Shown here: positions 1 through 64,000 of the stretch, piece after piece | Layout: each line of letters opens with the position of its first letter | How positions within the stretch are numbered: the stretch's first letter is position 1 | Source of the DNA: Burkholderiales bacterium | Lineage (GTDB): Bacteria; Pseudomonadota; Gammaproteobacteria; Burkholderiales; Burkholderiaceae_C | NCBI GenBank assembly: GCA_016000265.1 | Contig: JAECRL010000013.1 | Span: 7,387 to 71,386 of the forward strand | Direction of reading: 5' to 3' | DNA: 64,000 bases | Program-made: the position numbers and the translations under genes | Notes under the pieces: model-generated | What the model was told of the DNA's origin: nothing | The model's database searches: none | What the model saw: the letters and a program-made list of their open reading frames with translations, nothing else

Positions 1-683
1 TTGATCATCGGGTCGAGCTTCTTGTACTTCTTGACGCTGTCGCTGTTGAGCTTGGCGTCAAACGCCGGCGACATCATCACCAGGCACTTCGGCGTGGGCA
101 GGCCCTCCAGCTCCAGCGCCTTGAAGACCAGCAGCGTCAGCGTGCCGCCGGCCGAGTCACCGGCCACCGCGATGTTCTCGGGCTTGTAGCCGCGCTTGAG
201 CAGGTCCTTGAAGCCCTCGACCGAGTCCTCGATCTGCGCGGGGAAGGGGTGCTCGGGCACGCGACGGTAGTGGATGGCCAGCACCTCGCAGTTGGCCAGG
301 CGGCTCAGGCGCGTGGTGATGCTGCGGTGGCTGCGCGGGCTGCCCGCGCAGAAAGCGCCGCCGTGCAGGTACAGCAGCGCGTGCTTCGGCTGAGGCGTGG
401 CTTTCGGCGTGATGCGCTCGGCCGTCATGTGGCCCACCTTCACGTGCTCGACCTTGACGCCACCGCCCGGCGGCATCGACACCGACAGCGTGTGCAGCAC
501 GGCGCGCTGCAGGCCCACCGGCATCGGCGGCTTGATCACCGGCTTGAACAGGAAGCGCAGGCTGGCGCGCATCAGGGCCGAGGTGATGCCCTCCAGCACA
601 CCCGGCACGGGCGGGTAGCTGCGCTGGATGGGCGCCGAAGCGGATGCGGAGGTGGCGGGGGTGGGGTTCATGACGGCGGACAT
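1..683 (-). CDS. Alpha/beta hydrolase, HSL-family esterase/lipase (3' end runs off window start)
   Basis: Not in ORF track because no stop in window. Manual translation from ATG at 683: MSAVMNPT...LLYLHGGAFCAGS...YRRVPEHPFPAQIED...IAVAGDSAGG; HGG oxyanion and GDSAG nucleophile motifs. Confidence 0.9.
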   Translation of the reverse strand, partial: MSAVMNPTPATSASASAPIQRSYPPVPGVLEGITSALMRASLRFLFKPVIKPPMPVGLQRAVLHTLSVSMPPGGGVKVEHVKVGHMTAERITPKATPQPKHALLYLHGGAFCAGSPRSHRSITTRLSRLANCEVLAIHYRRVPEHPFPAQIEDSVEGFKDLLKRGYKPENIAVAGDSAGGTLTLLVFKALELEGLPTPKCLVMMSPAFDAKLNSDSVKKYKKLDPMI

Positions 684-739
684 GTTCGGGTCGGTCGATC
701 CTGCGTTGACTTCGGTCGTGACGGCAGCAACACGGGGCC

Positions 740-1582
740 TCAGCCCAGCATGCCCTTCTTGGCAAACAGGGTGATGAGCGGTTGATACCACGAACCCAGC
801 ACGCGCACGAGCTTGTCGAGGAACTTGGCATCCAGGCCGACCAGCACGCGGCGCTGGTTGCCCTCGACCGCGGACAGGATCTGGCGCGCCGCGCTCTCGG
901 CGGTCGTCGCGTTGAGCAGCTTGTCGAACTTGGCGCGGGCCTCTTCGGTCTTGCCCCCGGTGGCGCGGTGCATGCTCTCGTCCATCTTGGCCGTGCGTGC
1001 GATGTTGGTGCGGATGCCGCCCGGGTGCACGCAGGTTGCGCTCACGCCGCACTGGGCCATGTCCAGCTCCTGGCGCAGCGCCTCGGTGTAGCCGCGCACG
1101 GCGAACTTGCTGGCGTTGTAGGTGCCCTGGGTGGGCACGGACAACAGGCCGAACAGGCTGGAGGTGTTGACGATGTGGCCTTCACCGGCCTTCTTGAGGT
1201 GCGGCAGGAAGGCCTGGGTGCCCCAGACCACGCCCCAGAAGTTGATGCCCATGATCCACTCGAAGTCTTCGGGCTTGACCGTCTCGACGAAGGCCCCGAG
1301 CGCCACACCGGCGTTGTTGAAGATCAGGTTGACCTGGCCGTGGTCGCGGGCGGTCTGGTCGGCCCAGGCGTACATGGCCTCGCGGTCGGCCACGTTGAGC
1401 TTGGCGGTGGTGACCTTGACGCCCAGCTTGGAGGCCATCGAGGCGGTCTCGGCCAGGCCCTTCTCGTTGACGTCGCTCAGCGAGAGGTGGCAGCCGCGGC
1501 GGGCCAGCTCCAGCGCCAGGGTGCGGCCCATGCCGGATGCAGCGCCCGTGATGGCGGCGACCTTGTTCTTGAAGTTCTTCAT
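740..1582 (-). CDS. Short-chain dehydrogenase/reductase (SDR)
   Basis: MKNFKNKVAAITGAASGMG (TGxxxGxG), NNAG, YNASK (YxxxK); start set at ATG 1582. Confidence 0.93.
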   Translation of the reverse strand: MKNFKNKVAAITGAASGMGRTLALELARRGCHLSLSDVNEKGLAETASMASKLGVKVTTAKLNVADREAMYAWADQTARDHGQVNLIFNNAGVALGAFVETVKPEDFEWIMGINFWGVVWGTQAFLPHLKKAGEGHIVNTSSLFGLLSVPTQGTYNASKFAVRGYTEALRQELDMAQCGVSATCVHPGGIRTNIARTAKMDESMHRATGGKTEEARAKFDKLLNATTAESAARQILSAVEGNQRRVLVGLDAKFLDKLVRVLGSWYQPLITLFAKKGMLG

Positions 1583-1840
1583 GTGGGTCCTCGGTGTCTG
1601 CCCGCCTGGCGTGGCGCGCTCGGTTGTCATCGCTGGGGAGCGAGCCAGGCCAGAGGGCCCGCAGACACAGGAAGCACCGCGATCTGCGGCCCACATCGCC
1701 CCGCAGCCACCCCACCAGCCCCCCGCCGCCACAAACGTGAGGCAAGATGCCGTGTTGGTCGCTCGGGCGGCCAGGCGCCCAACGGTGCGAAAATCCCGGG
1801 TGTCTGTCGGCCTCGGCCTGACACAGTCCTGACCAGGGTC

Positions 1841-1879
1841 ATTTGACAATGGTCAATTTCAAAATGGTATTTGACAATG
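1841..1879. promoter_or_regulatory. Putative TetR operator / divergent promoter region
   Basis: Palindrome TTGAC-AATG-GTCAA at 1843-1856; ATTTGACAATG repeated at 1841 and 1869; AT-rich patch just upstream of the TetR gene. Confidence 0.5.
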
Positions 1880-2614
1880 CCCGTTTCCAGAACGAGGGTT
1901 AACCCTGAAGCCCCCTCCACCACGGGGACAAACGGCCGGCGTTACGGCGGGGTCGACTCCGATGAGCGACAGCGCCAACGGCGCGCACGCCTGATCGAGG
2001 CCGGCCTGGCCGTGTTCGGGGAGCAGGGCTACCACCAGTCCACCGTTCGGGACGTCTGCAAACAGGCGCAGCTCACCTCGCGCTACTTCTATGAGTCGTT
2101 CGAGAGCATGGAGGCGCTCTTTCGCGCGGTGTTCGCCGAGGTGAACCGCCAGCTCATGCAGGCCACGATCCTGTCGCTGGCCACCTGCCAGCCCGAGCCG
2201 GACAAGCTCGCCGAGGCCGCGCTGCGCACCTTCCTGGAGTTCATCCGCGAAGACCCGCACCGCGCCCGCGTCGCCCTGATCGACGCCGCCAACGCCGGCG
2301 AAGGGCTGACGGTGCTGTCCGAGCAGGCCTCGCAAGACTTCGCCTTGCTGATCGCCGGCTTCATGCAGCAGATGTTCCCCAACCTCGAGGACAGCGGCCT
2401 GGACTTCAACATGCTGGCCAACGGCCTGGTGGGCGCCAACACCCGCGTGGCCACGCAGTGGGTCGCCGACCGCTGCAAGGCCCCCCTGGAGAGCGTGCTG
2501 CACAACCTGCTGACGCTGTTCAAGGCGTGCACCGCCTACGCCCGCGAGCAGGAGCAGGCTCAAGCCAAGCTCAAGCAACCGGCGCAGGCCGAAGCCAAGC
2601 GCAAGTCCGCCTGA
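1877..2614 (+). CDS. TetR/AcrR family transcriptional regulator
   Basis: RRARLIEAGLAVFGEQGYHQSTVRDVCKQAQLTSRYFYESF N-terminal HTH; divergent from SDR/esterase. Confidence 0.92.
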   Translation: MPVSRTRVNPEAPSTTGTNGRRYGGVDSDERQRQRRARLIEAGLAVFGEQGYHQSTVRDVCKQAQLTSRYFYESFESMEALFRAVFAEVNRQLMQATILSLATCQPEPDKLAEAALRTFLEFIREDPHRARVALIDAANAGEGLTVLSEQASQDFALLIAGFMQQMFPNLEDSGLDFNMLANGLVGANTRVATQWVADRCKAPLESVLHNLLTLFKACTAYAREQEQAQAKLKQPAQAEAKRKSA

Positions 2615-2671
2615 CGACGCCTGGGCCACCCCCGGCCGGCCCGGGGCCTGCGCTCAGCGCCCGGGCGGCGC

Positions 2672-3964
2672 TCAGATGAAGAAGCCCTCGAACAGCGCCA
2701 CCAGCCACTGAATCGGGTTGACCGACAGCACGCGCTTGCGGTCGCCTTGCTGGTCTTGTTCGATGACGCGCAGCACCGGCTTCGTGTCATCGACCAGGTT
2801 GTTGTAGAAGTCCACCACCGACTTGTGGCCGGCTTCTTCGATGCCGGTGCCGGTGAAGTCCAGCGTGACCAGGGTGTGCGACTTGAGGAACGGGCGCCAG
2901 ACCGGCAGGTAGTAGCCGGTGTTGCCCGCCGCGCGCAGCTGCGAGACCCAGTTGTTCAGGTCGCGGCGCCACAGCACGTTGATGGCGGCGTCCTTGTCCT
3001 TGCCGGTGAGCGACGCGATCTCGGGGTAGAAGCTGTTGTACGAGAAGGCCGAGAAGATGCCGTCTTCCTGGAAGGCCATGTAGCCGAAGCGGTCCTTGGG
3101 GAAGACCTTGGGCAGGCCGCTGTTGAGGGTCGACAGGTCGGAGACGTCGCCGGCCTGCGGGAACTGGCTGATCAGCTCGGTGGCCACGCCATCGGCGCGG
3201 TCCACGCCCCACAGCGAGCGCACCTTGTTTTGCAGCGGCAGCGAGGGGTACTGCGCCGAGGTGCCCGACTGAGGCGCCGGGAACAGCGGGCCGGAGTCCG
3301 CCGCCAGGGCCGATTTGGCCGGGTTCAGGGCCAGGCGCAGCACGCCGTAGTTGGCCGTGGCCCCCACGCCACCGGCCGAGGAGCCCGACACCAGCAGGTG
3401 CTCGGGCTTGGGCAGGTTGGCGGCCATCCAGGCGCCCAGCGCCTTGGCGTTCTTGTAGCCGCGGTGGTAGTAGACGGTGGGCTTGGCGGCGTCGGCGTCG
3501 TTGTAGGTGATGATGTTGGCGCCGGTGTGCACGTCGCCCGTGCAGTAGGGCACGTAGACGATGTTCCAGTTCTGCGTGTAGATCTTGCCCAGCAGCGGCG
3601 TGCGGGTGATCAGCGGCGTGGCCATGCCGAAGCCCGCCAGGTTGAGCTGGCTGAAGTAGTTCTCGGGCACGCCATTGGGGTTGGAGGCCACCTCGGTCAG
3701 CTTGCCCTTGCCCAGGCAGCCGTTCTGGTTCCAGCAGGCACCGCCGCCCTCGAAGTACACCAGGGTCTTGGTGGTCATCGGGGTGCGGTTGACGAACACC
3801 CGAGCCGGGGTGCCGTTGCCGCAGGACGCGCCCGACGCCGCCGGCAGCGTCACCGGGGTCCACTTGTAGTACTCGACGGCGGCCTGGGCCAGCATCGGCA
3901 GGCTCAGGGCGAGGCTGGCGAGCAGGGCGGGGCGGTGGAGGGCGGGGCGGTGGGTGGGGCGCAT
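2672..3964 (-). CDS. Secreted pectin acetylesterase/Notum-like alpha/beta hydrolase
   Basis: Signal peptide ending AQA; YFEGGGACW, YVPYCTGDVHTG and SGSSAGG motifs typical of the family. Confidence 0.8.
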   Translation of the reverse strand: MRPTHRPALHRPALLASLALSLPMLAQAAVEYYKWTPVTLPAASGASCGNGTPARVFVNRTPMTTKTLVYFEGGGACWNQNGCLGKGKLTEVASNPNGVPENYFSQLNLAGFGMATPLITRTPLLGKIYTQNWNIVYVPYCTGDVHTGANIITYNDADAAKPTVYYHRGYKNAKALGAWMAANLPKPEHLLVSGSSAGGVGATANYGVLRLALNPAKSALAADSGPLFPAPQSGTSAQYPSLPLQNKVRSLWGVDRADGVATELISQFPQAGDVSDLSTLNSGLPKVFPKDRFGYMAFQEDGIFSAFSYNSFYPEIASLTGKDKDAAINVLWRRDLNNWVSQLRAAGNTGYYLPVWRPFLKSHTLVTLDFTGTGIEEAGHKSVVDFYNNLVDDTKPVLRVIEQDQQGDRKRVLSVNPIQWLVALFEGFFI

Positions 3965-4198
3965 GGGCGGGTCCAAATCAAGGAGCAGCAGGGAGCAGCG
4001 GGGAGCGGCAGGGTGCCGCTGGGTCTCGTGGGCATGCTGAATCGAGTGGCTCGTTTAATGAACCGCGTAAACCCCGAAACCCGATCACATCCACCCAGTT
4101 GAACGCCGGGTCAACCCCGGGGGCTGCGGGCGACAGGCTCGGCCGCGCAGGGGCTTGAGCAGATGCCTTAACCTCGGGGCTTCCCATCAGGAGATCGA

Positions 4199-5266
4199 AT
4201 GAAGCACTGGCCCCTCGCCGTCCCCCTGCTCGCCGCCGCCATCCTCGGCGCCAGCCTGTCGACGCCCCTGCCCGCGTGGCTGGCCGGGGTCTGCGGGTGT
4301 GCGCTGATCGGGGCCGTGATCGCGGCGGTGCACCACGCCGAGGTGGTGGCCCACCGCGTGGGCGAGCCTTTCGGCACCCTGGTGCTGGCGGTGGCCGTGA
4401 CGGTCATCGAGGTCGCCTTGATCGTCTCCATGATGCTGGCCGGCGGGGCCGACAAGGCCGCCCTGCCGCGCGACACCGTGTTCTCGGCGGTGATGATCAT
4501 CTGCACCGGGGTGGTGGGCCTGTGCGTGCTGGTGGGGGGCCTGCACCACCATGAGCAGCGTTTCCAGCTCGATGGCGCAGCTTCCGCGCTGGCGGCCCTG
4601 GTTGTGCTGGCGGGGCTGACGCTGGCCATGCCCTCCTTCACCACCAGCTCCGTGGGGCCGACCTACACCGTCTCGCAACTGACCTTCGTGGCCGTGTCCT
4701 CGCTGGTGCTGTGGGCCGCCTTCGTTTTCGTGCAGACGGTGCGCCACCGCGATTACTTCCTGCCCCCCCACGACGCCGACGACGAGGACATCCACGCCCA
4801 CCCGCCCACGAACACCCAGGCCTGGTTGAGCTTCGGCCTGCTGGTGCTCTCTCTGGTCACCGTGGTCGGGCTGGCCAAGCAACTGTCGCCTTACATCGAG
4901 TCGGGCGTGGTGGCCATGGGGGCGCCCAAGGCGGTCATCGGCATCGCCATCGCCTTGCTGGTGCTGCTGCCCGAGACCTGGGCGGCCATCCGCGCCGCCC
5001 GCGCCGATCGCCTGCAGACCAGCATGAACCTGGCGCTGGGCTCGGCGCTGGCCAGCATCGGCCTGACGATCCCGGTGGTGGTGGTCGCGGCGGTGTGGCT
5101 GAACCTGCCGCTGGAGCTGGGCCTGGCCCCCAAAGACCTGCTCATGCTGATGCTGACCTTCCTGGTCAGCGCCATCACGTTGAGCACCGGGCGCACCAAC
5201 ATCATGCTGGGTGCGGTGCACCTGGTGCTGTTCGCGGCCTTCCTGTTCCTGTCGCTGGTTCCCTGA
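4199..5266 (+). CDS. Ca2+/H+ antiporter, ChaA-like (CaCA superfamily)
   Basis: Multi-TM; HHAEVVAHRVGEPFGTLVLAVAVTVIEV and LLPE...SMNLALGSALASIGLTIP alpha-repeats. Confidence 0.9.
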   Translation: MKHWPLAVPLLAAAILGASLSTPLPAWLAGVCGCALIGAVIAAVHHAEVVAHRVGEPFGTLVLAVAVTVIEVALIVSMMLAGGADKAALPRDTVFSAVMIICTGVVGLCVLVGGLHHHEQRFQLDGAASALAALVVLAGLTLAMPSFTTSSVGPTYTVSQLTFVAVSSLVLWAAFVFVQTVRHRDYFLPPHDADDEDIHAHPPTNTQAWLSFGLLVLSLVTVVGLAKQLSPYIESGVVAMGAPKAVIGIAIALLVLLPETWAAIRAARADRLQTSMNLALGSALASIGLTIPVVVVAAVWLNLPLELGLAPKDLLMLMLTFLVSAITLSTGRTNIMLGAVHLVLFAAFLFLSLVP

Positions 5267-5316
5267 CGGCCCGAAGGGGCTTGGGACAGGGCTTGGCGCC
5301 ATGGGGCCCAGCCTTT

Positions 5317-5339
5317 AACATGCATTTTTAATGCAACTT
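5317..5339 (+). promoter_or_regulatory. NsrR binding site upstream of hmp
   Basis: AACATGCATTTTTAATGCAACTT fits the 11-1-11 NsrR box (AAGATGYATTT-N-AAATRCATCTT); lies 13 nt before the hmp ATG; nsrR is adjacent. Confidence 0.8.
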
Positions 5340-5351
5340 AAAGGACCCCCG

Positions 5352-6575
5352 ATGCTCCCGGCCCCCATCCGCGACCTCGTTCGCAGCACCGCCCCCCTGC
5401 TCCAGGCCCACGGCGAGACCCTGACGCGCCACTTCTACGCCCGCCTCTTCGAGCACCAGCCCGAGCTGCGCGCCGTCTTCAACCAGGGCCACCAGCGTTC
5501 GGGTCAGCAGCAGCAGGCCCTGGCCGGCGCCGTGGCCGCCTACGCCGCGCACATCGACGACCCGACCCCGCTGGCGCCGGTGCTGGAGCGCATCGCCCAC
5601 AAGCACGTCAGCCTGGGCATCCGAGCCGAACACTATGGCGTGGTCGGGCGACACCTGCTGGCCTCCATCGCCGAGGTGCTGGGGCCCGATCTGGCCACAC
5701 CCGAGTTGATCGAAGCCTGGCGCCAGGCCTACGGCCAACTCGCCGAGGTGCTGGTCAACGCCGAAAACAAGCTCTACGCGCAAGCGGTCTCGCAAGACGG
5801 CGGCTGGAGCGGCTGGCGGCGCTTTCGCATCGACGCCACCCACCTGGAGTCCAGCGAGGTGCGCTCCTTCGTGCTGAGCCCGCAAGACGGCGGCGCGGTC
5901 TGCGCGCACCTGCCTGGCCAGTACGTGTCGGTGCGCCTGACGGTGGACGAAGGCCGCCTGCAGCAGGCCCGCCAGTACAGCCTGTCGCAGGCCGCCAACG
6001 GGCGCACGCTGCGCATCTCGGTCAAGCGCGAAGACGCGGTGGCCACCGAGGGCGGCGGCATCCAGCCCGCGGGCATGGTCTCCAACACCCTGCACGACCA
6101 CCACCAGGTCGGCGACGTGGTCGAGGTGGCGCCCCCCATGGGCGAGTTCGTGCTGCACACCGACCGCAGCACGCCGGTGGTGCTGCTGAGCGCCGGCATC
6201 GGCGTCACCCCCATGCGCGCCATGCTGGAGCACCTCGGGCGCCACCAGCCGCAGCGCCACGTGTGGGCGCTGCACGCCGCGCGCGACCGCTCGGCCCTGG
6301 CCCTGCACGGCGAGGTGACGTCCCTGCTGCGCGACCTGCCCCACGCGCACCACCGCACGCACCTGGAAACGCTGGACGCGGCCTCGGCCGACGAGGGCAT
6401 GCTGCGCGGGCGCATGGACCTGGGCGCGCTGTCCGGCTCCCTGCCCCTGCGGGATGCGGACTTCTACCTCTGCGGCCCACTGGGCTTCATGCGCGCGCAG
6501 ATCCGCAGCCTGCGCGACCTGGGTGTGCCGGCCAACCGCATCCACGCCGAGGCCTTCGGCACCGGCGGGGTCTGA
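5352..6575 (+). CDS. hmp: Flavohemoprotein (NO dioxygenase)
   Basis: Globin (FNQGHQRSGQQQQALA, IAHKHVSLG) + FAD domain (RQYSL) + NAD domain (SAGIGVTP, FYLCGP, EAFG); AAGGA RBS before ATG 5352. Confidence 0.95.
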   Translation: MLPAPIRDLVRSTAPLLQAHGETLTRHFYARLFEHQPELRAVFNQGHQRSGQQQQALAGAVAAYAAHIDDPTPLAPVLERIAHKHVSLGIRAEHYGVVGRHLLASIAEVLGPDLATPELIEAWRQAYGQLAEVLVNAENKLYAQAVSQDGGWSGWRRFRIDATHLESSEVRSFVLSPQDGGAVCAHLPGQYVSVRLTVDEGRLQQARQYSLSQAANGRTLRISVKREDAVATEGGGIQPAGMVSNTLHDHHQVGDVVEVAPPMGEFVLHTDRSTPVVLLSAGIGVTPMRAMLEHLGRHQPQRHVWALHAARDRSALALHGEVTSLLRDLPHAHHRTHLETLDAASADEGMLRGRMDLGALSGSLPLRDADFYLCGPLGFMRAQIRSLRDLGVPANRIHAEAFGTGGV

Positions 6576-6596
6576 GCGATCCACTACCATGCGCCG

Positions 6597-7046
6597 ATGC
6601 AACTGACGCACTTCACGGACCTGGGCCTGCGTGTCCTGATGTACCTCACCCAGTCACAGGTTCTGCCGTCCCCGCCCCCCCAGCCACCCGTCACCATCGG
6701 CGAGATCGCACAGCGCTTCGACGTCTCCCGCCACCACCTCGTGAAGGTGGTGCAGCACCTCAGCCAGCGCGGCTGGGTGCACGCCACGCGCGGCAAGGGC
6801 GGCGGCCTGAGCCTGGGCCGCGCACCGGGCGAGATCCGCCTGGGCGAGCTGATCCGCGACCTCGAAGGCTCACGCTCGCTGGTCGACTGCAACGCGCCGC
6901 CTTGCGGCCTCCAGGGCCACTGCCAACTCAAGGGCATCCTCGATCAGGCCCTGCAAGCGCTGCACGACAAACTCGACGAATTCACCTTGCAGGACGCGGT
7001 GGCCTCGCCCACTCGCGAGACGCTCATCCAGCTGATTCGGCGCTGA
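6597..7046 (+). CDS. nsrR: Rrf2 family NO-sensing repressor NsrR
   Basis: MQLTHFTDLGLRVLMYL, HLVKVVQHL, RGKGGG, LVDCNAPPCGLQGHC (three Fe-S Cys); adjacent to hmp. Confidence 0.9.
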   Translation: MQLTHFTDLGLRVLMYLTQSQVLPSPPPQPPVTIGEIAQRFDVSRHHLVKVVQHLSQRGWVHATRGKGGGLSLGRAPGEIRLGELIRDLEGSRSLVDCNAPPCGLQGHCQLKGILDQALQALHDKLDEFTLQDAVASPTRETLIQLIRR

Positions 7047-7914
7047 GTTCGTCGCCGCGGGCGGCCTTGAGCCAGTCACGCGGCGACTGCCCCGTGCGCG
7101 CGGCAAACACCCGTGACAGCGCCGATGGGTTGGCGTAGCCCAGCTCCTCGGCCAGCAGCTTGATGGACTGCCCCTGGCGCAAGCGGGCCTGCGCCAGCAT
7201 GATGCGCCAGTCGGTGAGGTAGTCGGCCGGGGTCTGCCCCACGACCTCTCGGAAGGTGTTGGCGAACACCGTGCGCGACATGCCCGCGCAGTCGGCCAGG
7301 CGCTCCAGCGTCCAGGCCTCGCCCGGGGCCTCGTGCACCGCCACCAGGGCCCGCGCCAGGCGCGGCTCGGACAGCCCGGTGATCAGCCCCGGCTGGATGC
7401 CCGCCTCCTGCGGGTGGTCGAGCAACCAGCGCAGCAGCTGCAACAACACCACCTCGAAGAGCCGGTCGGCCATCAGGCGCTGGCCGCAGCGCACGCGGTC
7501 GGTCTCGGCAAACAGCAGCGTCAAGGCCGCGTCGAGCCCGTCCACGCGCGACAGCGGCAAGGCGATGAGCGGCGGCAAGGCCCGCGCCAGGGGGTTGCTG
7601 GCGCCGCCCTCGAACAGCAACTTGGCGCAGGTGAAGTCCGACCCTTCGAGCGGCGGGTTGTGAAAGCGGTGCGTGAGCGGGCGCGGGTACAGCAGCAGCG
7701 TCGGCTCTTTGAGCGCCAGGCGCTCGGGCACGTCGCGCCCGCCGGGATGCGAGACCTCCAGCATGCCGCGGCGCAGCACGTGCAGGTGGCCGTGGCCCTC
7801 CCCCGCGTCGAAGTGGCTCAGCCCGCACAGCGCCCCGGTGTGCGAGAGCTGCGCGCGAACGCGAAAGCGCTCCAGCAAACCGGAGAGGCGGTCAACAGGG
7901 GGCTGGGGGCTCAT
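7024..7914 (-). CDS. AraC family regulator with Cupin_6 domain, RclR-like (copy 1)
   Basis: DRLSGLLERF, GALCG and DFTC cysteines in the cupin domain; C-terminal AraC HTHs (WTLERLADCAGMSRTVF, LGYANPSALSRVF). Confidence 0.85.
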   Translation of the reverse strand: MSPQPPVDRLSGLLERFRVRAQLSHTGALCGLSHFDAGEGHGHLHVLRRGMLEVSHPGGRDVPERLALKEPTLLLYPRPLTHRFHNPPLEGSDFTCAKLLFEGGASNPLARALPPLIALPLSRVDGLDAALTLLFAETDRVRCGQRLMADRLFEVVLLQLLRWLLDHPQEAGIQPGLITGLSEPRLARALVAVHEAPGEAWTLERLADCAGMSRTVFANTFREVVGQTPADYLTDWRIMLAQARLRQGQSIKLLAEELGYANPSALSRVFAARTGQSPRDWLKAARGDELSAESAG

Positions 7915-7919
7915 GGCGG

Positions 7920-7946
7920 TACGAAATGGCATGTCTTGCGTACGAA
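7920..7946. promoter_or_regulatory. Putative AraC tandem binding site
   Basis: TACGAA at 7920 and 7941 (21-bp period) in the divergent intergenic region; same geometry at 20658/20679. Confidence 0.45.
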
Positions 7947-8011
7947 CTGTATCAACGAATGCGACTCGCCTCCAGATACTGCCCTCACCCCCACACATTC
8001 AAGGACGGAAC

Positions 8012-8779
8012 ATGCAAACCCGCTCGACCCTCTCCCTGCTGGCCCTGGCCACCAGCCTGACCTGCTCCTTCGCCTGGGCACACGATGGTGCCCACAAGGC
8101 GGCCCACCAGGGCGGCATCCAGGCGCCCGCCGTCAAGAAGACGGGCAAACCGCCCTTCGACATCATCCACACCAAGGTCACCACCGAGGGCAACACCGCC
8201 ATCTTCCACATGGCCGTCTCCGGCAAGGCCGGCCTGAGCCGCCCGACCAAGTCCGGCAAACTCGCCGGCAGCCAGGTCTTCTCGTACGTGTGGCCCACCT
8301 CGCTGGACCCATCGACCGTGGGCTTCGAGCCCAAGGCCGGCATCCTGGCCTTCGCGGTGACCTCTCACCCCGACTTCGACGACACCCCGCTGTTCGACGA
8401 AAACGGCGACGGCAACGCCACCAACGACGGCAACGTGTGGCACTCGCACTGGGTCGTGCTGCAACCCGATGACGCCTGCGGCAAAGGTGCGCTCAAGGTC
8501 GTCGACATCCCCGAAGGCGCCAAGCCCAAGCTGCCCAAGACCTGGCCGGGCCTGCCCATCCTGATCGACAGCCCGGGCTGGTCGCCCAAGATCAGTCAGG
8601 ACACGGTCGAGGTGCGCGTGCCCTTCGACGACATCGGCGCCGTCAACGCCGGCAGCTTCGACGGCGTGACCGCCGCGCTGCGCGTCAACGCCAGCGTGCA
8701 CAACCCGCTGCTGTGCGTCGTCAACGTCTTCAAGGTCGCCTCCGGCAACCTGTCCCTGCCGGGCAAGGTCAATCAGTGA
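8012..8779 (+). CDS. Secreted hypothetical protein, probable metal-binding
   Basis: Signal peptide ending AWA then HDGAH; DFDDTPLFDENGDG acidic loop and WHSHWVVL motif; AAGGA RBS. Confidence 0.75.
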   Translation: MQTRSTLSLLALATSLTCSFAWAHDGAHKAAHQGGIQAPAVKKTGKPPFDIIHTKVTTEGNTAIFHMAVSGKAGLSRPTKSGKLAGSQVFSYVWPTSLDPSTVGFEPKAGILAFAVTSHPDFDDTPLFDENGDGNATNDGNVWHSHWVVLQPDDACGKGALKVVDIPEGAKPKLPKTWPGLPILIDSPGWSPKISQDTVEVRVPFDDIGAVNAGSFDGVTAALRVNASVHNPLLCVVNVFKVASGNLSLPGKVNQ

Positions 8780-8841
8780 CCTCGGCCCTGTCCATCCCCG
8801 CCATCCCCGCCGTCCCCCCCTCCCACCCGAAAGGAACCACC

Positions 8842-9375
8842 ATGTCCCGCGTCAACCTCCAGCCCCAGCAAGCCCCCGCCGCCAGCCAGCCCCTGCTGGC
8901 CCAGATCAACCAGGCCTTCGGCGCCACGCCCAACATGTTCAAGGCCGTGGCCAACTCGCCGGCCGCGCTGCAAAGCATGTGGGCCGCCTTCGGGGCCCTG
9001 GGCACCGGCACCCTGGGTGCCAAGCTCGGCGAGCAGATCGCGGTGGCCATCGCCAACCGCAACCGCTGCGAGTACTGCCTGGCCGCGCACACCGTGCTGG
9101 GCCAGAACGCCGGCGCCTCCGCCACCGAGATGGCCGCCGCCCAGGTCGGCCAGTCCGATGATCCGCGCACCGCCGCCGCGCTGCGCTTCGCGCTCAAGGT
9201 CGTCACCGATCGCGCCCAACTCGCCGACGGCGACGTGGCCGAGCTGCACGAAGTCGGCTTCAAGGACGAGCAGGTCGTCGAGATCCTGGCCCACGTGGCT
9301 TTGAACCTCTACACGAACTACATCAACGTGGCGCTCAACGTGCCGGTCGACTTCCCCAAGGTCGCCCTGAAGTGA
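8842..9375 (+). CDS. AhpD/carboxymuconolactone decarboxylase family peroxidase-like protein (copy 1)
   Basis: PNMFKAVANSP, EQIAVAIANRNRCEYCLAAH (ExxxxxxxxxxxCxxCxxxH). Confidence 0.88.
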   Translation: MSRVNLQPQQAPAASQPLLAQINQAFGATPNMFKAVANSPAALQSMWAAFGALGTGTLGAKLGEQIAVAIANRNRCEYCLAAHTVLGQNAGASATEMAAAQVGQSDDPRTAAALRFALKVVTDRAQLADGDVAELHEVGFKDEQVVEILAHVALNLYTNYINVALNVPVDFPKVALK

Positions 9376-9391
9376 GTCAAGAGGCCGCCCG

Positions 9392-9862
9392 ATGAACCTC
9401 CAGATCGACGCCAGCGAATGGCTCAACACCCAGGCCCCCTTGTCGCTGCAGGCGCTGCGCGGCTCGGTGGTCGTGGTCACGGCCTTCCAGATGCTGTGCC
9501 GGGGCTGCGCTCAAACCAGCCTGCCGCAGGCCCGCAGCCTGCACCTGGCTTTCGCTCGGCCAGACCTGGTCGTCATCGGGCTGCACAGCGTGTTCGAACA
9601 CCACGAGGCCATGACCCCCACGGCCTTGCGGGCCTTCGTTCACGAGTACCAGCTGCCGTTTCCCATCGCCATCGACCGCCAGGTGCCCGGGGCCACGCTG
9701 CCCGCCACCATGCGCGCGTGGGACCTGCAGGGCACCCCGAGCATGCTGGTCTTCGACCGCCAGGGTGACTTGCAGGCCCACCACTTCGGGCACATGGACG
9801 ACCTGCGACTGGGCGCGCTGCTGGGTCAATTGATCGCCCAACCCACCCCCGAGACACCATGA
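9392..9862 (+). CDS. Redoxin/TlpA-like thioredoxin-fold protein
   Basis: LRGSVVVVTAFQMLCRGC (CxxC), VIGLHSVFEHH, LQGTPS. Confidence 0.8.
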   Translation: MNLQIDASEWLNTQAPLSLQALRGSVVVVTAFQMLCRGCAQTSLPQARSLHLAFARPDLVVIGLHSVFEHHEAMTPTALRAFVHEYQLPFPIAIDRQVPGATLPATMRAWDLQGTPSMLVFDRQGDLQAHHFGHMDDLRLGALLGQLIAQPTPETP

Positions 9863-10122
9863 AAATCGCCGTCTTCGACACCCACGTGCGCCGCCCCGAC
9901 GGCTCGCGCATGCACTTCGACATCCTGGTCGACGACCAGCACAAGGACATCGACACCGTGCTGGCCCACGGGCGCCGCTACCTGGCCGCCAAGGGCCTGG
10001 CGCCCGAGACCCTGAGCGCACGCGAGTGCAGCTTCTGTCACACCGAGCCGGGGCACCCGAACATCGAAGCAGAAATCCTCAAAGAAGGGTTTGCCATCAT
10101 CGAGATGGAAAACTGCCACTGA
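9859..10122 (+). CDS. DUF2024 family protein
   Basis: MKIAVFDTHV...MHFDILV...ECSFCH...GFAIIEMENC pattern; ATGA overlap with upstream gene. Confidence 0.8.
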   Translation: MKIAVFDTHVRRPDGSRMHFDILVDDQHKDIDTVLAHGRRYLAAKGLAPETLSARECSFCHTEPGHPNIEAEILKEGFAIIEMENCH

Positions 10123-10144
10123 AGCACAACGATTCAACCAGGGA

Positions 10145-10172
10145 GGCCGCCACATGCGGCCATTTTTGTTTT
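10145..10172 (+). terminator. Rho-independent terminator
   Basis: GGCCGC-CACAT-GCGGCC hairpin followed by ATTTTTGTTTT. Confidence 0.7.
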
Positions 10173-10272
10173 CAGATTCGTTTTCACAGCGCCTTCACAC
10201 CCGATGCGCCATTCAGACCGCGTGGGTTTCAAACGGTTTCAAACACCCCCTTCCGCCCCCCTAACATGCCAA

Positions 10273-10301
10273 TTGACAGCACCCGACTCGGCCCATAAAG
10301 T
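10273..10301 (+). promoter_or_regulatory. Sigma70 promoter of the propeller/diiron operon
   Basis: TTGACA (10273-10278), 17 nt, TAAAGT (10296-10301). Confidence 0.7.
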
Positions 10302-10314
10302 TTCGAGTCGAAAC
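10300..10314. promoter_or_regulatory. Palindromic operator overlapping the -10/+1 region
   Basis: Perfect inverted repeat GTTTCGA-G-TCGAAAC; related GTTTCAAAC direct repeats at 10226 and 10236. Confidence 0.55.
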
Positions 10315-10357
10315 ATCAAGAGATGCATTCAAACATTCAACCAGGAAGGAAATTGAA

Positions 10358-11629
10358 ATGAAATCGAGAAACGCCCGAATCCTCGGCGCCATGGCCCTCG
10401 CGTTCGGCAGCCTCTCCGCTCAGGCGCACGTGGTCAGCGCGGTCAACATGATGCATTGCGACCTCATCTTGATCAACGCCGACACCGACGAAATGGTCAT
10501 GACCCCGCTGATGGACCTGCTCGGCTGGCCCGACGCCGTCTGCCAGCACAGCTGGATCCTGCCCAATGAATCCAAGGTGTTCATCTCCACCGACGCCAAC
10601 CAGGGCGTGGGCACCAAGGTGGCCGCCCTGACGATCAAAAGCATCGACTGGGCCAACAAGAAGGTCGACCTCTCGCTGGACGCCTTGATCCCCATGGGCC
10701 AGGCCGCCACCCTGTCGTCCATCCCCGTGCCGACGCAGACCAGCCCCCTGCAGCCCATCCCGCCCGTGCCCTCGGCCTGGTTCCCGAAATACTCGCAGAT
10801 TCACGGCCCCACCCTGCTGCCCGGAACCGATTTCTCCTACCTCACCGGCTACACCGACTCCAATATCTACGTCATCAACAACAAAACCAACAAACTGGTT
10901 ACCAAGCAGAGTTTCGGAAACGCCAGCCGGCAAATGCATGGCATTTATTTCAATTCCATCGGTTCTTTGGGCCTGAGCGCGCCCTACCAGTTTGACCTCA
11001 ACCAGGTCAACGTCTACCGGCCCAACCCGCGCACGGGCGTGCTGACCCAGTTGGGCGCCATCCGCCTGGGCTCGCGCGCCGAGTACGCCGCCTTCTCGCA
11101 CTTCGTGACCTGGGTGGGCAACCGCTACGCCTACATCGGCACCATGCAGTCCGACAAGACCAGCCTGACGCCGTCTGGCGCCAAGGTGATCGGCCCCAGC
11201 GTGTGGCGCCTGGACACCGCGACCCTGACGGCCACCCGCGTGCTCGGCCCCACGCCGCACGTCAACGGCACGGGCGTCTACCGCCCGGCGTCGGACGTGG
11301 CGGTGGTGGGCAACACCCTGATCGTGGCCGAAGAAGACACCCTGGACGGCGCCGTCGGCCCCGGCTACATCGCCTTCTTCGACATCGCCGACCTGAACCG
11401 CCCCCGCCTCATCAAGCGACTGGTGCCCGGCGTGGACCTGCCGGCGGACTTCAAGGTCGCCCACGTCATCAGCGTGCCCGACGACCAGGTCTTCGCCTAC
11501 GTGTCGAGCTACCACAGCAACCACCTGATCAAGCTGGAGATCGCCACGCAAAAGGTGCTGAAGGTCTACTCCGCCGCGGACGGCCTGGACATGCCGCACG
11601 GTGAGTTCATCTCGGGCAACCTGCGCTGA
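10358..11629 (+). CDS. Secreted beta-propeller protein with recurring His motifs, function unknown
   Basis: Sec signal ending AQA, mature N-terminus His24; blade-like repeats QH64SWILP, IH149GPTLLP, MH194GIYFN, SH248FVTW, SD313VAVV, AH369VISV, PH414GEFI; AGGA RBS. Confidence 0.75.
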   Translation: MKSRNARILGAMALAFGSLSAQAHVVSAVNMMHCDLILINADTDEMVMTPLMDLLGWPDAVCQHSWILPNESKVFISTDANQGVGTKVAALTIKSIDWANKKVDLSLDALIPMGQAATLSSIPVPTQTSPLQPIPPVPSAWFPKYSQIHGPTLLPGTDFSYLTGYTDSNIYVINNKTNKLVTKQSFGNASRQMHGIYFNSIGSLGLSAPYQFDLNQVNVYRPNPRTGVLTQLGAIRLGSRAEYAAFSHFVTWVGNRYAYIGTMQSDKTSLTPSGAKVIGPSVWRLDTATLTATRVLGPTPHVNGTGVYRPASDVAVVGNTLIVAEEDTLDGAVGPGYIAFFDIADLNRPRLIKRLVPGVDLPADFKVAHVISVPDDQVFAYVSSYHSNHLIKLEIATQKVLKVYSAADGLDMPHGEFISGNLR

Positions 11630-11636
11630 CCCGAAC

Positions 11637-11667
11637 GGAGGGGCGCGGGCTGGGTCAGCGCCCCTCC
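11637..11667. other. Intergenic RNA hairpin without U-tract (possible stability/processing element)
   Basis: GGAGGGGCGC (11637-11646) and GCGCCCCTCC (11658-11667) form a perfect 10-bp stem. Confidence 0.5.
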
Positions 11668-11707
11668 AACTGCGCCCAAAACACATTCAATCAGCTGAGG
11701 AATCCAC

Positions 11708-12694
11708 ATGCAAACGCAAGCCACCTCCCCGAGCGCCGCGCTCGCAGCCGCAGCCGCTGTGACCCCCGACGCCTCCCGCTCCATGGCCCTGCTGGGCCGC
11801 ATCGCCAAAGGCTGGGGCCAGCGCGCCCAGGTCAAGCAGCGCGAACTCGACCTGGCCTACGACGCCAGCCGCCCCGACTTCCTCGAGAGCCTGCTGCCCT
11901 TCCACCTGCACCCGCTCTACGAGTCGCTCGACGAGCGCACCAAGGGCCGCATCCTGTCTTGCGGCTGGCTCATCTACAACGAGAAGACGGTGGCCATCGA
12001 GCTCGACATCGTCAGCCCCGCCTGCCACGACATCCTCTACGAGAACGTGCCCGGCCTGGACACCGAGTGGGCCAAGGAGATCGTCTGCGAGACCCTGGTC
12101 GACGAGGCCTATCACCTGCTGCTGGTCAAGAACGCCAACCGCCTGACGCGCGAGGTGCGCGACCTCTCCCACATCCGCATCCCGCAGTTCGCGCTGGTGC
12201 GCCAGATGCAGGAAGAGCAAGCCCGCCACACGCCCGCCTGGGCGCCGATGCTGGTGCGCCTGAGCACCGCCGTGGTCTCCGAGATCTTCATCAGCGACTA
12301 CCTGCACCAGCTGTCGGAAGAGGAGTCGATCCAGCCGCTCAACCGCGCCACCGTGGCCGCGCACCGCCACGACGAGCTGGCGCACTCCAAGATCTTCGCC
12401 GAGCTCACACGCGCCTTCTTCCAGGCGCTGAGCAGCTCACAGAAGTCCTTCTTCGCCGAGACCCTGCCCAAGTCCATCCACTGGTTCGCCGACAAGGAGC
12501 TCGACCTGTGGCTGGACGTGCTCAAGCAACTGGGCGTGGGCCAGGCCGGCACGATCATCGAAGACAGCCGCCAGATCAACCAGGTCGCGCTGGAGCGGGT
12601 GGACTACTCCGGCGTCATCCAGTTGGCCGAAGACGTCGGCATCCTGGACACGCGCGAAGGCCGCAGTGCGTTCAGCCACGCCGGCCTGATCTGA
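11708..12694 (+). CDS. AurF/CmlI/DnfA-family non-heme diiron N-oxygenase
   Basis: E98, D132-E133-x2-H136, E192, H219-x2-D-E223-x2-H226: same spacing as the AurF ligand set E101/E136/H139/E196/H223/E227/H230, including the extra His. Confidence 0.9.
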   Translation: MQTQATSPSAALAAAAAVTPDASRSMALLGRIAKGWGQRAQVKQRELDLAYDASRPDFLESLLPFHLHPLYESLDERTKGRILSCGWLIYNEKTVAIELDIVSPACHDILYENVPGLDTEWAKEIVCETLVDEAYHLLLVKNANRLTREVRDLSHIRIPQFALVRQMQEEQARHTPAWAPMLVRLSTAVVSEIFISDYLHQLSEEESIQPLNRATVAAHRHDELAHSKIFAELTRAFFQALSSSQKSFFAETLPKSIHWFADKELDLWLDVLKQLGVGQAGTIIEDSRQINQVALERVDYSGVIQLAEDVGILDTREGRSAFSHAGLI

Positions 12695-12703
12695 GGAGCG
12701 CAC

Positions 12704-12868
12704 GTGAGCTGGGAATGCCTGATCTGCAACTGGCGCTACGACCCCGTCACCGGCGCGCCGGCGGCGGGCATCGCAGGGGGCACCCCCTTCGACGAGCTGC
12801 CGCACGACTGGACCTGCCCCGACTGCGGGGCCGCCAAAGAAGATTTTTTTGAAGTGGAGGCCCCATGA
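12704..12868 (+). CDS. Rubredoxin (54 aa, missing from ORF track)
   Basis: GTG start after GAGGAG RBS; MSWECLICNWRYDPVTGAPAAGIAGGTPFDELPHDWTCPDCGAAKEDFFEVEAP*; CxxC...WxCPxCG; TGA overlaps the next ATG. Confidence 0.95.
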   Translation: MSWECLICNWRYDPVTGAPAAGIAGGTPFDELPHDWTCPDCGAAKEDFFEVEAP

Positions 12869-13575
12869 GCCCGAAAAAAACACAGGTGGTGGCCATCCAG
12901 CACCTGGCATTCGAAGACCTCGGCTCGTTCGAGGCCGTGCTGCGCGAGCAGGACATGGACATCACCCACCTGCAAGCGGGGGTCGACGACGTGAGCCAGG
13001 CGCTGGCGCAGGCCGACATCGCCGTGGTGCTGGGCGGCCCGATCGGGGTCTACGAAACCGAGGCCTACCCCTTCTTGCTCGACGAGATCGAAGCCCTGCG
13101 CCAGCGCATGCTCGCGCGCAAGCCCACGCTGGGCATCTGCCTGGGCTCGCAGCTGATGGCGCAGGCCTTTGGCGGGCGCGTGTACCCGGGCGGCCAGAAA
13201 GAGATCGGCTGGGGGGAGCTGACGCTGTCGGACAGCGGGCGGCGCTCGCCCCTGCAGCACCTGCAAGGCGCCGCGGTGCTGCACTGGCACGGCGACACCT
13301 TCGAGTTGCCGCCGGACGCCGAGCTGCTGGCCTCGTCGCCGCTGTACGCCAACCAGGCCTTTCGCATCGGCAGCAACCTGCTGGCCCTGCAATGCCACCC
13401 CGAGGCGCAGGCGCGCACCTTCGAGCGCTGGCTGATCGGCCACGCCGGCGAGCTGGCCTCGGCGCGCCTGGACGTGCCCACCTTGCGGGCGCAGGCTCAG
13501 CGCCTGGGCCCCACGCTGGAGCGCGCCAGCCAGGCCATGCTGCGCGAGTGGCTCGCCGACCTGGTCTGGGCCTGA
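12865..13575 (+). CDS. Stand-alone class I glutamine amidotransferase (DnfC-like)
   Basis: QHLAFEDLG, VLGGPIGVY, LGICLGSQ (Cys nucleophile), LHWHGDTF, LQCHPE (His-x-Glu). Confidence 0.9.
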   Translation: MSPKKTQVVAIQHLAFEDLGSFEAVLREQDMDITHLQAGVDDVSQALAQADIAVVLGGPIGVYETEAYPFLLDEIEALRQRMLARKPTLGICLGSQLMAQAFGGRVYPGGQKEIGWGELTLSDSGRRSPLQHLQGAAVLHWHGDTFELPPDAELLASSPLYANQAFRIGSNLLALQCHPEAQARTFERWLIGHAGELASARLDVPTLRAQAQRLGPTLERASQAMLREWLADLVWA

Positions 13576-14280
13576 ATGCCAGCCACCTCGCCCGTCGTCC
13601 ACCTCGGTGTGGTCGAGCGCGTGCTGTGCGGCACGCCCCGGCCCCTGCCCGGGCGCGGCCGCAGCTCGCTGGGGCGCACCGAGGTGGACGCCCTCGACGT
13701 CGGGCTGCTGGGCGTGGCGGGCGACGACTTCGGTGACCGCACCCACCACGGCGGCAGCGAGAAGGCCCTGCACCAGTACCCCGCCGAGCACCTGCCCCGG
13801 TGGCAGCAGGCGTTGCCCGATGACGCCGCGCGCTTCCAGGTCGGCGCCTTTGGCGAGAACCTCTCCAGCCGCGGCCTCGACGAGCACGGCCTGTGCATCG
13901 GCGACACGCTGCGCATCGGCTCGGCCACCCTGCAGGTCTCCCAAGGCAGGCAACCCTGCTGGAAACTGGGGGCGTACTTCGGCCGCGACGACCTGGCCAG
14001 CCTGGCCCAGGCCAGCGGGCGCCTGGGCTGGTACCTGCGCACGCTGGAGCCCGGTCGCATCCGCGCCGCCGACGCCATCGAGTTGCTGGCGCGCCCCAAC
14101 CCGGACTGGAGCGTGGACCGCGTGCACCGCGCCGTCTTCGAGCGGCGGCACACCCCGGCCGAGCTGCAGGCGCTGGCCGAGCTGCCCGGCTTGAGCCCGC
14201 GCTGGCGCGCGCTGTTTGCGCGCCGACTGGCCTCACCCCACGAGGAGGAGCCCACCGCCCGGCTGACCGGCCCGCCATAA
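13576..14280 (+). CDS. MOSC domain protein, YiiM-like
   Basis: HHGGSEKALHQY, FGENL, SQGRQPCWKL, GWYLRTLEPG and C-terminal 3-alpha region. Confidence 0.88.
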   Translation: MPATSPVVHLGVVERVLCGTPRPLPGRGRSSLGRTEVDALDVGLLGVAGDDFGDRTHHGGSEKALHQYPAEHLPRWQQALPDDAARFQVGAFGENLSSRGLDEHGLCIGDTLRIGSATLQVSQGRQPCWKLGAYFGRDDLASLAQASGRLGWYLRTLEPGRIRAADAIELLARPNPDWSVDRVHRAVFERRHTPAELQALAELPGLSPRWRALFARRLASPHEEEPTARLTGPP

Positions 14281-14290
14281 TCACCGCACG

Positions 14291-14914
14291 ATGAGCAAGA
14301 AGACACCTGAATGGGAGAGCCTGACGCACCGCCACGCCCCCGTCGGGTCCGAGCAGGCGTTCGAAGCCACGGCGCTCAGCCTCGGTGAGCTGTTCCTGTA
14401 CGAAACGCACCGCTTCGCCACCCGGCATCGCCTCGACGTGGTGCACCTGAGGGCGTTGAGCTTCCTGCAGCAGGCCAACAAGTACAGCGACACCTCGGTG
14501 GCGCTGGTTGACCACCTGGGGCTGACCAAGGGCACCGTCTCCAAGTCGATCGCGCTGCTGGCCCAGCGCGGCCTGCTGCGCAAGGTGCCCGACCTGGTGG
14601 ACCGACGCCGCCTCCACCTGCAGCTCACCGACGCGGGCCAGGAGACCGCCCGGGCGTTCGCCGAGCACCTGCAGTGGTCGCGCCTGACGGCCTTGCTGAC
14701 GCCCGAGCAGCGTGCGGCGGTGGACGGGGCGCTCAAGACCATCCTGCGCACCAGCCAGCAACTCAACGAGCGGCGCACCTTCGGCCTGTGCCGGACCTGT
14801 CGCCGCTTCCGCCCCGAAGGCGACGGCGGCTTCTGCCTGCTCACCCAGGAGGCGCTGACGCCTCACCAGACCCACCAGCGCTGCCGGGAGCACGAGCCGC
14901 CCCCCGCGCGCTGA
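14291..14914 (+). CDS. MarR family regulator with C-terminal Cys/His cluster
   Basis: LGLTKGTVSKSIALLAQRGLL...DRRRLHLQLT winged HTH; C-terminal FGLCRTCRRF...FCLL...RCREH. Confidence 0.85.
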   Translation: MSKKTPEWESLTHRHAPVGSEQAFEATALSLGELFLYETHRFATRHRLDVVHLRALSFLQQANKYSDTSVALVDHLGLTKGTVSKSIALLAQRGLLRKVPDLVDRRRLHLQLTDAGQETARAFAEHLQWSRLTALLTPEQRAAVDGALKTILRTSQQLNERRTFGLCRTCRRFRPEGDGGFCLLTQEALTPHQTHQRCREHEPPPAR

Positions 14915-14938
14915 CACGACTCGAAAGAGACCCCGCCC

Positions 14939-15172
14939 ATGCACGCGCAATACCGCATCGACATCCTCAAGGACGGCGCCCTCTGGGGTGCGCTGCACAT
15001 CGACCACCCCCAGTCCGAGGCCGCGCTCCACGAGATGCTGGCCGTGCTGCGGGGCCAGGGCTACACCTGCCGCGTGATGCAAGCCAGCGGCGAGCGCCGG
15101 CTGCTGGAGAGCACGCCCGCGGGCGTCTCCTTGCTGTTTCGCGAACCGATCTTCCAGGCCCGAGCCGACTGA
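14939..15172 (+). CDS. Small hypothetical protein (77 aa)
   Basis: Protein-like ORF with host codon usage, GERRLLESTPAG...REPIF; follows marR in the same orientation. Confidence 0.6.
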   Translation: MHAQYRIDILKDGALWGALHIDHPQSEAALHEMLAVLRGQGYTCRVMQASGERRLLESTPAGVSLLFREPIFQARAD

Positions 15173-15182
15173 GCGGCAGCGC

Positions 15183-15199
15183 CGCACCACTGCGGTGCA
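15183..15199. promoter_or_regulatory. NtrC-type binding site
   Basis: cGCACC-ACTGC-GGTGCa fits TGCACC-N5-GGTGCA. Confidence 0.6.
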
Positions 15200-15216
15200 A
15201 AACCCCATCCTGGGGC

Positions 15217-15232
15217 AGGCACACCGTTTGCA
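15217..15232 (+). promoter_or_regulatory. Sigma54 (-24/-12) promoter of nirBD
   Basis: aGGCACACCGTTTGCa: GG-N10-GC with the TGGCAC/TTGC consensus. Confidence 0.7.
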
Positions 15233-15252
15233 TGGTGAGTGACGCGTGTCAA

Positions 15253-15348
15253 CGGGGTGAAGTCGCCCCGCCCCTCGCGCACACGCTCCGCTGACGATGG
15301 CGGACGCAGCCGGATGCCCGCGCCACCGCGGGCCGTCCCGGTCTTGTT
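15253..15348 (+). promoter_or_regulatory. Putative ANTAR (NasR) dual-hairpin leader with competing terminator
   Basis: Hairpin 15253-15270 (loop GAAGTC) and 15287-15304 (loop GACGAT), both hexaloops with G4; downstream GCCCGCG/CGCGGGC stem plus TCTTGTT; NIT-ANTAR regulator encoded in the operon. Confidence 0.5.
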
Positions 15349-15455
15349 CACCCCCACCTCACACAGAGCCCCACCCCCGCGGCCAGCGCCCTCGCCTGCC
15401 AGCGGCGGCCTCTCTGTGCCCCCTCATCGCCCCATCAGCGCCCCAGGAGCACCCC

Positions 15456-17966
15456 ATGAAAATCATCGTTGTTGGCCACGGCATGGTCGGCCACCAGTTC
15501 CTCGACAGCCTGGCTGCGACCGGCTTGACGGGCTGCGAGGTCACCGTCCTGTGCGAAGAGGTCCGCCCCGCCTACGACCGCGTGCACCTCTCCGAATTCT
15601 TCGCCGGCAAGAGCGCCGAGGACCTGTCCCTGGTCGAGCCGGGCTTTTTCGAGCGCACCGGCTTCGACCTGCGCCTGGCCGCCCGCGCCGCCAGCGTCGA
15701 CCGGCGCACCAAAACGGTCACCACCACCGACGGCGAACAACTGAGCTACGACAAGCTGGTGCTGGCCACCGGCTCCAACCCCTTCGTGCCCCCGGTGCCG
15801 GGCCGCGACCGCCCGCACTGCTTCGTCTACCGCACCATCGAAGACCTCGAGCGCATGCAGGCCTCGGGCGCGAAGTCCCGCACCGGCGTGGTCGTCGGTG
15901 GCGGCCTGCTGGGCCTGGAGTGCGCCAAGGCGCTGCGCGACATGGGCCTGGAAACCCACGTCGTCGAGTTCGCCCCGCGCCTGATGGCGGTGCAGGTCGA
16001 CGAAGGCGGTGGCCGCATCCTGCGCAGCAAGATCGAAGAGCTGGGCGTGCAGGTGCACACCGGGCGCAACACGCTGGAGATCGTCGACGGCCGCGAGGCC
16101 CGCCACCGCATGGTGTTCGCCGACGGCTCCCACCTGGAGACCGACATGATCGTGTTCTCCGCCGGCATCCGCCCGCGCGACGAGCTCGCCCGCCAGAGCG
16201 TGCTGGCCGTGGGCGCGCGCGGCGGCATCGCCATCGACAACCACTGCCGCACCAGCGACCACGACGTCTACGCCATCGGCGAGTGCGCGGCCTGGCACGA
16301 CCAGACCTTCGGCCTGGTGGCACCGGGCTACGACATGGCCCGCGTGGCCGCCAAACACATCGCGGGCAACAGCGAAGCGGCTTTCACGGGCGCCGACATG
16401 AGCACCAAGCTCAAGCTGATGGGGGTGGACGTGGCCAGCATCGGCGACGCCCACGGCAAGGCCCCGGGCTGCCGCAGCTACCAGTACGTCAACGAGGGCA
16501 AGCAGGTCTACAAGAAGATCGTGACCAGCGCGGACGGCAAGACCCTGCTGGGCGCCGTGCTGGTGGGCAACGCCGACGAATACGGCGACCTGCTGCAGAT
16601 GGCGCTCAACGGCATCGCCCTGCCCGAGGACCCCGAGTTCCTCATCCTGCCCAGCAGCGACGGCCAGGCCAAGCCCGGCCTGGGCGTGGACGCCCTGCCC
16701 GACAGCGCCCAGATCTGCTCGTGCAACAGCGTGAGCAAGGGCCAGATCTGCGCGGCCGTGGGCGAAGGCGCCACCGACATCGCCAAACTCAAGGCATGCA
16801 CCAAGGCGGGCGCGACCTGCGGCGGCTGCGTGCCCCTGGTCACCCAGGTGATGAAGGCCGAGATGGCCAAACGCGGCATGGCGGTCAACAACCACCTGTG
16901 CGAGCACTTCGCTTACTCGCGTCAGGAGCTGTTCCACCTCATCCGAGTCGGCCAGATCAAGACCTTCGACGAGCTGCTGACCCAACACGGCAAGGGCCTG
17001 GGCTGCGACGTCTGCAAGCCCACGGCGGCCAGCGTGCTGGCGTCGGTGTGGAACGACTTCGTGCTCAAGAAGGACCTCGCCAGCCTGCAAGACAGCAACG
17101 ACTACTACCTGGGCAACATCCAGAAAGACGGCAGCTACTCGGTGGTGCCGCGCATGCCCGGTGGCGAGGTCACGCCCGACGGCCTGATCGCCGTGGGCCA
17201 GGTCGCCAAGAAGTACGGCCTCTACACCAAGGTCACGGGCGGCGCGCGGGTCGACATGTTCGGCGCCCGCGTCGAGCAGCTGCCGCTGATCTGGGAGGAG
17301 CTCATCGCCGCGGGCTTCGAGTCGGGCCACGCGTACGGCAAGTCGCTGCGCACGGTCAAGAGCTGCGTGGGCAGCACCTGGTGCCGCTACGGCGTGGGCG
17401 ACAGCGTGGGCCTGGCCGTGGAGCTGGAGAACCGCTACAAGGGCCTGCGCGCGCCGCACAAGATCAAGTTCGGTGTCTCGGGCTGCACGCGTGAATGCGC
17501 CGAAGCGCAAGGCAAGGACATCGGCGTGATCGCCACCGAGAAGGGCTGGAACCTGTACGTGTGCGGCAACGGCGGCATGAAGCCCCGCCACGCCGAGCTG
17601 TTCGCCTCCGACCTGAGCAAGGACGAGCTCATCCGCCTGATCGACCGCGTGCTGATGTTCTACGTGCGCACCGCCGACCGCCTGCAGCGCACCAGCACCT
17701 GGCGCGACAACCTCGAAGGCGGCCTGGCCTACCTGCAGGGCGTGATCCTCAACGACAGCCTGGGCCTCAACGCCGAGCTCGAAGCGCAGATGCAGCACGT
17801 GGTCAACACCTACCAGTGCGAGTGGAAGACCGCCGTGACCACGCCCGAGGTGCGCCAGCGCTTCCGCAGCTTCGTCAACAGCGACCAGGCCGACGAGCAC
17901 ATCGTGTTCGTGGAAGAGCGCGGCCAGATCCGCCCGGCCCGAGCCGAAGAACGCACGACCGCCTGA
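15456..17966 (+). CDS. nirB: Assimilatory NAD(P)H nitrite reductase large subunit
   Basis: MKIIVVGHGMVG, GGGLLGLE, CSCN...CGGC BFD domains, KSCVGSTWCRYG and SGCTRECAEAQ siroheme/4Fe-4S motifs; AGGAG RBS. Confidence 0.97.
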   Translation: MKIIVVGHGMVGHQFLDSLAATGLTGCEVTVLCEEVRPAYDRVHLSEFFAGKSAEDLSLVEPGFFERTGFDLRLAARAASVDRRTKTVTTTDGEQLSYDKLVLATGSNPFVPPVPGRDRPHCFVYRTIEDLERMQASGAKSRTGVVVGGGLLGLECAKALRDMGLETHVVEFAPRLMAVQVDEGGGRILRSKIEELGVQVHTGRNTLEIVDGREARHRMVFADGSHLETDMIVFSAGIRPRDELARQSVLAVGARGGIAIDNHCRTSDHDVYAIGECAAWHDQTFGLVAPGYDMARVAAKHIAGNSEAAFTGADMSTKLKLMGVDVASIGDAHGKAPGCRSYQYVNEGKQVYKKIVTSADGKTLLGAVLVGNADEYGDLLQMALNGIALPEDPEFLILPSSDGQAKPGLGVDALPDSAQICSCNSVSKGQICAAVGEGATDIAKLKACTKAGATCGGCVPLVTQVMKAEMAKRGMAVNNHLCEHFAYSRQELFHLIRVGQIKTFDELLTQHGKGLGCDVCKPTAASVLASVWNDFVLKKDLASLQDSNDYYLGNIQKDGSYSVVPRMPGGEVTPDGLIAVGQVAKKYGLYTKVTGGARVDMFGARVEQLPLIWEELIAAGFESGHAYGKSLRTVKSCVGSTWCRYGVGDSVGLAVELENRYKGLRAPHKIKFGVSGCTRECAEAQGKDIGVIATEKGWNLYVCGNGGMKPRHAELFASDLSKDELIRLIDRVLMFYVRTADRLQRTSTWRDNLEGGLAYLQGVILNDSLGLNAELEAQMQHVVNTYQCEWKTAVTTPEVRQRFRSFVNSDQADEHIVFVEERGQIRPARAEERTTA

Positions 17967-17989
17967 GCCCCGCTGCAAGGAGACCCCAC

Positions 17990-18358
17990 ATGAGCCACGC
18001 CGCCCCCCACGCTGCCTCCACGTCGACGTCGACCTGGACCCCCGTCTGCGCCGCCGACGACATCCTGCCCAACACCGGCGTTTGCGCCCGCATCGAGGGC
18101 ACCCACGTCGCCATCTTCCGAGTTGGCGCGGACCGCTTCTTTGCCATCGACAACGTCGACCCCAAATCGGGCGCCAGCGTGCTCTCGCGTGGCCTGGTGG
18201 GCAGCCTGGGCGAGCGCATCGTGGTCGCCTCGCCGCTCTACAAGCAGCACATCGACCTGCGCACCGGCGAGTGCGTGGAGTCGCCCGAGCTGTCGGTGCG
18301 CGCGCACGCGTTGCGCATCGAGGCCGGTCGGGTGCAGGTTCAACTGAGCCGGGGCTGA
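17990..18358 (+). CDS. nirD: Nitrite reductase small subunit
   Basis: WTPVC...ILPNTGVCA...VAIFR...DNVDPKSGASVLSRGLVG...VASPLYKQH; AAGGAG RBS. Confidence 0.95.
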   Translation: MSHAAPHAASTSTSTWTPVCAADDILPNTGVCARIEGTHVAIFRVGADRFFAIDNVDPKSGASVLSRGLVGSLGERIVVASPLYKQHIDLRTGECVESPELSVRAHALRIEAGRVQVQLSRG

Positions 18359-18472
18359 GGGCGCATGCCTGCGGGCGGCGGCGGGCAAACGGGGGAAAAT
18401 GAGGCTGGCGGGGCGCGTCCCCTGCCGCTTGACCCCGTCGACTCCCCCCACCGCTCGCACCGTCGCCCGCCC

Positions 18473-19810
18473 ATGCCCCTGTCCGTCTCCAGCCTCGTCC
18501 TGCGCGCCAAGGAGCTTGAGCTCGAAGCCCTGCACCACCTCGCCGCCCGCGTCGAGCTCGCCGACGTCATCGGACAGCTCATCCACGCGCTGCAGCGCGA
18601 GCGAGGCGCCACCAGCGTGCACCTCGCCTCGGGCGGGCAGCGCTTCGCCGCCGAGCGGCTGGCTGCGCTGGACGAGGCCGTGCGCATCGAGGCCCGCCTG
18701 CGTGAGCTCTTCGAGGTGCAACGGGGGCCGCAACATGGCGCCAACGCGCGCACCCTGTCGCTGATGGCTTGGGTGCTGCTCGACCTGGACGCGCTGTCGG
18801 GCGGGGGAGAAGGCGGGGGGGAAGGCGGGGGAGCGGAAAAGGGCACCGCCCCCGGCCTGCGCGCGCGCATCGAACAACGCAGCCCCACCGCGCACGAGGC
18901 CGTGGCCGCCTTCAGCCGCCTGATCGCCGGCCTGCTGGAGCTGCTCTTTCACGTCGCCGACGCGTCGCGGCACCCCGGCATCGCGCGCCTGCTGGTGGCC
19001 TTCGTGCACCTGGCGCAGGGCAAGGAAGCGGCCGGGCAGGAGCGCGCCGTCGGGGCCCAACTGTTTGCCTCCGGCCAGTGCGACGAGGCCGAGCAGCAAC
19101 GCGTGGTGCACCTCATCGACGCGCAGGAGCGCAGCCTGGTCACCTTCGAGGAGTTCACCGACCCCACCTTGCGCGCGCGCTGGCAGCAGCTGCAGCTCAC
19201 GCCCGAGGTCGCGCAACTGGAGCGCCTGCGCCGCACCCTGTGCACGGCGCGCCCGCCCGCGCGGCTGGACACCGCGCTCAGCGAAGCCTGGTTCGCGCTG
19301 ACCAGCGCGCGCATCGGCGAGATGGAGCAGATGCTGGCCGCGCTGGTGCACGCGCTGCGACACGACTGCCGCGAACAGATCCGCGCCACCGAGCAGGACC
19401 TGCTGGACTCCGAGGGCCTGCTGCAACGCCTGCGCGACAACCCGCCTGGCCACCCCGGCGCGGTCGACCGCTTCTTCCAGGACGGCCAGCCCCACGCTGG
19501 CGCTCCCGTGCTGTCGGCCTTGCCACAAGGCGAGGCGCAGGCCGCCACGTGGGTGCAGCTGCTGCAAGACCAGTCAAGCCGGCTGGCCCGCATGGAGGCG
19601 GAGCTGGAGGGGGCGCAGCGGGCCCTGCAGGAGCGCAAGGTCATCGAGCGGGCCAAGGGCGCCTTGATGTCGAAGCTGGGCCTCAGCGAAGAAGAAGCCT
19701 TGCGCACCCTGCAGAAGGCCTCGATGGACCAGAACCGCCGCCTGCTGGACGTGGCCCAGGCCACGCTGGCCTTGCCCGACCTGGCGTTCGCTGCGGCGCA
19801 GCGGGGCTGA
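18473..19810 (+). CDS. nasR: Nitrate/nitrite-sensing antiterminator (NIT + ANTAR)
   Basis: LIHALQRERGAT, QGKEAAGQERAVG NIT motifs; C-terminal ERKVIERAKGALM...EEEALRTLQKASMDQNRRL ANTAR. Confidence 0.88.
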   Translation: MPLSVSSLVLRAKELELEALHHLAARVELADVIGQLIHALQRERGATSVHLASGGQRFAAERLAALDEAVRIEARLRELFEVQRGPQHGANARTLSLMAWVLLDLDALSGGGEGGGEGGGAEKGTAPGLRARIEQRSPTAHEAVAAFSRLIAGLLELLFHVADASRHPGIARLLVAFVHLAQGKEAAGQERAVGAQLFASGQCDEAEQQRVVHLIDAQERSLVTFEEFTDPTLRARWQQLQLTPEVAQLERLRRTLCTARPPARLDTALSEAWFALTSARIGEMEQMLAALVHALRHDCREQIRATEQDLLDSEGLLQRLRDNPPGHPGAVDRFFQDGQPHAGAPVLSALPQGEAQAATWVQLLQDQSSRLARMEAELEGAQRALQERKVIERAKGALMSKLGLSEEEALRTLQKASMDQNRRLLDVAQATLALPDLAFAAAQRG

Positions 19811-19814
19811 GGGG

Positions 19815-20648
19815 TCAGCCAGCCTGCGCCCGATGCCGCTTCAACCACGCCGACGGCGAAAGACCGACGTGGCGAGAAAAGGCCCGCGTGAACGCGCTGG
19901 CGCTGCCATACCCCACCTCCAGGGCCGCCAGCCTCATCGGGCGCCCCGCCCGCAACAACCCTTGCGCCACGGTGACGCGCCAGGCAGCCAGGTGCTCACC
20001 CGGGGTGCAGCCCACCACCGCCCGGAAGCGCACGGCGAACCGAGCACGCGACATGCCCGCGTGCTCGGCCATCGCCTCCAGCCCCCAGTCCACCTCGGGT
20101 CGCTCATGCATCGCAACGAGCGCCTTCGAAAGCCGGGGGTCGGCCAGGCCCGCCAGCGTGCCGCCCTGCGTGAGGCCCCGGTCCATGCAGTGCCGAAGGA
20201 GCCGGATCAACAAGACCTCGCACAGGCGATCCAGCGCCGCCTGACGCCCGCTCAGGGGCGTGAAAGCCTCCTCGTCCAGCAAAGCCAGCAAGGCCGCTGA
20301 ACCCGGCAGGTCCGCCAACCGAATCTGCACCACGCTGGGGAGCGAATCGGAGATGGGGTTGGCGCCCCCCACGCCAAAACGGATGTTGGCGCACACCACG
20401 TCCGCGCCCTCGTGCTCGCCCGTGATCAGCTGGTGGGCCTCCGGGCGGGGCATGAACACCAAGGTGGGCTCGTCGATGAGCAGGCCACCTGGCTCGCCCC
20501 CGCTCAAACGCGCCGGCCCCCGTTTGATCAGGTGAACGTGACCGCACCAGGCGTCGCGCTCGAAATGGTGAACCCCGCAGATCCGCCCGACGTGGAAGAC
20601 CCCCGCCTGAATGGCAAAGCGTTGCAACAACAGGGAGAGCCGGTCCAT
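19815..20648 (-). CDS. AraC family regulator with Cupin_6 domain, RclR-like (copy 2)
   Basis: MDRLSLLLQRF, GRICG, DVVCA; C-terminal AraC HTHs (GMSRARF, VGYGSASAFTRAF). Confidence 0.85.
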   Translation of the reverse strand: MDRLSLLLQRFAIQAGVFHVGRICGVHHFERDAWCGHVHLIKRGPARLSGGEPGGLLIDEPTLVFMPRPEAHQLITGEHEGADVVCANIRFGVGGANPISDSLPSVVQIRLADLPGSAALLALLDEEAFTPLSGRQAALDRLCEVLLIRLLRHCMDRGLTQGGTLAGLADPRLSKALVAMHERPEVDWGLEAMAEHAGMSRARFAVRFRAVVGCTPGEHLAAWRVTVAQGLLRAGRPMRLAALEVGYGSASAFTRAFSRHVGLSPSAWLKRHRAQAG

Positions 20649-20657
20649 GGGTGAAAT

Positions 20658-20684
20658 CGAAACGCCTGATCAACTGAACGATAC
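20658..20684. promoter_or_regulatory. Putative AraC tandem binding site
   Basis: CGAAAC (20658) and CGATAC (20679), 21-bp period, same placement relative to the regulator start as at 7920. Confidence 0.4.
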
Positions 20685-20751
20685 CAAAGAACACCCAAGG
20701 TTTCGCGCTTCGGCTCAAAGTTCAGGGACACCCCAACCCCAAGGAGCCCCC

Positions 20752-21324
20752 ATGCCCCCCCGTCCCTACCTCAACACCCTCCACGCGGTCTGCGCAGGCT
20801 CAGCCACCCCGGCCCAGCAAGCCCTGCTCGATCAAGCCCGGCAGCAAGTGGGCTTCATCCCCAACATGTACGCCAACATGGTCAACGAGCCCGCCGTCCT
20901 GAGCACCTACCTCCACGGCTACAGCCTGTTTCGACAGCAGTCCGGCTTGTCGTCCGCCGAGCAGGAGGTGACCTTCCTGGCCATCAGCCGGGCCAACGGC
21001 TGCGACTACTGCACCGCCGCGCACAGCATGATCGCGGACCGGGTCTCGAAGGTGCCCCCCGCCACCTTGGCGGCGATCCGCCAGGGACACGCCATCCCGG
21101 ATGCCCGCCTGGCCGCCCTGCACGCCCTGGCCACCGAGATGGCGTCGACCCAAGGCCGTCCCACCACCGCCACCCTGGCGGCCTTCCTGAACGCGGGGTT
21201 CGAAGAGCGTCACATCCTGCACGTCATCCTGGCCACGGCCGTCAAGGCGCTCAGCAACTTCTCCAACCACGCGTTCGCAACGACGCTGGACGAGCGCTTT
21301 GCGGCCCACGCCATGCCGACCTGA
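20752..21324 (+). CDS. AhpD/CMD family peroxidase-like protein (copy 2)
   Basis: GFIPNMYANM, EQEVTFLAISRANGCDYCTAAH; AAGGAG RBS. Confidence 0.88.
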   Translation: MPPRPYLNTLHAVCAGSATPAQQALLDQARQQVGFIPNMYANMVNEPAVLSTYLHGYSLFRQQSGLSSAEQEVTFLAISRANGCDYCTAAHSMIADRVSKVPPATLAAIRQGHAIPDARLAALHALATEMASTQGRPTTATLAAFLNAGFEERHILHVILATAVKALSNFSNHAFATTLDERFAAHAMPT

Positions 21325-21394
21325 GGTCGACGTGTCAGGTTTTCCAGGCCTGGGCCGACTGAGTCCAGGTCACCTCCCACCACAGGACCTCACC

Positions 21395-21772
21395 ATGCTC
21401 AAAACCCTGTTGATCTCTGCCCTGACCTTCGCGGCCTCCCAGGCCTTCGCCCTGAACATCACGCCGTACAGCGCCGAGGCGCTGAAGTCCGCCCAGGCCG
21501 CCGGCAAGCCCGTGGCGCTGCACTTCCACGCCAACTGGTGCAGCACCTGCCGCACCCAGGAGCGGGCCTTTCTGGGCATGAAGGGGGCCCCGGCGCTCAA
21601 AGACGTCACCCTGTTCGTCGTCGACCACGACAAGGAAAAAGCCCTCAGGCAGGCACTGAAGGTGCGCAGCCAGTCCACCCTCATCGTCTACCAGGGCAGC
21701 CAGCAGACGGCCTTCGTCGCCGGCGAAACCGACCCCGCTGCCTTGCAAGCCGCCCTGAAGTCGGCCCTCTGA
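21395..21772 (+). CDS. Exported thioredoxin
   Basis: Signal peptide ending AFA; FHANWCSTC motif. Confidence 0.85.
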   Translation: MLKTLLISALTFAASQAFALNITPYSAEALKSAQAAGKPVALHFHANWCSTCRTQERAFLGMKGAPALKDVTLFVVDHDKEKALRQALKVRSQSTLIVYQGSQQTAFVAGETDPAALQAALKSAL

Positions 21773-21783
21773 GGAGCGCCCCC

Positions 21784-22518
21784 ATGTCCACCTCCTTGTC
21801 CCTGACGCAACTGGGCCTGAGCCTGGCTGCGGGCGGCCTGACCACGCTGTCCCCTTGTGTCCTGCCGCTGCTGCCGCTGGTGGTGGGCGGCGCCACCCAG
21901 CGCAACCGGCTGGCGCCCGTGGCCATGGGCGTGGGCATGGCCTCGGCCTTTGCCCTGATCGGCGTGGCGGTGGGCGCGCTGGGCCCGGTGCTCGGACTGG
22001 ACACCGACCACGTGCGCACCTTCGGCGCGGTGCTGCTGATCCTGCTGGCCGCGGTGTTCTGGGTCCCCGCCTGGGGCGAGCGCTTCGCGCAGTGGGCCAT
22101 GCCCCTGGCGACGTCGGCTCAGAACGCCAGCGCCGACCTGGACGCCGGCTCCCTCCAAGGCGCCTTCCTGCTGGGCGGTGTGCTGGGGCTGGTGTGGAGC
22201 CCGTGCTCCGGTCCGCTGCTGGCCTCGGCCCTGGCGCTGGTGGTCAGTGAAGGCGGGGCGGTGTCGGGCGCCATCCTGCTCGGTGCCTTCGGTGTGGGCG
22301 CGGCGCTGCCGCTGGTGGGCGTTGCGTACGCTTCGCGCTCCGGGTTCGAACGCTGGCGCGACCGCGCGCTGCGCAGCATGGACGGCGTCAAAAAGGGCTT
22401 CGGTGCCCTGCTGGGCCTGGCCGGGGTGGCCATCCTCATGGGGTGGGACAAGGCCCTGGAAGCGTGGGCCCTCGACCACCTGCCCGAGGCCTGGACCGGC
22501 TTGAGCAGCATGATCTGA
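21784..22518 (+). CDS. CcdA/DsbD-type transmembrane thiol-disulfide electron transporter
   Basis: LSPCVLPLLP and WSPCSGPLL redox Cys motifs; multi-TM. Confidence 0.88.
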   Translation: MSTSLSLTQLGLSLAAGGLTTLSPCVLPLLPLVVGGATQRNRLAPVAMGVGMASAFALIGVAVGALGPVLGLDTDHVRTFGAVLLILLAAVFWVPAWGERFAQWAMPLATSAQNASADLDAGSLQGAFLLGGVLGLVWSPCSGPLLASALALVVSEGGAVSGAILLGAFGVGAALPLVGVAYASRSGFERWRDRALRSMDGVKKGFGALLGLAGVAILMGWDKALEAWALDHLPEAWTGLSSMI

Positions 22519-22536
22519 GGGCGCTCACGGGCCATG

Positions 22537-22568
22537 AAAAAAGGGCCATCCGTTGACCGGATGGCCCT
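22537..22568 (-). terminator. Rho-independent terminator for the minus-strand micropeptide gene (possibly bidirectional)
   Basis: Perfect 11-bp stem AGGGCCATCCG/CGGATGGCCCT with an A6 tract on the left. Confidence 0.75.
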
Positions 22569-22597
22569 CGCGTTTTCACGCTGCGGTCAAGGCCGCA

Positions 22598-22729
22598 TCA
22601 GTTCAGGCAGCAGGCCAGTTGCGCCAGCCAGCAAGCCAGGTCGGCACAGCAGGCATCGGAGGCCCAGGCGGCGGCACTCAGGCTCATCAGCCCGAATGCG
22701 GCGAAGACCCTCGTCGATTTTTTGCTCAT
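22598..22729 (-). CDS. Cys-rich secreted micropeptide (43 aa, missing from ORF track)
   Basis: MSKKSTRVFAAFGLMSLSAAAWA-SDACCADLACWLAQLACCLN*; AGGAG RBS 8 nt upstream, signal peptide and own terminator. Confidence 0.8.
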   Translation of the reverse strand: MSKKSTRVFAAFGLMSLSAAAWASDACCADLACWLAQLACCLN

Positions 22730-22807
22730 GTTGCAAGCTCCTGGTGAGGTGTCAAAGGACCGGTTGTGCGCAGGCCCTTTGCCTGCGCGGCTTCGAGGCT
22801 TGCGCGC

Positions 22808-22828
22808 TCAGTTCGATCCATCCACAGC
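22808..22828 (-). pseudogene. Displaced original 3' tail of lipA (AVDGSN-stop)
   Basis: GCT GTG GAT GGA TCG AAC TGA continues lipA in frame if 22829-25185 is removed. Confidence 0.75.
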
Positions 22829-22835
22829 TGTGAAA

Positions 22836-22921
22836 GTCTCGCTCAATGGGAGAAAAATCGGGCTGGTTGGGGCGATTTGTCTCGGAGCGGGAGAAAACAG
22901 TCTCGCACTGGAAGGAAAAAA
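22836..22921 (+). repeat. Left-end array of putative transposase-binding repeats
   Basis: GTCTCG at 22836, 22879, 22900, each followed by a GGAGAAAA-like tract (spacing 43 and 21 bp). Confidence 0.75.
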
Positions 22922-23051
22922 CCAGCCAGCCGACTGATCGCGAGCCATGCCCCAATGCCCCCAACTTTGACCAGACGCCGCGCAATCAGCCTCCGTGTTG
23001 CCGCTCATTTGGCGGAGCCCTCCACGATCCACAATGCAAACGCGATCCGTG

Positions 23052-24172
23052 TCAGCTACCGCTCGGATCAGGCGATGATCTTGCAGCTTCAGCCAAGCTC
23101 ATCTGGGCGAATGGTCCGTACAGTTTGATGTCCAGGGCTTCTTGATCGACCGCACGGGTCTCGCAAGAGGCCGCGAGGGCGTCTAGCAAGCTATCGCCTG
23201 TTCGTGTCCAAGCTGTCTGCAAAGCCTTGCCGCTGAGGCCGATGTAGGGATGCGATGAATCACGCTCAAACGTGGGAAGCAAGAGGGCCACCTATACGTA
23301 CTGAACCGGTCAAGGAGCCCGACCAAGACTACCAATGCCGCACTGATGCCTCTTTGGCGCTGGACCGCACCATTCGCCCTCTCTCTAGCATCGATCTGCT
23401 CAGGGTTAGCCTTCCCGCTGAGTTCAAGCCCCGTCGCAATCTGTAACTCGGCGCATTCGCCTGCCACGAACTTATGGGGATCAACAGCTGGGCAGTCGGT
23501 GACAGTAAGCTCAAAATCGTCGAGGTCGATTGCCTCTTCCACGGGAACATCAAGCTGCGCGCGAAGCTTTGCTTCGATGTCCTTCTTGGCAGCTTCCGGC
23601 AGCGCGGCCAGGGAGACGCTACTGACCATCACCGTTCCGCCTGCGGCCTTGGGGACTTCGAAGGATGCGTCTGACGCAAAGACGAGGCCCGCCTTTGCAA
23701 GGTCCGAGAACCGGCGGCGATGGACGTACAACTTTGCAAGAATCGACGGTTTTACCTTTTTGGGTTTGGATTTCTTGCCCGTTTTACCCTTGCCTGCGGC
23801 TGGCGCGGTTGCTGGGTCGGCATGGCTGTCAGCGGCAGGGTCGTTCACCGCCTCGTCTTCTGGCTTGTCTGCCTTCAGCAAGCTCGGTAGCGTCCACTTG
23901 AGGGCCGACTCGTTTTTCTTCAGTTGGACGAACCGAACCGTCGTCGGGTCGGTAGAGGAATTCAGAAGAGCAATGTCCTGCTGCCACTCAAGGACGACGG
24001 CATAGTCGCCCGGATTTCGGTGCGCTCGCAGTGCCTCCAGCACTGCGAGCCACACCTGAAAGCTGAAGCCCTTGATGGCATGCCTACCGCCGGTCTCGTC
24101 GCCCTCGAAGTCATGGAAAAGGTCCGTGAGGACCTTCTGCAGCGGTGGTTCCGTCAACGTATTTGCTGTCAT
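23052..24172 (-). pseudogene. Cap4/DUF4297-type PD-(D/E)xK dsDNA nuclease, probably frameshifted near 23290
   Basis: G35-FSF-Q39, E62-WQQ-D66, Q83-L-K85 motifs; main ORF 23183-24172; protein-like frame 23052-23291 joins after a single-base shift at TAT AGG TGG; AT-richer than host. Confidence 0.7.
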
Positions 24173-24470
24173 CAAGCGTCTGGTGCGTGCACAAAACAAC
24201 GGAAAGGCCTGTGTCTCGCGAAATCCCTACTGCATGCGAGCATTGAGTCGTGAAGGATCAATACATCCGAAATATTAGGTATGTAGACTCAACAGTAGCG
24301 ATTATCGCGCCAATTTTTTCGCTAAAGGGTGCCCACAGGGCTGGTCACTGCAGCCCTTCTCATTGCGAATTGTTGATCGACCGCTGCGTGCAATAGCCGT
24401 CGCTGGTCAACCCATGGTTCAGCGTCTGCAATCAGCCTAAAGCTGACCGATGCCCGCGCCCCACCCTACC

Positions 24471-25059
24471 ATGGCGGGCTCACATCCACGAACCGAGACA
24501 CCGAAGCCCAATTCCGTCAGGATGTCTTGCAGAACGCGGTCAAAGCCACCGTCCTGTCGCGATGGCAGGACCTGGAGCTCCCCAATGCCTGGCTGGTGGC
24601 TGTCTGTTCCAGACAGTCTGGAACCTGCAACGCGGCCGCCCGCCTGGCCAGGGCATCAAAGACCACGACCTGTTCTATTTCGATCCCCCCGACCTGAGCG
24701 AGGCCGCTGAAGCGCAGGCCCAGTCCCGGGCAAGGTCCCTGCTGGCTGACCTTGACGCCACGGTTGAAGTGGCCAATCAGGCACGTGTCCACCTCTGGTA
24801 CTCAGGGCACTTCGGGCGACCATGCCCACCGCTGCAGTCGAGCGAAGATGGCATTCGGCGCTTTCTCGTGCTGGAAGCGTTTGTGGGCATTCGCCCCCAT
24901 GAATGCCACGCACCGTTTGGCTTCTCGGGGCTGTACGCGGGCTCGTTCACACCCAACCCACTCACGCCGTATCCGGAGCTGTTTGCCGCCAAGGTGGCCA
25001 GCTACCGAGCACGCTGGCCCACATCAGGGCGCGCGCCGACGCTGCTGAGCGAGACCTAG
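24471..25059 (+). pseudogene. DUF925 family nucleotidyltransferase-like gene, frameshifted
   Basis: QDVLQNAVKATVLSRWQDLELPNAWLVA in one frame, GCLFQTVWN...GIKDHDLFYFD...NQARVHLWY in the next; consistent with loss of one GGCT unit at ~24597-24600; 5' start unclear. Confidence 0.75.
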
Positions 25060-25110
25060 CCCGGGTCCACGCCGGTCACGCACGGCGCCCAAACCCTCGC
25101 GCCAAGCCCG

Positions 25111-25173
25111 TTTTTCTCCGCCTCTTCGAGATTTTTCTCGCCCACTTCGAGATTTTCTCTCTCAGTTCGAGAC
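25111..25173 (-). repeat. Right-end array of putative transposase-binding repeats
   Basis: Three contiguous TTTTCTC-N-TCGAGA units, CGAGA at 25127, 25148, 25168 (21 and 20 bp period). Confidence 0.8.
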
Positions 25174-26193
25174 ATTCACAACAGCCACCCCAGCCTGCAT
25201 GGCCTGCTGGTCGGCGTGGTAGCTCGAGCGCACCATGGCGCCCACCGCCGCGTGCGTGAAGCCCAAACGCTTGGCCTCTTCTTCGTACGCCTTGAAGGTG
25301 TCGGGGTGCACATAACGGCGCACCGGCAGGTGGTGGCCTGAAGGCGCCAGGTACTGGCCGATGGTGATCATGTCGATGCCGTGCTCACGCATGTCGCGCA
25401 TGACCTGGTAGACCTCTTCGTCGGTCTCGCCCAGGCCGACCATGATGCCGCTCTTGGTCGGCACGTCGGGGTGCAGGGCCTTGAACTTCTTGAGCAGGTT
25501 CAGGCTGAACTGGTAGTCGGAGCCCGGGCGCGCTTCCTTGTACAGGCGCGGCGCGGTCTCCAGGTTGTGGTTCATCACGTCGGGCGGCGCGGCCTTGAGG
25601 ATCTCGAGTGCGCGCTCGTCACGGCCACGGAAATCGGGCACCAGGATCTCGATGCGCGTGGCCGGCGACTGCTCGCGAACCTGCTTGATGCACTCCACGA
25701 AGTGCCCGGCGCCGCCGTCGCGCAGGTCGTCGCGGTCCACCGAGGTGATGACCACGTACTTGAGCTTGAGCGCCGCGATCGTCTTGGCCAGGTTGGCCGG
25801 CTCGTTGACGTCGAGCGGGTCGGGGCGGCCGTGGCCCACGTCGCAGAAGGGGCAGCGGCGCGTGCACTTGTCGCCCATGATCATGAACGTGGCCGTGCCG
25901 TGGCCGAAGCATTCGCCGATGTTGGGGCACGAGGCCTCTTCGCACACCGTGTGCAGCTTGTGCTCGCGCAGGATGTTCTTGATCTCGTAGAAGCGCGTGC
26001 TGGGCGAGCCGGCCTTGACGCGGATCCAGTCGGGCTTCTTGAGCACTTCGCCGGCCGGCACGATCTTGATGGGGATGCGCGCGGTCTTGGCCTGGGCCTT
26101 TTGTTTGGCCGACGGGTCGTAGGCGGCGGGAGCCCCGGAGGCAGGCGCTTGTGGCGCAGCCGGGGTCGAAGAGGAGGGGGGGGTCTCGGACAT
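25162..26193 (-). CDS. lipA: Lipoyl synthase (last codons supplied by the mobile element end)
   Basis: [28 protein letters not shown] motifs. Confidence 0.97.
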
Positions 26194-26254
26194 CCCGAAA
26201 CTGTAGCCCATCGGGCGGCCGCGCGGGTGTGTGGTGTGCCGCAAGGCCCCAGGG

Positions 26255-26938
26255 TCAAGGCGCCAGCGCGCGCTCGAGGTGCTGCGCCAGGCGGGCCGCG
26301 GCCTCGTCCCAGCCCACCTGCACGCCCAGGCTGGCCAGGTCGACCGTTTTCAGGCCGTTGTAGCCGCAGGGGTTGATGCGCGCGTAGGGCGAGAGGTCCA
26401 TGTCCACGTTCAGCGCCACGCCGTGGTACGTGCAGTGGCGCGTCACCTTGATGCCCAGGGCGGCGACCTTGCCCAGGCCGCGAAACGGGTCTGACGGGTC
26501 GGCCGGGCCGGTGAGCGCGGCGTGCGCGAACGGGTCGTCCAGCCGCACGTAGATGCCGGGGGCGCCCGCCACGCGGTGGCCCGTGACGCCCAGGTCGGAC
26601 AGGGTGCGCAGCACGGCCTGCTCCACGCGGTAGACGTACTCCTTGACGAAGTAGCCGCGGCGCTTGAGGTCCAGCAGCGGGTAGGCCACCACCTGGCCAG
26701 GCCCGTGGTACGTGACCTGGCCGCCGCGGTTGGTCTGCACCACGGGGATGTGGCCCGGCCCGGGCGGGTTGAGCAGCACGTGCTCGGCCTTGCCGGCCAG
26801 GCCCTGGGTGAACACAGGCGGGTGCTGGCAGACCCAGATCTGGTCGGGCTCGTCGGCGTCGCGCTGCTCGGTGAAGTCCTGCATCGCGCGCAGGGTGGGT
26901 TCGTAGGGCGCCAGGCCCAGGTTCAGAATCGTCGTCAC
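26255..26938 (-). CDS. lipB: Lipoyl(octanoyl) transferase
   Basis: [38 protein letters not shown]. Confidence 0.95.
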
Positions 26939-26975
26939 GCCGCGGTTTTACCACCGCTTCGAGCCCGCGCCCGGA

Positions 26976-28142
26976 TCAGGCCCGGCCCAGCCGCTGGAAC
27001 AGCTGACCGGGCAGGCGGGCCACCTGGCCCATCAGCTCCAGCTCCAGCAGCCGCGCGCCGAGCTCCCCCGGGCCCATGCCGGTGCGCGCCGACAGGGCCT
27101 CCTGGCTGACCGGGTCGTGGCCCATGGCGCGCAGGATGGGGTCGACATCGGCGGCATCGGCGGCCTCATCCGACTCGCTCGGCTCGCTCGGCTCGGCCGC
27201 TCCGATGGCCACCCGGGAGCCAGGCCGCGCGCCCCCGAGGCGCAGCTCTTCGAGCACGTCCTGCGCCGTCTCCACGAGCTTGGCACCTTGCTTGATCAGG
27301 GCGTGACAGCCCCGCGCCTGCGGCGAGTGGATGGAGCCCGGGATGGCCAGCACCTCGCGGCCCAGCTCGCTGGCCAGGCGGGCCGTGATGAGGGAGCCGG
27401 ACTGCACCGCCGCCTCCACCACCAGGGTGCCCCGCGACAGCGCGGCCACGATGCGGTTGCGTTTGGGGAAGTTGGACGGCAGGGGCGGCGTGTCCAGCAG
27501 GAACTCCGACACCAGCAGGCCGTGACGCGCGATGCGCTGGGCCAGCTTGGTGTTGCTGCGCGGGTAGATGTGCTGCAAACCGGTGCCCAGGACGGCCACG
27601 GTGCGCCCACCGATGGGCTGCCCCGCCGCGGCGGGCCGCTCGCAAGACACCAGCGCGCCTTCGTGCGCCGCCGCGTCCACCCCGCGCGCCAGCCCCGAAA
27701 CCACGGTGACACCCGCGTCACTCAAGGCCTGGGCAAAGGCGTGGGCGTTGTCGGCGCCCTGGGCGGTGGGGTTGCGGCTGCCCACCACGGCCACGCTGGG
27801 CGCGCGCAGCAGGGACAGGTCGCCCTCGGCGAACAGCAGCAGCGGCGGGTCGGCGGCCTCCAGCAGGGTGGTGGGGTAGACCGGGTCGGCCAGGGTGATC
27901 ACCGCCCGGGTGGGCGCGGGCACCTCTGGGGAGGCGGGGGGCTCGGCGGCGGCGGGATGCAGCCAGGCCCAGCTGCGCTCGAGCTGCTCGGCCCAGCCTT
28001 CGGGGGCCTGGGTCAGCTTGGCGGGGTCGAGGCGGGGCAGCACGGCGCGGATGGCCGCGGGGCTGGCCGAAGCCACCGCCTGCGGGGAGCCCAGGGCCAT
28101 GAGCAGTTTGCGAGCGGCCAGCGGGCCCACACCGGGCGCCAT
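26976..28142 (-). CDS. dprA: DNA processing protein DprA (true start may be upstream)
   Basis: VAVVGSRNPT, VSGLARGVDAAAH, FPKRNRIVAALS, SGSLITARLA, C-terminal winged helix. Confidence 0.93.
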   Translation of the reverse strand: MAPGVGPLAARKLLMALGSPQAVASASPAAIRAVLPRLDPAKLTQAPEGWAEQLERSWAWLHPAAAEPPASPEVPAPTRAVITLADPVYPTTLLEAADPPLLLFAEGDLSLLRAPSVAVVGSRNPTAQGADNAHAFAQALSDAGVTVVSGLARGVDAAAHEGALVSCERPAAAGQPIGGRTVAVLGTGLQHIYPRSNTKLAQRIARHGLLVSEFLLDTPPLPSNFPKRNRIVAALSRGTLVVEAAVQSGSLITARLASELGREVLAIPGSIHSPQARGCHALIKQGAKLVETAQDVLEELRLGGARPGSRVAIGAAEPSEPSESDEAADAADVDPILRAMGHDPVSQEALSARTGMGPGELGARLLELELMGQVARLPGQLFQRLGRA

Positions 28143-28203
28143 GAGCAGGCGCAGCCAGGCGCCGAGCTCGGCTCGATCGATCGGGCTCGGGCTCAGGCTG
28201 GCC

Positions 28204-29421
28204 TCAGGGCTGGGTGAAGCGGTCGCCCGACTTGACCGGTTCCTTGACGTTGAGGATCAAGGCGTAGGACATGCGGTCGAAGACGCGGAAGACGAACAGC
28301 AGGCCGTGGCGCTCGTCGGGCAGCTTGATGAGGGGCTTGTCGGCCACGGTCATGTCGCGCACGGTGGAGCCGTCGCGCCACAGGGCCAGCACCGCGCCGC
28401 GGTCGAGGCCGTCGCGGCTGCCGCGGTTGAGGGTGACGATCTGGTTCTGCCCGGCGCTGAGCGCCTCGCCGTAGATGGAGACGATCTGGCCGGCCACGTC
28501 CTGGGGCGGCGCGTGCGGGACCATGTTGTCGAACTCGCGCGGCGGCACCGGGGCCAGGCGGTCGCCCACGGCGGCTTCCTGGCGGATGGTGGAGACGGTG
28601 AAGGTCGAGGGGATGACCAGGGGCTTGCCGTCCGCGCCCGTGCCTTCGGCGCCTTCGCGCGTCAGGGCCAGGGTGCCCACGTACTGGGCCTCGTAGCCCA
28701 GGACCTCGCGGGTGCCCGGGTCGCGCAGGGGCTTGGGCTCGCGGAACAGGCGCCATTCGCGGCGCCCGCCGAGTTCGCCGCGGACGTAGGCGGTTTCACC
28801 ACGCGACAGCAGCACGCGACCTTCCTGGGTGGCCACCAGGCGCGGGGCCTTGAGCAGCTCGTCGGACGACTGGAAGATCACGGCCTCGTTGAAGAAGGGC
28901 TCCAGCAGGTGCACGGGCACGGTGGAGATCGCGTCGTCGAGGCTGCCTTCGCGCACGCGGGGCGACAGGCGGGCGTCGCCACCGACGGGCTGGCCCACGC
29001 GCAGGCGGGCGCGGCCGTTGCTCTTGTCGAGGTAGAGCACCTGGCCGGGGAAGATCAGGTGGGGGTTGCGGATTTGCTGCAGATTCATGCCCCACAGCTC
29101 GGGCCAGCGCCAGGCCGACTTCAGGAACAGGCCGGAGATGTCCCACAGGGTGTCACCGCGCTTGACGGTGTGGCTGTCGGGCGCGTTGGGCGAGAGCTCG
29201 GAGAGCGGCACGCCGGCCTGGGACACCTGCTGGGCCGTGGCCTTTTGCTGGGCGGTGATCGGCAGGCTGGCGGCGCCCTGGGCGGACGCCACGCCGGGCG
29301 CCAGCGAGCTCAGGAGCGCCAGGGCAGACAGTGCAGTCAGTGAAGAAAGGGCGGACGCGATGACCGGCATCAGGCGGGGGGCGCGCAGCGGGTTGCGCAG
29401 GGTCAGCTCACGCTGGGTCAT
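28204..29421 (-). CDS. LysM peptidoglycan-binding protein (TsaP-like)
   Basis: Signal peptide; [27 protein letters not shown]...NPHLIFPGQ; usual position between dprA and def. Confidence 0.88.
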
Positions 29422-29635
29422 CGAAACAGCCTCCATAACAGCCTTGACGTGGACAGTGGTGCACCAGATTCGGCAAAATCCGGGCAAGCATCGAAGGATT
29501 CTGCCCGCAAAACTCGGGCGGTCGCAATCGGTATTGCGCCGTGTTACGACAGCTCGCGCGCCCTTCGGCGACGGCCTCGTTGCGCTGCTCCCACAATACA
29601 GCCCCTGTCTCCCCCTTACGGACGAATCGCTCCCC

Positions 29636-30142
29636 ATGGCCCTGCTGCCCATCCTCCGCTACCCCGACCCCCGCCTGCACACCGTGGCCCAGCCCGTGGC
29701 CGAGGTCGACGACGCCATCCGCCAGCTCGTCGACGACATGCTGGAGACCATGTACGACGCCAAAGGGGTGGGCCTGGCCGCCACGCAGGTCGACGTGCAC
29801 CGGCGCGTGGTCGTCATCGACACCAGCGAAGAGCGCAACGAGCCGCGCGTGCTGATCAACCCCGAGATCACCTGGGCGAGTGACGAGATGATCGTGTGGG
29901 AAGAAGGCTGCCTGTCGGTGCCCACCATCTACGACAAGGTCGACCGCCACGCCCGCGTGAAGGTGCGCGCGCTCAACCGCGACGGCCAGTCCTACGAGTT
30001 CGAAGGCGACGAGCTGCTGGCCGTGTGCGTGCAGCACGAGCTCGACCACCTGCTGGGCAAGGTGTTCGTGGAGTACCTCTCCCCGCTCAAGCGCAACCGC
30101 ATCAAGACCAAGCTGGTCAAGCGCGCGCGCGACGACGAGTGA
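29636..30142 (+). CDS. def: Peptide deformylase
   Basis: [19 protein letters not shown]. Confidence 0.97.
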
Positions 30143-30153
30143 GCCACCGCCCG

Positions 30154-31116
30154 ATGAGCAACGCCCCCCTGCGTGTCGCCTTCGCCGGCACGCCCGAGTT
30201 CGCCGCCGTGGCGCTCGACGCCATCCTGGCGGCGGGCCACACCGTGCCCCTGGTGCTGACCCAGCCCGACCGCCCCGCCGGGCGCGGCATGAAGCTGCAG
30301 GCCTCGGCGGTCAAGCAGGTCGCGCTCCAGCACGGCTTGCCCGTGGCCCAGCCGCACAGCCTCAGGCTCGATGGCAAGTACCCCGAAGAAGCCGCGGCCG
30401 CGCGCGACGCCCTGCTGGCCGCGCAGCCCGACGTGATGGTGGTGGCCGCCTACGGCCTGATCCTGCCGCAGTGGACGCTGGAGCTGCCGCGCCTGGGCTG
30501 CCTGAACATCCACGGCTCGCTGCTGCCGCGCTGGCGCGGGGCGGCGCCCATCCACCGCGCCATCGAAGCCGGTGACGCCGAGACGGGCATCACCATCATG
30601 CAGATGGACGCGGGCCTGGACACGGGCGACATGCTGCTGGTGGCGCGCGAGCCCATCCTCGAAGGCGACACCACCGCGCTGCTGCACGACCGCCTGGCCG
30701 CACTCGGCGCCGGACTCGTGGTGGACGCGCTGGCGCAGGCCGGCCGGCTCACGCGCACGCCCCAGCCGGCCGAAGGCGTGAACTACGCGCACAAGATCGA
30801 GAAGGCCGAAGCGGCCATCGACTGGTCGCTGCCAGCCCGCGTGATCGAGCGGCGCGTGCGCGCCTTCGACCCCTTCCCCGGCGTGACTTTCGCGCTGCCC
30901 ACGGGCTCGGGCACCGAGGTGGTCAAGCTGTGGCGCGCCAGCGTGACGCCCGCCAGCGGCCAACCCGGCGAGGTGCTGCACGCCCAGGGCGACACCCTGG
31001 TGGTGGCCTGTGGTGAGCAGGCCCTGGCCCTGCACACGCTGCAGCGGCCCGGTGGCAAGCGCGTGGCCGCGCGTGAATTTCTGCAAAGCTGCGCCCTGCC
31101 GGCCGCATTGGCTTGA
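30154..31116 (+). CDS. fmt: Methionyl-tRNA formyltransferase
   Basis: [43 protein letters not shown]. Confidence 0.97.
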
Positions 31117-31139
31117 AGCGCGGGCACAGCGCCGCATAT
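31112..31139 (+). promoter_or_regulatory. Sigma32 (RpoH) promoter of htpX
   Basis: CTTGAA (31112-31117), 14 nt, CCGCATAT (31132-31139). Confidence 0.7.
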
Positions 31140-31200
31140 AAACTGGTGCCACCATGAGGTGGTGTCTTCCATCGCTTGACGGGTCAGGAGGCCCGAAACC

Positions 31201-32046
31201 ATGTTCAACATGATGAAAACCGCCATCCTGATGGCGGCGATCACCGCCCTCTTCATGGCCATCGGCAGCATGCTGGGCGGACGCGCCGGCATGATGCTGG
31301 CCCTGGTCGTGGCCGTCGGCATGAACTTCTTCAGCTACTGGTTCTCCGACAAGATGGTGCTGAAGATGTACAACGCCCGCGAGGTCGACGAGACCTCGGC
31401 GCCGCGCTTCTACGGCATGGTGCGCGAGCTGGCCCAGCGCGCGCAGATGCCCATGCCCAAGGTCTACCTGATCGACGAGGCCGCACCCAACGCCTTCGCC
31501 ACCGGCCGCAACCCCGAAAACGCCGCCGTGGCCGCGACCACCGGCATCCTCAACGTCCTGACCGAGCGCGAGTTGCGCGGCGTGATGGCGCACGAGCTGG
31601 CCCACGTCAAGCACCGCGACATCCTCATCAGCACCATCAGCGCGACCATGGCCGGTGCCATCTCGATGCTGGCGAACTTCGCGGCCTTCTTCGGCGGGCG
31701 CGACGAGGAGGGCCGCCCGACCAACCCGATCGCCGGCATCGCCGTGGCCATCCTGGCGCCCCTGGCCGCCAGCGTGATCCAGATGGCCATCAGCCGCGCG
31801 CGCGAGTTCGAGGCCGACCGAGGTGGCGCCGAGATCAGCGGCGACCCGGCGGCCCTGGCGAGTGCGCTCGACAAGATCCACCGGTACGCACAGGGCATCC
31901 CGCTGCACGCGGCCGAGGCCCACCCCGAGACGGCGCAGATGATGATCATGAACCCGCTGTCCGGTGGCGGCCTGCGTGGGCTGTTCTCGACCCACCCGGC
32001 CACCGAGGAGCGCATCGCCCGGCTGATGGCGATGGTGCGCCGCTGA
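31201..32046 (+). CDS. htpX: Membrane zinc metalloprotease HtpX
   Basis: [15 protein letters not shown] (HExxH), [16 protein letters not shown]; AGGAGG RBS. Confidence 0.96.
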
Positions 32047-32065
32047 AGTCGATTTGCCTCGATCG

Positions 32066-32120
32066 ATCCGTGACGCAGCGCACGGATCCCCCCCGAAGCC
32101 CCCTTGCCAAGGGGGCTTCG
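32066..32120. terminator. Two GC-rich hairpins after htpX (terminator/REP-like)
   Basis: CGAAGCCCCCTT/AAGGGGGCTTCG 12-bp stem at 32094-32120 and GATCCGTG/CACGGATC stem just upstream; no clear U-tract. Confidence 0.45.
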
Positions 32121-32217
32121 CGCATGTGGGGGGCATCAAGCCCGCAGGCAAAGCGCCGATAGCCCCTCAACGAGCCATCCCTTGGGATCCCTGGATGGTG
32201 TCTTGTTGAGGAACGGG

Positions 32218-35200
32218 ATGCAGTCTGATATCCAAGAGACACGACGCGAGTCCAGGCGCCTGCTGCAGGTGTCGTGGCTGGTGCTGGTGGTGGGGGTGGC
32301 TTTGAGCGCGTGGACCTGGCGCGAAGCCAGCGTGCGCCTGCAACACGAAGCCGACATGGCCTTCGATGCCCAGGCGCGCAGCTTCACGCAGCACCTGCAT
32401 CAGCTCGTCGACCACCACCTGGACGTGCTGGTGAGCTTCCAGGCCATGTTCCGCGTGACCGGCGAGGTCGATGAGCCGACCTTTCAGGCGCATTACCAGA
32501 CCCTCAAAGCCGAGCAGGAGTACCCCGCCTTGCTGGCGGTGCAGTACTCGCCGCTGATTCAGCACGCCGAGCGCGCCCGCTTCGAGGCGCGCATGCAGCG
32601 GCTGCACCCCGCCTTTCGCATCAACCCGCCTGGCGAGCGCAGCGAGTACCTGCCGGTGCTCTACAACGAGCCGATGGCGCGCAACCGCGTGGTCTTCGGC
32701 TACGACATCGCCTTCGAGCCCACGCGGCGCCAGGTGATGGAGGCCGCGCGCGACAGCGGCCGCATGCAGATGTCGCCGCCCATTCGCCTGCTGCAAGGCG
32801 GCCCGGACCCGCTGGCCGTGCTGGTGCGACTGCCGGTGTACCGACCCGGCCTGCCGCTGGAGACGACCGAGCAGCGCCGCGCGGCCTTCTCCGGCATGGT
32901 GGGGGGCGTGGTGCGCATCTCCGACCTGATCACGCAGACGCAGACCGGGCGCGACTGGAAAAAGCTGCACCTGCGCATCAACGACACGCTCAGCTCGGAC
33001 GACGGTGCTGGCACCGGCTCGGGTGATTTGTACGACAGCACCCGCAGCGGCCCCAGCGCCTTTCGCCCGCCCACGCAGGTGCAGGCCAACGACGCGCGCG
33101 TGCAGCAGTTCTCCCTGGCCAGCCGGCACTGGACGCTGCACTTCACGCGCCCCGCGGTGCGCCCGATGCTGCAGCCCTACCCCCTGGCCCTGCTGTTGGG
33201 CGGGCTGGTGGGTTCGGCGGCGCTGTGCGCCTTGTTCCGGGCCGCGGCCTCACGCCACGCCCGCGCCGCCGAGATGGCGCAACGCCTGAGCCAGCAGGCC
33301 CGCGACAGCGAGGACCGGCTGCGCTCGGTGATGGACCACACCATCGACGGCATCCTGTGCGTGGCCCCCTCGGGGCGCATCCTGAGCGTCAACCAGGCGG
33401 TCTGCCGCATCTTCGGCCACAACGAGTCGGCCATGCTGGGTCAGCACCTGAGCATGCTGCTGCCGGCGGCCGGCAAGCTGGAGGCCGGCAAGCGGGTGGA
33501 GTCCTTCCTGAAGGTGCAGCGCGTGGGCATGGACGGCCTGGGGCGCCACACCGAAGGCTTGCGCGCGGGCGGGCAGCACTTCCCGCTGGACCTGGCCATC
33601 AGCAGCATGGAGCACGATGGCATCCGGCAGTACATCGGCATCGTGCGGGACCTGAGTGCGCAGCAAGCCGCGGAGCGGGCCGTGCTGGAGGCGCACCGCC
33701 AGCTCAACGAGGTCGACGAGATGCGCCGCGTGATCGTGCACAGCGCGCCTTACGCCATCTTCGTGCTCAACCTGCAGGGTGTGATCCAGACCGTGAACCC
33801 GGCGGGCGAGCGCCTGCTGGGCTACAAGGCCAATGAGCTGGTGGGGCGCTGCTCGGCGCAGCATTTCTTCGACGCCGAGCAGCTCAGCGAGCGGGCACAC
33901 CTGTTGTCGATGCGACTGGGCCGCGAGGTCGACCCCGGGTCGGTGCTGTCGCACCTGGCGCGCACCGCGGCCCACCTGCCCAGCGAGTGGACGCTGCAGC
34001 GCAAGGACGGCTCGCACCTGGTGGCCGAGCTGCTGGTGACCGAGCTCAGCCAGGAGTTCAGCTCGCTGACGGGCTACCTGGCCATGGCCTACGACGTGAC
34101 CTCGCGGCGCGAAGCGGAGGACCAGGTTCAGCACATGGCGCTGCACGACGCGCTGACCGCGCTGCCCAACCGCAACATGCTGCAAGAGCAGTTGCGCCTG
34201 AGCCTGAGCGCCGCCGAACGCGAGGGCCGGCGCATGGCGATGATGTTCCTGGACCTCGACCGCTTCAAGAAGATCAACGACAGCCTGGGCCACCACATCG
34301 GCGACAGCGTGCTCATCGAGGTGGCGCGGCGGCTGCGGGAGGCCACGCGCAGCTCGGACGTGGTCGCGCGCCTGGGTGGCGATGAGTTCGTGGTGATGCT
34401 GCCCCACATCGCGGAGCCCGACGATGGCGAGCGGGTGGCGCACAAGCTGCTGGCGGCGTTCACCGAGCCACTGCGCATCGGCCCGCACGAGCTGCGCGTG
34501 ACGCCCAGCATCGGGCTGGCGCTCTACCCCGAGCACGGCACGGATGCGATCACCCTGATGCGCCACGCCGACCTGGCCATGTACCAGGCCAAGCACCGCG
34601 GGCGCAACCGCGTGCAGGTCTACAGCGAGCAGATGGACTCGCCCACGGCCGAGACGCTGGTGCTGGAAAACGACCTCTACAAGGCGCTGGAGCGCAACGA
34701 GCTGCGCCTGCACTACCAGCCTCAGTTCGATTGCCGCAGCGGCCGCATCACGGGCGCCGAGGCGCTGCTGAGGTGGCAGCATGGCGAGCGCCTGGTGCCC
34801 CCGTCCGACTTCATCCCACTGGCCGAGGAAACGGGCCTGATCGTGCCCATGGGCGAGTGGGTGCTGCGCCAGGCCTGCCTGACCGCGCAACGCTGGCGCG
34901 AGCAAAGCGGCTGGCCCCTGCGCATCGCGGTGAACCTGTCGGCGCTGCAGCTGGACCAGCCCGACCTGATCGAGACCGTTTCGCGCGCGCTGCACGACAC
35001 CGGTCTGCCGGCCACGGCGCTGGAGCTGGAGATCACCGAGAGCGTGGTGGTGCGCGAATCGCTGCGCGCCGCCGACGTGCTGACGGAGCTTCGCACGCTG
35101 GGCGTGGGCATCGCCATCGACGACTTCGGCGTGGGCTACTCCTCGTTCGCCTACCTGCGCGAGCTGCCGGTGGACCGCTTCAAGCTCGACCGCAGTTTCC

Positions 35201-35478
35201 TGTCGGCCGTGCCGCAAAGCAGTGGAGACAGCCGCCTGGTGGGCGCGCTCATCGCCATGGGACACCGACTGGACGTGGGCATCGTGGCCGAGGGCGTGGA
35301 GACCGAGGAGCAAGCCGAGTTCCTGCGCAACCACGGCTGCGACGAGGCCCAGGGCTACCACCTGGGCAAGCCGATGCGGGAGGCGGACTTCGAGGCGCTG
35401 TTGCTGGCGCACTCACAAACGCACTCACAAACGCACCACACCGACCCCGCCGGGGCCGTGACCCCCAGCGCTCACTGA
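32218..35478 (+). CDS. CHASE-PAS-PAS-GGDEF-EAL c-di-GMP signalling protein
   Basis: TM-CHASE (YLPVLYNEP, VFGYD)-TM, two PAS domains, DLDRFKKINDSLGH...RLGGDEF, AEALLRW...DDFGVGYSS. Confidence 0.93.
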   Translation: MQSDIQETRRESRRLLQVSWLVLVVGVALSAWTWREASVRLQHEADMAFDAQARSFTQHLHQLVDHHLDVLVSFQAMFRVTGEVDEPTFQAHYQTLKAEQEYPALLAVQYSPLIQHAERARFEARMQRLHPAFRINPPGERSEYLPVLYNEPMARNRVVFGYDIAFEPTRRQVMEAARDSGRMQMSPPIRLLQGGPDPLAVLVRLPVYRPGLPLETTEQRRAAFSGMVGGVVRISDLITQTQTGRDWKKLHLRINDTLSSDDGAGTGSGDLYDSTRSGPSAFRPPTQVQANDARVQQFSLASRHWTLHFTRPAVRPMLQPYPLALLLGGLVGSAALCALFRAAASRHARAAEMAQRLSQQARDSEDRLRSVMDHTIDGILCVAPSGRILSVNQAVCRIFGHNESAMLGQHLSMLLPAAGKLEAGKRVESFLKVQRVGMDGLGRHTEGLRAGGQHFPLDLAISSMEHDGIRQYIGIVRDLSAQQAAERAVLEAHRQLNEVDEMRRVIVHSAPYAIFVLNLQGVIQTVNPAGERLLGYKANELVGRCSAQHFFDAEQLSERAHLLSMRLGREVDPGSVLSHLARTAAHLPSEWTLQRKDGSHLVAELLVTELSQEFSSLTGYLAMAYDVTSRREAEDQVQHMALHDALTALPNRNMLQEQLRLSLSAAEREGRRMAMMFLDLDRFKKINDSLGHHIGDSVLIEVARRLREATRSSDVVARLGGDEFVVMLPHIAEPDDGERVAHKLLAAFTEPLRIGPHELRVTPSIGLALYPEHGTDAITLMRHADLAMYQAKHRGRNRVQVYSEQMDSPTAETLVLENDLYKALERNELRLHYQPQFDCRSGRITGAEALLRWQHGERLVPPSDFIPLAEETGLIVPMGEWVLRQACLTAQRWREQSGWPLRIAVNLSALQLDQPDLIETVSRALHDTGLPATALELEITESVVVRESLRAADVLTELRTLGVGIAIDDFGVGYSSFAYLRELPVDRFKLDRSFLSAVPQSSGDSRLVGALIAMGHRLDVGIVAEGVETEEQAEFLRNHGCDEAQGYHLGKPMREADFEALLLAHSQTHSQTHHTDPAGAVTPSAH

Positions 35479-35963
35479 TCGGTGGCCTGCACCTGTCGGC
35501 GCCGCTCGACGTAGCCCACGGAGGTGACGCGGCTGTTGTCCGGGCAGGTCGCGGTGCCGTTGCAGGCCACGGCGTCGATGACGAAAACGCGCACGTTCTT
35601 GTTGGTGTAGACGGGCAGCTCGTCATTCGAGCCGTTTTCACCCTCGACGTACAGCGCTGAGTTGCAGCTGACCGTCACCCACACGCCCAGTTCGGTGCGC
35701 AGGTCCAGCGTCTGGCTGGTGTTGTTGCAGGTGGTCCAGCCGCCCCTCAGGGCCTGGTAGAGGCCCCACTCGGCGCCGGAGTTGGCGGCGCGTTGCGCGC
35801 GGGCGGCGTCGATGTCTTGTGCGGAGCTGACCTGCTGGGTCCAGCTCATGCGAGCGATGGCGCCCCCCAGCACGCTGAGCACGACCAGCACCAGCAAGGC
35901 CGCCACCACGCCGAAGCCTTCGGCCCGGGGACGCATGGGTTTCATGGGACTCATGGGACTCAT
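35472..35963 (-). CDS. mshP: MSHA minor pilin MshP
   Basis: GFGVVAALLVLVVLSVLGG pilin-like N-terminus; AQRAANSGAEWG; VERRRQV C-terminus; cluster position. Confidence 0.8.
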   Translation of the reverse strand: MSPMSPMKPMRPRAEGFGVVAALLVLVVLSVLGGAIARMSWTQQVSSAQDIDAARAQRAANSGAEWGLYQALRGGWTTCNNTSQTLDLRTELGVWVTVSCNSALYVEGENGSNDELPVYTNKNVRVFVIDAVACNGTATCPDNSRVTSVGYVERRRQVQATDQ

Positions 35964-35969
35964 GGGACG
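35934..35969. repeat. 9-bp tandem repeat spanning the mshO stop and mshP start
   Basis: CATGGGTTT-CATGGGACT-CATGGGACT-CATGGGACG, giving MSPMSPMKPM. Confidence 0.8.
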
Positions 35970-36826
35970 TTCACCACGTGGGCGCCGTGCGAAAGGCTGG
36001 CCGTCTCGCGGTTGCGCGTGAGGGCCAGCTCCAGGTAGACGAAGCCGCTTTGCTGCGTGGCGCCTTTGTTGGGGTCGTAGATGAAACGGCAGCGGCTGAC
36101 CTGTGTGGCCAGGACGGCCCCGCCGGTGGTGGCCGGGCAGGCCGTCGGGTAGGCCGCGCTGAAGTCGCCTTTGATGCGATAGAGCGTGCCGGTGCCGGTG
36201 GCGCCATCGGCGCTGAGGCCGGGGTTGTCGCACACGTAGAACACCGACTGCTCCGCGCTGGAGACGACCTGGAAGCGCCCGCCGCTGTAGCCCGGCGAGA
36301 CCTGCAGGGAGCCGATGCTCAGGCGCAGCGTGCCCTGGTCGCTGGTGGGCGTGGCCACCGCCGTGATGGCCGAGCGGTTGCTGCCCACGTGCACGTCGTT
36401 GCCGTTCTGGTTGTTGATGACGACGAAGTCGCCCACGGCCGGGGTGCGCGACAGCGTGGAGAGCACATCGAAGCTGGTGGTGGGCTGGGAGGTGTCGACG
36501 AAGGCGGCGTTGTTGGCCGCGTTGGGGCCCATGCGGTAGCGCCCCCCGGCGATGGTGGGCGTCAGCTCGAAGCACGTGATCGCGGGCGTGCGCAGGGAGT
36601 TGGGCACGGCCTGGCGGATGTCGCGCACCATGCGGCGCAGGGCCGTGTCGCCCATGTCGCTGAGGGCGGAGCGGTCGCGCGTGTCGGTGTAGGCCACGAT
36701 GGCGGGGCGCACGAACACGGCCACCGAGGCGCCGATGATGGTGATGAGCACCATCACCACGACCAGCTCGATCATGGTGAAGCCGCGCGAGCGGGGCGAA
36801 GGCAGGTGGCGTGGCAGGGTGGGCAT
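35960..36826 (-). CDS. mshO: MSHA minor pilin MshO
   Basis: RGFTMIELVVVMVL prepilin motif; RMVRDIRQAVPNSLR; HVVNVP C-terminus. Confidence 0.88.
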   Translation of the reverse strand: MPTLPRHLPSPRSRGFTMIELVVVMVLITIIGASVAVFVRPAIVAYTDTRDRSALSDMGDTALRRMVRDIRQAVPNSLRTPAITCFELTPTIAGGRYRMGPNAANNAAFVDTSQPTTSFDVLSTLSRTPAVGDFVVINNQNGNDVHVGSNRSAITAVATPTSDQGTLRLSIGSLQVSPGYSGGRFQVVSSAEQSVFYVCDNPGLSADGATGTGTLYRIKGDFSAAYPTACPATTGGAVLATQVSRCRFIYDPNKGATQQSGFVYLELALTRNRETASLSHGAHVVNVP

Positions 36827-36828
36827 GG

Positions 36829-37290
36829 TCACGGTTCGGCGTAAGGGGTGCGCCAGGTGGTGAGCGTGACGGAGTCGGTGCCCCGCGTGACGGTCACGAC
36901 CACGGTCTTGGCCGGCACGCCCACCCAGGTGCCTTCGGTGACGGCCACCGCCAGGGTGTAGGCCTCCAGGCCTTGCACCGCCGTGCCCTCGATGTCGCAG
37001 ACGCGGCCGTTGGTCGGGTAGGCGTCGTAGTCGCTGACGTCGTCGAAGGTGGCGCGCTCGCAAGCCGCGCTGGTTTGTTTGGAGGCCCCGCTGTAGGGCC
37101 GCAAGGCGATTTCTTCGAGCATCTCCTCGGCCACGGCCATGAGCTGCTTGCGGGCCACCGGGTCGCTGCTGTTGCGCACGCTGGCCTGGAACACCGAGAG
37201 CACCCCCGCCAGGCCCACGCCGATGATGACGATGGCCATGATGACCTCCATCAGGGTGAAGCCGCGCGAGCGGCGTCGCTCATTCGACAT
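36829..37290 (-). CDS. mshD: MSHA minor pilin MshD
   Basis: RGFTLMEVIMAIVI; AEEMLEEI; FDDVSDY. Confidence 0.85.
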   Translation of the reverse strand: MSNERRRSRGFTLMEVIMAIVIIGVGLAGVLSVFQASVRNSSDPVARKQLMAVAEEMLEEIALRPYSGASKQTSAACERATFDDVSDYDAYPTNGRVCDIEGTAVQGLEAYTLAVAVTEGTWVGVPAKTVVVTVTRGTDSVTLTTWRTPYAEP

Positions 37291-37813
37291 GGCCGGTCTC
37301 CCCCCTGATCGTGATGGCGGCCGCGGAGATGGGCGTGAGGGTTCGGTCGGCGGCCGAGGCGCCGGCGCCATCGGTGGTCACGCGGCCGTCGGGCTGGAAG
37401 TAGAGGGTGCCCGCCGGGGTGCCCGCAGGCGACAGGCCGGTGGTGGCCTGCGCGTTGGCGGAGACGGCGAAGTTGGCGCTGCCATCGGGCCCGGGCAAGG
37501 CGGCGTTGCAGGTGGCGCTCGGGTTGGCCGTGGCGATGCGCATGGCCACCGTCGTGTTGGTGACGGTGACGCACACCAGGCGTCGGTGGCTGACCGCGGT
37601 CTTGTGGGCCAGGCGCATGGCGCTGACCAGGTTGTCGCGCCAGGCGTCGTCGCGGATGCCGATCATGGCCGTCAGCTTGGGGAAGACGAAGGCCGACAGG
37701 ATGCCGCCGATGGCCAGCACCACGACCATCTCGGCCATGGTGAAGCCGCGCTGGGGCCGCTGGCACGGCTGGCACGGCTGGCAGGGGGCGCGCTTGGGAC
37801 GGGGCTGGTTCAT
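37280..37813 (-). CDS. mshC: MSHA minor pilin MshC
   Basis: RGFTMAEMVVVLAI; YFQPDGR; ITIRGETGHV; N-terminal PCQ repeats from a 9-bp tandem repeat at 37760-37786. Confidence 0.85.
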   Translation of the reverse strand: MNQPRPKRAPCQPCQPCQRPQRGFTMAEMVVVLAIGGILSAFVFPKLTAMIGIRDDAWRDNLVSAMRLAHKTAVSHRRLVCVTVTNTTVAMRIATANPSATCNAALPGPDGSANFAVSANAQATTGLSPAGTPAGTLYFQPDGRVTTDGAGASAADRTLTPISAAAITIRGETGHVE

Positions 37814-37937
37814 GGCGGGTTGGCGACGTGGCGGGGGGAAGCCCCCGTGCGGGAATTATGCACAGCCGCGCCCGGCGGGGTGCACCGTTGTTGTGCCGGG
37901 ATTCGGGCCCAGATCGAGCGATCTGGGCGCGGCCGCG

Positions 37938-40900
37938 TCAGAACAGGTCGACGGCGTGCATGACCTTGCGGGACTCCGGCGCGAACACCCCGATGGTGGC
38001 GCGCGCGGAGGGGTCGAAGTCCCCCGTGCCGCTGCACGCGCCGTGCTGGCCTCGCAACCAGCTGCGCTGGGCGCCGGTGCTGGCGGGGTGGGCCGACAGG
38101 CAGGAGGCGTCGGTGGTGGAGTCGCCCAGGTTGACGGCCAGGTCGATGGTGCCCGTGGCCCCGCCCGTGGGGGCCGACAGCAGGATGCCGCCCTGCCCGC
38201 TGACCGCCGCGAAGCCCGAGGCCGTGATGCCGCCCCAGGGCGAGGACTCGGCGCCCTTGTGGTCCTGGTAGCGCGCCAGCACCACGGCGCTGGCGGGCAC
38301 GCTGGTGCAGCTGTCGTCGGTGTTGAGCACCCAGGTGCGCCCGCTCCAGTAGTGCAGCTGCAACGGCACGCTCAAGGGGGTCTGCCCGGAGCCAAAGGCG
38401 TTGGAGAGCCTCAGGCGCCCGCTGCGCAGGGCCACCGAGCCCTCGGTGCCCCCGCTGGAGCTGACGCTGCCCGGCGCGACCTCGGTGGCGCGCAGGCTGA
38501 CCAGCGTGGGCGAGGTGGCGCGGCTGGAGAAGGTGAAGCTCGGGGTGGTGAGCACGGCCTCGCCGCGCACGAAGCTGGAGGCGGCCACCGCGGTCTGGCT
38601 CAGGCTGCCAGTGCCCGCGTTGGTGACGGCGCTCAGGGTCGCGGCCTTGGCGAAGCTGGCCGACATCGTGCCGGTGCCATCGTGGTTTTCGGTGACCTCG
38701 CCCTGGGCGTTGCGCGCCGTCACCTTCACCTTGAAGGGCTGGCCGCTGTAGGTGAAGGCGGACTTGCCGGTGGCCGCGCAGGCCTGGGTCACGCCGACGT
38801 CGAAGCGCGCCGGCACGAAGGGCCCGACGCCCGAGGTCGTGCCGCTCACGCTCACGCCGCTGGTGCCGTAGATCGAGGTGTCGTTGACCGTGGCGCTCAG
38901 ATCGGGCGCCCCCACCTCCGACCAGCGCATGGCGCTGGAGGTGGCCACCCCGGCGTTGACCGGCCCCAGGCTGCCGGAGAAGGTGCCGGCCTTGGCCGCG
39001 CCGCCCGTGGGCGACTGGCCCGTCTTGCTCAAGGTGAGCACGACCTTGGGCGACTCGTTGCCGAAGTTGCTCATCAAGCCACCGCCGGCGTTGCGCGCCC
39101 GCACCGTGGCCGTGAAGTCGCTGCCCGCCACGTAGGGTCCCGAGGTCGTGATCTCGAGGTTGTGGGGCACGGCCACGAAGGTGTCGCTGCCCGTGAGGGA
39201 CAGGCCCGAGTCGGCGCCCGAGCCGCTGTGGGTGGCCGCCACCGTGAGCTGCCCCGCGTCGGCGTAGCTGACGTCGACCTGGGCGCGCCCATTGGCGTCG
39301 AACGCCAGGCTCAAGGACTGGCCCGTGCCGTCGCACGCCAGCGCCGCGCTGCCCGTTGCATTCAAGCCGGCGCCGTTGACGAGCACCGGCACGCTGCCGG
39401 CGTTGGGGTTGCCGTAGGCGCAGGTGAATCGCACGGTCTTGTTGACGTTGGCGAAGGCAGAGACGCAGCGGGTGGCGACCTCGCCGGTCTTGATGGCGTA
39501 GACCGAGACGCTCTGGACCTCGCCCGCGGCGTGGTTGGGCACGTCGAAGCTCAGGGCCGAGGACTGGGTGGTGTAGACGCAGCTCTTGCCGCTGCCGGCG
39601 GGCGTGCCCATGCCGCAAAACACCGGGGGGTTGTTCGTGGGGGCCTGCGACAGGCCGGTGAGGCTGGCCGTCACCTCCGCGGGGGTGGTGGCGTAGGCCG
39701 TGACGGAGGCCTCCCCGGCGCCGTTCGTGGTGAAGCCGAAGCTGCTGACCGGCGTGGCCCCGCTGAGCACCAGGGTGCCCGACACCCCGTTGGTGATGCG
39801 GGTGCTGCAGCCCGGGTCGGCACAGGCCTTGATGGTGTAGGTCACCGGGTTGCAACTCAGGCCCGTGGCGCTGGAGGTGGTCACCTCCATGTGGTGCGGC
39901 GGCGTCACCAGGTTGACGGCGCAGCTGCCCGTGCTGGTGGCCGGCACCCCCATGCCGCAAAACACCTTGGGCGTGTTGCTCGGGGTGGGCGAGTGGGCGG
40001 TCATGCCCACCGTGCCGGTGCCGGCGCCGTTGTAGCGCAGGGTCACCGTGGCCGAGTTGGCGGGGCCCGCCGGGATGCTGAAGGCCTGGGTGGCCACGCT
40101 GGGCGAGGCACCGGTGAAGCTCAGCGTGCCGGTCACGCCCGAGGTCCAAGGCAGGCTGCAGTCCGCGTTGCCGCAGGCCGTGACCGTGTAGGTGAAGTCG
40201 GAGCCGACCGCCGTCGAACTCGCCGGCGCGGTCACGCGCAGGTGATGGGGGGCGACCGCGGCGTCCACGTAAGTGAGGTAGTCGACCTTGAACGACTGAA
40301 CGGTGTCGCTGGAGAGGAAACCGCAGTTGCGGCAGTCGTAGGTCTGGAACTCGACCTTCTTGATCTTGACGCCGTTGCTGGGCTCGTACTTCACGTACAG
40401 CGGGTAGTACTGGATGGCGTCACCGAGCAGCCAGCCCAACAGAAAGTTGTAGACGTCGTTGAGCCAGTTCTGGGAAACGTAGGCGCCCACGCACTGCGCG
40501 TTGTACTTGTCTCGGCAGTTCTTCAACGTCACCACGCTGTTGTCGGCCAGCGTGAGGTTGATGAGCATGGTGTTTTCGGCGCTGAACTGCGCGCCCCACA
40601 AGAAGCCCACGTATGGCGTCGGGTTCGCGAAGGTGACCGTGATCGAGGTGCTGTTGTTGTTGAGCCCCGAGTACACGGACAAGGCGTTGCCCGTGAAGCC
40701 CAGCAGCGACGACGTGGCCGACTGCGTCACGCTGCCGGTGTCGGAGCCCAGCGAGCACACCCAACCCACGAAGATCAGGTAGTAGCGGTTGCAGTCGCCG
40801 ATGGAGGTGGTGTAGCTGAGGCGGGCGCCCTCGCCTTCCAGCGTGTTGGGCCCGAAGTCGACGTGGCGCTGGTTGGCCGCCGACACCGGGGGGAGCGTGC

Positions 40901-41006
40901 TCCAGTTGGTGTAGACCGACAGCCCCGCCCAGGCGGGCAAGACGCACAGCGCCAGCAGAAAAGCCGCGGCGGCCTGGCGAAGGCTGAACCCCTTGAGCGA
41001 ACGCAT
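37938..41006 (-). CDS. mshQ: MshQ-like pilus-associated adhesin (DUF6701 C-terminus)
   Basis: Signal peptide; GPFVPARF, RSGRLRLSNAFGS, NTDDSCT, WLRG...DPSARATIGVF C-terminal motifs; inside msh cluster. Confidence 0.8.
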   Translation of the reverse strand: MRSLKGFSLRQAAAAFLLALCVLPAWAGLSVYTNWSTLPPVSAANQRHVDFGPNTLEGEGARLSYTTSIGDCNRYYLIFVGWVCSLGSDTGSVTQSATSSLLGFTGNALSVYSGLNNNSTSITVTFANPTPYVGFLWGAQFSAENTMLINLTLADNSVVTLKNCRDKYNAQCVGAYVSQNWLNDVYNFLLGWLLGDAIQYYPLYVKYEPSNGVKIKKVEFQTYDCRNCGFLSSDTVQSFKVDYLTYVDAAVAPHHLRVTAPASSTAVGSDFTYTVTACGNADCSLPWTSGVTGTLSFTGASPSVATQAFSIPAGPANSATVTLRYNGAGTGTVGMTAHSPTPSNTPKVFCGMGVPATSTGSCAVNLVTPPHHMEVTTSSATGLSCNPVTYTIKACADPGCSTRITNGVSGTLVLSGATPVSSFGFTTNGAGEASVTAYATTPAEVTASLTGLSQAPTNNPPVFCGMGTPAGSGKSCVYTTQSSALSFDVPNHAAGEVQSVSVYAIKTGEVATRCVSAFANVNKTVRFTCAYGNPNAGSVPVLVNGAGLNATGSAALACDGTGQSLSLAFDANGRAQVDVSYADAGQLTVAATHSGSGADSGLSLTGSDTFVAVPHNLEITTSGPYVAGSDFTATVRARNAGGGLMSNFGNESPKVVLTLSKTGQSPTGGAAKAGTFSGSLGPVNAGVATSSAMRWSEVGAPDLSATVNDTSIYGTSGVSVSGTTSGVGPFVPARFDVGVTQACAATGKSAFTYSGQPFKVKVTARNAQGEVTENHDGTGTMSASFAKAATLSAVTNAGTGSLSQTAVAASSFVRGEAVLTTPSFTFSSRATSPTLVSLRATEVAPGSVSSSGGTEGSVALRSGRLRLSNAFGSGQTPLSVPLQLHYWSGRTWVLNTDDSCTSVPASAVVLARYQDHKGAESSPWGGITASGFAAVSGQGGILLSAPTGGATGTIDLAVNLGDSTTDASCLSAHPASTGAQRSWLRGQHGACSGTGDFDPSARATIGVFAPESRKVMHAVDLF

Positions 41007-41236
41007 GCGACGACCCCCCTCGATACAATTTGCGACAGGCTGATTGTGCGAGGGTATAGCCAATTAGGGTTACCCAAACCCGACAAAGTGGCCCGCCATC
41101 GCGCACCATTTCACGGGCCTTTGTGCTGCGTTCGCACACAAGGGGAAGCGGGCCTCGAAAACAACTTGGCCGCCAAGGGATCTCTCCCGTTGGCGGCCCG
41201 GTCCCCATTCACGCAGCAGGGTGCAAGGGGTCAGGC

Positions 41237-41701
41237 TCAGTTGCCCCCGCCGATGCCCTGGAAGTCGGCCGTGCGGGTGGTGGAGCCGTTCACGCCGGTC
41301 AGCGTGCAGGTGGCGGTGGTGCCGTTGGCCGTGATGTCGACGCCTGCCGTCTTGGGCGCCACGGTGAAGGCCGTGTTGCCGATGGTGAAGGCGCCGCTGG
41401 TGGCGTCGGGCGTCACGCCCTGCAGCAGCGCGCCAGCGAACTTGCACTCGTTGATCTTGGTGCACTTGGCCGCGGATGGCGCATGCCCCACGGCCGAGCA
41501 GCCCGCGTAGTTGACCGACATGGCGCTGGCCAGGTTGCCGGCCACGCCGTTGACGGTGGAGTCGACCGCCTCGGTGCGCAGGTCGATGAACTTGGGCAAG
41601 GCGGTGGCCGCCAGGATGCCCAGGATGACGATGACCACGATCAACTCGATCATGGTGAAGCCGGTCTGAAGACGGGCGGAAGGATGGCGAACTGATTTCA
41701 T
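41237..41701 (-). CDS. mshA: MSHA major pilin
   Basis: TGFTMIELIVVIVILGILAATALPKFIDL; C-terminal cysteines. Confidence 0.85.
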   Translation of the reverse strand: MKSVRHPSARLQTGFTMIELIVVIVILGILAATALPKFIDLRTEAVDSTVNGVAGNLASAMSVNYAGCSAVGHAPSAAKCTKINECKFAGALLQGVTPDATSGAFTIGNTAFTVAPKTAGVDITANGTTATCTLTGVNGSTTRTADFQGIGGGN

Positions 41702-41785
41702 GGCGACCTCTTTTCTGCAAAAGTGAACCGGACCCTGCGTACCGGCTTAAACACGCACGTTCCCGTGCTCTTTCGGCAACTTGCC

Positions 41786-43018
41786 TCAATGCTTGAGGGT
41801 GACTTGCCCCAAATTCCACATCGGAAGAAACACACCCAGCGCCAGCACCAGCACGAGCGCACCCATGAAGATGATCAGGATGGGCTCGATCTGCTGCGAC
41901 AGCGTCTTGAGCGAGTACTGCACCTCGTTGCTGTACATCTCGCCGACCTCGTCGAGCAGGTCGTCGAGCATGCCGGTCTCCTCCCCGATGGCGATCATCT
42001 GCAGCGCCATCGGCGTGAACACCCCGGTGCTGGCCGCGGCCGAAGCCAGGGCCTCACCGCGCATGACCCGGTCCTTCATCGCCTCGATGCTGGCGCTGAG
42101 GTGGGCGTTGTCGGCGGTCTGGGCCACGCCCGTGAGGGCGCGCTCCATGGGCACGCCGCTGCGCAAGGACAAGGAAAACGCCCGCGCGAAGCGCGACAGC
42201 GCCGCCTTGACCACGATGGGGCCCACCAGCGGAAAGCGCAGCACCCAGCGGTCCCAGATGGCGCGCCCCTCGGGAGACTGGCGCCAGTGACGCCAGGCGA
42301 AGAAGGCCGCCACGCTGCCGACCGCCAGCAGCCCGCCGTTGTTGACCGTGAAGTCCGACGAGGCCACCAGGATCTTGGTGGTCATGGGCAACTCGGCGCC
42401 CATGCTCTTGAAGACGCCGGCAAACGAGGGGATGACCATGACGTTGATGACCCCGATGGCGCCGCCCATGGCCATGACCACGAAGCTGGGGTAGCGCATG
42501 GCCGACTTGACCTGCTGGCGCATGCCGCTTTCGAACTGCAAGTGCTCGGCCAGGCGCTTGAAGACCTCTTCGAGCCGGCCGGAGGCCTCGCCCACGCGCA
42601 CCATGGAGACGTAGAAGTTGTCGAACACCTTGGGGTGCTGGGCCATGGCCGCCGACAGGTCCACGCCCGACTCCAGGCTGCGCCGCAGCTCGGCCACCAC
42701 GTTCTTGAACGTCGGGTTGACCGCGGTTTCCTGCAGCCCGTTGAGGGCGCGCAGCAGCGGCACGCCGGCCTTGATGAGGGTGTAGAGCTGCTTGCTGAAC
42801 AGCATCACGTCCTGGTCCTGCACCTTCGGGGCCATCCAGCTCGGCGCCTGCAAAGGAGCGGAGATGGCCTTGGCGGCGCTGGCCGCGTCGGGCTTGATGG
42901 TCAGCGGCACCCAGCCCTTGGCCAGCAGCTCCTCGGCCACGGCGGCGGCGGTGGCGGCCTCCTGCGTGCCCTGGATGGGGCCATGGGGGCCGCGTGCGGT
43001 GTAGTGAAAGCGGCTCAT
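41786..43018 (-). CDS. mshG: Pilus platform protein MshG (PilC/GspF family)
   Basis: LFSKQLYTLIKAGVPL, MVRVGEASGRL, AMRYP, IAIGEETG, IEPIL. Confidence 0.93.
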   Translation of the reverse strand: MSRFHYTARGPHGPIQGTQEAATAAAVAEELLAKGWVPLTIKPDAASAAKAISAPLQAPSWMAPKVQDQDVMLFSKQLYTLIKAGVPLLRALNGLQETAVNPTFKNVVAELRRSLESGVDLSAAMAQHPKVFDNFYVSMVRVGEASGRLEEVFKRLAEHLQFESGMRQQVKSAMRYPSFVVMAMGGAIGVINVMVIPSFAGVFKSMGAELPMTTKILVASSDFTVNNGGLLAVGSVAAFFAWRHWRQSPEGRAIWDRWVLRFPLVGPIVVKAALSRFARAFSLSLRSGVPMERALTGVAQTADNAHLSASIEAMKDRVMRGEALASAAASTGVFTPMALQMIAIGEETGMLDDLLDEVGEMYSNEVQYSLKTLSQQIEPILIIFMGALVLVLALGVFLPMWNLGQVTLKH

Positions 43019-43025
43019 GCGGGGC

Positions 43026-44735
43026 TCACTCCTCGATCTCGGCGCTCACGCGCATGGCCTCGTCGACCGTGGTCAGCCCCTCCATCACCAGGCGCACGGC
43101 GTCGCGGCGCAGCGTCTGGCCGGCCATCTGCTCGCGGGCCTTTTGCGTGAACAAACCGGGCTGCGGGTGGGCGATGGCGTCGATCAAAGGCAGCGTCATC
43201 TCCAGGAACTCGTAGACACCGGTGCGCCCGCGAAAGCCCGTCTGGCCGCAGTCGGGGCAGCCCTTGCCTTTGCGCAGGCGGCTCAAGTCGGCGTCGGGCC
43301 CGGCCAGCCGGTGCAGCATCGCCACCTCGTGGTCCTCGGGGGTGTGCGGGGCCGAGCACGCCGGGCAGATGGTGCGCACCAGGCGCTGAGCCACCACCAG
43401 TTGCAGCGACATCGAGACCATCCAGGCGGGCACGCCCATGTCGATGAGGCGCGCCGGCGTGGAGATGGCGTCGTTGGTGTGCAGCGTCGACAGCACCAGG
43501 TGGCCCGTCATCGCCGCGCGCATGCCGATCTCGGCGGTCTGGCGGTCGCGCATTTCGCCCACCAGGATGACGTCGGGGTCCTGGCGCAGCGCCGAGCGCA
43601 GCACGCGCTCGAAGGTCAGGTCGATCTTGTCCATCACCTGCACCTGGTTGAGGCCGGGCAGGCGGTACTCCACCGGGTCTTCCACGGTGATGATCTTGCG
43701 CTCGGTGCTGTTGAGCACGTTGAGCGCGCCGTACAGCGTGGTGGTCTTGCCGGAGCCGGTCGGGCCGGTCACCAGGATCAGCCCGCTGGGCTTGTCGATG
43801 GCGCGGTAGAAGGCCGCGCGCATCGGCCCGGGCAGGCGCAGCTTGTCGAGGTCCAGCATGCCCGAGCTCTGGCTGAGCAAACGCATGACCACCGACTCGC
43901 CGTGCTGCGACGGCAGCGTCGAGATCCGCACGTCCACCGTGCCATCCTTGAGGCGCACGGCGAAGCGGCCGTCTTGCGGCAGGCGCTTCTCCGAGATGTC
44001 CAGCCCGGACATCAGCTTCAAGCGCAGCGCCACGGCCGAGGCGATCTTGGCATCGGCTTCGGTCTGCACGTGCAGCACGCCGTCGATGCGAAAGCGGATG
44101 CGCAGTTGCTTGTCCTGCGGCTCGATGTGGATGTCGGAGGCGCGCAGGCGCAGCGCCTGCTCGAACACCGAGTACAGCAGGCGCACCACTGGCGCGTCTT
44201 CGTTGCTGGTGGAGTCCATGCCCAGCAGGTCGCCCAGGTCGGTCTCCAGGCTGGCGAGCTCCGAGGTCAGCTCGCGCGCCAGGCCCTCGATCTCCTGCTT
44301 GCTGCTGTAGACGCGGTCCAGCGCCACCTGCAGGTGGGTCTCGGTGATGACGGCCAGCTCGATGTTGCGCTTGAGCAGGCGGCCGATCTCGTCGTAGGCG
44401 TAGATGTCCGTCGGGTCGGCCATGCCCACCATCAGGCCGTTGGGCGGGTCGTCGAGCACGATGGCGCGCAGGCGCCGCGCGTGGCCCTCGGGCAGCTGCT
44501 GGGCCAGCTCCGGGCGCAGCGGGAAGTGCGCCAGGTCGATGAAGGGCGAGCGCAGCTGGCGGGCCACCGCCTTGGCGATCTGCGCCTCGGTGATCCAGTC
44601 GTGGTCGACCAGCACCTGGCCGAGCTTGCGCCCGCTGCTGCGCTGCTCGCCCAGGGCCTGCTCCAGCTGTTCGTTGGAGATCAGGTTGTCCTGGACCAGC
44701 AGGTCACCCAGACGGAAGCGCTGAGGGCGTGACAT
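43026..44735 (-). CDS. mshE: Pilus assembly ATPase MshE with MshEN domain
   Basis: RLGDLLV N-terminus; GPTGSGKTTT Walker A; LRQDPDVILVGEMRD; CxxC...CxxC. Confidence 0.95.
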   Translation of the reverse strand: MSRPQRFRLGDLLVQDNLISNEQLEQALGEQRSSGRKLGQVLVDHDWITEAQIAKAVARQLRSPFIDLAHFPLRPELAQQLPEGHARRLRAIVLDDPPNGLMVGMADPTDIYAYDEIGRLLKRNIELAVITETHLQVALDRVYSSKQEIEGLARELTSELASLETDLGDLLGMDSTSNEDAPVVRLLYSVFEQALRLRASDIHIEPQDKQLRIRFRIDGVLHVQTEADAKIASAVALRLKLMSGLDISEKRLPQDGRFAVRLKDGTVDVRISTLPSQHGESVVMRLLSQSSGMLDLDKLRLPGPMRAAFYRAIDKPSGLILVTGPTGSGKTTTLYGALNVLNSTERKIITVEDPVEYRLPGLNQVQVMDKIDLTFERVLRSALRQDPDVILVGEMRDRQTAEIGMRAAMTGHLVLSTLHTNDAISTPARLIDMGVPAWMVSMSLQLVVAQRLVRTICPACSAPHTPEDHEVAMLHRLAGPDADLSRLRKGKGCPDCGQTGFRGRTGVYEFLEMTLPLIDAIAHPQPGLFTQKAREQMAGQTLRRDAVRLVMEGLTTVDEAMRVSAEIEE

Positions 44736-44756
44736 GGTTTGACTCCGGCTCTGGGC

Positions 44757-46478
44757 TCAGGGGGCGCCGTTGAACTTGGCCGCGCCCAGCTCGACCGAGG
44801 GCCAGCCCTGGCCATCCTCGCCGATCACGGTCGGCTTGATGAGGATGATCAGCTCCTGCTTGGTCTCGCTGGTGGACTGGTAGCGGAACAGGCCGCCCAC
44901 GCCCGGCACGGCGCTCAGGCCCGGCACGCCGCTGCGGTCGGCGTTGTTGCTCTGGCGCATGAGGCCGCCGATGGCCACGATCTGGCCGTCCTGCACGCGC
45001 ACGATGCTGTCGGTCTCGTTGATCGAGCTCGACGCCAGGGGCAGGCGGTAGGAGCCCAGCTCACCCAGGTCGATGACCTTCTCCTTCTCCGCGACCTGGC
45101 TGATGGCCGGGTGCACATGCAACATCACCGTGCCGTTCTCGTCGATCTGAGGCGTCACGTCCAGCGAGATGCCACTGAAGAAGGGCTGCAGCGTCAGCGT
45201 CGGCGAGCTGGTGGTGCTGCTGCCGGTGCTGGTCTGCGTGGTCGTGATGCCGGTGACGAACAGCTCGTCGCTGCCCACCTTGAGGACGGCCTTCTGGTTG
45301 TTGAGCGTGGCGATGCGCGGGCTGGAGAGCACCTTCACGTCGCCCTGGGTTTCGAGGAAGGACAGCAGCGCGGCGAAGTTGGCCGACTGGAAGGCCAGGC
45401 CGTAGAAGCCCTTGCCGAGCTTTTCCGTCACGGCCGAGACACCGGCGTTGACGGTGATGTTGTTGTCCTTGAGCGAGCCCGTGTTGGTCAGGCTCACGCC
45501 CGGGGCCATGCCGATGGCGCCGGACTTGACGTTGCCGCTGTTGATGCCGCGAAACGCCGTCCAGTTCACGCCCGTCTCCGAGCCCTTGCTCAGGCCCACC
45601 TCGACGATCTTGGCCTCCAGCATGACCTGGCGCTCGATGGTGAGCTGGATGGCGCGCAGGTAGTCGGCCACCTGGCGCAGCTCGGCCGGGGTGGCACGCA
45701 CCACGATCACGCCCGCACCGGGGTTGAGCGTGACGGCGCGCCCGGGCTCCTTGCCCACCATGTTCTGCAGCGCGTCGTTGACCTCGCGCCAGAAGTCGGT
45801 GTCGGAGGTCATGCGCACGGACGACGTGTCCTGGCCGCGGGTGCCCGAGCCGCCCGAGCCGGTGGAGCCCGTGCTGGCCGCGCCCCCGCCGCTGGAGCCC
45901 GGCTGGGCGATGGAGCTGGAGCTCACGCGCAGGTCGGAGGCCCCCACGCGGCGACCGGGCAGGTAGTTGATCTTGTAGAGCCGGGTCTGCACGGTGTTGG
46001 GGTAGACGAACACGCGGTTGCCCGAGGCCATGCGGAAGTCATAGCCATGCAACTCGCGCAGCGTCTCCAGCGCCTCCGGCACCGTGGTCTGCTTGAGCGA
46101 CAGCGTGACCGTGCCCGCCAGATCGGGCGAAACCAGGATGTTGTAGGCCGTGTTCACGCCCAACTGCAAGAACACCTGGGCGGCCGGCGCGTTGTTGACC
46201 GACAGGTCGAAGCGCGCCTCCGCGCTGCGGGGGGCGGGGGCCGCGATGGGCGCCGCAATGGGCGCTGCGATCGGGGCGACCAGGGCAGCCGGTGCGGCCG
46301 GGGGCACCGCCGCCGCCAGCAGGCGCGCCGAGGGCAAGGCACCCAGGGTGGTGCTCATGCGGCCGGTCATGCGGCCGGTCTCGGCGGACGTCAGGGACTC
46401 GGTGGCAGAAGCCAGGATCGGCGAGAAGGCCAGGCTGCAAGCCAGCGCCGCCGCGATGCGGGTTCGGATCATGTTCAT
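44757..46478 (-). CDS. mshL: Secretin MshL
   Basis: ERQVMLEAKIVEV, LSSPRIATLNNQKAVLKVG, PFFSGISLDVTPQI, VAIGGLM. Confidence 0.93.
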   Translation of the reverse strand: MNMIRTRIAAALACSLAFSPILASATESLTSAETGRMTGRMSTTLGALPSARLLAAAVPPAAPAALVAPIAAPIAAPIAAPAPRSAEARFDLSVNNAPAAQVFLQLGVNTAYNILVSPDLAGTVTLSLKQTTVPEALETLRELHGYDFRMASGNRVFVYPNTVQTRLYKINYLPGRRVGASDLRVSSSSIAQPGSSGGGAASTGSTGSGGSGTRGQDTSSVRMTSDTDFWREVNDALQNMVGKEPGRAVTLNPGAGVIVVRATPAELRQVADYLRAIQLTIERQVMLEAKIVEVGLSKGSETGVNWTAFRGINSGNVKSGAIGMAPGVSLTNTGSLKDNNITVNAGVSAVTEKLGKGFYGLAFQSANFAALLSFLETQGDVKVLSSPRIATLNNQKAVLKVGSDELFVTGITTTQTSTGSSTTSSPTLTLQPFFSGISLDVTPQIDENGTVMLHVHPAISQVAEKEKVIDLGELGSYRLPLASSSINETDSIVRVQDGQIVAIGGLMRQSNNADRSGVPGLSAVPGVGGLFRYQSTSETKQELIILIKPTVIGEDGQGWPSVELGAAKFNGAP

Positions 46479-46975
46479 TCCTTTCGTCCTCGCTGGGGCA
46501 CGGCCACCGTCGGGGTCTTGTCAATCTGGCTGTCGCCCAGCAGGCTCAGTCGCACGCGGCCACGGGGGCCTTGAAACACCACGTCGTGGCGGCCGATGGC
46601 CACCAGCTGCCAGCCGCCCTCCCGGAGCCGGGCTCCGGGCTCCAGCAAGACGTCGTTGACCAGGGCCACGCTGCGCCCGTTGCGCTCGTCAAACCGAATG
46701 GCCTGCAGGCGCAAGGGCTGGGGTTTGGGCGCGGCGGCCTGCGACGCCGACGACGCCGCGCCCGACGCAGCCAGGGCCGCACCCGGCGCCCCCTCGGCGC
46801 GCCCCGGGTTGGCGGCGGCGGCCTTGTCAGAGCGGGCCACCCCCGGTGGCGGTCGGGTCGGGTCGCTCAGGCCCTGCAACGAAGCGGCGTGGGCAAGGGG
46901 CCCGACGTGAACAGCCAGCAGCACCCACAGCGCGGCTCGGCCACTCAAACGACGAATCGGGAAGGGCGGGCTCAT
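46475..46975 (-). CDS. mshK: MshK
   Basis: LSDPTRPP; LQAIRF...ALVN; ATGA overlap with mshJ. Confidence 0.8.
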   Translation of the reverse strand: MSPPFPIRRLSGRAALWVLLAVHVGPLAHAASLQGLSDPTRPPPGVARSDKAAAANPGRAEGAPGAALAASGAASSASQAAAPKPQPLRLQAIRFDERNGRSVALVNDVLLEPGARLREGGWQLVAIGRHDVVFQGPRGRVRLSLLGDSQIDKTPTVAVPQRGRKE

Positions 46976-47706
46976 GGGGCGATCTCCAGCGTGTCGCGAT
47001 CGGGGCTGAAGGTGTGCACCTCGAGCGTGAGAACGAGTTGGGCGTCTTCGTTGGCGCTCAGCGTCATGCCGTCCCACAACAGGCGACGCGGCAGCTGCTC
47101 GACGCTGCGCAGCCAACCCACCAGGTCCAGGTAGCCGCCAGCGACGCTGACCTCCAGGCCGTGGCTGAACAGCACCGGCGTGGCGTTCTCCATGCCGGCG
47201 GGCGGCTGGAACTTCACCTCGGTGGGCGGCAAGGTGCGCATGGCCTTGAGCTTGAGCTGACCGTTCTGCACCAACAGGCCCTCCAGCAGGGCCTGCATCT
47301 CGCGCGCCGGCGCCATCATGGACTGCTGCTTGGCCAGCTCCTGCTCGCCATCGGCCAGGCGCTTGCGCACCAGCTCGCGCTCTTTCTCTGCGGCCAGCAA
47401 GCGGTTGGCCAGCTCGATGCGCTTGCGGTTGATCTCGTTTTGCAGCGCATCGCGGCCGGTCACCGCCTGCTGCTCGCGGCTGCGTGCGGCCTTGAGCTGC
47501 TCGAAGGCCGGCGTGATCATGAAGGTGTCGAAGACGAACCAGATCAGCGCCAGCACGGCGATGATCAGCAAGCGCCGCTCATTGGGCAGGCGAGCGTCGA
47601 ACTGGCGACGCCCCTGCCGCCAGCGCATCTGCACCTCGGGCAACCAGCGGTCCAGGCCCGGCAAGGACAGCTTGGCCTTGGGCAGGTTGAAGTCGAGCCC
47701 CTTCAT
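46972..47706 (-). CDS. mshJ: MshJ (PilO-like)
   Basis: LPNERRLLIIAVL TM, coiled coil, HGLEVSVAGGYLDLVGWLRSVEQLP. Confidence 0.85.
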   Translation of the reverse strand: MKGLDFNLPKAKLSLPGLDRWLPEVQMRWRQGRRQFDARLPNERRLLIIAVLALIWFVFDTFMITPAFEQLKAARSREQQAVTGRDALQNEINRKRIELANRLLAAEKERELVRKRLADGEQELAKQQSMMAPAREMQALLEGLLVQNGQLKLKAMRTLPPTEVKFQPPAGMENATPVLFSHGLEVSVAGGYLDLVGWLRSVEQLPRRLLWDGMTLSANEDAQLVLTLEVHTFSPDRDTLEIAP

Positions 47707-49265
47707 GGCGCCCCTTTCTTGCTGAGGCGGTCCACGGCGTCGCGACCCCGCAGGGTGAATTCGGTGACGCCGACCGGGACCTTGTCGCCCTCGCCGATGT
47801 CACGCATCTCGATCTGGGCGAAACGCCGCCCCTTGAAACGGTCTTCCTGCTCCAGGCGGCGCAGGTACTGTGGCAGCGCCGCCGGGTTGGTCATGCGCCC
47901 CGTCAGCTCGACGTCGCGGCCATCGCCGCGCACCTTCAGGTTCGTGATCCACAGACCCGACTGGCTCTGGCGCCCCAAGGCCACCAGGAAGTCCGAGTAC
48001 CCCATCGACGCCGACGACATGCGCCCCTGCAGCACCTCGCGCAACTGGGTCTGCATGACCTCGCGGCGACGCAACTCATCGAGCTCACGCGTGACGTTGC
48101 TGGCCTCCGGGGCCGTGGCCAGGCGCTGCAAATTGGCCAGCTCGGCCTCGACTTGCTGCACCCGCCCACTGGCCTGCGAAGCCATGATCGTCAAGGCGCC
48201 TCCGGCCAGCAGGCCGATGGCGGCGGCCAGCCCCGCCAGGCGCAGGCCCATCACCGCCCCCCATGCGCCCGACTGCTCATCGGCACCCGGGTCGTCGACC
48301 AGCTTGAGTTGCTGGCGCCCGCGCGCCTGAGACAGCGGACGCAAGGCCGCGCCCAGCGCGCACAGCTCGGGCAGGCTCGGCGAGCGCGCGCCCCAGTCGA
48401 CCACGCCCTCCACCACCGACACGTCCACCCACTGCGACAGCACGAAGGCCTGCACGGGCACGTAAATCAACTCCGACAGCTGGGTGATGACCTCTTCGCC
48501 ACTGCCCGCCGGCAGCACCACGGACAGCCCCTGCAGGCTGACCTGGCTGTGCATGCGCTCGAAGGTGTCGATGGTGCGCAGCACCTCCAGCGAGGTGCGG
48601 CTGAGGGCGCCCTCGCGCGACTCGCTGGACGCGGTCATCGCCGCGCCGTGCACCTCGATGTGCCGCATCATCACCAGCTCGCCCTGGTAGGTGATCACCA
48701 GCAGCCCCCCGTTGTCGCCGAAGACCAGCAGCGCGTGCGCCTTGCCCTCTTCCTCGACCAGGGCGCTGAGGTTGCGCAGCGCCGTCTCCTCGACCTCCAG
48801 GGCCGACCAGCCCATGCCCGCGTCATCGGCGGCCAGGGTCAGCGCCGCGTGCTGCTCGCGCGGCACCACGACGGTCAGCGTCGGGTTGTTCTGACGCAGC
48901 TGGGTGGCCTGCGGCACCTCCAGCACGTCGATGATGGCGTCGTCGACCCCGAAGTCGACCTGATCGCGCAAGGACCAGCGCAGCGCATCGGCCCACTCCG
49001 GGCGCGGCACGTCGGGCGCGGCGATGGACACCAGGCGGCAACCCGCTGCGGGCACCAGGCCCACGAGGTGAGCCTGGTTCAGGCGCCTGCTGCGCTGCAA
49101 GGCCCGCAGGCCGGCGGTCAGGTTGCTCGCGTCGACCTTGCCGACCCAGTTGACGACGGGGCGCTGATCGGCGGCATGGGTCACCTCCACCGCGACGACG
49201 ACGGCGCCATCCTGGGCCACGCCGACCCAGGAAGCTGATGATGGTGACTGACGACGAAACGGCAT
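47703..49265 (-). CDS. mshI: MshI (PilM-like + PilN-like)
   Basis: APDVPRPEWADALRWSLRDQVDF, ALEVEETALRNL, LEVLRTIDTFER; TM then GLWITNL...LPQYLRRL. Confidence 0.85.
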   Translation of the reverse strand: MPFRRQSPSSASWVGVAQDGAVVVAVEVTHAADQRPVVNWVGKVDASNLTAGLRALQRSRRLNQAHLVGLVPAAGCRLVSIAAPDVPRPEWADALRWSLRDQVDFGVDDAIIDVLEVPQATQLRQNNPTLTVVVPREQHAALTLAADDAGMGWSALEVEETALRNLSALVEEEGKAHALLVFGDNGGLLVITYQGELVMMRHIEVHGAAMTASSESREGALSRTSLEVLRTIDTFERMHSQVSLQGLSVVLPAGSGEEVITQLSELIYVPVQAFVLSQWVDVSVVEGVVDWGARSPSLPELCALGAALRPLSQARGRQQLKLVDDPGADEQSGAWGAVMGLRLAGLAAAIGLLAGGALTIMASQASGRVQQVEAELANLQRLATAPEASNVTRELDELRRREVMQTQLREVLQGRMSSASMGYSDFLVALGRQSQSGLWITNLKVRGDGRDVELTGRMTNPAALPQYLRRLEQEDRFKGRRFAQIEMRDIGEGDKVPVGVTEFTLRGRDAVDRLSKKGAP

Positions 49266-49395
49266 GCCGGACTCCGAGACTCTTACGTCGGAGATGCTGC
49301 CAGAGCCTTTTTTGCCAAGTGGAAGGAATAAACGCCGCTTCGTGCGGTATTTCTCGCCACCCCGCGCCATCGAAGCCCAGCCGGGCGCCGCGCGC

Positions 49396-51738
49396 TCAGT
49401 TCAGCAGGCGAGCCGGGTCGGCGTCGAGCTTGGCCAGCGCCTGGCGCGTGGCGCGCGTCGTCAAAGACTCCTCTTCGACGGGCAGCATCAGGCCGGCTTG
49501 CAAGAAGGCGCCCAGGCGATGCAGCTGGAACAGCACGCCCCGCCCTTGCGGCGTCACGAACAGGCTGAGCTGCTTGTGCAGGCCCTGCCAGGCCAGCTGA
49601 ACCTGCTCGCTGCGGCCCCGGTAGTCCAGCTGGAACCAGGCCCCGATCTGCAGCTCGCGCGCCCAGGCCTGCATGGCCGGTGTGGGCATGGAGCCGCCCT
49701 CGGCCACGACCTCCAGGTCCTCGGACTCGTGGCCGGACAGGTCGCGCAAGGTGGCCGCGTCGAGCTCGATGTTCGCCAGGTCCGGCAGGATGTCGTCGAG
49801 CGCCTCCAGGCGCTGCGTGACCTCCAGCAAGTGCGCCGACGACAGCGGCGCCGAACGCGCCGAGAACGCCGCCGCCAGCGCGGTGTTGAGCGCCTGGATG
49901 TGCGCGTCCTGCGCCGGCGCGGCCAGGCCGGCGCGCATCATGCCCTCGCGCACCAGCTTCAAGAGCGGCGGCAGGCGGCGCAGCACCTCGGCGCGCTCCT
50001 CGCGCGAGGTCTTGGCACTGGCCGACCAGATCAGGTCCACCGCGGCGTGCTTGAGCGCGCGCGTTTCCTCGCTGGCCTGACCGGTCTGCACGGCGCTGTG
50101 GGCCAGCACGTCGGCCCAGACGCGAAAGAGGAAGTCGCGCACCCCGGCGTGCACCGGCACCGACTCCAGCATCTTGCGCAGCTCGATCGTGTACTGAATG
50201 GCCCAGGTCTCGCGCTGCTCGACCTGCTGCGCCAGGGACACGCCCTTGCGGCTGGCGGCGTGCTCGTCGCGGAAGTAGGTCTCCAGGAAGCGCTCGAACT
50301 CGGTCAGCACGGTCTGGAAGACCTTGCGCCCGGTGTCCGGGTAGGCCTCGACCACCTGCACGATGCGCTTGATCTCCTGGTTGAGCGCGTCCTCGCTGTC
50401 CTGCGCCCCGGAGACGAAGCCCATCACGCACGAGCCCATGCGGTCGATCAGGCGGCGCGCCGGGTGGCTGGTGGAGGCGAAGAAATCGGGCTCGCCCACG
50501 GCCACGCGCAACACCGGCATCTGCAGGCGGGCGAACCACACGCGCACCGTCGCCGGCAGGCGCTCTTCCGTCAGGATGGACTGGAACAGCAGCGCCACGA
50601 CCTCGATGGTGGCGCGCTCAGCCGGGCTGGCGGCGGCCTGCTTGAGGGTGGTGCGGTCCCGCTCCAGGTCGCGCAGCGCGACCTCCGGCGTGGTGGCCAC
50701 CCCGCCCTGCGGCTCGGCGCGGCGGCGCACCGCCTCGCCCACCTGTCGAATGGCCAGGCCCAGCGTGGGCGACACCACCGACGAGGGCGCGACGGCGGGC
50801 GGCGAGCCGCTCGGGCCCCCGCCCTGGCCTCCCCCTGAGGACGTGGCCAGGAAGCCCGACACCTGGCGCGACACCAGCGCGCTCAGCTGCCCCAGCACCG
50901 CTTGCGAACGCGAGGCCGTGCGCGACATGGCCGGCGTCTGCGTCATCAGGCGGGTTTCTTCGTGGGCGCGCCCCAGGGGCTGCAAGCCGCTGTTGCTGCC
51001 CCCCGGCGGGCGCGGCGCATCCAGCTCGCCCGGGCGGGTCGGCGCGGGGGCGTTGTCGCGGGCGCGCCGGATGAAGGGTCGCAGGTCGATCTCCGGGCGC
51101 ACCCCCTGCTCCAGCAGGGCCTTGTTGGCGTGGTGGTAGCCCTCCTGCACCCACTGCGCCACCTCCTGGTGCAGCACCGTCTGCAAGGTCTGCCAATGCT
51201 CGGGCGAGAGCTCGGCCTCAGCCCAGGCGTCGGCCACCTGGCGGGCCAGCCAGTGCGGGCTGAGCACATCGGTCGCCGCCGAGGCCGGGTGCACCGCCGC
51301 GGCGATGGACTGCAGGCGCGCGTTGAGGTCGGTGTACTCCTGGCCGGTCAGGTCCGAGACCGCCTGGGCCAGGCGCGACGCCGTCAGCTCCAGGTCGAGC
51401 TGGCTGTCGTCCACCAGCGTCAGGGGGATGTCGACCAGGGGCGCACCCGAGCGGGCCGCCTTGGCTCGCACCAGGCGCACGGGGCGGCCGGTGCGCAGGT
51501 CGGACAAGGCCTGGTGCAGCGTCGTGTCGAGGGCGGCGTGCCAGGCGCGGATGGCGCGTGGCAGGTCCAGCGCCAGGTCGCGCCGGCGCGAAGACAAGGC
51601 CGGCTCAGCCGCCTGAGCGGCCAGCAGGCGCGCGCCGTCCAGGCAGGCCTGGATGAGGCCGCGCGAGCCGCGGGTCAGCGCGTCCAGGTGCGCGACGCGG
51701 GCGTCGATGGCCAGCGCGCGAGGAGAGCCCAGGGTCAT
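49396..51738 (-). CDS. DUF1631 family protein
   Basis: IEVVALLFQSIL...ARLQMPVLRVA...HPARRLIDR; C-terminal GAWF...QLAWQGLHKQLSLFV. Confidence 0.75.
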   Translation of the reverse strand: MTLGSPRALAIDARVAHLDALTRGSRGLIQACLDGARLLAAQAAEPALSSRRRDLALDLPRAIRAWHAALDTTLHQALSDLRTGRPVRLVRAKAARSGAPLVDIPLTLVDDSQLDLELTASRLAQAVSDLTGQEYTDLNARLQSIAAAVHPASAATDVLSPHWLARQVADAWAEAELSPEHWQTLQTVLHQEVAQWVQEGYHHANKALLEQGVRPEIDLRPFIRRARDNAPAPTRPGELDAPRPPGGSNSGLQPLGRAHEETRLMTQTPAMSRTASRSQAVLGQLSALVSRQVSGFLATSSGGGQGGGPSGSPPAVAPSSVVSPTLGLAIRQVGEAVRRRAEPQGGVATTPEVALRDLERDRTTLKQAAASPAERATIEVVALLFQSILTEERLPATVRVWFARLQMPVLRVAVGEPDFFASTSHPARRLIDRMGSCVMGFVSGAQDSEDALNQEIKRIVQVVEAYPDTGRKVFQTVLTEFERFLETYFRDEHAASRKGVSLAQQVEQRETWAIQYTIELRKMLESVPVHAGVRDFLFRVWADVLAHSAVQTGQASEETRALKHAAVDLIWSASAKTSREERAEVLRRLPPLLKLVREGMMRAGLAAPAQDAHIQALNTALAAAFSARSAPLSSAHLLEVTQRLEALDDILPDLANIELDAATLRDLSGHESEDLEVVAEGGSMPTPAMQAWARELQIGAWFQLDYRGRSEQVQLAWQGLHKQLSLFVTPQGRGVLFQLHRLGAFLQAGLMLPVEEESLTTRATRQALAKLDADPARLLN

Positions 51739-51814
51739 GAGAATGGAAAAGGCCGATCAGCCCACCCGCAACAGGGTGTCACCGACCGGCCCGTGAGTTC
51801 CGGTTGAGCCGACT

Positions 51815-52831
51815 CTACACCACCGCCCCGGCGTGGGGGTCGTTGGGGTCGATGTCTTTCTTGGTGGCCTTGACCAGGTCCTCGCGCTTGACGCCCAGCC
51901 ACATCGCGATGGCCGCGGCCACGAACACCGAAGAGTAGATGCCGAAGACGATGCCGATGGTCAGGGCCAGGGCGAAGTAGTGCAGCGTCGGGCCGCCGAA
52001 CAGCAGCATGGCCAGCACCATCGCCTCGGTCGAGCCGTGGGTGATGATGGTGCGGCTCGTCGTCGAGGTGATGGCGTGGTCGATGACCTCCGACGTGCTC
52101 ATCTTGCGGAACTTGCGGAACGCCTCGCGGATGCGGTCGAAGATCACCACCGACTCGTTGACCGAGTAGCCCAGCACCGCCAGGATCGCCGCCAGCACCG
52201 ACAGCGAGAACTCCCACTGGAAGAAGGCGAAGAAGCCCAGGATGATGACCACGTCGTGCAGGTTGGCGATGATGCCGGCCACGGCGAACTTCCACTCGAA
52301 GCGGATGGCCAGGTAGATCATGATGCCCAGCACGGTCACGCCCAGCGCCAGGATGCCGTCTCGCGCCAGCTCGTCACCCACCTGCGGGCCGACGAACTCG
52401 GAGCGCTGCAGGCTCAGGGGCTCGCCGCCCGCGGCCTGACACACCTGGCGGTCGCCCTTGTCGGTGGACTGGAGCGCCACCTGACCGCCTTCGGCCGTGC
52501 ACAGCGCGGTGAAGACCTTGCCCACCAGCTCGGTCTGCTTCATGCCGCCGCGCAGGGGCAGGCGAATGAGCACGTCGCGCGAGGTGCCGAAGTTCTGCAC
52601 TTGCACCTCACCCAGCCCCAGCGACTCGACGGCGTGGCGGGTCTTGGGCAGGTCGGCGGCTTGCGCGTACTGCACCTCGATGAGCGAGCCACCGGTGAAC
52701 TCGATGGAGAAATGCAGGCCGCGGGTGATCAGGAAAAAGACGGCGGCCGCGAAGGTCAGGAACGAGATGACGTTGAAGATCAGCGCGTGCCGCATGAACG
52801 GGATGTCGCGCTTGATGCGGAAAAATTCCAT
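51815..52831 (-). CDS. secF: Protein translocase subunit SecF
   Basis: SIEFTGGSLIEV, EFVGPQVG, NLHDVVI, GYSVNESVVIFDRIRE. Confidence 0.97.
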   Translation of the reverse strand: MEFFRIKRDIPFMRHALIFNVISFLTFAAAVFFLITRGLHFSIEFTGGSLIEVQYAQAADLPKTRHAVESLGLGEVQVQNFGTSRDVLIRLPLRGGMKQTELVGKVFTALCTAEGGQVALQSTDKGDRQVCQAAGGEPLSLQRSEFVGPQVGDELARDGILALGVTVLGIMIYLAIRFEWKFAVAGIIANLHDVVIILGFFAFFQWEFSLSVLAAILAVLGYSVNESVVIFDRIREAFRKFRKMSTSEVIDHAITSTTSRTIITHGSTEAMVLAMLLFGGPTLHYFALALTIGIVFGIYSSVFVAAAIAMWLGVKREDLVKATKKDIDPNDPHAGAVV

Positions 52832-52855
52832 GGTGTTGTGCTCCGCTTGTTGCGC

Positions 52856-54712
52856 TTAGGCCTGGGGCTTCCAGATCTGGCCGATCGACACGCTCTTGAG
52901 CTTCTTCTGGCGGCCATACCAGAGGTTGACCAGGCCGCGCGAGAAGAACACCGCCGAGAACATCGACGTCAGGATGCCCAGGCAGTGCACCACCGCGAAG
53001 CCGCGCACCGGGCCCGAGCCGAAGGCCAGCAGCGACAGGCCGGCGATCAAGGTCGTGACGTTGGAGTCCAGGATGGTGGACCAGGCATGCTCGTAGCCGG
53101 CGTGGATGGCCGACTGCGGCGAGATGCCGCTGCGCAACTCCTCGCGCACGCGCTCGTTGATCAGCACGTTGGAGTCGATGGCCATGCCCAGCGTCAAGGC
53201 GATGGCCGCGATGCCCGGCAGCGTCAGCGTGGCCTGCAGCATGGACAGCACCGCCACCAGCAGCAGCAGGTTGACCGACAACGCGATGGTCGAGAACACG
53301 CCGAACAGCAGGTAGTAGGCCATCATGAAGAGGCCCACGGCCGCGAAGCCGTACACCAGGGAGTTGAAGCCCTGGGTGATGTTCTCGGCGCCCAGGCTGG
53401 GGCCCACGGTGCGCTCTTCGATGATCTCCATGGGCGCCGCCAGGCTGCCGGCGCGCAGCAGCAGCGCGGTGTCGGCGGCCTCTTCGGTGCTCATGCGCCC
53501 GGAGATCTGCACGCGACCGCCGCCGATCTCGCCGCGGATGACCGGCGCCGTCACGACCTCGCCCTTGCCCTTCTCGAACAGGATGATGGCCATGCGCTTG
53601 CCCACGTTCTCGCGGGTGACGTCCTTGAAGATGCGCGCACCACGGGCGTCCAGCGTCAGGTGCACGGCGGCTTCCTGGTTCTCGTCGAAGCCGGTTTGCG
53701 CGTCGGTCAGGTTGTCGCCGGTCAGCACCACCTGGCGCTTGACGATGACGGGCACGCCGCCACGCTCCAGGTAACGCTCGGAGCCGAACGGCACCATGCC
53801 ACCGGCCAGCGCGGCCTGGGCTTCGGTGCTCTCGTCGACCATGCGCACCTCCAGGGTGGCGGTGCGGCCGATGATGTCCTTGGCCTTGGCCGTGTCCTGC
53901 ACACCGGGCAGCTGCACCACGATGCGGTCCAGGCCCTGCTGCTGGATCACGGGCTCGGCCACGCCGAGTTCGTTGATCCGGTTGTGCAGGGTGGTGATGT
54001 TCTGCTTGAGTGCCTGCTCCTGGATGGCGCGCTCCGAGGTCGGCTTGAGGGTGCCCACCAGGGTCACGTCACCGGATTCGTCGGCGCCGTCCACCCAGGC
54101 CAGGTCGGGCAGGCTCTCGGTCAGCAGCGGGCGCGCGGCGGTGCGGGCGGCCGCGTCGCGAAAGCGCACGGAGACGGACTTGTCATCGCGGCGGATGCCG
54201 CTGTGGCGGATGTCCTTGTCGCGCAGCAGGGTGCGGATGTCGCCCGACAGGCTTTCGGCCTTTTGCGTCAGCGCCGCCTTCATGTCGACCTGCATCAGGA
54301 AGTGCACGCCGCCGCGCAGGTCCAGGCCCAGGTACATGGGCTGGGCGTGCAGGCTGCGCAGCCAGTGCGGCGAGCGCGAGACCAGGTTGAGCGCCACGAT
54401 GTAGCGCGGGTCGGCCGCATCGGGGTTGTAGGCGCGGGCGATGGCGTCACGCGCCTTGATCTGCGTGTCGGTGTCCTTGAAGCGCGCGCGCACCGAGGTG
54501 CCGTCCAGCTCGGTGAAGTCGGCCTGAAGACCGGCCTCCTTGAGCACGGTCTCGACGCGGGCGACGTCGTCCGTCGACAGCTTGACCGTGGCCTTGCCGC
54601 TGGAGAGCTGCACCGCCGGTGCCTCCCCGAAGAAATTGGGCAGGGTGTAGACCGTGCCGATGAGCAGGGCCACGGCGATGATCAGGTACTTCCACCAGGG
54701 ATAGCGGTTCAT
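52856..54712 (-). CDS. secD: Protein translocase subunit SecD
   Basis: LGLDLRGGVHFLM, RINELGVAEP, VGPSLG, GMAIDSNVLINERVREE. Confidence 0.97.
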   Translation of the reverse strand: MNRYPWWKYLIIAVALLIGTVYTLPNFFGEAPAVQLSSGKATVKLSTDDVARVETVLKEAGLQADFTELDGTSVRARFKDTDTQIKARDAIARAYNPDAADPRYIVALNLVSRSPHWLRSLHAQPMYLGLDLRGGVHFLMQVDMKAALTQKAESLSGDIRTLLRDKDIRHSGIRRDDKSVSVRFRDAAARTAARPLLTESLPDLAWVDGADESGDVTLVGTLKPTSERAIQEQALKQNITTLHNRINELGVAEPVIQQQGLDRIVVQLPGVQDTAKAKDIIGRTATLEVRMVDESTEAQAALAGGMVPFGSERYLERGGVPVIVKRQVVLTGDNLTDAQTGFDENQEAAVHLTLDARGARIFKDVTRENVGKRMAIILFEKGKGEVVTAPVIRGEIGGGRVQISGRMSTEEAADTALLLRAGSLAAPMEIIEERTVGPSLGAENITQGFNSLVYGFAAVGLFMMAYYLLFGVFSTIALSVNLLLLVAVLSMLQATLTLPGIAAIALTLGMAIDSNVLINERVREELRSGISPQSAIHAGYEHAWSTILDSNVTTLIAGLSLLAFGSGPVRGFAVVHCLGILTSMFSAVFFSRGLVNLWYGRQKKLKSVSIGQIWKPQA

Positions 54713-54775
54713 GCGGTCCTCGACTGCGCGTGCGCGGCGGCGGCCGACGCGCGGCCCCGCCAGCTCGGCGAATGC

Positions 54776-55102
54776 TTACTTGTTGTAGGTGCCCTTGGGC
54801 AGCACCTGGATGATGGCGACGCGCTGGATCTGCAGCTCCACGCCATTGGCCACCTCGACGTTGACGAAGGTGTCGCCCAGCTTGCTGATCTTGCCGACCA
54901 GGCCGCCTTGCGTGACCACCTCGTCGCCCTTGGACAGGGCGTCGAGCATGGCCTTGGTTTCCTTTTGCCGCTTCATCTGCGGGCGGATCATCACGAAGTA
55001 CAGGACGACGAACATCAGCACCAGGGGCAGCATGCTCATCAGGCCACCGGAGGCGCTGGCGGCGGGGGCCGCGGCTTGGGCGTAGGCTTCGGAAATCAAC
55101 AC
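54776..55102 (-). CDS. yajC: Preprotein translocase subunit YajC
   Basis: LISEAYAQ, YFVMIRPQMKRQKE, GDEVVTQGGLVG; GTG start after AAGGA. Confidence 0.95.
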   Translation of the reverse strand: MLISEAYAQAAAPAASASGGLMSMLPLVLMFVVLYFVMIRPQMKRQKETKAMLDALSKGDEVVTQGGLVGKISKLGDTFVNVEVANGVELQIQRVAIIQVLPKGTYNK

Positions 55103-55235
55103 GGTCAGGGTCCTTCTCGAACAAAGGGCCGAGGCGCCTGCCCATCCTGCGACATGCAGAACGGCGGGCACGCCGGCCAGAGTGGGTCAGATTGTATGCG
55201 GGCGCCGTGACGGCGCCGTCAACGCGAGGCCCGCG

Positions 55236-55532
55236 TCAAAGCACGTACTTGGCCAGGGGCAGGCTGGTCAGGGCGCGGTAGATGTTGTCAAGCTGCTCGC
55301 GGCTGGTGGCCGTGACCGTGACGGTCAGGCCCAGGTAGGTGCCGCTGCTGCTCGGGCGGCGCTGGATCGTGTCCGCGTCGAAGCCGGGGTCGTGCTGAAC
55401 GACCACGGCGACGACCGACGCCACGAAGGCCTCGGAGTGCGTGCCCATGACCTTGATGGGAAAGGGGCTCGGGTACTCGATGAGCGACCGCTCGGGCGGG
55501 ATGGTCGGGTTGACCGGTTGGTGCGAACTCAT
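55236..55532 (-). CDS. ybeD: DUF493/YbeD family protein
   Basis: LIEYPSPFPIKVMG, RPSSSGTYLGLTVTV, REQLDNIYRAL. Confidence 0.9.
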   Translation of the reverse strand: MSSHQPVNPTIPPERSLIEYPSPFPIKVMGTHSEAFVASVVAVVVQHDPGFDADTIQRRPSSSGTYLGLTVTVTATSREQLDNIYRALTSLPLAKYVL

Positions 55533-55551
55533 GGCAGGCTCCGGTCGTGGC

Positions 55552-56784
55552 TCACTGGATGCCCAGGCGCAGCGCGTCCCAGGCGCGACCCAGCCAGCCG
55601 GCGCTGGGCACCTCGTCGAGCGACTGCAGCGGCAGCGACTGCCACGGCTGGCCCGACAGGGTCACCTGAATGCGGCCCACGGCCTGCCCCTTGCTCAAGG
55701 GGGCGAGCAGCGGGTCATTGCGCGTCACCGAGGTCTTCACGGCGGCGGCCTGGCCGCGCGGCACCACCACCACGATGGGCTGGGTGCGGCCCAGGCGAGC
55801 GGTGCTGGCCTGGCCCTTCCAGACGGGGGCGGTGGTCACGGGCTGGTTGGCGTCGAAGAGCTTGACGACGTCGAAGGCGCTGTGGCCCCAGTTGAGCAGC
55901 TTCTGGCTCTCGTTGGCGCGGGCCTCGGGGGAGGCCGTGCCCACCACCACGCTCAGCAAGCGGCGCTCGCCCCCCGAGGTCGGGCGACGCGAGGTGGCGA
56001 TGAGGCAGTAACCGGCGGCGTCGGTGTAGCCGGTCTTGAGGCCGTCGACGGTCGGGTCGCGAAACAGCAGCAGGTTGCGGTTGCCCTGCTTGATGCCGTT
56101 GAAGGTGAAGTCCTTCATGGAGTAGTACGGCAGCGAGTTGGGGAAGTCCAGGATCAGGCGCGTGGCGATGATCGACAGCTCGCGTGCCGTGCTCACGTGG
56201 CCCGGGGCGGTCAGGCCTTCGGGGTTGGCGAACTTCGTGGCCTTCAGGCCGAAGGCCTGGGCCTGGCGGTTCATCATCTCGACGAACACCTCGACGGTGC
56301 CGCCCACGCCTTCGGCCAGGGCCACGGTGGCGTCGTTGCCGCTCTGCACGATCATGCCCTTGATGAGGTCATCGACCTTCACGCGGCTGTTGACGTTGAT
56401 GAAGGAGCGCGACGCGCCCGTCATGCCGGTGCGCCAGGCGCGCTCCGAGACGGGCAGCTCCTGGGCCAGCGAGAGCTTGCCGCTTTGCAGGGCCTGGAAG
56501 ACCAGGTAGGCGGTCATCAGCTTGGTCAGCGACGCGGGCTCGACCGGCTGGTCGGCGTTGCGCCCGGCCAGGGTCTGGCGGCTGGAGAGGTCTTGCAGGA
56601 TGAAGGCGCGTGCGGCCACCTCGGGCGGCTGGGGCATGGCCGTGGTCGGCTCGGCGAACAGCGAAGCCGGCGAGGCCGCGGCCTGCGCCTGGGCGCCCGA
56701 GACGGGCAGCAAGGCCACGCTCAGGGCGGCCAGGGAGGAGAAGGTCGCGCTCAGCAGGAGGCGACGGGAGGGGGAAGCAGTCAT
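55552..56784 (-). CDS. D-alanyl-D-alanine carboxypeptidase (PBP5/6, DacA family)
   Basis: PASLTK (SxxK), QSGND (SxN), GLKTG (KTG). Confidence 0.93.
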   Translation of the reverse strand: MTASPSRRLLLSATFSSLAALSVALLPVSGAQAQAAASPASLFAEPTTAMPQPPEVAARAFILQDLSSRQTLAGRNADQPVEPASLTKLMTAYLVFQALQSGKLSLAQELPVSERAWRTGMTGASRSFINVNSRVKVDDLIKGMIVQSGNDATVALAEGVGGTVEVFVEMMNRQAQAFGLKATKFANPEGLTAPGHVSTARELSIIATRLILDFPNSLPYYSMKDFTFNGIKQGNRNLLLFRDPTVDGLKTGYTDAAGYCLIATSRRPTSGGERRLLSVVVGTASPEARANESQKLLNWGHSAFDVVKLFDANQPVTTAPVWKGQASTARLGRTQPIVVVVPRGQAAAVKTSVTRNDPLLAPLSKGQAVGRIQVTLSGQPWQSLPLQSLDEVPSAGWLGRAWDALRLGIQ

Positions 56785-56860
56785 GCCGTCAATATGGGGT
56801 CAAGGAGGGGGAAACACAAGGCGGGGCGCTCGACCAGGCGGGGCGCTCGCCGCCGACTCG

Positions 56861-57553
56861 TCAGGGCGCGGCAGAAACCGCCGACGCCACCGCGCGGGAG
56901 GCGGCCTCGGCGCGCAGGTGCCGCGAGACGACCTCGCGCAGCACGCCGAGCTGGCCGTGGAAGAAATGGCCGGCCCCGGGCACCACCGTCACCGGCAGCT
57001 GCTGCGGGCGGGCCCAGTCGAGGATGCTGGCCAGGGGCACGACGTCGTCTTGCTCGCCTTGCACCACCAGGGTGTGGGCAGGCACGGCCGGCACGTCGAA
57101 GTTCGAGGTCGCGGGGCTCACGAGCACCAGCGTGGCGGGCGCGCGCACGGCGGGCTGGTCGGCCGCGGCCTGCGTCAGGCGCGCCGCGGCCTGGGCCGCC
57201 ACGTGCCCGCCAAACGAAAACCCGGCCAGGGCGAGCGGGTGGGCGGCCAGGGCGGGGTCGCTCAGGTGGTGCGCCACCACCGCGAGCATGTCGGCGGTCT
57301 CGCCGCGGCCTTCGTCCCAGGCGGATTCGGAGCGACCGACGCCGCGGAAATTGAAACGCACGGCTCGCCAGCCAGCCAGCACGAAGGCGCGCACCAGGGT
57401 GTGGACCACCTTGTTGTCCATCGTGCCGCCCTTGAGCGGGTGCGGGTGGGCGATGACGGCCAGGCCACGCGGGGCGCCAACGGGGTCTTCAACAACCACC
57501 TCCAGCTCACCGGCCGGGCCGTCGATGGTCAGGGATGCGGGGCGCCCGAGCAT
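56861..57553 (-). CDS. Alpha/beta superfamily hydrolase
   Basis: HPHPLKGGTMDNKVV, RFNFRGVG, AGFSFG, GAGHFFHG. Confidence 0.9.
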   Translation of the reverse strand: MLGRPASLTIDGPAGELEVVVEDPVGAPRGLAVIAHPHPLKGGTMDNKVVHTLVRAFVLAGWRAVRFNFRGVGRSESAWDEGRGETADMLAVVAHHLSDPALAAHPLALAGFSFGGHVAAQAAARLTQAAADQPAVRAPATLVLVSPATSNFDVPAVPAHTLVVQGEQDDVVPLASILDWARPQQLPVTVVPGAGHFFHGQLGVLREVVSRHLRAEAASRAVASAVSAAP

Positions 57554-57879
57554 CAGCGGCCGACGTCGTCGGGCAGCACCAGGCGCTCGACCACCTCGCC
57601 GCCCAGCAGGTGGCGATCGACGATTTCGTCGATGTCGCTGGCGTCGACGAAGGTGTACCAGGTGCCCTCGGGGTAGACCACCGCCACCGGCCCGCCGGCG
57701 CAGCGATCGAGGCAGCCGGCCTTGTTGACGCGGACCTGCCCTTTGCCGTTGCGCCCGGCTGCGGCCACGCGGGCCTTGCAGTGGTCGAAGCCGGCTTTGG
57801 CGCCGTGGTCGGCGCAGCTGGACTCGCCGTTCACGCGCTGGTTGAGGCAGAAGAAGATGTGGCGCTCGTAGTAACCCAT
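57553..57879 (-). CDS. Thioredoxin-like [2Fe-2S] ferredoxin
   Basis: HIFFCLNQR...SC...VNKAGCLDRCAGGPVAVVYPEGTWY. Confidence 0.9.
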   Translation of the reverse strand: MGYYERHIFFCLNQRVNGESSCADHGAKAGFDHCKARVAAAGRNGKGQVRVNKAGCLDRCAGGPVAVVYPEGTWYTFVDASDIDEIVDRHLLGGEVVERLVLPDDVGR

Positions 57880-57889
57880 GCGAGTCATT

Positions 57890-59047
57890 CTAGTGGTTGG
57901 CGCCTGGCGAGGCGGGCGCGGGGCCTTCGCGAACCAGCAGCCGCGTCGCCAGCCAGACCAGGGCCACGTAGGGCCACAGGATGCCGAACCAGCGCGACAG
58001 GCCGTGGAAGCGGATGAAGCGACCGTGCTCCCAGGCCTGCAGGGTCTGGGCGTAGTACGGGTCGGGCGGCGCCAGGTGCACCAGCACCACCAGGCCCAGC
58101 AACACGGCCACGCCCACGCCCGCGCAGGCGGTGCGACTGAGGTTGACCAGCAAGGACGCGGAGGCCGCCCCCAGCAGCAGCCCCGCCGAGGCCGGCAGGG
58201 TCACCCAGCTGAAGGCGTGACGCGGGCCGAAATTGAGCGCCGACGACAGCGCCGTCACGCCGATGCCGGCCAGCACCAGCAGGGTCAGCAGCACGATGCG
58301 CAGGGTGCGCGGGCGCGCGAGCGCGCAGGCCACGCACAGCGGCGCCAGCAGGCCGAGCGCCACGGTGAGCGCCTCGACGCCCCCGACCCACGGGCCGCTG
58401 ACGAGCGAAAGCGGGGTGGAGGCCCACATCTGCAAGGGGTCGTCGGGCAGGAGCCAGCGCTGCAGGGCCGTGTCGCGGGTGAGGTCCACCAGGACGACGC
58501 GCAAGTGCGGCAGCGCCTGCCCCTCGGCCAGCGGCAGCGGCGGGGGGAACAACAGGCCCACGGGCCACAGGCTCAGCAGGGCGAGGCCGTGCCCGGCCTG
58601 CGGGATGAACCAGCGCTGGCGCAGCCGGTGCCAGGCCTCCACCACCCCCAAGGCATGCAGGGTGATGGCCGCGAGCACGCCCCAGGCCGCCCCCAGGGTG
58701 TTGAGCACCCAGTCAGACAGGGATGGCACCCGCCCCGGCAAGGTGAACTGCAGCAACTCCAGGCTGTAGGACAGCCCCGAGGCGATGAGCAGGGTGCGAA
58801 ACGCCGCCGACGGCGCGCCGTGGTGAGAGCGCAACCAGGCCAGGCAAAGCACCAGCCCGAAGGGCAGGTAGCCCAGCAGGTTGGCGGTGACGTCGTCCAT
58901 GACCTCGCTGGGCTGCTTGGGCAGCAGCCAGCCGAAGACCTGGGTGTCGGGCCAGTGCCAGCCCGTCAGCGGGTGCAGGGTGGCGTAAGCGATCAGCAAG
59001 CCCGCGGCCCAGGACAGCGGCCAGGCGGAGCTGCGGTGCAGCGACAT
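57890..59047 (-). CDS. VanZ family membrane protein
   Basis: ANLLGYLPFG, SLELLQFTLPGRVPSLSDWVLNTLG. Confidence 0.85.
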   Translation of the reverse strand: MSLHRSSAWPLSWAAGLLIAYATLHPLTGWHWPDTQVFGWLLPKQPSEVMDDVTANLLGYLPFGLVLCLAWLRSHHGAPSAAFRTLLIASGLSYSLELLQFTLPGRVPSLSDWVLNTLGAAWGVLAAITLHALGVVEAWHRLRQRWFIPQAGHGLALLSLWPVGLLFPPPLPLAEGQALPHLRVVLVDLTRDTALQRWLLPDDPLQMWASTPLSLVSGPWVGGVEALTVALGLLAPLCVACALARPRTLRIVLLTLLVLAGIGVTALSSALNFGPRHAFSWVTLPASAGLLLGAASASLLVNLSRTACAGVGVAVLLGLVVLVHLAPPDPYYAQTLQAWEHGRFIRFHGLSRWFGILWPYVALVWLATRLLVREGPAPASPGANH

Positions 59048-59055
59048 GCTGGACC

Positions 59056-59505
59056 TCAGCCGACGGCGGGCTTGAGCACCACGAGGAAGGTGATGGCCGC
59101 GAACAGCACGACCGAGCCCTCGTTGAAGACGCGGAACCACTGGTGGCTGCGCCGGTTTTTCAGCGCCTCGAAGTCACGCAGCAGGCGGCGGCAGACGTGG
59201 TGGTAGCCGATGGCGCCCAGCACGAGCGTGAGTTTGATGTGCAACCAGATCTGGCCCGGCCCCTTGCCGATGCCGAAATGCAGCCACAGCAGCAGGCCGA
59301 GGGCCAGCGCCGGGATCATCAACAGCGTGGCAAAGCGGTAGAGTTTGCGCGCCATGAGGAGCAGGCGCTCGCGCTCGGCGTGGCTGTCGGACGGCACGGT
59401 GGCCAGGTTGACGAACAGACGCGGCAGGTAGAACAAACCGGCGAACCAGCTCGCCACGAAGATGATGTGCAGGGCCTTGACCCAGCCGTAGGCATTGGCG
59501 CTCAT
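59056..59505 (-). CDS. hemJ: Protoporphyrinogen oxidase HemJ (CopD family)
   Basis: WVKALHIIFVASWFAGLFYLPRLFV, WLHIKLTLV, FRVFNE. Confidence 0.88.
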   Translation of the reverse strand: MSANAYGWVKALHIIFVASWFAGLFYLPRLFVNLATVPSDSHAERERLLLMARKLYRFATLLMIPALALGLLLWLHFGIGKGPGQIWLHIKLTLVLGAIGYHHVCRRLLRDFEALKNRRSHQWFRVFNEGSVVLFAAITFLVVLKPAVG

Positions 59506-59564
59506 GCGGTGATTATGGCCATGCTCTGCCTCCCGATTGCTGCCGTGCACAACAAAAGAAACGG

Positions 59565-59680
59565 GCAAAAAAGAGCCCCGGCACGAGCCGGGGCTGTGAA
59601 GCCTTAACGCTGTCATCACGGTAAGGCACCTGCTCAGGGAGGAAAAGCAGGGAATGAGGCCTTGCGGCGTATCATTCACC
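59565..59680 (-). ncRNA. Small RNA divergent from hemB (anti-hemB motif-like)
   Basis: Minus-strand TATAAT (59685-59690), internal hairpin CCTGCT/AGCAGG with TTTCCTCCCTG loop, intrinsic terminator; position matches the Burkholderiales anti-hemB RNA motif. Confidence 0.7.
59567..59595 (-). terminator. Rho-independent terminator of the sRNA
   Basis: AGCCCCGGC/GCCGGGGCT 9-bp stem, then CTTTTTT on the minus strand. Confidence 0.85.
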
Positions 59681-59691
59681 GACGATTATAG

Positions 59692-60813
<1,122 letters not shown>

Positions 60814-60827
60814 AGCCGGGTCACCGC

Positions 60828-62075
60828 GTGCGACTCTTCCTCATCCACGACCAGTTCACCGAGCTCAGCGAGTGGCCGGCGAGCCTGCCGGCCCAGGGCT
60901 TCCTGTGGGTCACGACCAGCCGACGGGTCTTCGAGGTCAAGCAGCCCGACATCCAGCAGCACCTGCAGCGCCTGGCCGGCGGCAGCCTGATGGACCTGCA
61001 CGTCACCGACCTGCTCAACCCGCAACTGCCCTCGCAGTACGACTACACCTCGTGGTACGACATCCTGGTGTTTCGCCGCCTGGCGGCGGGCCAGCGCACC
61101 GAGCGGCTCTTCCTGGATGAGGCGCACGGCACGGCGTCGTCGGCGCGCCAGGCGCTGGCCGCCATCGACACCAGCCCGGTGGGCTTCGCGGTGTTCGACC
61201 GCGTGCTGCTGACGGTGCACCCGGCCGACTGCTCGGTGCGCGATTTCTTCGAGGCGCGCCTGAGCCAGATGATCCCGCACGCGGGGCGCGCCACCGAAGC
61301 GCCGCCCGTGGCGGCCCCGGATCTGGCCGCGGCCGTGCCGGTGGACCTGCCCGCCGACCTGGCCTCGGCCACGGCGCCACCCGAGCCGATCGGGGGCGCC
61401 ACCGACCCGGTCGCACCGCGCTTTCACGAAACACGGGGCAGCACCTCGCGCCTGCCGCCCAGCCCGGCCGACCTGATGCTGCGCATCGTCAACCACATGG
61501 TCGACAGCTACCTGGACCTGCGCCGCCTGCTGACGCGCCAGTTCGCCTACCTGCAGCAGGAGCTGCTGAGCAACCGCAACCAGTTCAAGCACTGGCAGGC
61601 GCTGCTGGAGGCGCGCAACACGCTGCACATGCTGGAAGACACCTGCGAGGACCAACGCAGCGCCGTGCAGGAGTGGATCGATGCGCTCGACGAGTGGCCC
61701 GTGCCGGCCGAGTCGCAGGCCGCGCGGGAGCGCGAGGTGCTGCGCGTGCGCTCGCGCGACGTGCACGAGCACATCGAGCGGGTGCTGGCCCATGTGCGAC
61801 GCCTGGAGAGCTCGGCCGAAAGCGCCGTGCAGATCCACTTCTCGGCGCAAGGCAGCCGCACCAACGACATCATGCGCACGCTGACGGTGCTGACGGCCAT
61901 CTTCCTGCCGCTGAACCTGATCACCGGCCTGTTCGGCATGAACTTCGACGCCATGCCGCTGATCCACGCCAGTGGTGGCTTCTGGATCGCCTTCGGTCTG
62001 ATGATCGGCGTGGCGGTGGGCCTGGTGTGGTGGTTCCGCCGCCGGCGCTACCTGGGCGACCCGCCGCGGGACTGA
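60828..62075 (+). CDS. CorA family Mg2+/divalent cation transporter
   Basis: NDIMRTLTVLTAIFLPLNLITGLFGMNF (GMN motif), two C-terminal TMs. Confidence 0.9.
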   Translation: MRLFLIHDQFTELSEWPASLPAQGFLWVTTSRRVFEVKQPDIQQHLQRLAGGSLMDLHVTDLLNPQLPSQYDYTSWYDILVFRRLAAGQRTERLFLDEAHGTASSARQALAAIDTSPVGFAVFDRVLLTVHPADCSVRDFFEARLSQMIPHAGRATEAPPVAAPDLAAAVPVDLPADLASATAPPEPIGGATDPVAPRFHETRGSTSRLPPSPADLMLRIVNHMVDSYLDLRRLLTRQFAYLQQELLSNRNQFKHWQALLEARNTLHMLEDTCEDQRSAVQEWIDALDEWPVPAESQAAREREVLRVRSRDVHEHIERVLAHVRRLESSAESAVQIHFSAQGSRTNDIMRTLTVLTAIFLPLNLITGLFGMNFDAMPLIHASGGFWIAFGLMIGVAVGLVWWFRRRRYLGDPPRD

Positions 62076-62920
62076 AGCCGCGATTGCAGCTCGCGCGCCA
62101 GGCACAGGTCGTCCCAGGCCAGGGCCTTGTCGGCCGGGTTGCGCAGCAGGTAAGCCGGGTGGTAGGTGACGACGACGGGGACGCCGGCCAACTCGTGCAC
62201 GCGCCCACGCAGCTTGCCGATGGGCTCGCTGGTCTTGAGCAGGGACTGCACGGCGAACCGGCCCATGGCCAGGATGAGGTCCGGCTGGACCAGCGCGACC
62301 TGACGCAGCAAGAAGGGCTCGCACTGCGCGACCTCCTGCGGCTGCGGGTTGCGGTTGGCGGGCGGGCGGCACTTGAGCACGTTGGCGATGTAGACCTGGT
62401 GGCCCTCGGGCGCCTCGCCGCGGCTGAGGTCGAGCGCCGCGAGCATGCGGTCGAGCAGCTGGCCGGCGCGCCCGACGAAGGGCTCGCCTTCGCGGTCTTC
62501 CTGCTCGCCCGGGGCTTCGCCCACGATCATCCAGCGCGCCTTCTTGTGGCCCACGCCGAACACCGCCTGGCGCCGCCCCTGGCACAGGCCGCAGGCCTGG
62601 CAACCCGCGACGGCCTGCTCCAGCTCGGGCCAGTCCAGGGCGTCGACGCCAGCGGGGCGGGGGCCGAGTTCGATGGCGGGGGCCCGCTCGGTTGGGCGCT
62701 CGGTTGGGCGCTCGGTCGGTCGGTCGGGCGGGCGGGCGACGGGGCGAGCGGGCGGGGTGGCCGGCTCGGGGAGCGGCTCGGGGAGCGGCTCGCTGGCGGG
62801 CTCGGCGCTCTCGGGCACCGGCACCGGCACCGGCGCAGGCTCGGCCTGGCGCGCCACCGGCCAGAACGGGGGCACGCCCATCTCGCGCAGCATCGCCAGC
62901 TGGCGCTCACCCCAGCTCAT
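62048..62920 (-). CDS. Family 4 uracil-DNA glycosylase with Pro-rich N-terminal linker
   Basis: CQACGLC, VGEAPGEQED, LKCRPP, YHPAYLLR. Confidence 0.93.
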   Translation of the reverse strand: MSWGERQLAMLREMGVPPFWPVARQAEPAPVPVPVPESAEPASEPLPEPLPEPATPPARPVARPPDRPTERPTERPTERAPAIELGPRPAGVDALDWPELEQAVAGCQACGLCQGRRQAVFGVGHKKARWMIVGEAPGEQEDREGEPFVGRAGQLLDRMLAALDLSRGEAPEGHQVYIANVLKCRPPANRNPQPQEVAQCEPFLLRQVALVQPDLILAMGRFAVQSLLKTSEPIGKLRGRVHELAGVPVVVTYHPAYLLRNPADKALAWDDLCLARELQSRLQSRGGSPR

Positions 62921-63467
62921 CGCGGGCCTCCGGCAGGGGGATGCTCAGGCGCATGACCAGCGCGTCCTCGCGGCCTTGTTCGGCCGGGTAGTAGTTGCGG
63001 CGCACGCCGATGTCGACGAAACCTTCGCGCTGGTACAGGGCGCGGGCGGGGGCGTTGCTGGGCCGCACCTCCAGCCAGAGGGCCGCGGCGCGCTGGACAC
63101 GACAGCGCTCGGTCAGCTCGGCGAGCAAGGCCCGGGCCACGCCCCGACCCTGGTGCGCGCGGGCCACGGCGATGTTGAGCAGGTGAACCTCGTCGACGCC
63201 ATCCATGGCCACGCACACGGCCCCCACGCGGGCCGAGGCGGGGTCGATGAGCACGCGGCACCAGTAGCCCGCGCGCAAGGACGAGCGGTAGTTCTCCGGC
63301 GTCCAGGCGTGCACGGGGTGCAGGCAGGCGTCGCGCTCCATGTCGACGACGGCGGCGATGTCGGCGTCCTGCAAGGGGCGCACGACCCAGCCCTGCAACC
63401 CGTGCGCCCCGCGCAGATCACGCAGATCGGCGTCCGGGCAGGGGGAGGGCGTCGTGGTCACGGGCAT
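62907..63467 (-). CDS. rimI: Ribosomal protein S18 alanine N-acetyltransferase
   Basis: HLLNIAVARAHQGRGVA, WLEVRPSN, RRNYYP; follows tsaB. Confidence 0.9.
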   Translation of the reverse strand: MPVTTTPSPCPDADLRDLRGAHGLQGWVVRPLQDADIAAVVDMERDACLHPVHAWTPENYRSSLRAGYWCRVLIDPASARVGAVCVAMDGVDEVHLLNIAVARAHQGRGVARALLAELTERCRVQRAAALWLEVRPSNAPARALYQREGFVDIGVRRNYYPAEQGREDALVMRLSIPLPEARDELG

Positions 63468-63528
63468 GGGCGGGGTGAGGAGGACAGAGTGAGAGGGGCG
63501 GAGGATCGGAGGGGGCGCACGAGGGCGA

Positions 63529-64000
63529 TCAGGCCGGCATCATGCCCGAAGGCGCCTGCCGTTCGGCCGTGGTCTGGGCGACCTTGTCGCGCACGTAGCA
63601 AGGCAGGGCCAGGGCGGGGTCGACGCATTCGCCGCGCGACCAGGCCCGGCGTGCCAGCGTGGCCAGGGCCCGCCCCGTGGGCGCGGCCTGCGGGTGGAGC
63701 GGGCGCACCCGGCTCAGGCCCTCGAAGGCGGGCGCGCAGGCGTGCCAGGCGTTGCCACAGACTCGCACGCCCGCCGAATCGGCCGCGCTCATGGCCTGGC
63801 CGGTGCCTGCGGCCGCGTCCGACCAACGCCGACGGGGCTCGTCCAGGGGCCACAGCGCCGCGGCCACGTGCTCGCGCCAGCCCGTCGAGGCCGACCAGGT
63901 GAACGCCGCGACGTACAGCTCGCCCATGCGGGCGTCTTGCAGCACCCACAGCACGTCGCCATCGGTGAGCTCGTCGGGTGCGGCCTGCTGGCGGGCGTCC
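63529..64000 (-). CDS. tsaB: t6A biosynthesis protein TsaB (5' part outside window)
   Basis: DARMGELY, PCYVRDKVAQT; tsaB-rimI-udg order. Confidence 0.85.
   Translation of the reverse strand, partial: DARQQAAPDELTDGDVLWVLQDARMGELYVAAFTWSASTGWREHVAAALWPLDEPRRRWSDAAAGTGQAMSAADSAGVRVCGNAWHACAPAFEGLSRVRPLHPQAAPTGRALATLARRAWSRGECVDPALALPCYVRDKVAQTTAERQAPSGMMPA

What the first reader, a model, noticed from the sequence alone, without database searches (positions are those of the whole stretch)
10358..15172. Candidate variant of the dirammox (dnf) system: propeller - diiron N-oxygenase - rubredoxin - glutamine amidotransferase - MOSC - MarR operon
Seen: seven co-oriented genes behind one sigma70 promoter, with tight or overlapping junctions (12865-12868 ATGA overlap, 13575/13576 abutting). 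The diiron protein keeps all seven AurF-type ligands and the amidotransferase keeps its Cys-His-Glu triad. Known: in Alcaligenes the dnfABC cluster (AurF-like DnfA, electron-transfer DnfB, class I GATase DnfC) oxidises ammonia/glutamine nitrogen via hydroxylamine to N2. Inference: this is a dnfA/dnfC pair in a new architecture, where a rubredoxin replaces DnfB and a periplasmic propeller and a MOSC enzyme are added. There is no PKS, NRPS or PABA synthase in the window, which argues against an aureothin/chloramphenicol-type biosynthetic role. The flanking hmp-nsrR and nirBD fit handling of NO/nitrite by-products.
Basis: partly seen in the sequence, partly recalled or inferred. Interest (0 to 1): 0.88.

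Follow-up and report, generated by a model that had tools for sequence, protein, structure and literature searches.

The report
Rubredoxin-type dnf-like hydroxylamine gene cluster
This Aquabacterium operon is a real, conserved relative of the "dirammox" dnfABC genes that turn glutamine or ammonium nitrogen into hydroxylamine, but it uses a small rubredoxin instead of the usual DnfB reductase, so published dnfABC surveys would not have counted it.

Summary
Seven co-oriented genes lie at 10358-15172: a secreted 7-bladed propeller, an AurF-family diiron oxygenase with all seven ligands, rubredoxin, a class I GATase with its Cys-His-Glu triad, a MOSC/YiiM protein, a MarR with a Cys4 tail and a 77-aa ORF. 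They follow one promoter-like site.

The dnf-like reading is supported by comparison, not by experiment.
- In a careful tree the diiron protein falls in a 100/100 clade with canonical DnfA and group IV DnfA. AurF, CmlI and a PABA-synthase-linked homologue fall outside it.
- Its nearest named relatives, at 46-49% identity, are the Streptomyces, Actinoplanes and Paraherbaspirillum proteins that a 2026 mBio survey lists as dnfABC groups Ic and III.
- A PRK07053 GATase lies near the diiron gene in 24 of 25 related loci. The electron donor varies: a DnfB-like reductase in 16, rubredoxin in 6.
- The propeller, MOSC, MarR, DUF2024, a secreted 253-aa protein, hmp and an operator palindrome are shared with a Motilimonas group IV cluster.

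Caveats:
- No member of this subclade has been assayed.
- PRK07053 GATases are common without DnfA.
- Relatives at 42-46% identity are fused to ATP-grasp domains.
- The nirBD adjacency is not conserved.

I rate it a new variant of a known kind, of moderate interest.

The parts
5317..5339 (.). NsrR-type 11-1-11 inverted repeat (AACATGCATTT-T-TAATGCAACTT) at the hmp start
   Evidence: That this is the consensus for an NsrR site comes from my own knowledge of E. coli NsrR sites.
5331..6575 (+). hmp flavohaemoglobin (NO dioxygenase type). It is a conserved neighbour of this module in three lineages.
   Evidence: Globin + FAD_binding_6 + NAD_binding_1. hmp lies next to the module in L001, L010 and Motilimonas L042.
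6597..7046 (+). Rrf2-family regulator (NsrR-like)
   Evidence: Rrf2 PF02082, E 3.7e-32. Conserved alongside hmp in L001 and L010.
8018..8779 (+). Secreted 253-aa protein of unknown fold ('sec253'), a conserved companion of dnf-like clusters
   Evidence: No Pfam, NCBIfam or PDB match. Homologues of 55-70% identity lie beside the clusters of Motilimonas, L029, L016 and Paraherbaspirillum soli. The signal peptide was read by eye. The AF2 model failed, with pLDDT 42.
8842..9375 (+). AhpD/CMD-family peroxidase-related protein
   Evidence: CMD PF02627. TIGR01926 at 83 bits against a cut-off of 81.8. 76% identical homologue in the P. soli locus.
9392..9862 (+). AhpC/TSA-like redoxin
   Evidence: PF00578. 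Homologues lie in L029, L016 and L025. In Motilimonas a peroxiredoxin domain is fused to the GATase.
9859..10122 (+). DUF2024 small protein with CxxCH and a C-terminal CH
   Evidence: PF09630, E 6.6e-26. PDB 2hfq, E 3.8e-12. Two copies lie in the Motilimonas cluster.
10145..10170 (+). Terminator-like hairpin plus T-run, separating the upstream unit from the operon
10273..10301 (+). Sigma-70-like promoter TTGACA-17-TAAAGT
   Evidence: 10 of 12 positions match, and it is the only site in 8.4 kb where shuffles give 0.3. The -35 and -10 are conserved in L010, L017 and L011.
10300..10314 (.). Perfect palindrome GTTTCGA-G-TCGAAAC overlapping the -10: candidate operator of the operon's MarR
   Evidence: Conserved in L010, L017 and L011. 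It is the only match in the window. The same motif occurs six times in Motilimonas L042, in its three dnf-region promoter regions, and 0 of 200 shuffles reach that number.
10358..11629 (+). Secreted 7-bladed beta-propeller. An invariant His lies in the inner strand of six blades, so it is a probable hub metal site.
   Evidence: AF2 pLDDT 92.7, pTM 0.90. Only generic propeller folds match, TM at most 0.61. H64, H149, H194, H369 and H414 are invariant and H248 nearly so in 41 sequences. It lies directly upstream of the diiron gene in 21 of 25 related loci. The Sec signal peptide (AQA|H) was read by eye; it is absent in actinobacterial homologues.
11708..12694 (+). AurF-family diiron N-oxygenase (DnfA-like)
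12704..12868 (+). Rubredoxin, in the place of DnfB
   Evidence: PF00301, E 4.4e-20. CxxC...CPxC and the GGAG-GTG start were read. Rubredoxin also lies next to the diiron gene in L006, L014, L015, L029, L010, L011 and L017.
12865..13575 (+). Class I glutamine amidotransferase of the PRK07053 family (DnfC-like)
   Evidence: It is 47% identical to the DnfC of a canonical dnfABC cluster.
13576..14280 (+). MOSC/YiiM-type molybdoenzyme (reductase of N-hydroxylated compounds)
   Evidence: MOSC E 1.7e-35 and YiiM_3-alpha. PRK11536 at 142 bits, below its cut-off of 294. MOSC neighbours occur in L007, L015, L016, L025, L029 and L042.
14291..14914 (+). MarR-family regulator with an invariant C-terminal Cys4 motif (C167, C170, C182, C198)
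   Evidence: and the alignment with the Motilimonas and RIFCSP orthologues.
14939..15172 (+). 77-aa conserved ORF of unknown function
   Evidence: GC3 0.91. 33% identical homologue next to the MOSC gene in Aquabacterium soli and UBA1834.

Best explanation
This is a dnf-like module that oxygenates glutamine (or ammonium) nitrogen to hydroxylamine, built around a rubredoxin.

Proposed working:
1. Housekeeping glutamine synthetase fixes NH4+ into glutamine.
2. The diiron oxygenase (11708-12694) receives electrons by the route NAD(P)H, then a rubredoxin reductase encoded elsewhere in the genome, then the operon's rubredoxin. It N-hydroxylates the glutamine amide with O2, giving gamma-glutamyl hydroxamate.
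3. The PRK07053 GATase (12865-13575) hydrolyses the hydroxamate to glutamate plus free NH2OH.
4. The remaining genes control and clean up. The MOSC/YiiM enzyme reduces stray N-hydroxylated compounds. AhpC/AhpD-like proteins remove peroxide from uncoupled turnover. Hmp, under NsrR control, removes NO. The secreted His-lined propeller, perhaps together with the secreted 253-aa protein, acts on the diffusible product in the periplasm. The Cys4-MarR represses the operon at the palindrome that overlaps the -10.

What is shown: gene content, catalytic residues, phylogenetic side, co-conservation and the shared operator. What is inferred: substrate, product, electron route, the role and metal of the propeller, and the regulation.
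For: Domains and catalytic residues are intact.

Phylogeny. In the careful IQ-TREE a 73-row clade with 100/100 support and a stem of 0.615 joins this protein with canonical DnfA (Alcaligenes and others) and with the Motilimonas group IV DnfA. It excludes AurF, CmlI and a PabB/PabA-linked homologue.

Neighbourhoods.
- Of 25 related genome loci, 24 have the GATase nearby, 21 have the propeller directly upstream, 16 have a DnfB-like reductase and 6 have a rubredoxin in its stead.
- The closest named relatives (Paraherbaspirillum soli, Actinoplanes, Streptomyces) are genera listed as dnfABC groups III and Ic in PMC13753816.
- The Motilimonas group IV cluster carries the same accessory set: MOSC, hmp, DUF2024 (twice), MarR, the propeller, a peroxiredoxin fused to the GATase, and sec253. 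It also shares the MarR Cys4 tail and the palindromic operator at three of its promoter regions.

Published function. A group IV cluster from Shewanella sp. AS16 made E. coli produce NH2OH from ammonium and from glutamine (PMC13753816).

Biochemical precedent. An AurF homologue, TsnB7, N-hydroxylates the glutamine amide, and DnfC hydrolyses the hydroxamate (PMC11160463).

Electron supply. A rubredoxin/rubredoxin-reductase-like pair exists elsewhere in this genome, at C6:285227-286321.
Against: - No member of this subclade, nor of groups Ic and III, has been assayed. All tested clusters (Ia, Ib, II, IV) fall in the other, 21-row clade.
- Identity to Alcaligenes DnfA is 26.5%, no higher than to CmlI at 32%.
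- The link between this subclade and Ic/III has only 76/77 support.
- PRK07053 GATases occur in 29 of 401 genomes of the same GTDB family, and only 2 of those have a DnfA-like gene. In the GATase tree the solo and the AurF-linked proteins interleave.
- Relatives at 42-46% identity are ATP-grasp::AurF fusions. A DnfA/DnfB-like pair inside the canonical clade is linked to an ATP-grasp gene instead of a GATase. Substrate and role therefore vary within the family.
- There is no reductase for the rubredoxin in the operon.
Confidence: 0.6

Rival explanations
1. The module has a biosynthetic role. The diiron enzyme and the GATase make or transfer an N-hydroxy group for a small secreted metabolite (a hydroxamate, a nitroso or diazeniumdiolate-type signal, or a siderophore-like compound), not free hydroxylamine as an end product.
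For: - Close relatives are fused to ATP-grasp ligase, aminotransferase or TauD domains.
- A DnfA/DnfB-like pair in Pantoea sits with an ATP-grasp gene, an arylamine N-acetyltransferase and an MFS exporter.
- TsnB7 and TsnB9 in trichostatin biosynthesis use the same chemistry to build a hydroxamate (PMC11160463).
Against: - The window has no ligase, NRPS, PKS, carrier protein or exporter next to the operon.
- The conserved companions are detoxifying or redox proteins (MOSC, Hmp, AhpC/AhpD-like), not tailoring enzymes.
- The GATase is a stand-alone glutaminase-type protein with no synthase domain.
Confidence: 0.15
2. The module consumes rather than produces. The diiron protein oxidises hydroxylamine or another exogenous amine or N-hydroxy compound (as DnfA was first described, a hydroxylamine oxidase forming N2). 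Together with MOSC, Hmp and the propeller, the island defends against reactive nitrogen coming from outside.
For: - DnfA was reported to oxidise NH2OH to N2 in vitro (PMC9478400, cited).
- The neighbourhood is dominated by NO, peroxide and N-hydroxy detoxifying functions and by NO- and redox-type regulators.
- Native strains carrying accessory-rich clusters accumulated no NH2OH.
Against: - This does not explain the near-obligate pairing with a glutamine amidotransferase (24 of 25 loci).
- Lenferink et al. found the conversion of NH2OH to N2 to be abiotic.
- dnfABC clusters confer production of NH2OH in E. coli.
Confidence: 0.15
3. The genes are merely adjacent and form no functional unit.
For: Single components (the PRK07053 GATase, MOSC, rubredoxin) are common on their own.
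Against: Order and linkage are conserved across Proteobacteria and Actinobacteria. The junctions are overlapping or abutting. The operator is shared with Motilimonas.
Confidence: 0.03

Closest known systems
dnfABC (dirammox) of Alcaligenes ammonioxydans HO-1 and A. faecalis JQ135, and the canonical group Ia clusters (Delftia, Pseudomonas)
   Same: - An AurF-family diiron oxygenase with the same seven ligands.
- An adjacent stand-alone PRK07053 class I GATase. The GATase here scores 323 bits against that model and the canonical DnfC scores 339.
- A dedicated electron-transfer gene between or beside the two.
- The same side of the family tree.
   Different: - There is no DnfB (FNR plus 2Fe-2S reductase); a 54-aa rubredoxin takes its place.
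- The diiron protein is only 26.5-29% identical to canonical DnfA and lies outside the 21-row clade that holds every tested cluster.
- This cluster has extra genes: the propeller, MOSC, MarR-Cys4, DUF2024, AhpC/AhpD-like proteins and sec253. It lacks dnfT, dnfR and dnfD.
dnfABC groups Ic, III and IV of the 2026 mBio survey (Streptomyces, Actinoplanes, Paraherbaspirillum, Motilimonas, Shewanella; PMC13753816)
   Same: - The nearest diiron relatives (46-49% identity) come from genera that the survey lists in groups Ic and III.
- The propeller lies directly upstream of the diiron gene.
- MOSC and MarR are neighbours.
- With the Motilimonas group IV cluster it also shares hmp, DUF2024, sec253, a peroxiredoxin function, the MarR Cys4 tail and the operator palindrome.
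   Different: - Those clusters keep a DnfB-like reductase, whereas this one has rubredoxin. It therefore fails the survey's rule that DnfA, DnfB and DnfC must co-occur, and Aquabacterium is not among the survey's 26 genera.
- Groups Ic and III are themselves untested.
AurF and CmlI arylamine N-oxygenases (PDB 3chh, 5hyg)
   Same: The same Pfam family and the same diiron ligand set. CmlI is the best PDB match, E 1.4e-43.
   Different: - They are separated from this protein by a 100/100 branch.
- The protein scores 118 bits against NCBIfam diiron_AurF, whose cut-off is 620.
- There is no PABA synthase or polyketide/chloramphenicol context. A true PabB/PabA-linked homologue in a related genome (L038) groups with AurF and CmlI instead.
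TsnB7/TsnB9 hydroxylamine-transfer machinery of trichostatin A biosynthesis
   Same: An AurF homologue that N-hydroxylates the glutamine amide, followed by an amidotransferase-type enzyme acting on gamma-glutamyl hydroxamate (PMC11160463). This is the same chemistry as proposed here.
   Different: TsnB9 passes NH2OH on to a polyketide acid within a biosynthetic cluster.
Rubredoxin / rubredoxin-reductase electron chains of the diiron alkane hydroxylase (AlkB-AlkG-AlkT)
   Same: A small rubredoxin feeds a diiron oxygenase. Tistrella, Aureimonas and L029 carry the full rubredoxin plus reductase set beside the AurF-family gene.
   Different: The oxygenase fold is different: a soluble four-helix-bundle AurF type rather than membrane-bound AlkB. 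In this window the reductase is not linked to the operon.

Membership tests
dnfABC (dirammox) system | DnfA: an AurF-family diiron oxygenase with a complete ligand set | tested here: met
   PF11583, E 1.6e-46. E98, E133, H136, E192, H219, E223 and H226 align with the AurF, CmlI and DnfA ligands.
dnfABC (dirammox) system | DnfA groups with DnfA proteins rather than with arylamine oxygenases | tested here: met
   A 73-row clade with 100/100 support holds this protein, canonical DnfA and group IV DnfA. AurF, CmlI and the PabAB-linked homologue lie outside it.
dnfABC (dirammox) system | DnfA lies within the clade spanned by the experimentally active clusters (groups Ia, Ib, II, IV) | tested here: not met
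   Canonical plus group IV form a separate 21-row clade (100/99). This protein is in a different subclade, together with Ic/III (76/77).
dnfABC (dirammox) system | DnfB: a TsaB-like FNR plus [2Fe-2S] reductase in the same neighbourhood (required by the PMC13753816 definition) | tested here: not met
   There is no DnfB-like hit in the operon or in the window beyond the FNR domain of hmp. Rubredoxin stands in its place.
dnfABC (dirammox) system | DnfC: an adjacent stand-alone class I GATase with a Cys-His-Glu triad | tested here: met
   PF00117. NF005458 scores 323 bits here against a cut-off of 250, and the same model scores 339 bits on a canonical DnfC. Cys92, His178 and Glu180 are present. 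Caveat: the family is not specific to dnf.
dnfABC (dirammox) system | Confers NH2OH (and N2) formation from NH4+ or glutamine | not testable with these tools
   This needs expression and 15N assays.
AurF/CmlI-type arylamine N-oxygenase | Equivalog-level similarity and a biosynthetic context that supplies an arylamine | tested here: not met
   NF045603 scores 118 bits against a cut-off of 620. No PABA synthase, PKS or NRPS was found in the window. The protein lies on the other side of a 100/100 branch.
YiiM (6-N-hydroxylaminopurine reductase) MOSC proteins | A MOSC domain plus the YiiM 3-alpha domain, and an equivalog score | tested here: inconclusive
   Both Pfam domains are present. NF008577 scores 142 bits, below its cut-off of 294. 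It has the same architecture but is not an equivalog.
Hub-metal 7-bladed propeller enzymes (NosZ CuZ, thiocyanate dehydrogenase, methanethiol oxidase types) | A 7-bladed propeller with metal-binding His on the inner strands | tested here: inconclusive
   The 7-bladed model has pLDDT 92.7, and an invariant His lies in the first strand of six blades. Coordinates could not be inspected. The PDB matches are generic, with thiocyanate dehydrogenase only at rank 42. The metal is unknown.

The most novel reading that the evidence does not exclude
The secreted six-His 7-bladed propeller, with the co-conserved secreted 253-aa protein, is a new periplasmic metalloenzyme that converts hydroxylamine or a nitrogen oxide derived from it. 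Homologues of about 40% identity occur in ammonia oxidisers (Nitrosospira multiformis ATCC 25196, Nitrosomonas, Nitrosovibrio). They keep the same invariant His residues and sit next to the copper chaperone SCO1/SenC. On this reading they would do a related job in lithotrophic nitrification, for example as an unassigned step that converts NH2OH or NO.
Probability: 0.12. Interest if true: 0.85.

Novelty: new variant of a known kind. Interest (0 to 1): 0.55.

Why it matters
Surveys of dirammox potential currently require DnfA, DnfB and DnfC together. Clusters in which a rubredoxin, with or without its reductase, replaces DnfB are therefore not counted. They occur in Aquabacterium-like Burkholderiales, Tistrella, Aureimonas and uncultured Nitrosomonadales and Gammaproteobacteria. 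If they are active, the taxonomic and environmental reach of heterotrophic hydroxylamine formation is underestimated, notably in groundwater, freshwater and metagenome-derived lineages, which that survey excluded.

The conserved accessory set also points to proteins that may decide the fate of the hydroxylamine once it is made. It comprises the propeller, sec253, DUF2024, MOSC, Hmp and a Cys4-MarR with a defined operator. The fate of the hydroxylamine is the contested part of the dirammox pathway.

Tried and rejected
1. Structure of the secreted 253-aa protein. The AF2 model, built on 6 sequences, failed (pLDDT 42.5), so no fold search was run.
2. NsrR control of the operon. A half-site-like GAGATGCATTC lies at 10320-10330, but it is not above chance (5 matches against 3.4 expected) and is not conserved in L017 or L011. 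I rejected it. The full NsrR box before hmp stands.
3. nirBD as part of the system. It is not adjacent in relatives, so the link is probably coincidental.
4. The GATase family as a dnf marker. I rejected this, because 29 of 401 genomes of the GTDB family carry a PRK07053 GATase and only 2 have a DnfA-like gene, and the tree interleaves the two kinds.
5. Equating the propeller with the 'hypO1' of PMC13753816. A Xanthobacter group II cluster has no propeller within 7 kb, and the paper's figures and supplements are not held, so this remains unverified.
6. Whether the Nitrosomonadales and Gammaproteobacteria MAGs (L029, L016) are ammonia oxidisers. There is no AmoA match, but the control genomes lack AmoA too, so the result is uninformative.
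7. Rubredoxin specificity. The operon's rubredoxin is about equally distant (38-52% identity) from the genome's four other rubredoxins and from the AurF-linked ones elsewhere, so this says nothing.
9. Sequence search of the propeller against PDB. Only weak YncE-family matches were found (E about 4e-4).

Full report
**Observation**

The seven + strand ORFs exist at the stated coordinates. The six that are long enough to score have the GC3 bias of real genes in this 69% GC genome, at 0.91-0.94.

Pfam and NCBIfam give the following:
- 10358-11629: 423 aa, no family.
- 11708-12694: AurF PF11583, E 1.6e-46.
- 12704-12868: rubredoxin, E 4.4e-20.
- 12865-13575: class I GATase, and NCBIfam NF005458/PRK07053 at 323 bits against a cut-off of 250.
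- 13576-14280: MOSC plus YiiM_3-alpha.
- 14291-14914: MarR_2.
- 14939-15172: 77 aa, no family.

There is an ATGA overlap at 12865-12868, and a stop at 13575 abuts an ATG at 13576. The rubredoxin starts at GTG 12704, behind a GGAG.

The DUF2024 gene ends at 10122. It is followed by a hairpin with a T-run at 10145-10170, then by the only sigma-70-like match in 8.4 kb, TTGACA-17-TAAAGT at 10273-10301, where shuffles give 0.3.

All seven AurF-type ligand positions are kept, as E98, E133, H136, E192, H219, E223 and H226. The GATase has GICLG (Cys92) and His178-Pro-Glu180. The flanks hold hmp and an Rrf2/NsrR-like gene upstream, and nirB, nirD and a NIT-ANTAR regulator downstream. No PKS, NRPS or PABA synthase appeared among the 37 window proteins scanned.

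The window is contig 13 of a 3.56-Mb, 93%-complete genome. Its closest public relative is an uncultured Aquabacterium MAG whose diiron protein is 95% identical.

**What is known**

DnfA, DnfB and DnfC of Alcaligenes are an AurF/CmlI-like diiron oxygenase, a TsaB-like flavin/[2Fe-2S] reductase and a YfeJ-like GATase. Glutamine is an intermediate, and the route from NH2OH to N2 is disputed (PMC13753816; PMC11440038).

A 2026 survey found dnfABC in 690 genomes of 26 genera, sorted them into groups I-V, and noted mosC, hypO1 and MarR genes as frequent neighbours. It counted a genome only if DnfA, DnfB and DnfC all co-occurred, and it excluded MAGs. Clusters of groups Ia, Ib, II and IV made E. coli form NH2OH from ammonium and from glutamine. 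Groups Ic and III were not tested. Aquabacterium is not among the 26 genera.

An AurF homologue, TsnB7, N-hydroxylates the glutamine amide, and DnfC has been reported to hydrolyse the hydroxamate (PMC11160463).

**Phylogeny of the diiron protein**

The family is small: 477 representatives at 50% clustering have E <= 1e-3.

I built trees from four sources:
- full-length representatives;
- 21 relatives taken from named genomes, chosen from the 25 found plus the Tistrella locus;
- canonical DnfA sequences, which are 76% identical between an unnamed 6.6-Mb genome of the same GTDB family (G324, a classic DnfA-DnfB-DnfC operon) and Alcaligenes;
- the AurF and CmlI chains printed.

The careful IQ-TREE (103 rows) gave these clades:
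- A 73-row clade with 100/100 support and a stem of 0.615. It holds the window protein, the group Ic/III proteins, canonical DnfA and the Motilimonas group IV DnfA. AurF, CmlI and a homologue that sits next to PabB/PabC and PabA (L038) are outside it.
- Inside it, canonical plus group IV form a 21-row clade (100/99).
- Also inside it, the window protein belongs to a 10-row clade (100/98) with Aquabacterium soli, Tistrella, Aureimonas and two MAGs.
- That clade joins the Paraherbaspirillum/Actinoplanes/Streptomyces clade only weakly (76/77).

However, the protein is only 26.5% identical to Alcaligenes DnfA and lies outside the clade that holds every assayed cluster.

**Neighbourhood conservation**

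I ran tblastn with the window's proteins against 25 related genome loci.
- A PRK07053-type GATase lies within 6 kb in 24 of them. The exception is cut off by a contig end.
- The 423-aa protein lies directly upstream of the diiron gene in 21.
- A DnfB-like reductase is present in 16: the actinobacterial loci and P. soli.
- Rubredoxin is present in 6. In Aureimonas and a Nitrosomonadales MAG it comes with a rubredoxin-reductase-like gene. Tistrella, looked up separately, also has rubredoxin plus reductase.
- Three loci have neither.

The electron donor is thus an interchangeable part of an otherwise conserved core. In this window the reductase is not linked to the operon. A rubredoxin/reductase-like pair does exist elsewhere, at C6:285227-286321.

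**Comparison with Motilimonas**

The strongest comparison is with a Motilimonas locus, a genus of the survey's group IV. Its genes run: MOSC, hmp and DUF2024 on one strand; then MarR; a divergent AurF gene; then DnfB, the propeller and a GATase fused to a peroxiredoxin; then a second DUF2024 and a 246-aa protein that is 55% identical to the window's secreted 253-aa protein at 8018-8779.

The window's upstream unit (sec253, AhpD-like, AhpC-like, DUF2024) and its hmp/nsrR pair therefore belong to the same conserved set.

Regulation matches too.
- The two MarR proteins share an invariant C-terminal Cys4 motif.
- The perfect palindrome GTTTCGAGTCGAAAC, which overlaps the -10 at 10300-10314, is conserved in relatives.
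- It is the only match in the window.
- In the Motilimonas locus it recurs six times, in the three intergenic regions in front of the MarR/hmp unit, the AurF/DnfB unit and the sec253 unit. None of 200 shuffles reaches that number.

**The propeller**

Proteobacterial homologues carry a Sec signal peptide (here ...SAQA|HVV), read by eye. Actinobacterial homologues start directly at MHIL(T/S)GVNM.

AlphaFold on 41 sequences gives a confident 7-bladed propeller, pLDDT 92.7. H64, H149, H194, H369 and H414 are invariant and H248 nearly so. Each lies in the first, innermost strand of a blade, which points to a metal site at the hub. This is an inference, because the coordinates could not be inspected.

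PDB matches are generic propellers with TM at most 0.61: YVTN, lactonases, hydrazine synthase beta, NirF and methylamine dehydrogenase.

Homologues of about 40% identity occur in Nitrosospira multiformis ATCC 25196, Nitrosomonas and Nitrosovibrio. There they have no AurF neighbour; in the two loci fetched (Nitrosospira multiformis and Nitrosomonas) they lie next to SCO1/SenC.

**Caveats**

- PRK07053 GATases pass the cut-off in 29 of 401 genomes of the same GTDB family, while a DnfA-like gene is present in only 2. Solo and AurF-linked GATases interleave in a tree. The GATase is therefore not diagnostic by itself.
- Relatives of the diiron protein at 42-46% identity are ATP-grasp::AurF fusions.
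- A Pantoea DnfA/DnfB-like pair that nests inside the canonical clade is linked to an ATP-grasp gene, an N-acetyltransferase and an MFS transporter rather than to a GATase.
- The nirBD adjacency is not conserved.
- Only 3 of 401 family genomes, and none of three congeners, have any homologue of the diiron protein. The module is a patchy accessory trait.
- No expression data could be obtained.

**Conclusion**

The operon is most likely a dnf-type machine that makes hydroxylamine from glutamine, with rubredoxin substituted for DnfB. It is embedded in a conserved regulon for handling N-hydroxy compounds, NO and peroxide. I put my confidence at 0.6.

It is a new variant of a known kind. The parts that remain open are the secreted propeller and the 253-aa protein.

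That is agreement between AI readers, not independent evidence.

Noticed in passing
L040:7001-8506 (Nitrosospira multiformis ATCC 25196) and L041:7001-8368 (Nitrosomonas sp.): Ammonia oxidisers carry homologues of the propeller at about 40% identity, with the same invariant His residues. There is no AurF neighbour. Instead the gene is followed by SCO1/SenC (a copper chaperone) and unknown proteins.
   Followed up: partly
L053:3435-9218 (Pantoea agglomerans-type contig): A 301-aa diiron protein, 68% identical to canonical DnfA and nested inside that clade, sits with a DnfB-like reductase, an ATP-grasp protein, an arylamine N-acetyltransferase, a hydrolase and an MFS transporter. There is no GATase. 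This looks like a different, probably biosynthetic, use of a DnfA/DnfB pair.
   Followed up: partly
P0243, P0249, P0263, P0318 (library representatives): Fusion proteins exist at 33-46% identity to the window's diiron protein: ATP-grasp::AurF (805 and 764 aa), AurF::aminotransferase class I/II (722 aa) and TauD::AurF (608 aa).
   Followed up: partly
L038:8482-11882 (genome G074, same GTDB family): An AurF-like gene lies directly after PabA and a PabB/PabC fusion. It is a textbook p-aminobenzoate N-oxygenase context, and it groups with AurF and CmlI in the tree.
   Followed up: yes
window 5317-5339: A near-perfect 11-1-11 inverted repeat of NsrR type (AACATGCATTT T TAATGCAACTT) lies at the annotated hmp start, so the true hmp start codon may lie further downstream.
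   Followed up: partly
window 8018-8779: A secreted 253-aa protein with no family or PDB match has strongly conserved motifs (SYVWPT, HPDFDDTP, WHSHWVVL, HNPLLCV). It travels with dnf-like clusters in at least five lineages. The structure prediction failed.
   Followed up: partly
window 9859-10122: The DUF2024 protein matches PDB 2hfq, an uncharacterised protein. It has ECxFCH and a C-terminal CH that look like a small metal site. Two copies lie in the Motilimonas dnf locus.
   Followed up: partly
genomes G234, G039, G020 and others: PRK07053-type stand-alone GATases that pass the NCBIfam cut-off occur in 29 of 401 genomes of the GTDB family. Nearly all of those genomes have no AurF-family gene, so the function of these GATases there is unknown.
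   Followed up: no
L006 (Tistrella), L067 (Xanthobacter), L039 (G324), L007 (Aquabacterium soli): Genes linked to pyridoxal phosphate (PLP) recur beside dnf and dnf-like clusters of different groups: SHMT, MocR-type GntR-aminotransferase regulators, class III aminotransferase, YggS and PdxK.
   Followed up: no
window 15173-15455: The nirB ORF as listed starts at 15297, but it has a 53-aa proline-rich N-terminal extension. The likely true start is the ATG at 15456 (MKIIVVGHG...), which leaves a 283-bp leader ahead of nirBD and the NIT-ANTAR regulator gene.
   Followed up: no

What the first reader, a model, noticed from the sequence alone, without database searches (positions are those of the whole stretch)
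10358..11629. Secreted beta-propeller with an N-terminal His and six blade-equivalent His residues: putative new metalloenzyme
Seen: predicted cleavage after AQA exposes His24, followed by NMMHC; H64, H149, H194, H248, H369, H414 (D313 in one blade) recur just before a hydrophobic strand. Known: His residues from propeller blades bind the CuZ cluster in nitrous oxide reductase and metal in related propellers, and an N-terminal His is typical of Cu-binding proteins (CopC, LPMOs). Inference: a periplasmic, possibly multi-copper, enzyme acting on an N-oxide intermediate. It is the first gene of the dnf-like operon and I cannot assign it to a named family.
Basis: partly seen in the sequence, partly recalled or inferred. 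Interest (0 to 1): 0.75.

Follow-up and report, generated by a model that had tools for sequence, protein, structure and literature searches.

The report
His-ring propeller of hydroxylamine operons
An uncharacterised secreted seven-bladed propeller protein with six near-invariant histidines, one on the innermost strand of each of six blades (probably a copper enzyme), is the first gene of a hydroxylamine-producing (dirammox-type) operon. A sister form sits beside a copper chaperone in about 40% of ammonia-oxidising bacteria, so it may be an unrecognised enzyme of the nitrogen cycle.

Summary
The ORF (10358-11629, 423 aa) is real. It has a Sec-type signal peptide and folds confidently (pLDDT 92.8) as a seven-bladed propeller. 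It matches no Pfam or NCBIfam family and no PDB sequence.

H64, H149, H194, H248, H369 and H414 are 98-100% conserved in 171 relatives, down to 21% identity. Each opens the innermost strand of a blade. Blade 5 carries S312-D313, followed by invariant E325. This composition (six His blades, one Asp blade, one Glu) matches the tri-copper site of thiocyanate dehydrogenase, and one blade aligns weakly to it.

In 31 loci from Proteobacteria, Actinobacteria and Cyanobacteria the gene lies within 10 kb of dnfA/dnfC, in most of them directly beside dnfA. In nitrosomonads it instead forms an operon with SCO1/SenC, and the protein is abundant in published proteomes.

- The N-terminal His24 is not conserved, so there is no histidine brace.
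- Actinobacterial forms lack a signal peptide.
- Only about 39% of amoA-positive genomes carry the gene.

Best reading: a new family of tunnel-metal, probably copper, enzymes that act on hydroxylamine or NO. Neither metal nor substrate has been tested.

The parts
10145..10161 (+). Terminator-like hairpin followed by a T-run, after the upstream DUF2024 gene. It separates the propeller operon from the upstream genes.
10273..10301 (+). Sigma-70-like promoter (TTGACA, 17 nt spacer, TAAAGT), 57 nt upstream of the start codon.
   Evidence: The -35 and -10 elements are conserved in L001-L003 while the rest of the spacer has diverged.
10300..10314 (.). Perfect palindrome GTTTCGA-G-TCGAAAC overlapping the -10 hexamer and the likely transcription start. 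Probable operator, perhaps for the operon's MarR.
   Evidence: Sequence read directly. Conserved in four loci. The regulator assignment is inference.
10358..10426 (+). Sec-type signal peptide (residues 1-23, ending AQA).
   Evidence: judged by eye. pLDDT is below 50 for residues 1-21. Gram-negative homologs also have signal peptides or a lipobox; actinobacterial ones have none.
10358..11629 (+). Gene for the 423-aa seven-bladed His-ring propeller (the finding).
10547..10549 (+). His64 codon, start of the innermost strand of blade 1. It aligns to the active-site residue His437 of thiocyanate dehydrogenase.
10802..10804 (+). His149 codon, blade 2.
10937..10939 (+). His194 codon, blade 3.
11099..11101 (+). 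His248 codon, blade 4.
11291..11296 (+). Ser312-Asp313 codons, at the blade-5 position that holds His in the other blades.
   Evidence: S312 in 168 of 171, D313 in 148 of 171.
11330..11332 (+). Glu325 codon (VAEED motif, second strand of blade 5). Invariant; candidate ligand or catalytic base.
   Evidence: The role is inference.
11462..11464 (+). His369 codon, blade 6.
11597..11599 (+). His414 codon, blade 7. This C-terminal strand closes the ring with the three N-terminal strands.
11708..12694 (+). dnfA-like diiron N-oxygenase (AurF family), 78 nt downstream of the propeller gene.
   Evidence: PF11583, E 1.6e-46.
12704..12868 (+). 54-aa rubredoxin (CxxC ... CPDC), at the place of the electron shuttle DnfB.
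   Evidence: motifs read directly.
12865..13575 (+). dnfC-like class-I glutamine amidotransferase.
   Evidence: (NF005458, 323 bits, above its cut-off).
13576..14280 (+). MOSC/YiiM-like protein, a relative of 6-hydroxyaminopurine reductase.
14291..14914 (+). MarR-family regulator, last gene of the unit.

Best explanation
The gene encodes the founding member, in this genome, of an uncharacterised family of metal-binding seven-bladed beta-propellers.

Shown:
- The fold, and near-invariance of six His, each at the start of the same strand of blades 1-4, 6 and 7.
- S312-D313 at the matching place in blade 5, and invariant E325, D286, Q264, Y210 and W252.
- Tight and ancient gene linkage to dnfA/dnfC.

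Inferred:
- The protein is exported by Sec. The His-bearing strand is the innermost one, so the residues ring one mouth of the central tunnel.
- There they hold a small metal cluster, most probably two or three copper ions. Thiocyanate dehydrogenase has the same ligand composition: six His blades, one Asp blade and a Glu.
- The cluster oxidises, or couples, a small diffusible N-O compound made by the cytoplasmic DnfA-rubredoxin-DnfC system. The most likely substrate is hydroxylamine, with NO or HNO as alternatives. No dedicated cytochrome or cupredoxin is encoded beside it, so O2 may be the acceptor, or the reaction may be a redox-neutral coupling or dismutation.
- Its role is to remove or convert a toxic intermediate. 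The surrounding genes deal with collateral damage: Hmp/NsrR, MOSC, peroxiredoxin-like proteins and NirBD.
- The sister clade in Nitrosomonas/Nitrosospira (NE0510-type, with SCO1/SenC) would do the same for periplasmic hydroxylamine or NO from ammonia oxidation, as an accessory rather than a core enzyme.

My odds for each layer: tunnel metal site 0.8; copper 0.55; substrate is hydroxylamine, NO or a closely related N-O species 0.4.
For: Fold and conservation:
- AlphaFold pLDDT 92.8, with 7 blades of 4 strands and closure by one C-terminal plus three N-terminal strands.
- The six His are 98-100% conserved in 171 sequences, including relatives at 21-26% identity.

Resemblance to known tunnel-metal propellers:
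- The blade-1 motif PGWPGxxPxQHTxxxPDGKKxYVT..W aligns to the TcDH blade ESPDWRGAYPNTFHMVFTPDAKKIYVT..W, pairing H64 with His437 (E 6e-4 to 5e-3 with a sub-profile; 0.04-0.45 with the full profile).
- The published TcDH active-site list is H135/136, H206, D314, H381, H437, H482, H528 plus E288 and K103 (PMC6504805). TcDH holds three Cu in the tunnel of a seven-bladed propeller (PMC9456337).
- In the YVTN alignment the His replaces the Gly of 'PxG' that opens strand A.

Gene context:
- dnfA and dnfC lie within 10 kb in 31 of 80 loci, across three phyla; dnfA is usually the next gene on the same strand.
- The dnf-linked rows are paraphyletic on the tree, so the linkage is old.
- Among 31 related genomes, only G000 and G157 have the propeller and only those two have dnfA, adjacent to each other.
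- The ammonia-oxidiser clade is monophyletic (100/100). Of 28 loci outside the dnf-linked set that were examined, 23 carry the operon propeller - SCO1/SenC (PF02630, E 2e-29) - 209-aa secreted protein.

Expression and physiology from papers:
- NE0510 and Nmul_A2237 are detected at 0.105 and 0.200 in proteome tables where EF-G is 0.39 and 0.25 (PMC5960693 supplement). NE0508-0510 are transcribed (PMC6967387 supplement).
- Pseudoduganella rivuli FT92W (locus L038, which has the propeller) does not accumulate hydroxylamine, although its dnfABC genes do so in E. coli (PMC13753816). Shewanella sp. AS16, a group IV strain not checked here for the propeller, behaved the same way.

Operon start: promoter, conserved operator and upstream terminator.
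Against: - No metal, activity or structure has been measured, and the model's coordinates could not be inspected.
- Similarity to TcDH is limited to one blade at a marginal E-value, and the sub-region was chosen after seeing the first hit. The Asp blade is not in the colinear position.
- hhalign against NosZ is not significant (probability 0.55%). Neither TcDH nor NosZ appears in the top 50 Foldseek hits, where the best TM-score is 0.61 to generic propellers.
- Actinobacterial members have no signal peptide. Cytoplasmic copper enzymes are rare, so copper may not be the metal in the whole family.
- No copper-handling gene lies beside the window's own copy.
- Delftia, for which no family member was found here, also fails to accumulate hydroxylamine, so the physiological hint is weak.
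- Only 34 of 88 amoA-positive Nitrosomonadaceae genomes carry the gene, and many complete ones lack it.
Confidence: 0.45

Rival explanations
1. The protein is a tunnel-metal propeller, but the metal is non-haem iron or another metal rather than copper. This would resemble the 4-His Fe(II) centre on the axis of carotenoid-cleavage oxygenases. It would act as an oxygenase on an organic N-oxygenated intermediate such as an oxime, a hydroxamate or an N-hydroxy amino acid made by DnfA/DnfC, rather than on free hydroxylamine.
For: - Actinobacterial members are cytoplasmic, where Fe(II) is far more usual than copper.
- The true DnfA substrate and product are unresolved in the literature (PMC11440038).
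- No copper gene lies next to the dnf-linked copies.
- An axial His cluster with acidic second-shell residues also fits iron propellers (my own knowledge of the RPE65/CCO family).
Against: - SCO1/SenC in the ammonia-oxidiser operon points to copper.
- There is no Pfam RPE65 match, and no carotenoid oxygenase in the top Foldseek hits.
- Six His plus Asp is more than one iron needs.
- The one weak sequence link is to a copper enzyme.
Confidence: 0.2
2. The protein is not a catalyst. It would be a metal-binding chaperone, a metal buffer or a sensor (as the propeller AztD delivers zinc), or a scaffold for another periplasmic protein.
For: - AztD is among the Foldseek hits (6cmk_B, E 6e-9).
- No redox partner is encoded nearby.
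- The protein is abundant in ammonia oxidisers, as a buffer might be.
Against: - Besides the His ring there are many invariant polar residues of the kind seen in active sites: E325, D286, D327, Q264, Y210, R354 and the TSLTP loop.
- Its target could not be DnfA, which is in another compartment in Gram-negatives.
- The TM-score to AztD is only 0.38.
Confidence: 0.1
3. The protein is a copper propeller whose substrate lies outside nitrogen metabolism, for example thiocyanate, methanethiol or another sulfur compound. UniRef labels some members 'methanethiol oxidase'. Its linkage to dnf genes would then reflect a shared stress island rather than a shared pathway.
For: - The UniRef names for Q82WZ0 and the Paraherbaspirillum protein.
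- The nearest sequence link is to TcDH.
- The operon sits among thiol- and peroxide-repair genes.
Against: - There is no SBP56 Pfam match at E up to 1.
- The gene next to it is dnfA itself, on the same strand, across three phyla, and the two genes are gained and lost together.
- The other hosts are ammonia oxidisers.
Confidence: 0.08
4. The protein is an ordinary YVTN/YncE-type structural or binding propeller with no metal, and the histidines serve folding or ligand binding.
For: - JGI names some members 'DNA-binding beta-propeller fold protein YncE'.
- The profile hits YVTN and YncE chains at E 2e-4.
- The top Foldseek hit is a YVTN propeller.
Against: - Those matches are to the generic blade repeat only.
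- In the YVTN alignment the His replaces a Gly.
- Six His conserved at 98-100% at the same blade position down to 21% identity is not a folding requirement of propellers.
Confidence: 0.05

Closest known systems
Thiocyanate dehydrogenase (TcDH; PDB 5F75, 5OEX, 6UWE)
   Same: - Seven-bladed propeller of similar size.
- Active-site composition of six blades giving His, one giving Asp, plus a Glu.
- A periplasmic enzyme that oxidises a small molecule and has no cupredoxin domain.
- One blade aligns, pairing His64 with His437.
   Different: - Only one blade is detectably similar (E about 1e-3).
- The Asp blade is in a different place relative to that blade.
- TcDH is exported by Tat, this protein by Sec.
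- TcDH has the extra residues H136, K103 and R544.
- The gene context differs: cop/cus and sulfur genes for TcDH, dnf or SCO1 here.
Nitrous oxide reductase NosZ, CuZ propeller domain
   Same: A seven-bladed propeller with a His-lined central copper cluster. The only hhalign stretch pairs H369 and H414 with the His of the NosZ motifs 'NPHGVN' and 'GPLHT'.
   Different: - hhalign probability is 0.55%, so homology is not shown.
- There is no C-terminal CuA domain.
- No nosDFYL genes lie nearby.
- Six His rather than seven.
- The host genome has no match to the Pfam nos_propeller family.
Dirammox cluster dnfABC and its accessory genes (PMC13753816, PMC9478400)
   Same: The gene sits directly upstream of dnfA/dnfC. 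It occurs in the genera of cluster groups II-IV and in Streptomyces. It may be the neighbour that paper calls 'hypO1'; this could not be verified because the supplement is not held.
   Different: - It is not one of DnfA, DnfB or DnfC.
- No member was found in Alcaligenes, Delftia or Pseudomonas (group I) among the named hits.
- In the window's cluster a rubredoxin takes the place of DnfB.
YVTN / YncE / lactonase-type seven-bladed propellers (1L0Q, 8BLW, 3U4Y)
   Same: The blade repeat and overall fold. These are the best Foldseek and profile matches.
   Different: They lack the His ring; at that blade position YVTN has Gly. TM-scores are at most 0.61.
Carotenoid-cleavage oxygenase / RPE65 family (from my own knowledge)
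   Same: A seven-bladed propeller with a metal held on the axis by His from the inner strands, with acidic second-shell residues.
   Different: That family has one Fe(II) and four His. No sequence or Foldseek link was seen.

Membership tests
Thiocyanate dehydrogenase family | Seven-bladed beta-propeller | tested here: met
   AlphaFold model with 28 strands in 7 blades, pLDDT 92.8.
Thiocyanate dehydrogenase family | Sequence homology over the whole propeller | tested here: not met
   With the full profile against PDB, TcDH chains score E 0.04-0.45 over a single stretch, residues 56-103. A sub-profile gives 6e-4 to 2e-2.
Thiocyanate dehydrogenase family | Copper-ligand set: His from six blades, Asp from one, plus a catalytic Glu | tested here: inconclusive
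   The composition is the same. The Asp blade is not colinear once H64 is aligned to H437.
Thiocyanate dehydrogenase family | Three copper ions in the tunnel | not testable with these tools
   Needs metal analysis or a structure.
Thiocyanate dehydrogenase family | Twin-arginine (Tat) signal peptide | tested here: not met
   The N-terminus MKSRNARILG... has no RR motif.
Nitrous oxide reductase (NosZ) | Detectable homology of the propeller domain | tested here: not met
   hhalign of A1 against three NosZ sequences: probability 0.55%, E 0.11. No Pfam nos_propeller match.
Nitrous oxide reductase (NosZ) | C-terminal CuA cupredoxin domain | tested here: not met
   The protein ends with blade 7 at residue 423.
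SBP56 / methanethiol oxidase | Match to the family profile (PF05694) | tested here: not met
   No Pfam family at E up to 1 for the window protein, and none at E up to 0.01 for NE0510.
Histidine-brace copper proteins (LPMO, CopC type) | His as residue 1 of the mature protein, conserved | tested here: not met
   His24 is present in 39 of 171 sequences. Close relatives have S, G or N, or extra residues, before it.
YVTN / YncE propellers | Blade repeat motif | tested here: met
   1l0q E 1.9e-4 and YncE chains E 2e-4 with the profile. This is only a fold-level class and says nothing about function.
Accessory gene of dirammox-type (dnf) clusters | Conserved adjacency to dnfA and dnfC, and joint presence or absence | tested here: met
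   31 of 80 loci. Only 2 of 31 related genomes have either gene, and they have both, adjacent.
Carotenoid-cleavage oxygenase / RPE65 | Match to the family profile | tested here: not met
   No Pfam match and no such hit in the top 50 Foldseek results.

The most novel reading that the evidence does not exclude
This family is a new class of multicopper (TcDH/CuZ-like) enzyme that oxidises or couples hydroxylamine and/or NO. It would supply the undefined step after hydroxylamine in dirammox-type heterotrophic nitrifiers of cluster groups II-IV. It would also provide an unrecognised, abundant, accessory N-oxide-transforming activity in roughly 40% of betaproteobacterial ammonia oxidisers, affecting their NO and N2O output.
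Probability: 0.3. Interest if true: 0.85.

Novelty: new variant of a known kind. Interest (0 to 1): 0.7.

Why it matters
Hydroxylamine and NO are the branch points that decide whether nitrification yields nitrite, N2O or N2. Two steps remain unclear. One is what happens to hydroxylamine in heterotrophic 'dirammox' bacteria, where DnfA's role in N2 formation is disputed. The other is which accessory enzymes shape NO and N2O release by ammonia oxidisers.

This is a conserved and well-expressed protein with every sign of a metal active site and no name. It is encoded next to the hydroxylamine-forming genes in three phyla, and next to a copper chaperone in Nitrosomonas and Nitrosospira. That makes it a concrete candidate that can be tested at the bench. 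It would also add a third propeller family, after NosZ and TcDH, with a His-lined metal cluster in its tunnel.

It cannot be the universal missing NO oxidoreductase of ammonia oxidisers, because most complete genomes lack it.

Tried and rejected
- **Family and PDB sequence searches.** Pfam, NCBIfam and PDB sequence searches of the protein found nothing real. The blaEBR hit at E 0.04 and the antibody hits are noise.
- **Foldseek against PDB.** Only generic propellers came up, and neither TcDH nor NosZ is in the top 50.
- **Model coordinates.** They are not available in the Python box, so the geometry was not measured.
- **Formal profile comparison with TcDH.** The tools do not supply PDB chain sequences. 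Given as an alignment, it found no relatives.
- **NosZ profile comparison.** Not significant.
- **'Missing NO oxidoreductase of ammonia oxidisers'.** Rejected as a universal role: the gene is in 49 of 151 Nitrosomonadaceae genomes and in 34 of 88 amoA-positive ones.
- **Histidine brace.** Rejected.
- **The conserved 255-aa secreted neighbour (8012-8779) as a dedicated partner or chaperone.** AlphaFold gave only pLDDT 61 and Foldseek found nothing. The family has more than 6,400 members, far more than the propeller family, so it is not a specific partner.
- **The ammonia-oxidiser third gene (NE0508).** It shows no similarity to that protein and matches no Pfam or NCBIfam family.
- **The AhpC-like CxxC protein as a SCO-type copper chaperone.** Rejected: it has no signal peptide.
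- **Literature.** No paper in the library names NE0508-NE0510 in its main text. Searches for a propeller candidate NO oxidoreductase found only unrelated uses of the word 'propeller'.
Full report
**1. The observation**

The ORF at 10358-11629 (+) is open and encodes 423 residues. Its codon usage (GC3 0.92) matches its neighbours. The N-terminus MKSRNARILGAMALAFGSLSAQA|HVV reads as a Sec signal peptide, judged by eye. The AlphaFold model is disordered over residues 1-21.

The protein has 11 His. In an alignment of 171 family members, six are essentially invariant: H64 169, H149 170, H194 171, H248 167, H369 167 and H414 167. Most of the exceptions are gaps. The other five are not conserved: His24 in 39 of 171, His33 in 12 of 171. 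D313 is kept in 148 of 171, S312 in 168 and E325 in 170. Relatives at only 21-26% identity still keep all six His, S312 and E325.

The N-terminal His and 'NMMHC' are features of one clade only.

**2. Fold**

AlphaFold2 with a 39-sequence alignment gives pLDDT 92.8 and pTM 0.89. The strands group into seven four-strand blades:
- Blade 1: 61-67, 73-79, 87-97, 102-112
- Blade 2: 148-153, 159-164, 170-174, 179-184
- Blade 3: 193-198, 205-209, 216-222, 229-236
- Blade 4: 247-253, 257-262, 281-286, 291-296
- Blade 5: 311-317, 320-325, 337-342, 350-355
- Blade 6: 370-372, 379-384, 389-394, 399-404
- Blade 7: 413-418 plus the N-terminal strands 25-30, 35-40 and 46-50

The ring therefore closes with one C-terminal strand joined to three N-terminal strands. 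Each conserved His, and S312-D313 in blade 5, lies at or just before the start of the first strand of its blade.

In a profile alignment to the YVTN propeller 1L0Q, this His replaces the Gly of the 'PxG' that opens strand A, the innermost strand. I infer that the seven residues ring one mouth of the central tunnel. I could not measure this, because model coordinates are not exposed.

Foldseek against PDB returns only generic propellers with TM-scores up to 0.61. They include a YVTN protein, hydrazine synthase beta, lactonases, NirN/NirF, the methylamine dehydrogenase heavy chain and AztD.

**3. Family assignment**

Pfam, NCBIfam and PDB sequence searches give nothing.
- A word-indexed search of 5.8 billion proteins finds 68 relatives.
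- An exhaustive HMMER scan of 1.84 billion cluster representatives finds 93.
- A scan of one genome per prokaryotic species finds 125.

None carries a functional name. Some are auto-labelled 'YncE' or 'methanethiol oxidase', but the SBP56 profile does not match. This is a small, unnamed family.

**4. The closest known design**

The family profile gives weak hits to thiocyanate dehydrogenase (TcDH) chains, E 0.04-0.45, over a single stretch. A sub-profile of that blade raises this to E 6e-4 to 2e-2. It aligns PGWPGxxPxQHTxxxPDGKKxYVT...W with ESPDWRGAYPNTFHMVFTPDAKKIYVT...W. I chose that sub-region after seeing the first hit, so the E-values are optimistic. Given the 81-residue offset between the 5OEX and 5F75 chains, the aligned His is His437.

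TcDH is a seven-bladed propeller with three copper ions in its tunnel (PMC9456337). Its published active-site residues are K103, H135, H136, Q156, H206, E288, D314, H381, H437, H482, H528, D529 and R544 (PMC6504805). That amounts to His from six blades, Asp from the seventh, and a Glu. The composition here is the same: H64, H149, H194, H248, D313, H369, H414 and E325.

The Asp blade is not in the colinear position, only one blade is alignable, and TcDH uses Tat export. The protein therefore works like TcDH in design, but I do not file it as a member.

NosZ was also tested. hhalign against three NosZ sequences taken from related genomes gives probability 0.55%. The only aligned stretch happens to pair H369 and H414 with the His of the NosZ motifs 'NPHGVN' and 'GPLHT'. 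There is no CuA domain.

**5. Gene context in the window**

A terminator-like hairpin follows the upstream DUF2024 gene (10145-10161). A promoter-like site follows (TTGACA-17-TAAAGT, 10273-10301), then a perfect palindrome GTTTCGAGTCGAAAC (10300-10314), and then the start codon. The promoter and palindrome are conserved in three related loci whose spacer sequence is otherwise diverged.

The unit reads, in order:
- propeller
- dnfA-like AurF-family diiron N-oxygenase (PF11583, E 1.6e-46)
- a 54-aa rubredoxin
- class-I glutamine amidotransferase (DnfC-like)
- MOSC/YiiM
- MarR

Around it lie hmp and nsrR, two AraC/cupin regulators, AhpD-like and peroxiredoxin-like genes, nirBD and a NIT-ANTAR regulator.

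In the literature, DnfA (diiron), DnfB (FNR-like with 2Fe-2S) and DnfC (amidotransferase) are cytoplasmic and make hydroxylamine from ammonium or glutamine. What follows is disputed (PMC9478400, PMC11440038). Here a rubredoxin stands where DnfB would be.

**6. Context across genomes**

In 31 of 80 fetched loci, dnfA and the amidotransferase lie within 10 kb of the propeller gene. dnfA is usually the very next gene on the same strand. The hosts are:
- Aquabacterium-like and other Burkholderiales
- Pseudoduganella
- a Nitrosomonadales MAG
- Motilimonas, Colwellia, Paraglaciecola, Fluctibacter and Endobugula
- about 17 Streptomyces, plus Actinoplanes and Actinophytocola
- two filamentous cyanobacteria

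These are the genera that a 2026 survey places in dnf cluster groups II-IV and in Streptomyces. That survey mentions an unexplained neighbour, 'hypO1' (PMC13753816). I could not verify that it is this gene.

Among 31 genomes related to the window's genome, only two have the propeller, and the same two are the only ones with dnfA, adjacent to it.

On a maximum-likelihood tree the dnf-linked rows fall in at least two deep clades plus the cyanobacteria. The second context forms a single clade with 100/100 support. The dnf linkage therefore looks old.

**7. The second context**

Of 28 loci outside the dnf-linked set, 23 carry a three-gene operon: propeller, then SCO1/SenC (PF02630, E 2e-29 to 4e-30), then a 209-aa secreted protein with no family. 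In the N. europaea locus the last two genes overlap. The third gene was found by tblastn in 38 loci. The hosts are Nitrosomonas, Nitrosospira and Nitrosovibrio, plus one Myxococcota genome and two Burkholderiales-type MAGs.

In N. europaea these genes are NE0510, NE0509 and NE0508. SCO1/SenC is a copper chaperone, and this is the best evidence for copper.

Published supplements show the following:
- NE0510 and Nmul_A2237 are detected at 0.105 and 0.200, in a table where EF-G is 0.39 and 0.25. The table lists orthologs lacking in N. ureae.
- NE0508-0510 transcripts do not change between ammonia- and oxygen-limited growth.

No paper in the library discusses these genes.

**8. Limits on the interpretation**

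- In a sample of 151 Nitrosomonadaceae genomes, 49 have the propeller and 88 have amoA, and 34 have both. Many complete single-contig amoA-positive genomes lack the propeller. It is accessory, so it cannot be the universal 'missing' NO oxidoreductase.
- Streptomyces, Actinoplanes and Actinophytocola members begin at MHILTGVNMM, with unconserved upstream sequence and no signal peptide. Other members have signal peptides or a lipobox, or, in cyanobacteria, a long N-terminal extension. The function is therefore not tied to the periplasm, and copper is less certain for the whole family. A small diffusible substrate fits both compartments.
- No cytochrome or cupredoxin is a conserved neighbour. That suggests O2 as acceptor or a redox-neutral reaction.
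- Pseudoduganella rivuli FT92W, whose locus L038 has the propeller, accumulates no hydroxylamine, although its dnfABC genes do so in E. coli. Shewanella sp. AS16 (group IV, not examined here) behaved the same way. So did Delftia, for which no family member was found here (PMC13753816). This hint is weak.

**9. Verdict**

- A tunnel-metal enzyme is likely.
- Copper is the best guess.
- The histidine brace is rejected.
- The substrate (hydroxylamine, NO or a related species) rests on gene context only.

The protein belongs to a new, unnamed family. Its closest known design is TcDH/NosZ, but it meets the membership criteria of neither.

**10. Side results**

- The 255-aa secreted protein upstream (8012-8779) recurs near the propeller in 16 loci. 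It belongs to a very large and strongly conserved unknown family of more than 6,400 proteins, so it is not a dedicated partner. Its model is poor (pLDDT 61) and matches no fold.

Noticed in passing
window 8012-8779 (+): Secreted 255-aa protein (signal peptide ending AWA, then HDGAHKAAH) with invariant motifs HPDFDDTP and WHSHW. It matches no Pfam, NCBIfam or PDB entry. More than 6,400 homologs were found, many at 75-85% identity across Proteobacteria. It lies near the propeller in 16 loci but is far more widespread than the propeller. The family is unknown and looks metal-binding.
   Followed up: partly
window 12704-12868 (+): A 54-aa rubredoxin (GTG start; CxxC ... CPDC) between dnfA and the amidotransferase. 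It probably replaces the electron shuttle DnfB, which is absent from this cluster.
   Followed up: partly
window 10273-10314: A promoter-like site, immediately followed by the perfect palindrome GTTTCGAGTCGAAAC. Both are conserved in L001-L003 although the flanking spacer has diverged. Likely an operator, possibly for MarR.
   Followed up: partly
window 10225-10244: A perfect tandem direct repeat GGTTTCAAAC x2 upstream of the promoter, partly conserved in L001. Possibly a second regulator site.
   Followed up: no
window 10457-10459 and 10541-10543 (Cys34, Cys62): The only two Cys of the protein occur together, in 23 and 24 of 171 relatives, in the Burkholderiales-type periplasmic subclade. Cys62 lies two residues before His64. 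They could form a clade-specific disulfide or an extra ligand pair.
   Followed up: no
L059 6621-9336 (Nitrosomonas europaea): Three-gene operon NE0510 (propeller) - NE0509 (SCO1/SenC) - NE0508 (209-aa secreted protein, no family), with the last two genes overlapping. NE0510 and Nmul_A2237 are fairly abundant in published proteomes.
   Followed up: partly
L005-L017, L022, L024, L025, L016, L054 (Actinobacteria): Actinobacterial homologs start at MHILTGVNMM with no signal peptide, so they are cytoplasmic. In these loci an FNR-like DnfB gene lies between dnfA and the amidotransferase.
   Followed up: partly
L019, L027, L029 (Microcoleaceae, Okeania): In the cyanobacterial homologs the reading frame stays open for more than 230 residues upstream of the propeller. 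The propeller may be the C-terminal domain of a larger secreted protein.
   Followed up: no
window 9392-9862 (+): A peroxiredoxin/ResA-like thioredoxin-fold protein with a CRGC motif and no signal peptide. Relatives lie next to the propeller in Pseudoduganella. According to PMC13753816, a peroxiredoxin domain is fused to DnfC in Motilimonas and Shewanella. It therefore belongs with the cytoplasmic Dnf part of the system.
   Followed up: partly
whole genome G000: The genome has no match to the Pfam nos_propeller family, so no NosZ was detected. Four of the 30 related genomes searched have one.
   Followed up: partly

Follow-up and report, generated by a model that had tools for sequence, protein, structure and literature searches.

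A probable internally deleted Tn7-like transposon without tns genes in the last codons of lipA in a Burkholderiales genome

Tn7 encodes the transposase proteins TnsA and TnsB, the AAA+ protein TnsC and a target selector of the TniQ/TnsD family, the TnsD of Tn7 being about 500 aa long. Its TGT..ACA ends carry asymmetric arrays of ~20-bp sites and insertion generates a 5-bp duplication. By the TnsABC+TnsD pathway Tn7 enters a single fixed site, attTn7, downstream of the stop codon at the glmS 3' end, with the contiguous-site end facing the gene. Islands are built by repeated use of this site, and the intact ends of a resident Tn7 inhibit insertion nearby (target immunity). Tn6677 represents the type I-F3 CRISPR-associated transposons. 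Tn6022 and the AbaR-type elements are Tn7-like, encode a short TniQ (369 aa in Tn6022) and lie within the conserved gene comM; internally deleted, transposase-defective derivatives of them occur in nature. Tn6022 disrupts comM and requires the selector TnsF, and the pairing of a short TniQ with TnsF has been described (Faure et al., 2023; PMC10293859). Elements of the Tn5053/Tn402 family (TniA, TniB, TniQ, TniR) have 25-bp inverted repeats, generate 5-bp duplications and target res sites.

The 64-kb stretch of DNA analyzed here (the window) contains a 2352-bp element that, with a probability of roughly 0.9, arose from a Tn7-like transposon by internal deletion and is no longer autonomous. Its family encodes a heteromeric TnsA/TnsB transposase, a short TniB-type TnsC and a TniQ of ~350 aa. 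The last codons of lipA, the gene for lipoyl synthase, appear to be the specific target of this family, whose members enter them in a single orientation. The family resembles Tn7 in the classes of its four proteins, in its termini, asymmetric site arrays and duplication length, in its single fixed target, the 3' end of a conserved housekeeping gene toward which the contiguous-site end points, and in the islands built by repeated use of that site. It differs from Tn7 in its target and in landing inside the last codons, where the right end adds a new tail and stop. TnsC (TniB type, 295 aa) and TniQ also set it apart, no TnsE was seen, the tns operon is located at the end distal to the target gene, and the window copy is without any tns genes. 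Tn6677 shares the TniQ fold and gives the best TnsB and TnsC matches; unlike Tn6677, no cas genes or CRISPR array were seen by tniQ in the four elements inspected around their tns operons, and the lipA family targets a fixed protein-coding site. The short TniQ and the position within a conserved gene recall Tn6022, but lipA stays intact and no TnsF-like gene was seen beside tniQ. With Tn5053/Tn402 the family has the TniB-type ATPase, TniQ and the 5-bp duplication in common; it differs in possessing TnsA, so that cut-and-paste transposition would be expected, in having no TniR resolvase beside tniQ, in its multi-site asymmetric ends and in using a chromosomal gene end. Among the papers that could be searched, none links lipoyl synthase or its gene to Tn7-like elements, to TnsB or to TniQ.

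The termini of the element, TGTGAAAGTCTCG and TGTGAATGTCTCG, agree at 12 of 13 positions, as a preliminary description of the locus had noted for its TGT...ACA ends, and the inverted match extends over 28 nt at 75%. Each end carries three copies of a repeat with the consensus TCTCG-N8-GAGAAAA (Table 1). Their described arrangement, contiguous at one end and uneven at the other, was confirmed: spacings are 20 and 21 nt at the right end and 43 and 21 nt at the left. With at most one mismatch the motif occurs four times in the 64-kb window, every time at one of the two ends of the element (0.03 occurrences expected from dinucleotide shuffles). The duplicated ACAGC was likewise read on both sides. 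The element first placed at 22824-25185 is thus real, although that range takes in both copies of the duplication and the element proper spans 22829-25180. Its G+C content is 59.1% vs 70% in both flanks. The TG...CA termini and the 5-bp duplication are those of a Tn7-like element, and the asymmetric arrays of ~20-bp putative transposase-binding repeats would fit the same class. The genome holds only this one copy, with neither a second copy nor a parent; since it is single and its deletion junctions were not seen elsewhere, a multi-copy MITE-like element was rejected.

Table 1. Positions of the element, its parts and the adjoining features in the window.
Feature	Position	Strand	Remarks
Right-end relic left by an earlier insertion at this lipA site	22791..22826	+	outside the left end; overlaps the left duplication by 3 nt
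Target-site duplication ACAGC, left copy	22824-22828		read directly
Element proper	22829-25180		2352 bp; TGTG...CACA termini
Left end	22829..22922	+	TGTG terminus and three putative TnsB-binding repeats
Left-end repeat starts	22837, 22880, 22901		one site, gap, two adjacent sites
Left arm kept from parent	22829..23265	+	bounded by the large-deletion breakpoint
Truncated lmuA (Lamassu Cap4-type nuclease)	23183..24172	-	Pfam Cap4_nuclease 1.4e-16; PADLOC LmuA 1.4e-33
144-bp segment, in the parent just downstream of lmuB	23266..23409	-	bracketed by both deletion junctions
NTP_transf_6 nucleotidyltransferase pseudogene	24527..25059	+	Pfam PF06042 1.8e-35 on the downstream frame
Right end	25111..25180	-	CACA terminus and three contiguous putative TnsB-binding repeats
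Right-end repeats	25112-25131, 25133-25152, 25153-25172		minus-strand starts 25131, 25152, 25172
lipA (lipoyl synthase)	25162..26244	-	Pfam Radical_SAM, LIAS_N
Target-site duplication ACAGC, right copy	25181-25185		read directly

The preliminary description had proposed a search for an autonomous parent in which these ends are linked to a DDE transposase. Such a parent was found in an uncultured Aquabacterium MAG (G401), where a 50,168-bp element (CAYJXE010000007, 11561-61728, duplication ACGAC) at the same point of lipA carries tnsA, tnsB (Mu-transpos_C, weak rve), a TniB-type tnsC and tniQ. The same operon, with 95-99% amino-acid identity, is present in a second Aquabacterium genome, likewise a MAG (G404). 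Compared with the elements in these two genomes, the left end of the window copy shows 93-96% identity and the last 71 bp of its right end 100%. Polaromonas has a 19.25-kb element at lipA. In Collimonas and in Acidovorax (duplication CGCAC), the gene is adjoined by a right end built of three contiguous repeats of 21-22 bp. The contigs that carry the Polaromonas and Collimonas copies are 4.3 and 5.7 Mb long. Duplications found among the relatives are ACGAC, CCCAC, GACAC (Polaromonas) and CGCAC. The linkage of these ends to TnsA, TnsB, TnsC and a TniQ/TnsD-family protein is that of a Tn7-like transposon. Nested ends were not found inside the 50-kb element.

Among solved structures the parent TnsB is closest to that of Tn6677 (4e-35), with Tn7 TnsB at 3e-10, and it also matches Pfam HTH_Tnp_Mu_2; the parent TnsC is closest to Vibrio cholerae TnsC (1e-11). 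A fold search places the parent TniQ, which may bind DNA directly, in the TniQ/TnsD family. More than 1000 TniQ homologues were obtained at E<=1e-20. A separate target selector may act besides the short TniQ; 'orf282', an open frame after tniQ, was rejected for this role, since it is the antisense of a genuine regulator-like gene running convergently. Immediately beyond tniQ, on the other strand, lies a convergent cargo gene that looks, by eye, regulator-like and of the YafY/WYL type. Pattern matches in Bradyrhizobium (L015), with low similarity to either end, and in ten metagenome contigs with low end similarity (L043, L045, L046, L049, L050, L054 and L056-L059) were treated as unrelated.

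At the lipA junction of the window, the last six codons and the stop of the gene (25162-25180, ...VNVSN*) are read from the right end of the transposon. In the Polaromonas, Collimonas and Acidovorax elements the right end provides the last codons and stop as well, and lipA therefore stays open. Ten occupied lipA sites from four genera were compared: the right end faces lipA in all of them, and in eight the duplication lies 13 nt from the conserved GCCTGCTGGTC. Members were located in the last codons of lipA in all six genomes checked (four genera). These alignments point to a fixed attachment site and a fixed orientation beside a conserved gene, as in Tn7-like transposons. By analogy to Tn7 we infer that TniQ would bind the conserved lipA codons beginning 13 nt from the duplication and recruit TnsC, and that TnsA and TnsB would cut and paste the element with a 5-bp duplication and the contiguous-site end toward lipA.

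A full-size parent with the Lamassu defence pair and other cargo exists at lipA in related hosts, and sequence comparison bore out the earlier suggestion that the 2352-bp element is non-autonomous or internally deleted: it is specifically an internally deleted derivative in which two deletions could be mapped. No single contig shows the full parent of the window copy; its left side, its middle and its right side came from different metagenome contigs. One of these (JACCDV011102772, L047) matches window 22822-23268, with the left end plus 440 bp, at 98.4%. Parent contigs encode lmuA (429 aa; LmuA homologues have 424-430 aa) followed by a 611-aa gene taken as lmuB. Window positions 23404-24584 match contig L035 at 99.7%; 2349 bp are then skipped before 23266-23409, which is 100% identical to L035 3531-3674. 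This 2349-bp deletion, with a short microhomology (GGCTA/GCCTA) at the junction 23404-23409, took the 3' third of lmuA and almost all of lmuB. A second, larger deletion begins immediately beyond lmuB and stops ~440 bp short of the left end. It took everything in between, which comprised most of the cargo and, we infer, the tns operon, since L035 matches the G401 element at 95.8% and the parent of the window copy would therefore have carried tns genes.

Only the first 254 codons (23410-24172) of the truncated lmuA frame derive from lmuA, the remainder being fusion junk. With LmuA cut after codon 254 of ~429 and lmuB deleted, the window does not hold the LmuA effector and LmuB SMC-like ATPase of an intact Lamassu system. 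An undeleted lmuA is present in every contig found with this cargo, four from Logan and two from NCBI metagenomes, and in two contigs (L052 and L055) lipA, the right end, the nucleotidyltransferase gene and full-length lmuA are found together. The nucleotidyltransferase gene of the window is frameshifted by a 4-nt deletion between 24596 and 24597. Its frame is intact in contig L051, and L052 and L055 share the deletion, which is therefore not an assembly error. Judged by their reading frames, both cargo genes of the window copy are pseudogenes; what remains are the two complete ends, the lmuA stump, the frameshifted nucleotidyltransferase gene and short spacers. Because there is no transposase and both cargo genes are broken, the element escapes gene-based annotation. 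It is identical to L052 and L055 at 1776 of 1777 bases (99.94%) while the adjacent lipA DNA is 88-90% identical, an indirect indication that the element may move between hosts.

Transposition genes had been described as missing from the element, and in agreement with this Pfam detected only the Cap4_nuclease domain and NTP_transf_6 inside it and no tns domain. The 3.56-Mb assembly (18 contigs, 93% complete) contains no credible homologue in tblastn searches with the parent TnsA, TnsB, TnsC and TniQ; the only match was to TnsC at P-loop level (26%, E 0.002, contig C11). A six-frame TnsB search of the same genome was negative, and an end-pattern search of 400 genomes of the family revealed no other copy or parent. 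By its gene content the window copy is a non-autonomous member of the family and, with no tns genes in the genome, it would be stranded. A helper may lie on the DNA missing from the 93% complete assembly. Its six end sites are no less intact than in autonomous copies, and the copy might therefore in principle be mobilized by a cognate helper.

The preliminary description had expected an empty site in close relatives. In a genome of the same genus (G440) with flanks 93-95% identical to those of the window, the left flank is joined directly to lipA. There the gene ends in ...GCCGTCGATGGCTCGAACTGA (AGVAVDGSN*), which is the predicted empty-site sequence apart from 4 substitutions and contains a single duplication copy, ACGGC. 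Together with the near-identity of the element between hosts, this site is indirect evidence of transposition. A search of the genus with the left flank as query led to this genome. Three same-genus genomes compared earlier had unrelated DNA downstream of lipA and no empty site, and an exact 30-mer of the joined flanks is absent from JGI metagenome contigs.

Directly outside the left end, 36 nt are 78% identical to 25145-25180 in register, with a local alignment score of 27 that exceeds all of 2000 shuffles. This similarity is what an earlier insertion at the site left behind (Table 1). It is better preserved at the G440 empty site, and the presence of a right-end relic there shows that the lipA site was used more than once. 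Relics lie outside the left ends in both the window and G401. Contig L048 contains a near-intact right-end terminus followed by ACCAC and a left end, which represents two elements in tandem. In G403 a remnant without detectable left end was found, and G440 and G408 have a solo right-end relic.

The intact ends and the relic of an element that once occupied the site are also what might be found if the 2352-bp unit had come as a ready-made mini element, moved in trans into lipA by a helper since lost and without decay in place. We consider this unlikely: no helper was found in the genome, the two deletion junctions were seen in no other contig, and lmuA is undeleted in every Logan and NCBI metagenome contig with this cargo. 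By analogy to Tn7, target immunity conferred by the intact ends of a resident element would moreover have worked against such an arrival. The end architecture alone (TG..CA, 5-bp duplication, left one site, gap and two sites, right three contiguous sites) suits Mu as well as Tn7, and the parent TnsB matches Pfam Mu-transpos_C and HTH_Tnp_Mu_2. A remnant of a Mu-like transposable prophage is nevertheless hardly credible. Genes for TnsA, a TniB-type ATPase and TniQ adjoin the transposase gene in the autonomous relatives, the closest solved transposases are TnsB of CRISPR-associated transposons and of Tn7, and one fixed site and orientation is used here, unlike Mu. The gene content and sites compared thus contradict a Mu-like phage, which would have MuA/MuB beside phage genes and near-random targets.

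Equally improbable is an integrative island placed by a site-specific recombinase, for which the similarity between left flank and right end (36 nt at 78%, direct, including the exact 10-mer CTCAGTTCGA) would be an attL/attR direct repeat from the lipA 3' end. This reading is contradicted by the G440 empty site, which already carries the repeat, so that the similarity predates the present insertion; Polaromonas and Acidovorax, moreover, lack it. There is no integrase, the inverted TGTG/CACA termini carry repeat arrays, the exact duplication is just 5 bp, and the L048 junction joins two tandem elements. An internally deleted member of the lipA-targeting Tn7-like family accounts best for the locus.

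Beyond this, we tentatively propose a cycle at the lipA site, all steps of which together we regard as possible rather than probable. Insertion would remove the natural tail of lipA, and the terminal 20-35 bp of the right end would become lipA codons and stop. Because they are part of lipA, these bases might be retained by selection while the rest of the element is deleted. A decay series may then lead from the full element to the gutted mini element of the window, on to the G403 remnant and finally to the solo relics of G440 and G408. Renewed hits at the same register would account for the L048 tandem junction and for the relics that lie beyond the left ends of the window and G401 copies. Two additional suggestions would be new if they prove correct. 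One is that a ~350-aa TniQ might recognize the lipA codons directly, without a partner selector. The other is that a gutted copy retaining six intact sites might prevent re-insertion by target immunity and, as a plug, protect the host from new 20-50-kb elements.

The window element gave access to a large Tn7-like family for which lipA would be a newly recognized landing site, one chosen with a short TniQ, and it marks a hot spot where defence-rich 20-50-kb islands enter Burkholderiales genomes. The family offers a case of a transposon end re-coding the C-terminus of its target gene, and a natural decay series that could explain "scar" sequences beside lipA. It may also provide another fixed-site, orientation-specific integration system that could be reconstituted for genome engineering.

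Further to the left in the window, no older left end was detected at up to 3 mismatches. A similarity of 22772-22797 to the third right-end repeat was discarded, since a 300-bp deletion that distinguishes the window from G440 accounts for part of it, and the 36-nt relic of the first repeat is the only solid one in this flank. A non-syntenic block of ~19 kb (3900-22800) lies to the left of the element.

The element proper is bounded by the terminus TGTGAAAGTCTCG and, on the opposite strand, TGTGAATGTCTCG, which are identical at 12 of 13 positions; the inverted match extends to 28 nt at 75%. These termini, ACAGC on both sides, and three contiguous repeats at one end with three unevenly spaced ones at the other had been reported in the preliminary description, and all of them are present, the contiguous repeats at the right end and the uneven ones at the left. 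The repeat unit within both ends is TCTCG-N8-GAGAAAA. With up to one mismatch allowed it occurs four times in the window, always at the element ends (0.03 expected). The G+C content is 59% in the element and 70% in its surroundings.

Features of the window element, its surroundings and related elements
Source	Feature	Position	Details
Window	Element proper	22829-25180	2352 bp
Window	Target-site duplication ACAGC	22824-22828 and 25181-25185	read directly
Window	Left-end repeats	starts 22837, 22880, 22901	single site, gap, two adjoining sites
Window	Right-end repeats	25112-25131, 25133-25152, 25153-25172	three head-to-tail copies
Window	Element order, part 1		left end and 437 bp, then large deletion
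Window	Element order, part 2		144 bp lying just beyond lmuB, followed by the 2349-bp deletion
Window	Element order, part 3		lmuA codons 1-254, nucleotidyltransferase gene, right end
Window	Cap4_nuclease (Pfam)	23183-24172	minus strand
Window	NTP_transf_6 (Pfam)	24562-25059	
Window	Match to contig L035	23404-24584	L035 1181-1, 99.7%
Window	Match to contig L035	23266-23409	L035 3674-3531, 100%
Window	Relic outside left end	22791-22826	36 nt
Window	Cys-rich peptide gene	22586-22729	minus strand
Window	CcdA/DsbD-like gene	21538-22518	
Window	Non-syntenic block	~3900-22800	~19 kb
G401	tns operon	20992-25631	tnsA, tnsB, tnsC, tniQ
G401	tnsA		Tn7_TnsA-like_N and C domains
G401	tnsB		Mu-transpos_C, HTH_Tnp_Mu_2, weak rve
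G401	tnsC		TniB type, 5e-61
G401	tniQ		3.5e-29
Aquabacterium	lipA tail		VNVSN*
Polaromonas	lipA tail		VNNQ*
Collimonas	lipA tail		VKNQ*
Acidovorax	lipA tail		VNDSK*

In a pattern scan that covered a single genome of each species, Aquabacterium alone had the same ends; several of the key relatives used here are MAGs or metagenome contigs. The uncultured Aquabacterium MAG CAYJXE010000007 (G401) contains a stretch of 50,168 bp that runs from a left end at 11561 to a right end at 61728, with the duplication ACGAC and the right end adjoining lipA. No additional end-like clusters were found inside these 50,168 bp, which therefore form one single element. It carries tnsA-tnsB-tnsC-tniQ, and the expected link of the ends to an autonomous parent with TnsB, TnsC and TniQ was thus established. 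The same operon, with 95-99% amino-acid identity, is present in Aquabacterium ANIsp_002 (G404), where the right end adjoins lipA on a contig separate from the operon and the duplication is CCCAC. Compared with solved structures, TnsB matched the I-F3 TnsB of Tn6677 best (4e-35), followed by ShCAST TnsB (8e-28) and Tn7 TnsB (3e-10), TnsC was closest to Vibrio cholerae TnsC, and an AlphaFold model of TniQ (pLDDT 82.7) matched I-B CAST TniQ, TnsD and PseCAST TniQ. The ends of the window element belong to a Tn7-like transposon, and every testable feature of such elements except autonomy was found in it. In both Aquabacterium genomes, 9.4-10.9 kb of cargo separates tnsA from the left end; its products in G401 include a CARF-like protein, an ORC-CDC6-like protein with a calcineurin-type phosphoesterase, and a type II methyltransferase.

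PADLOC assigns the Cap4-like ORF of the window element to LmuA of Lamassu, a defence system (1.4e-33); it has 329 aa compared to 424-430 aa in its homologues. Contigs with the closest homologue (P0002) contain lmuA, a 611-aa gene, a PIN-TPR-GreABC gene and a SNIPE/T5orf172 gene; the 611-aa gene, which has no family match, is presumed, by size and position, to be lmuB. The two matches to L035, a Logan contig with intact lmuA-lmuB, show that 2349 bp are absent from the window, a loss that takes the 3' third of lmuA together with almost the whole of lmuB, and the deletion junction has a short microhomology. The distal portion of L035 matches, at 95.8% identity, cargo on the right-hand side of the G401 element, which carries tns genes. 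The metagenome contig JACCDV011102772 (L047) spans the left end plus 440 bp, with 98.4% identity to the window, and contigs L052 and L055 contain lipA, the right end, the nucleotidyltransferase gene and full-length lmuA. Against these parent-type contigs two deletions are seen in the window copy, which is an internally deleted derivative, one of the two possibilities raised in the preliminary description. A 4-nt deletion at 24596/24597 in the nucleotidyltransferase gene is common to L052 and L055 and absent from contig L051, and is therefore real and no assembly error. Three of the four Logan contigs with intact lmuA-lmuB (L035-L038) stop at the same base, window 24584, 12 nt from this frameshift, and the fourth stops 65 nt before it; the shared stop suggests a polymorphism at this point in those samples.

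Pfam detected only Cap4_nuclease and NTP_transf_6 within the element, in agreement with the earlier statement that it contains no tns genes. Searches with TnsA, TnsB, TnsC and TniQ of the parent family (tblastn) yielded no credible homologue on the 18 contigs of the 3.56-Mb assembly, the sole match being a P-loop-level one to TnsC (26%, E 0.002) on a different contig; a six-frame search of the genome for TnsB was likewise negative, and the right-end sequence occurs only once. The window copy is inert by itself. The main alternative to decay at this site, that the element arrived already gutted and was mobilised in trans, appears unlikely to us; since the assembly is 93% complete, a helper could possibly be encoded on DNA absent from it. 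As an object the window element is an ordinary decay product, and it probably decayed in place.

Over 1777 bp the element differs from L052 and L055 by one base, while the lipA DNA that adjoins the right end has just 88-90% identity between the window and these contigs; judged from this disparity, the same element recently entered different hosts. The empty site predicted for a close relative was found in the same-genus genome G440 (flanks 93-95% identical), where the left flank is joined straight to a lipA ending AGVAVDGSN* (GCCGTCGATGGCTCGAACTGA).

More than 1000 TniQ homologues (E<=1e-20), mostly of 335-370 aa, are spread across Burkholderiales. In Polaromonas sp. UC242_47 (TniQ 50% identical), a 19.25-kb element (369237-388490) has the duplication GACAC, a tnsA start ~130 bp from the left end, and a right end adjoining lipA. 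Its tns operon is split by a 1765-aa gene (weak SACS match) and a 99-aa gene between tnsB and tniB, and the element is otherwise complete. In Collimonas pratensis and Acidovorax sp. NCPPB 4044, lipA lies 18 and 30 kb, respectively, from the tns operon and convergent to it, and three contiguous 21-22-bp repeats form the right end adjoining lipA; CGCAC flanks both sides in Acidovorax. The distance from the duplication to the conserved GCCTGCTGGTC (codons DQQA) is 13 nt at eight of ten occupied sites, 12 nt at one and 16 nt in the window. In every case examined, the lipA frame runs on past the duplication, and the right end contributes its last codons and the stop. In all six genomes inspected, from four genera, lipA is the landing site of this Tn7-like family, a fixed site used in a fixed orientation. 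In the literature that could be searched, no paper connects lipA or lipoyl synthase with Tn7-like elements, TnsB or TniQ, and both large surveys of Tn7-like elements (PMC8649781, PMC10293859) leave the site unmentioned. The value of the window element is that it marks this seemingly undescribed landing site and its repeated use.

By analogy, the element would work like Tn7 at attTn7: TniQ would bind the conserved lipA codons adjoining the insertion point, TnsC, recruited by TniQ, would position TnsA and TnsB, and the end with contiguous sites would be placed towards the target. Unlike in Tn7, the target is lipA, insertion occurs within the last codons with the transposon providing a new tail and stop, TnsC (TniB type) and TniQ are short, and the tns operon is placed the other way round, at the end away from lipA. 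Short TniQs often require a partner selector (Faure et al., PMC10293859); none is evident here, the gene that directly follows tniQ being convergent, regulator-like cargo that resembles the YafY/WYL type on visual inspection.

Directly outside the left end, 36 nt are similar, in register, to the terminus of the right end, with an alignment score (27) above all of 2000 shuffles. The G401 flank CTTCGAGACATCCACC plus ACGAC likewise parallels the right end GTTCGAGACATTCACA plus ACGAC. Metagenome contig L048 contains two elements in tandem, a nearly intact right-end terminus being followed by ACCAC and then a left end. The flank similarity is a relic, left when the lipA site was used before; it is already present at the empty site of G440, better preserved there, and therefore predates the present insertion. 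It is shorter in genome G408, and absent at the Polaromonas and Acidovorax sites; naive relatives have short, unrelated lipA tails (AGVQV*, AGVV*, AGVTGTGAV*). The window insertion landed 3 nt into the relic, which accounts for the 16-nt register and the extra codon. In genome G403 (C11 ~127363-136100), lipA is adjoined by a right end with only two repeats, next to ~8.7 kb of non-native genes that the window's genome does not have. A search of the whole G403 genome revealed no left end, and the locus appears to be an intermediate decay stage, a remnant whose left end has been lost. A 46-kb contig of A. parvum B6 (NZ_LFRI01000363) has left ends at 9841 and 24380 in the same orientation, 14.5 kb apart, the inner one cut off after 48 bp, and no tns genes, lipA or right end; it is probably a nested or tandem remnant. 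The same arrangement is found on metagenome contig Ga0180008_1000721.

Six metagenome contigs (L043, L045, L046, L050, L057 and L058) have TGTGAACGTCTCGGACTGGTCGAGAAAA and an identical outer flank (…CAGCTTATCAATTTG) in common. They show no further similarity to either end and were rejected as family ends, being probably an unrelated conserved sequence that fits the search pattern by chance. Between lipA and the conserved backbone, the window contains a block that is non-syntenic with same-genus genomes, whose genes downstream of lipA map to contig C13 7089-11263 of the window's genome. Its CcdA/DsbD-like gene has 81-82% amino-acid identity to cargo of the transposons in G401 and G404. An older left end bounding the block was not detected; the block is possibly an older decayed element. 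A small gene near the left end encodes a signal peptide and a ~20-residue Cys-rich peptide (MSKKSTRVFAAFGLMSLSAAAWASDACCADLACWLAQLACCLN); in G440, G408, L047 and A. parvum a second, paralogous gene lies between it and the lipA site, on a 300-bp stretch that is deleted in the window.
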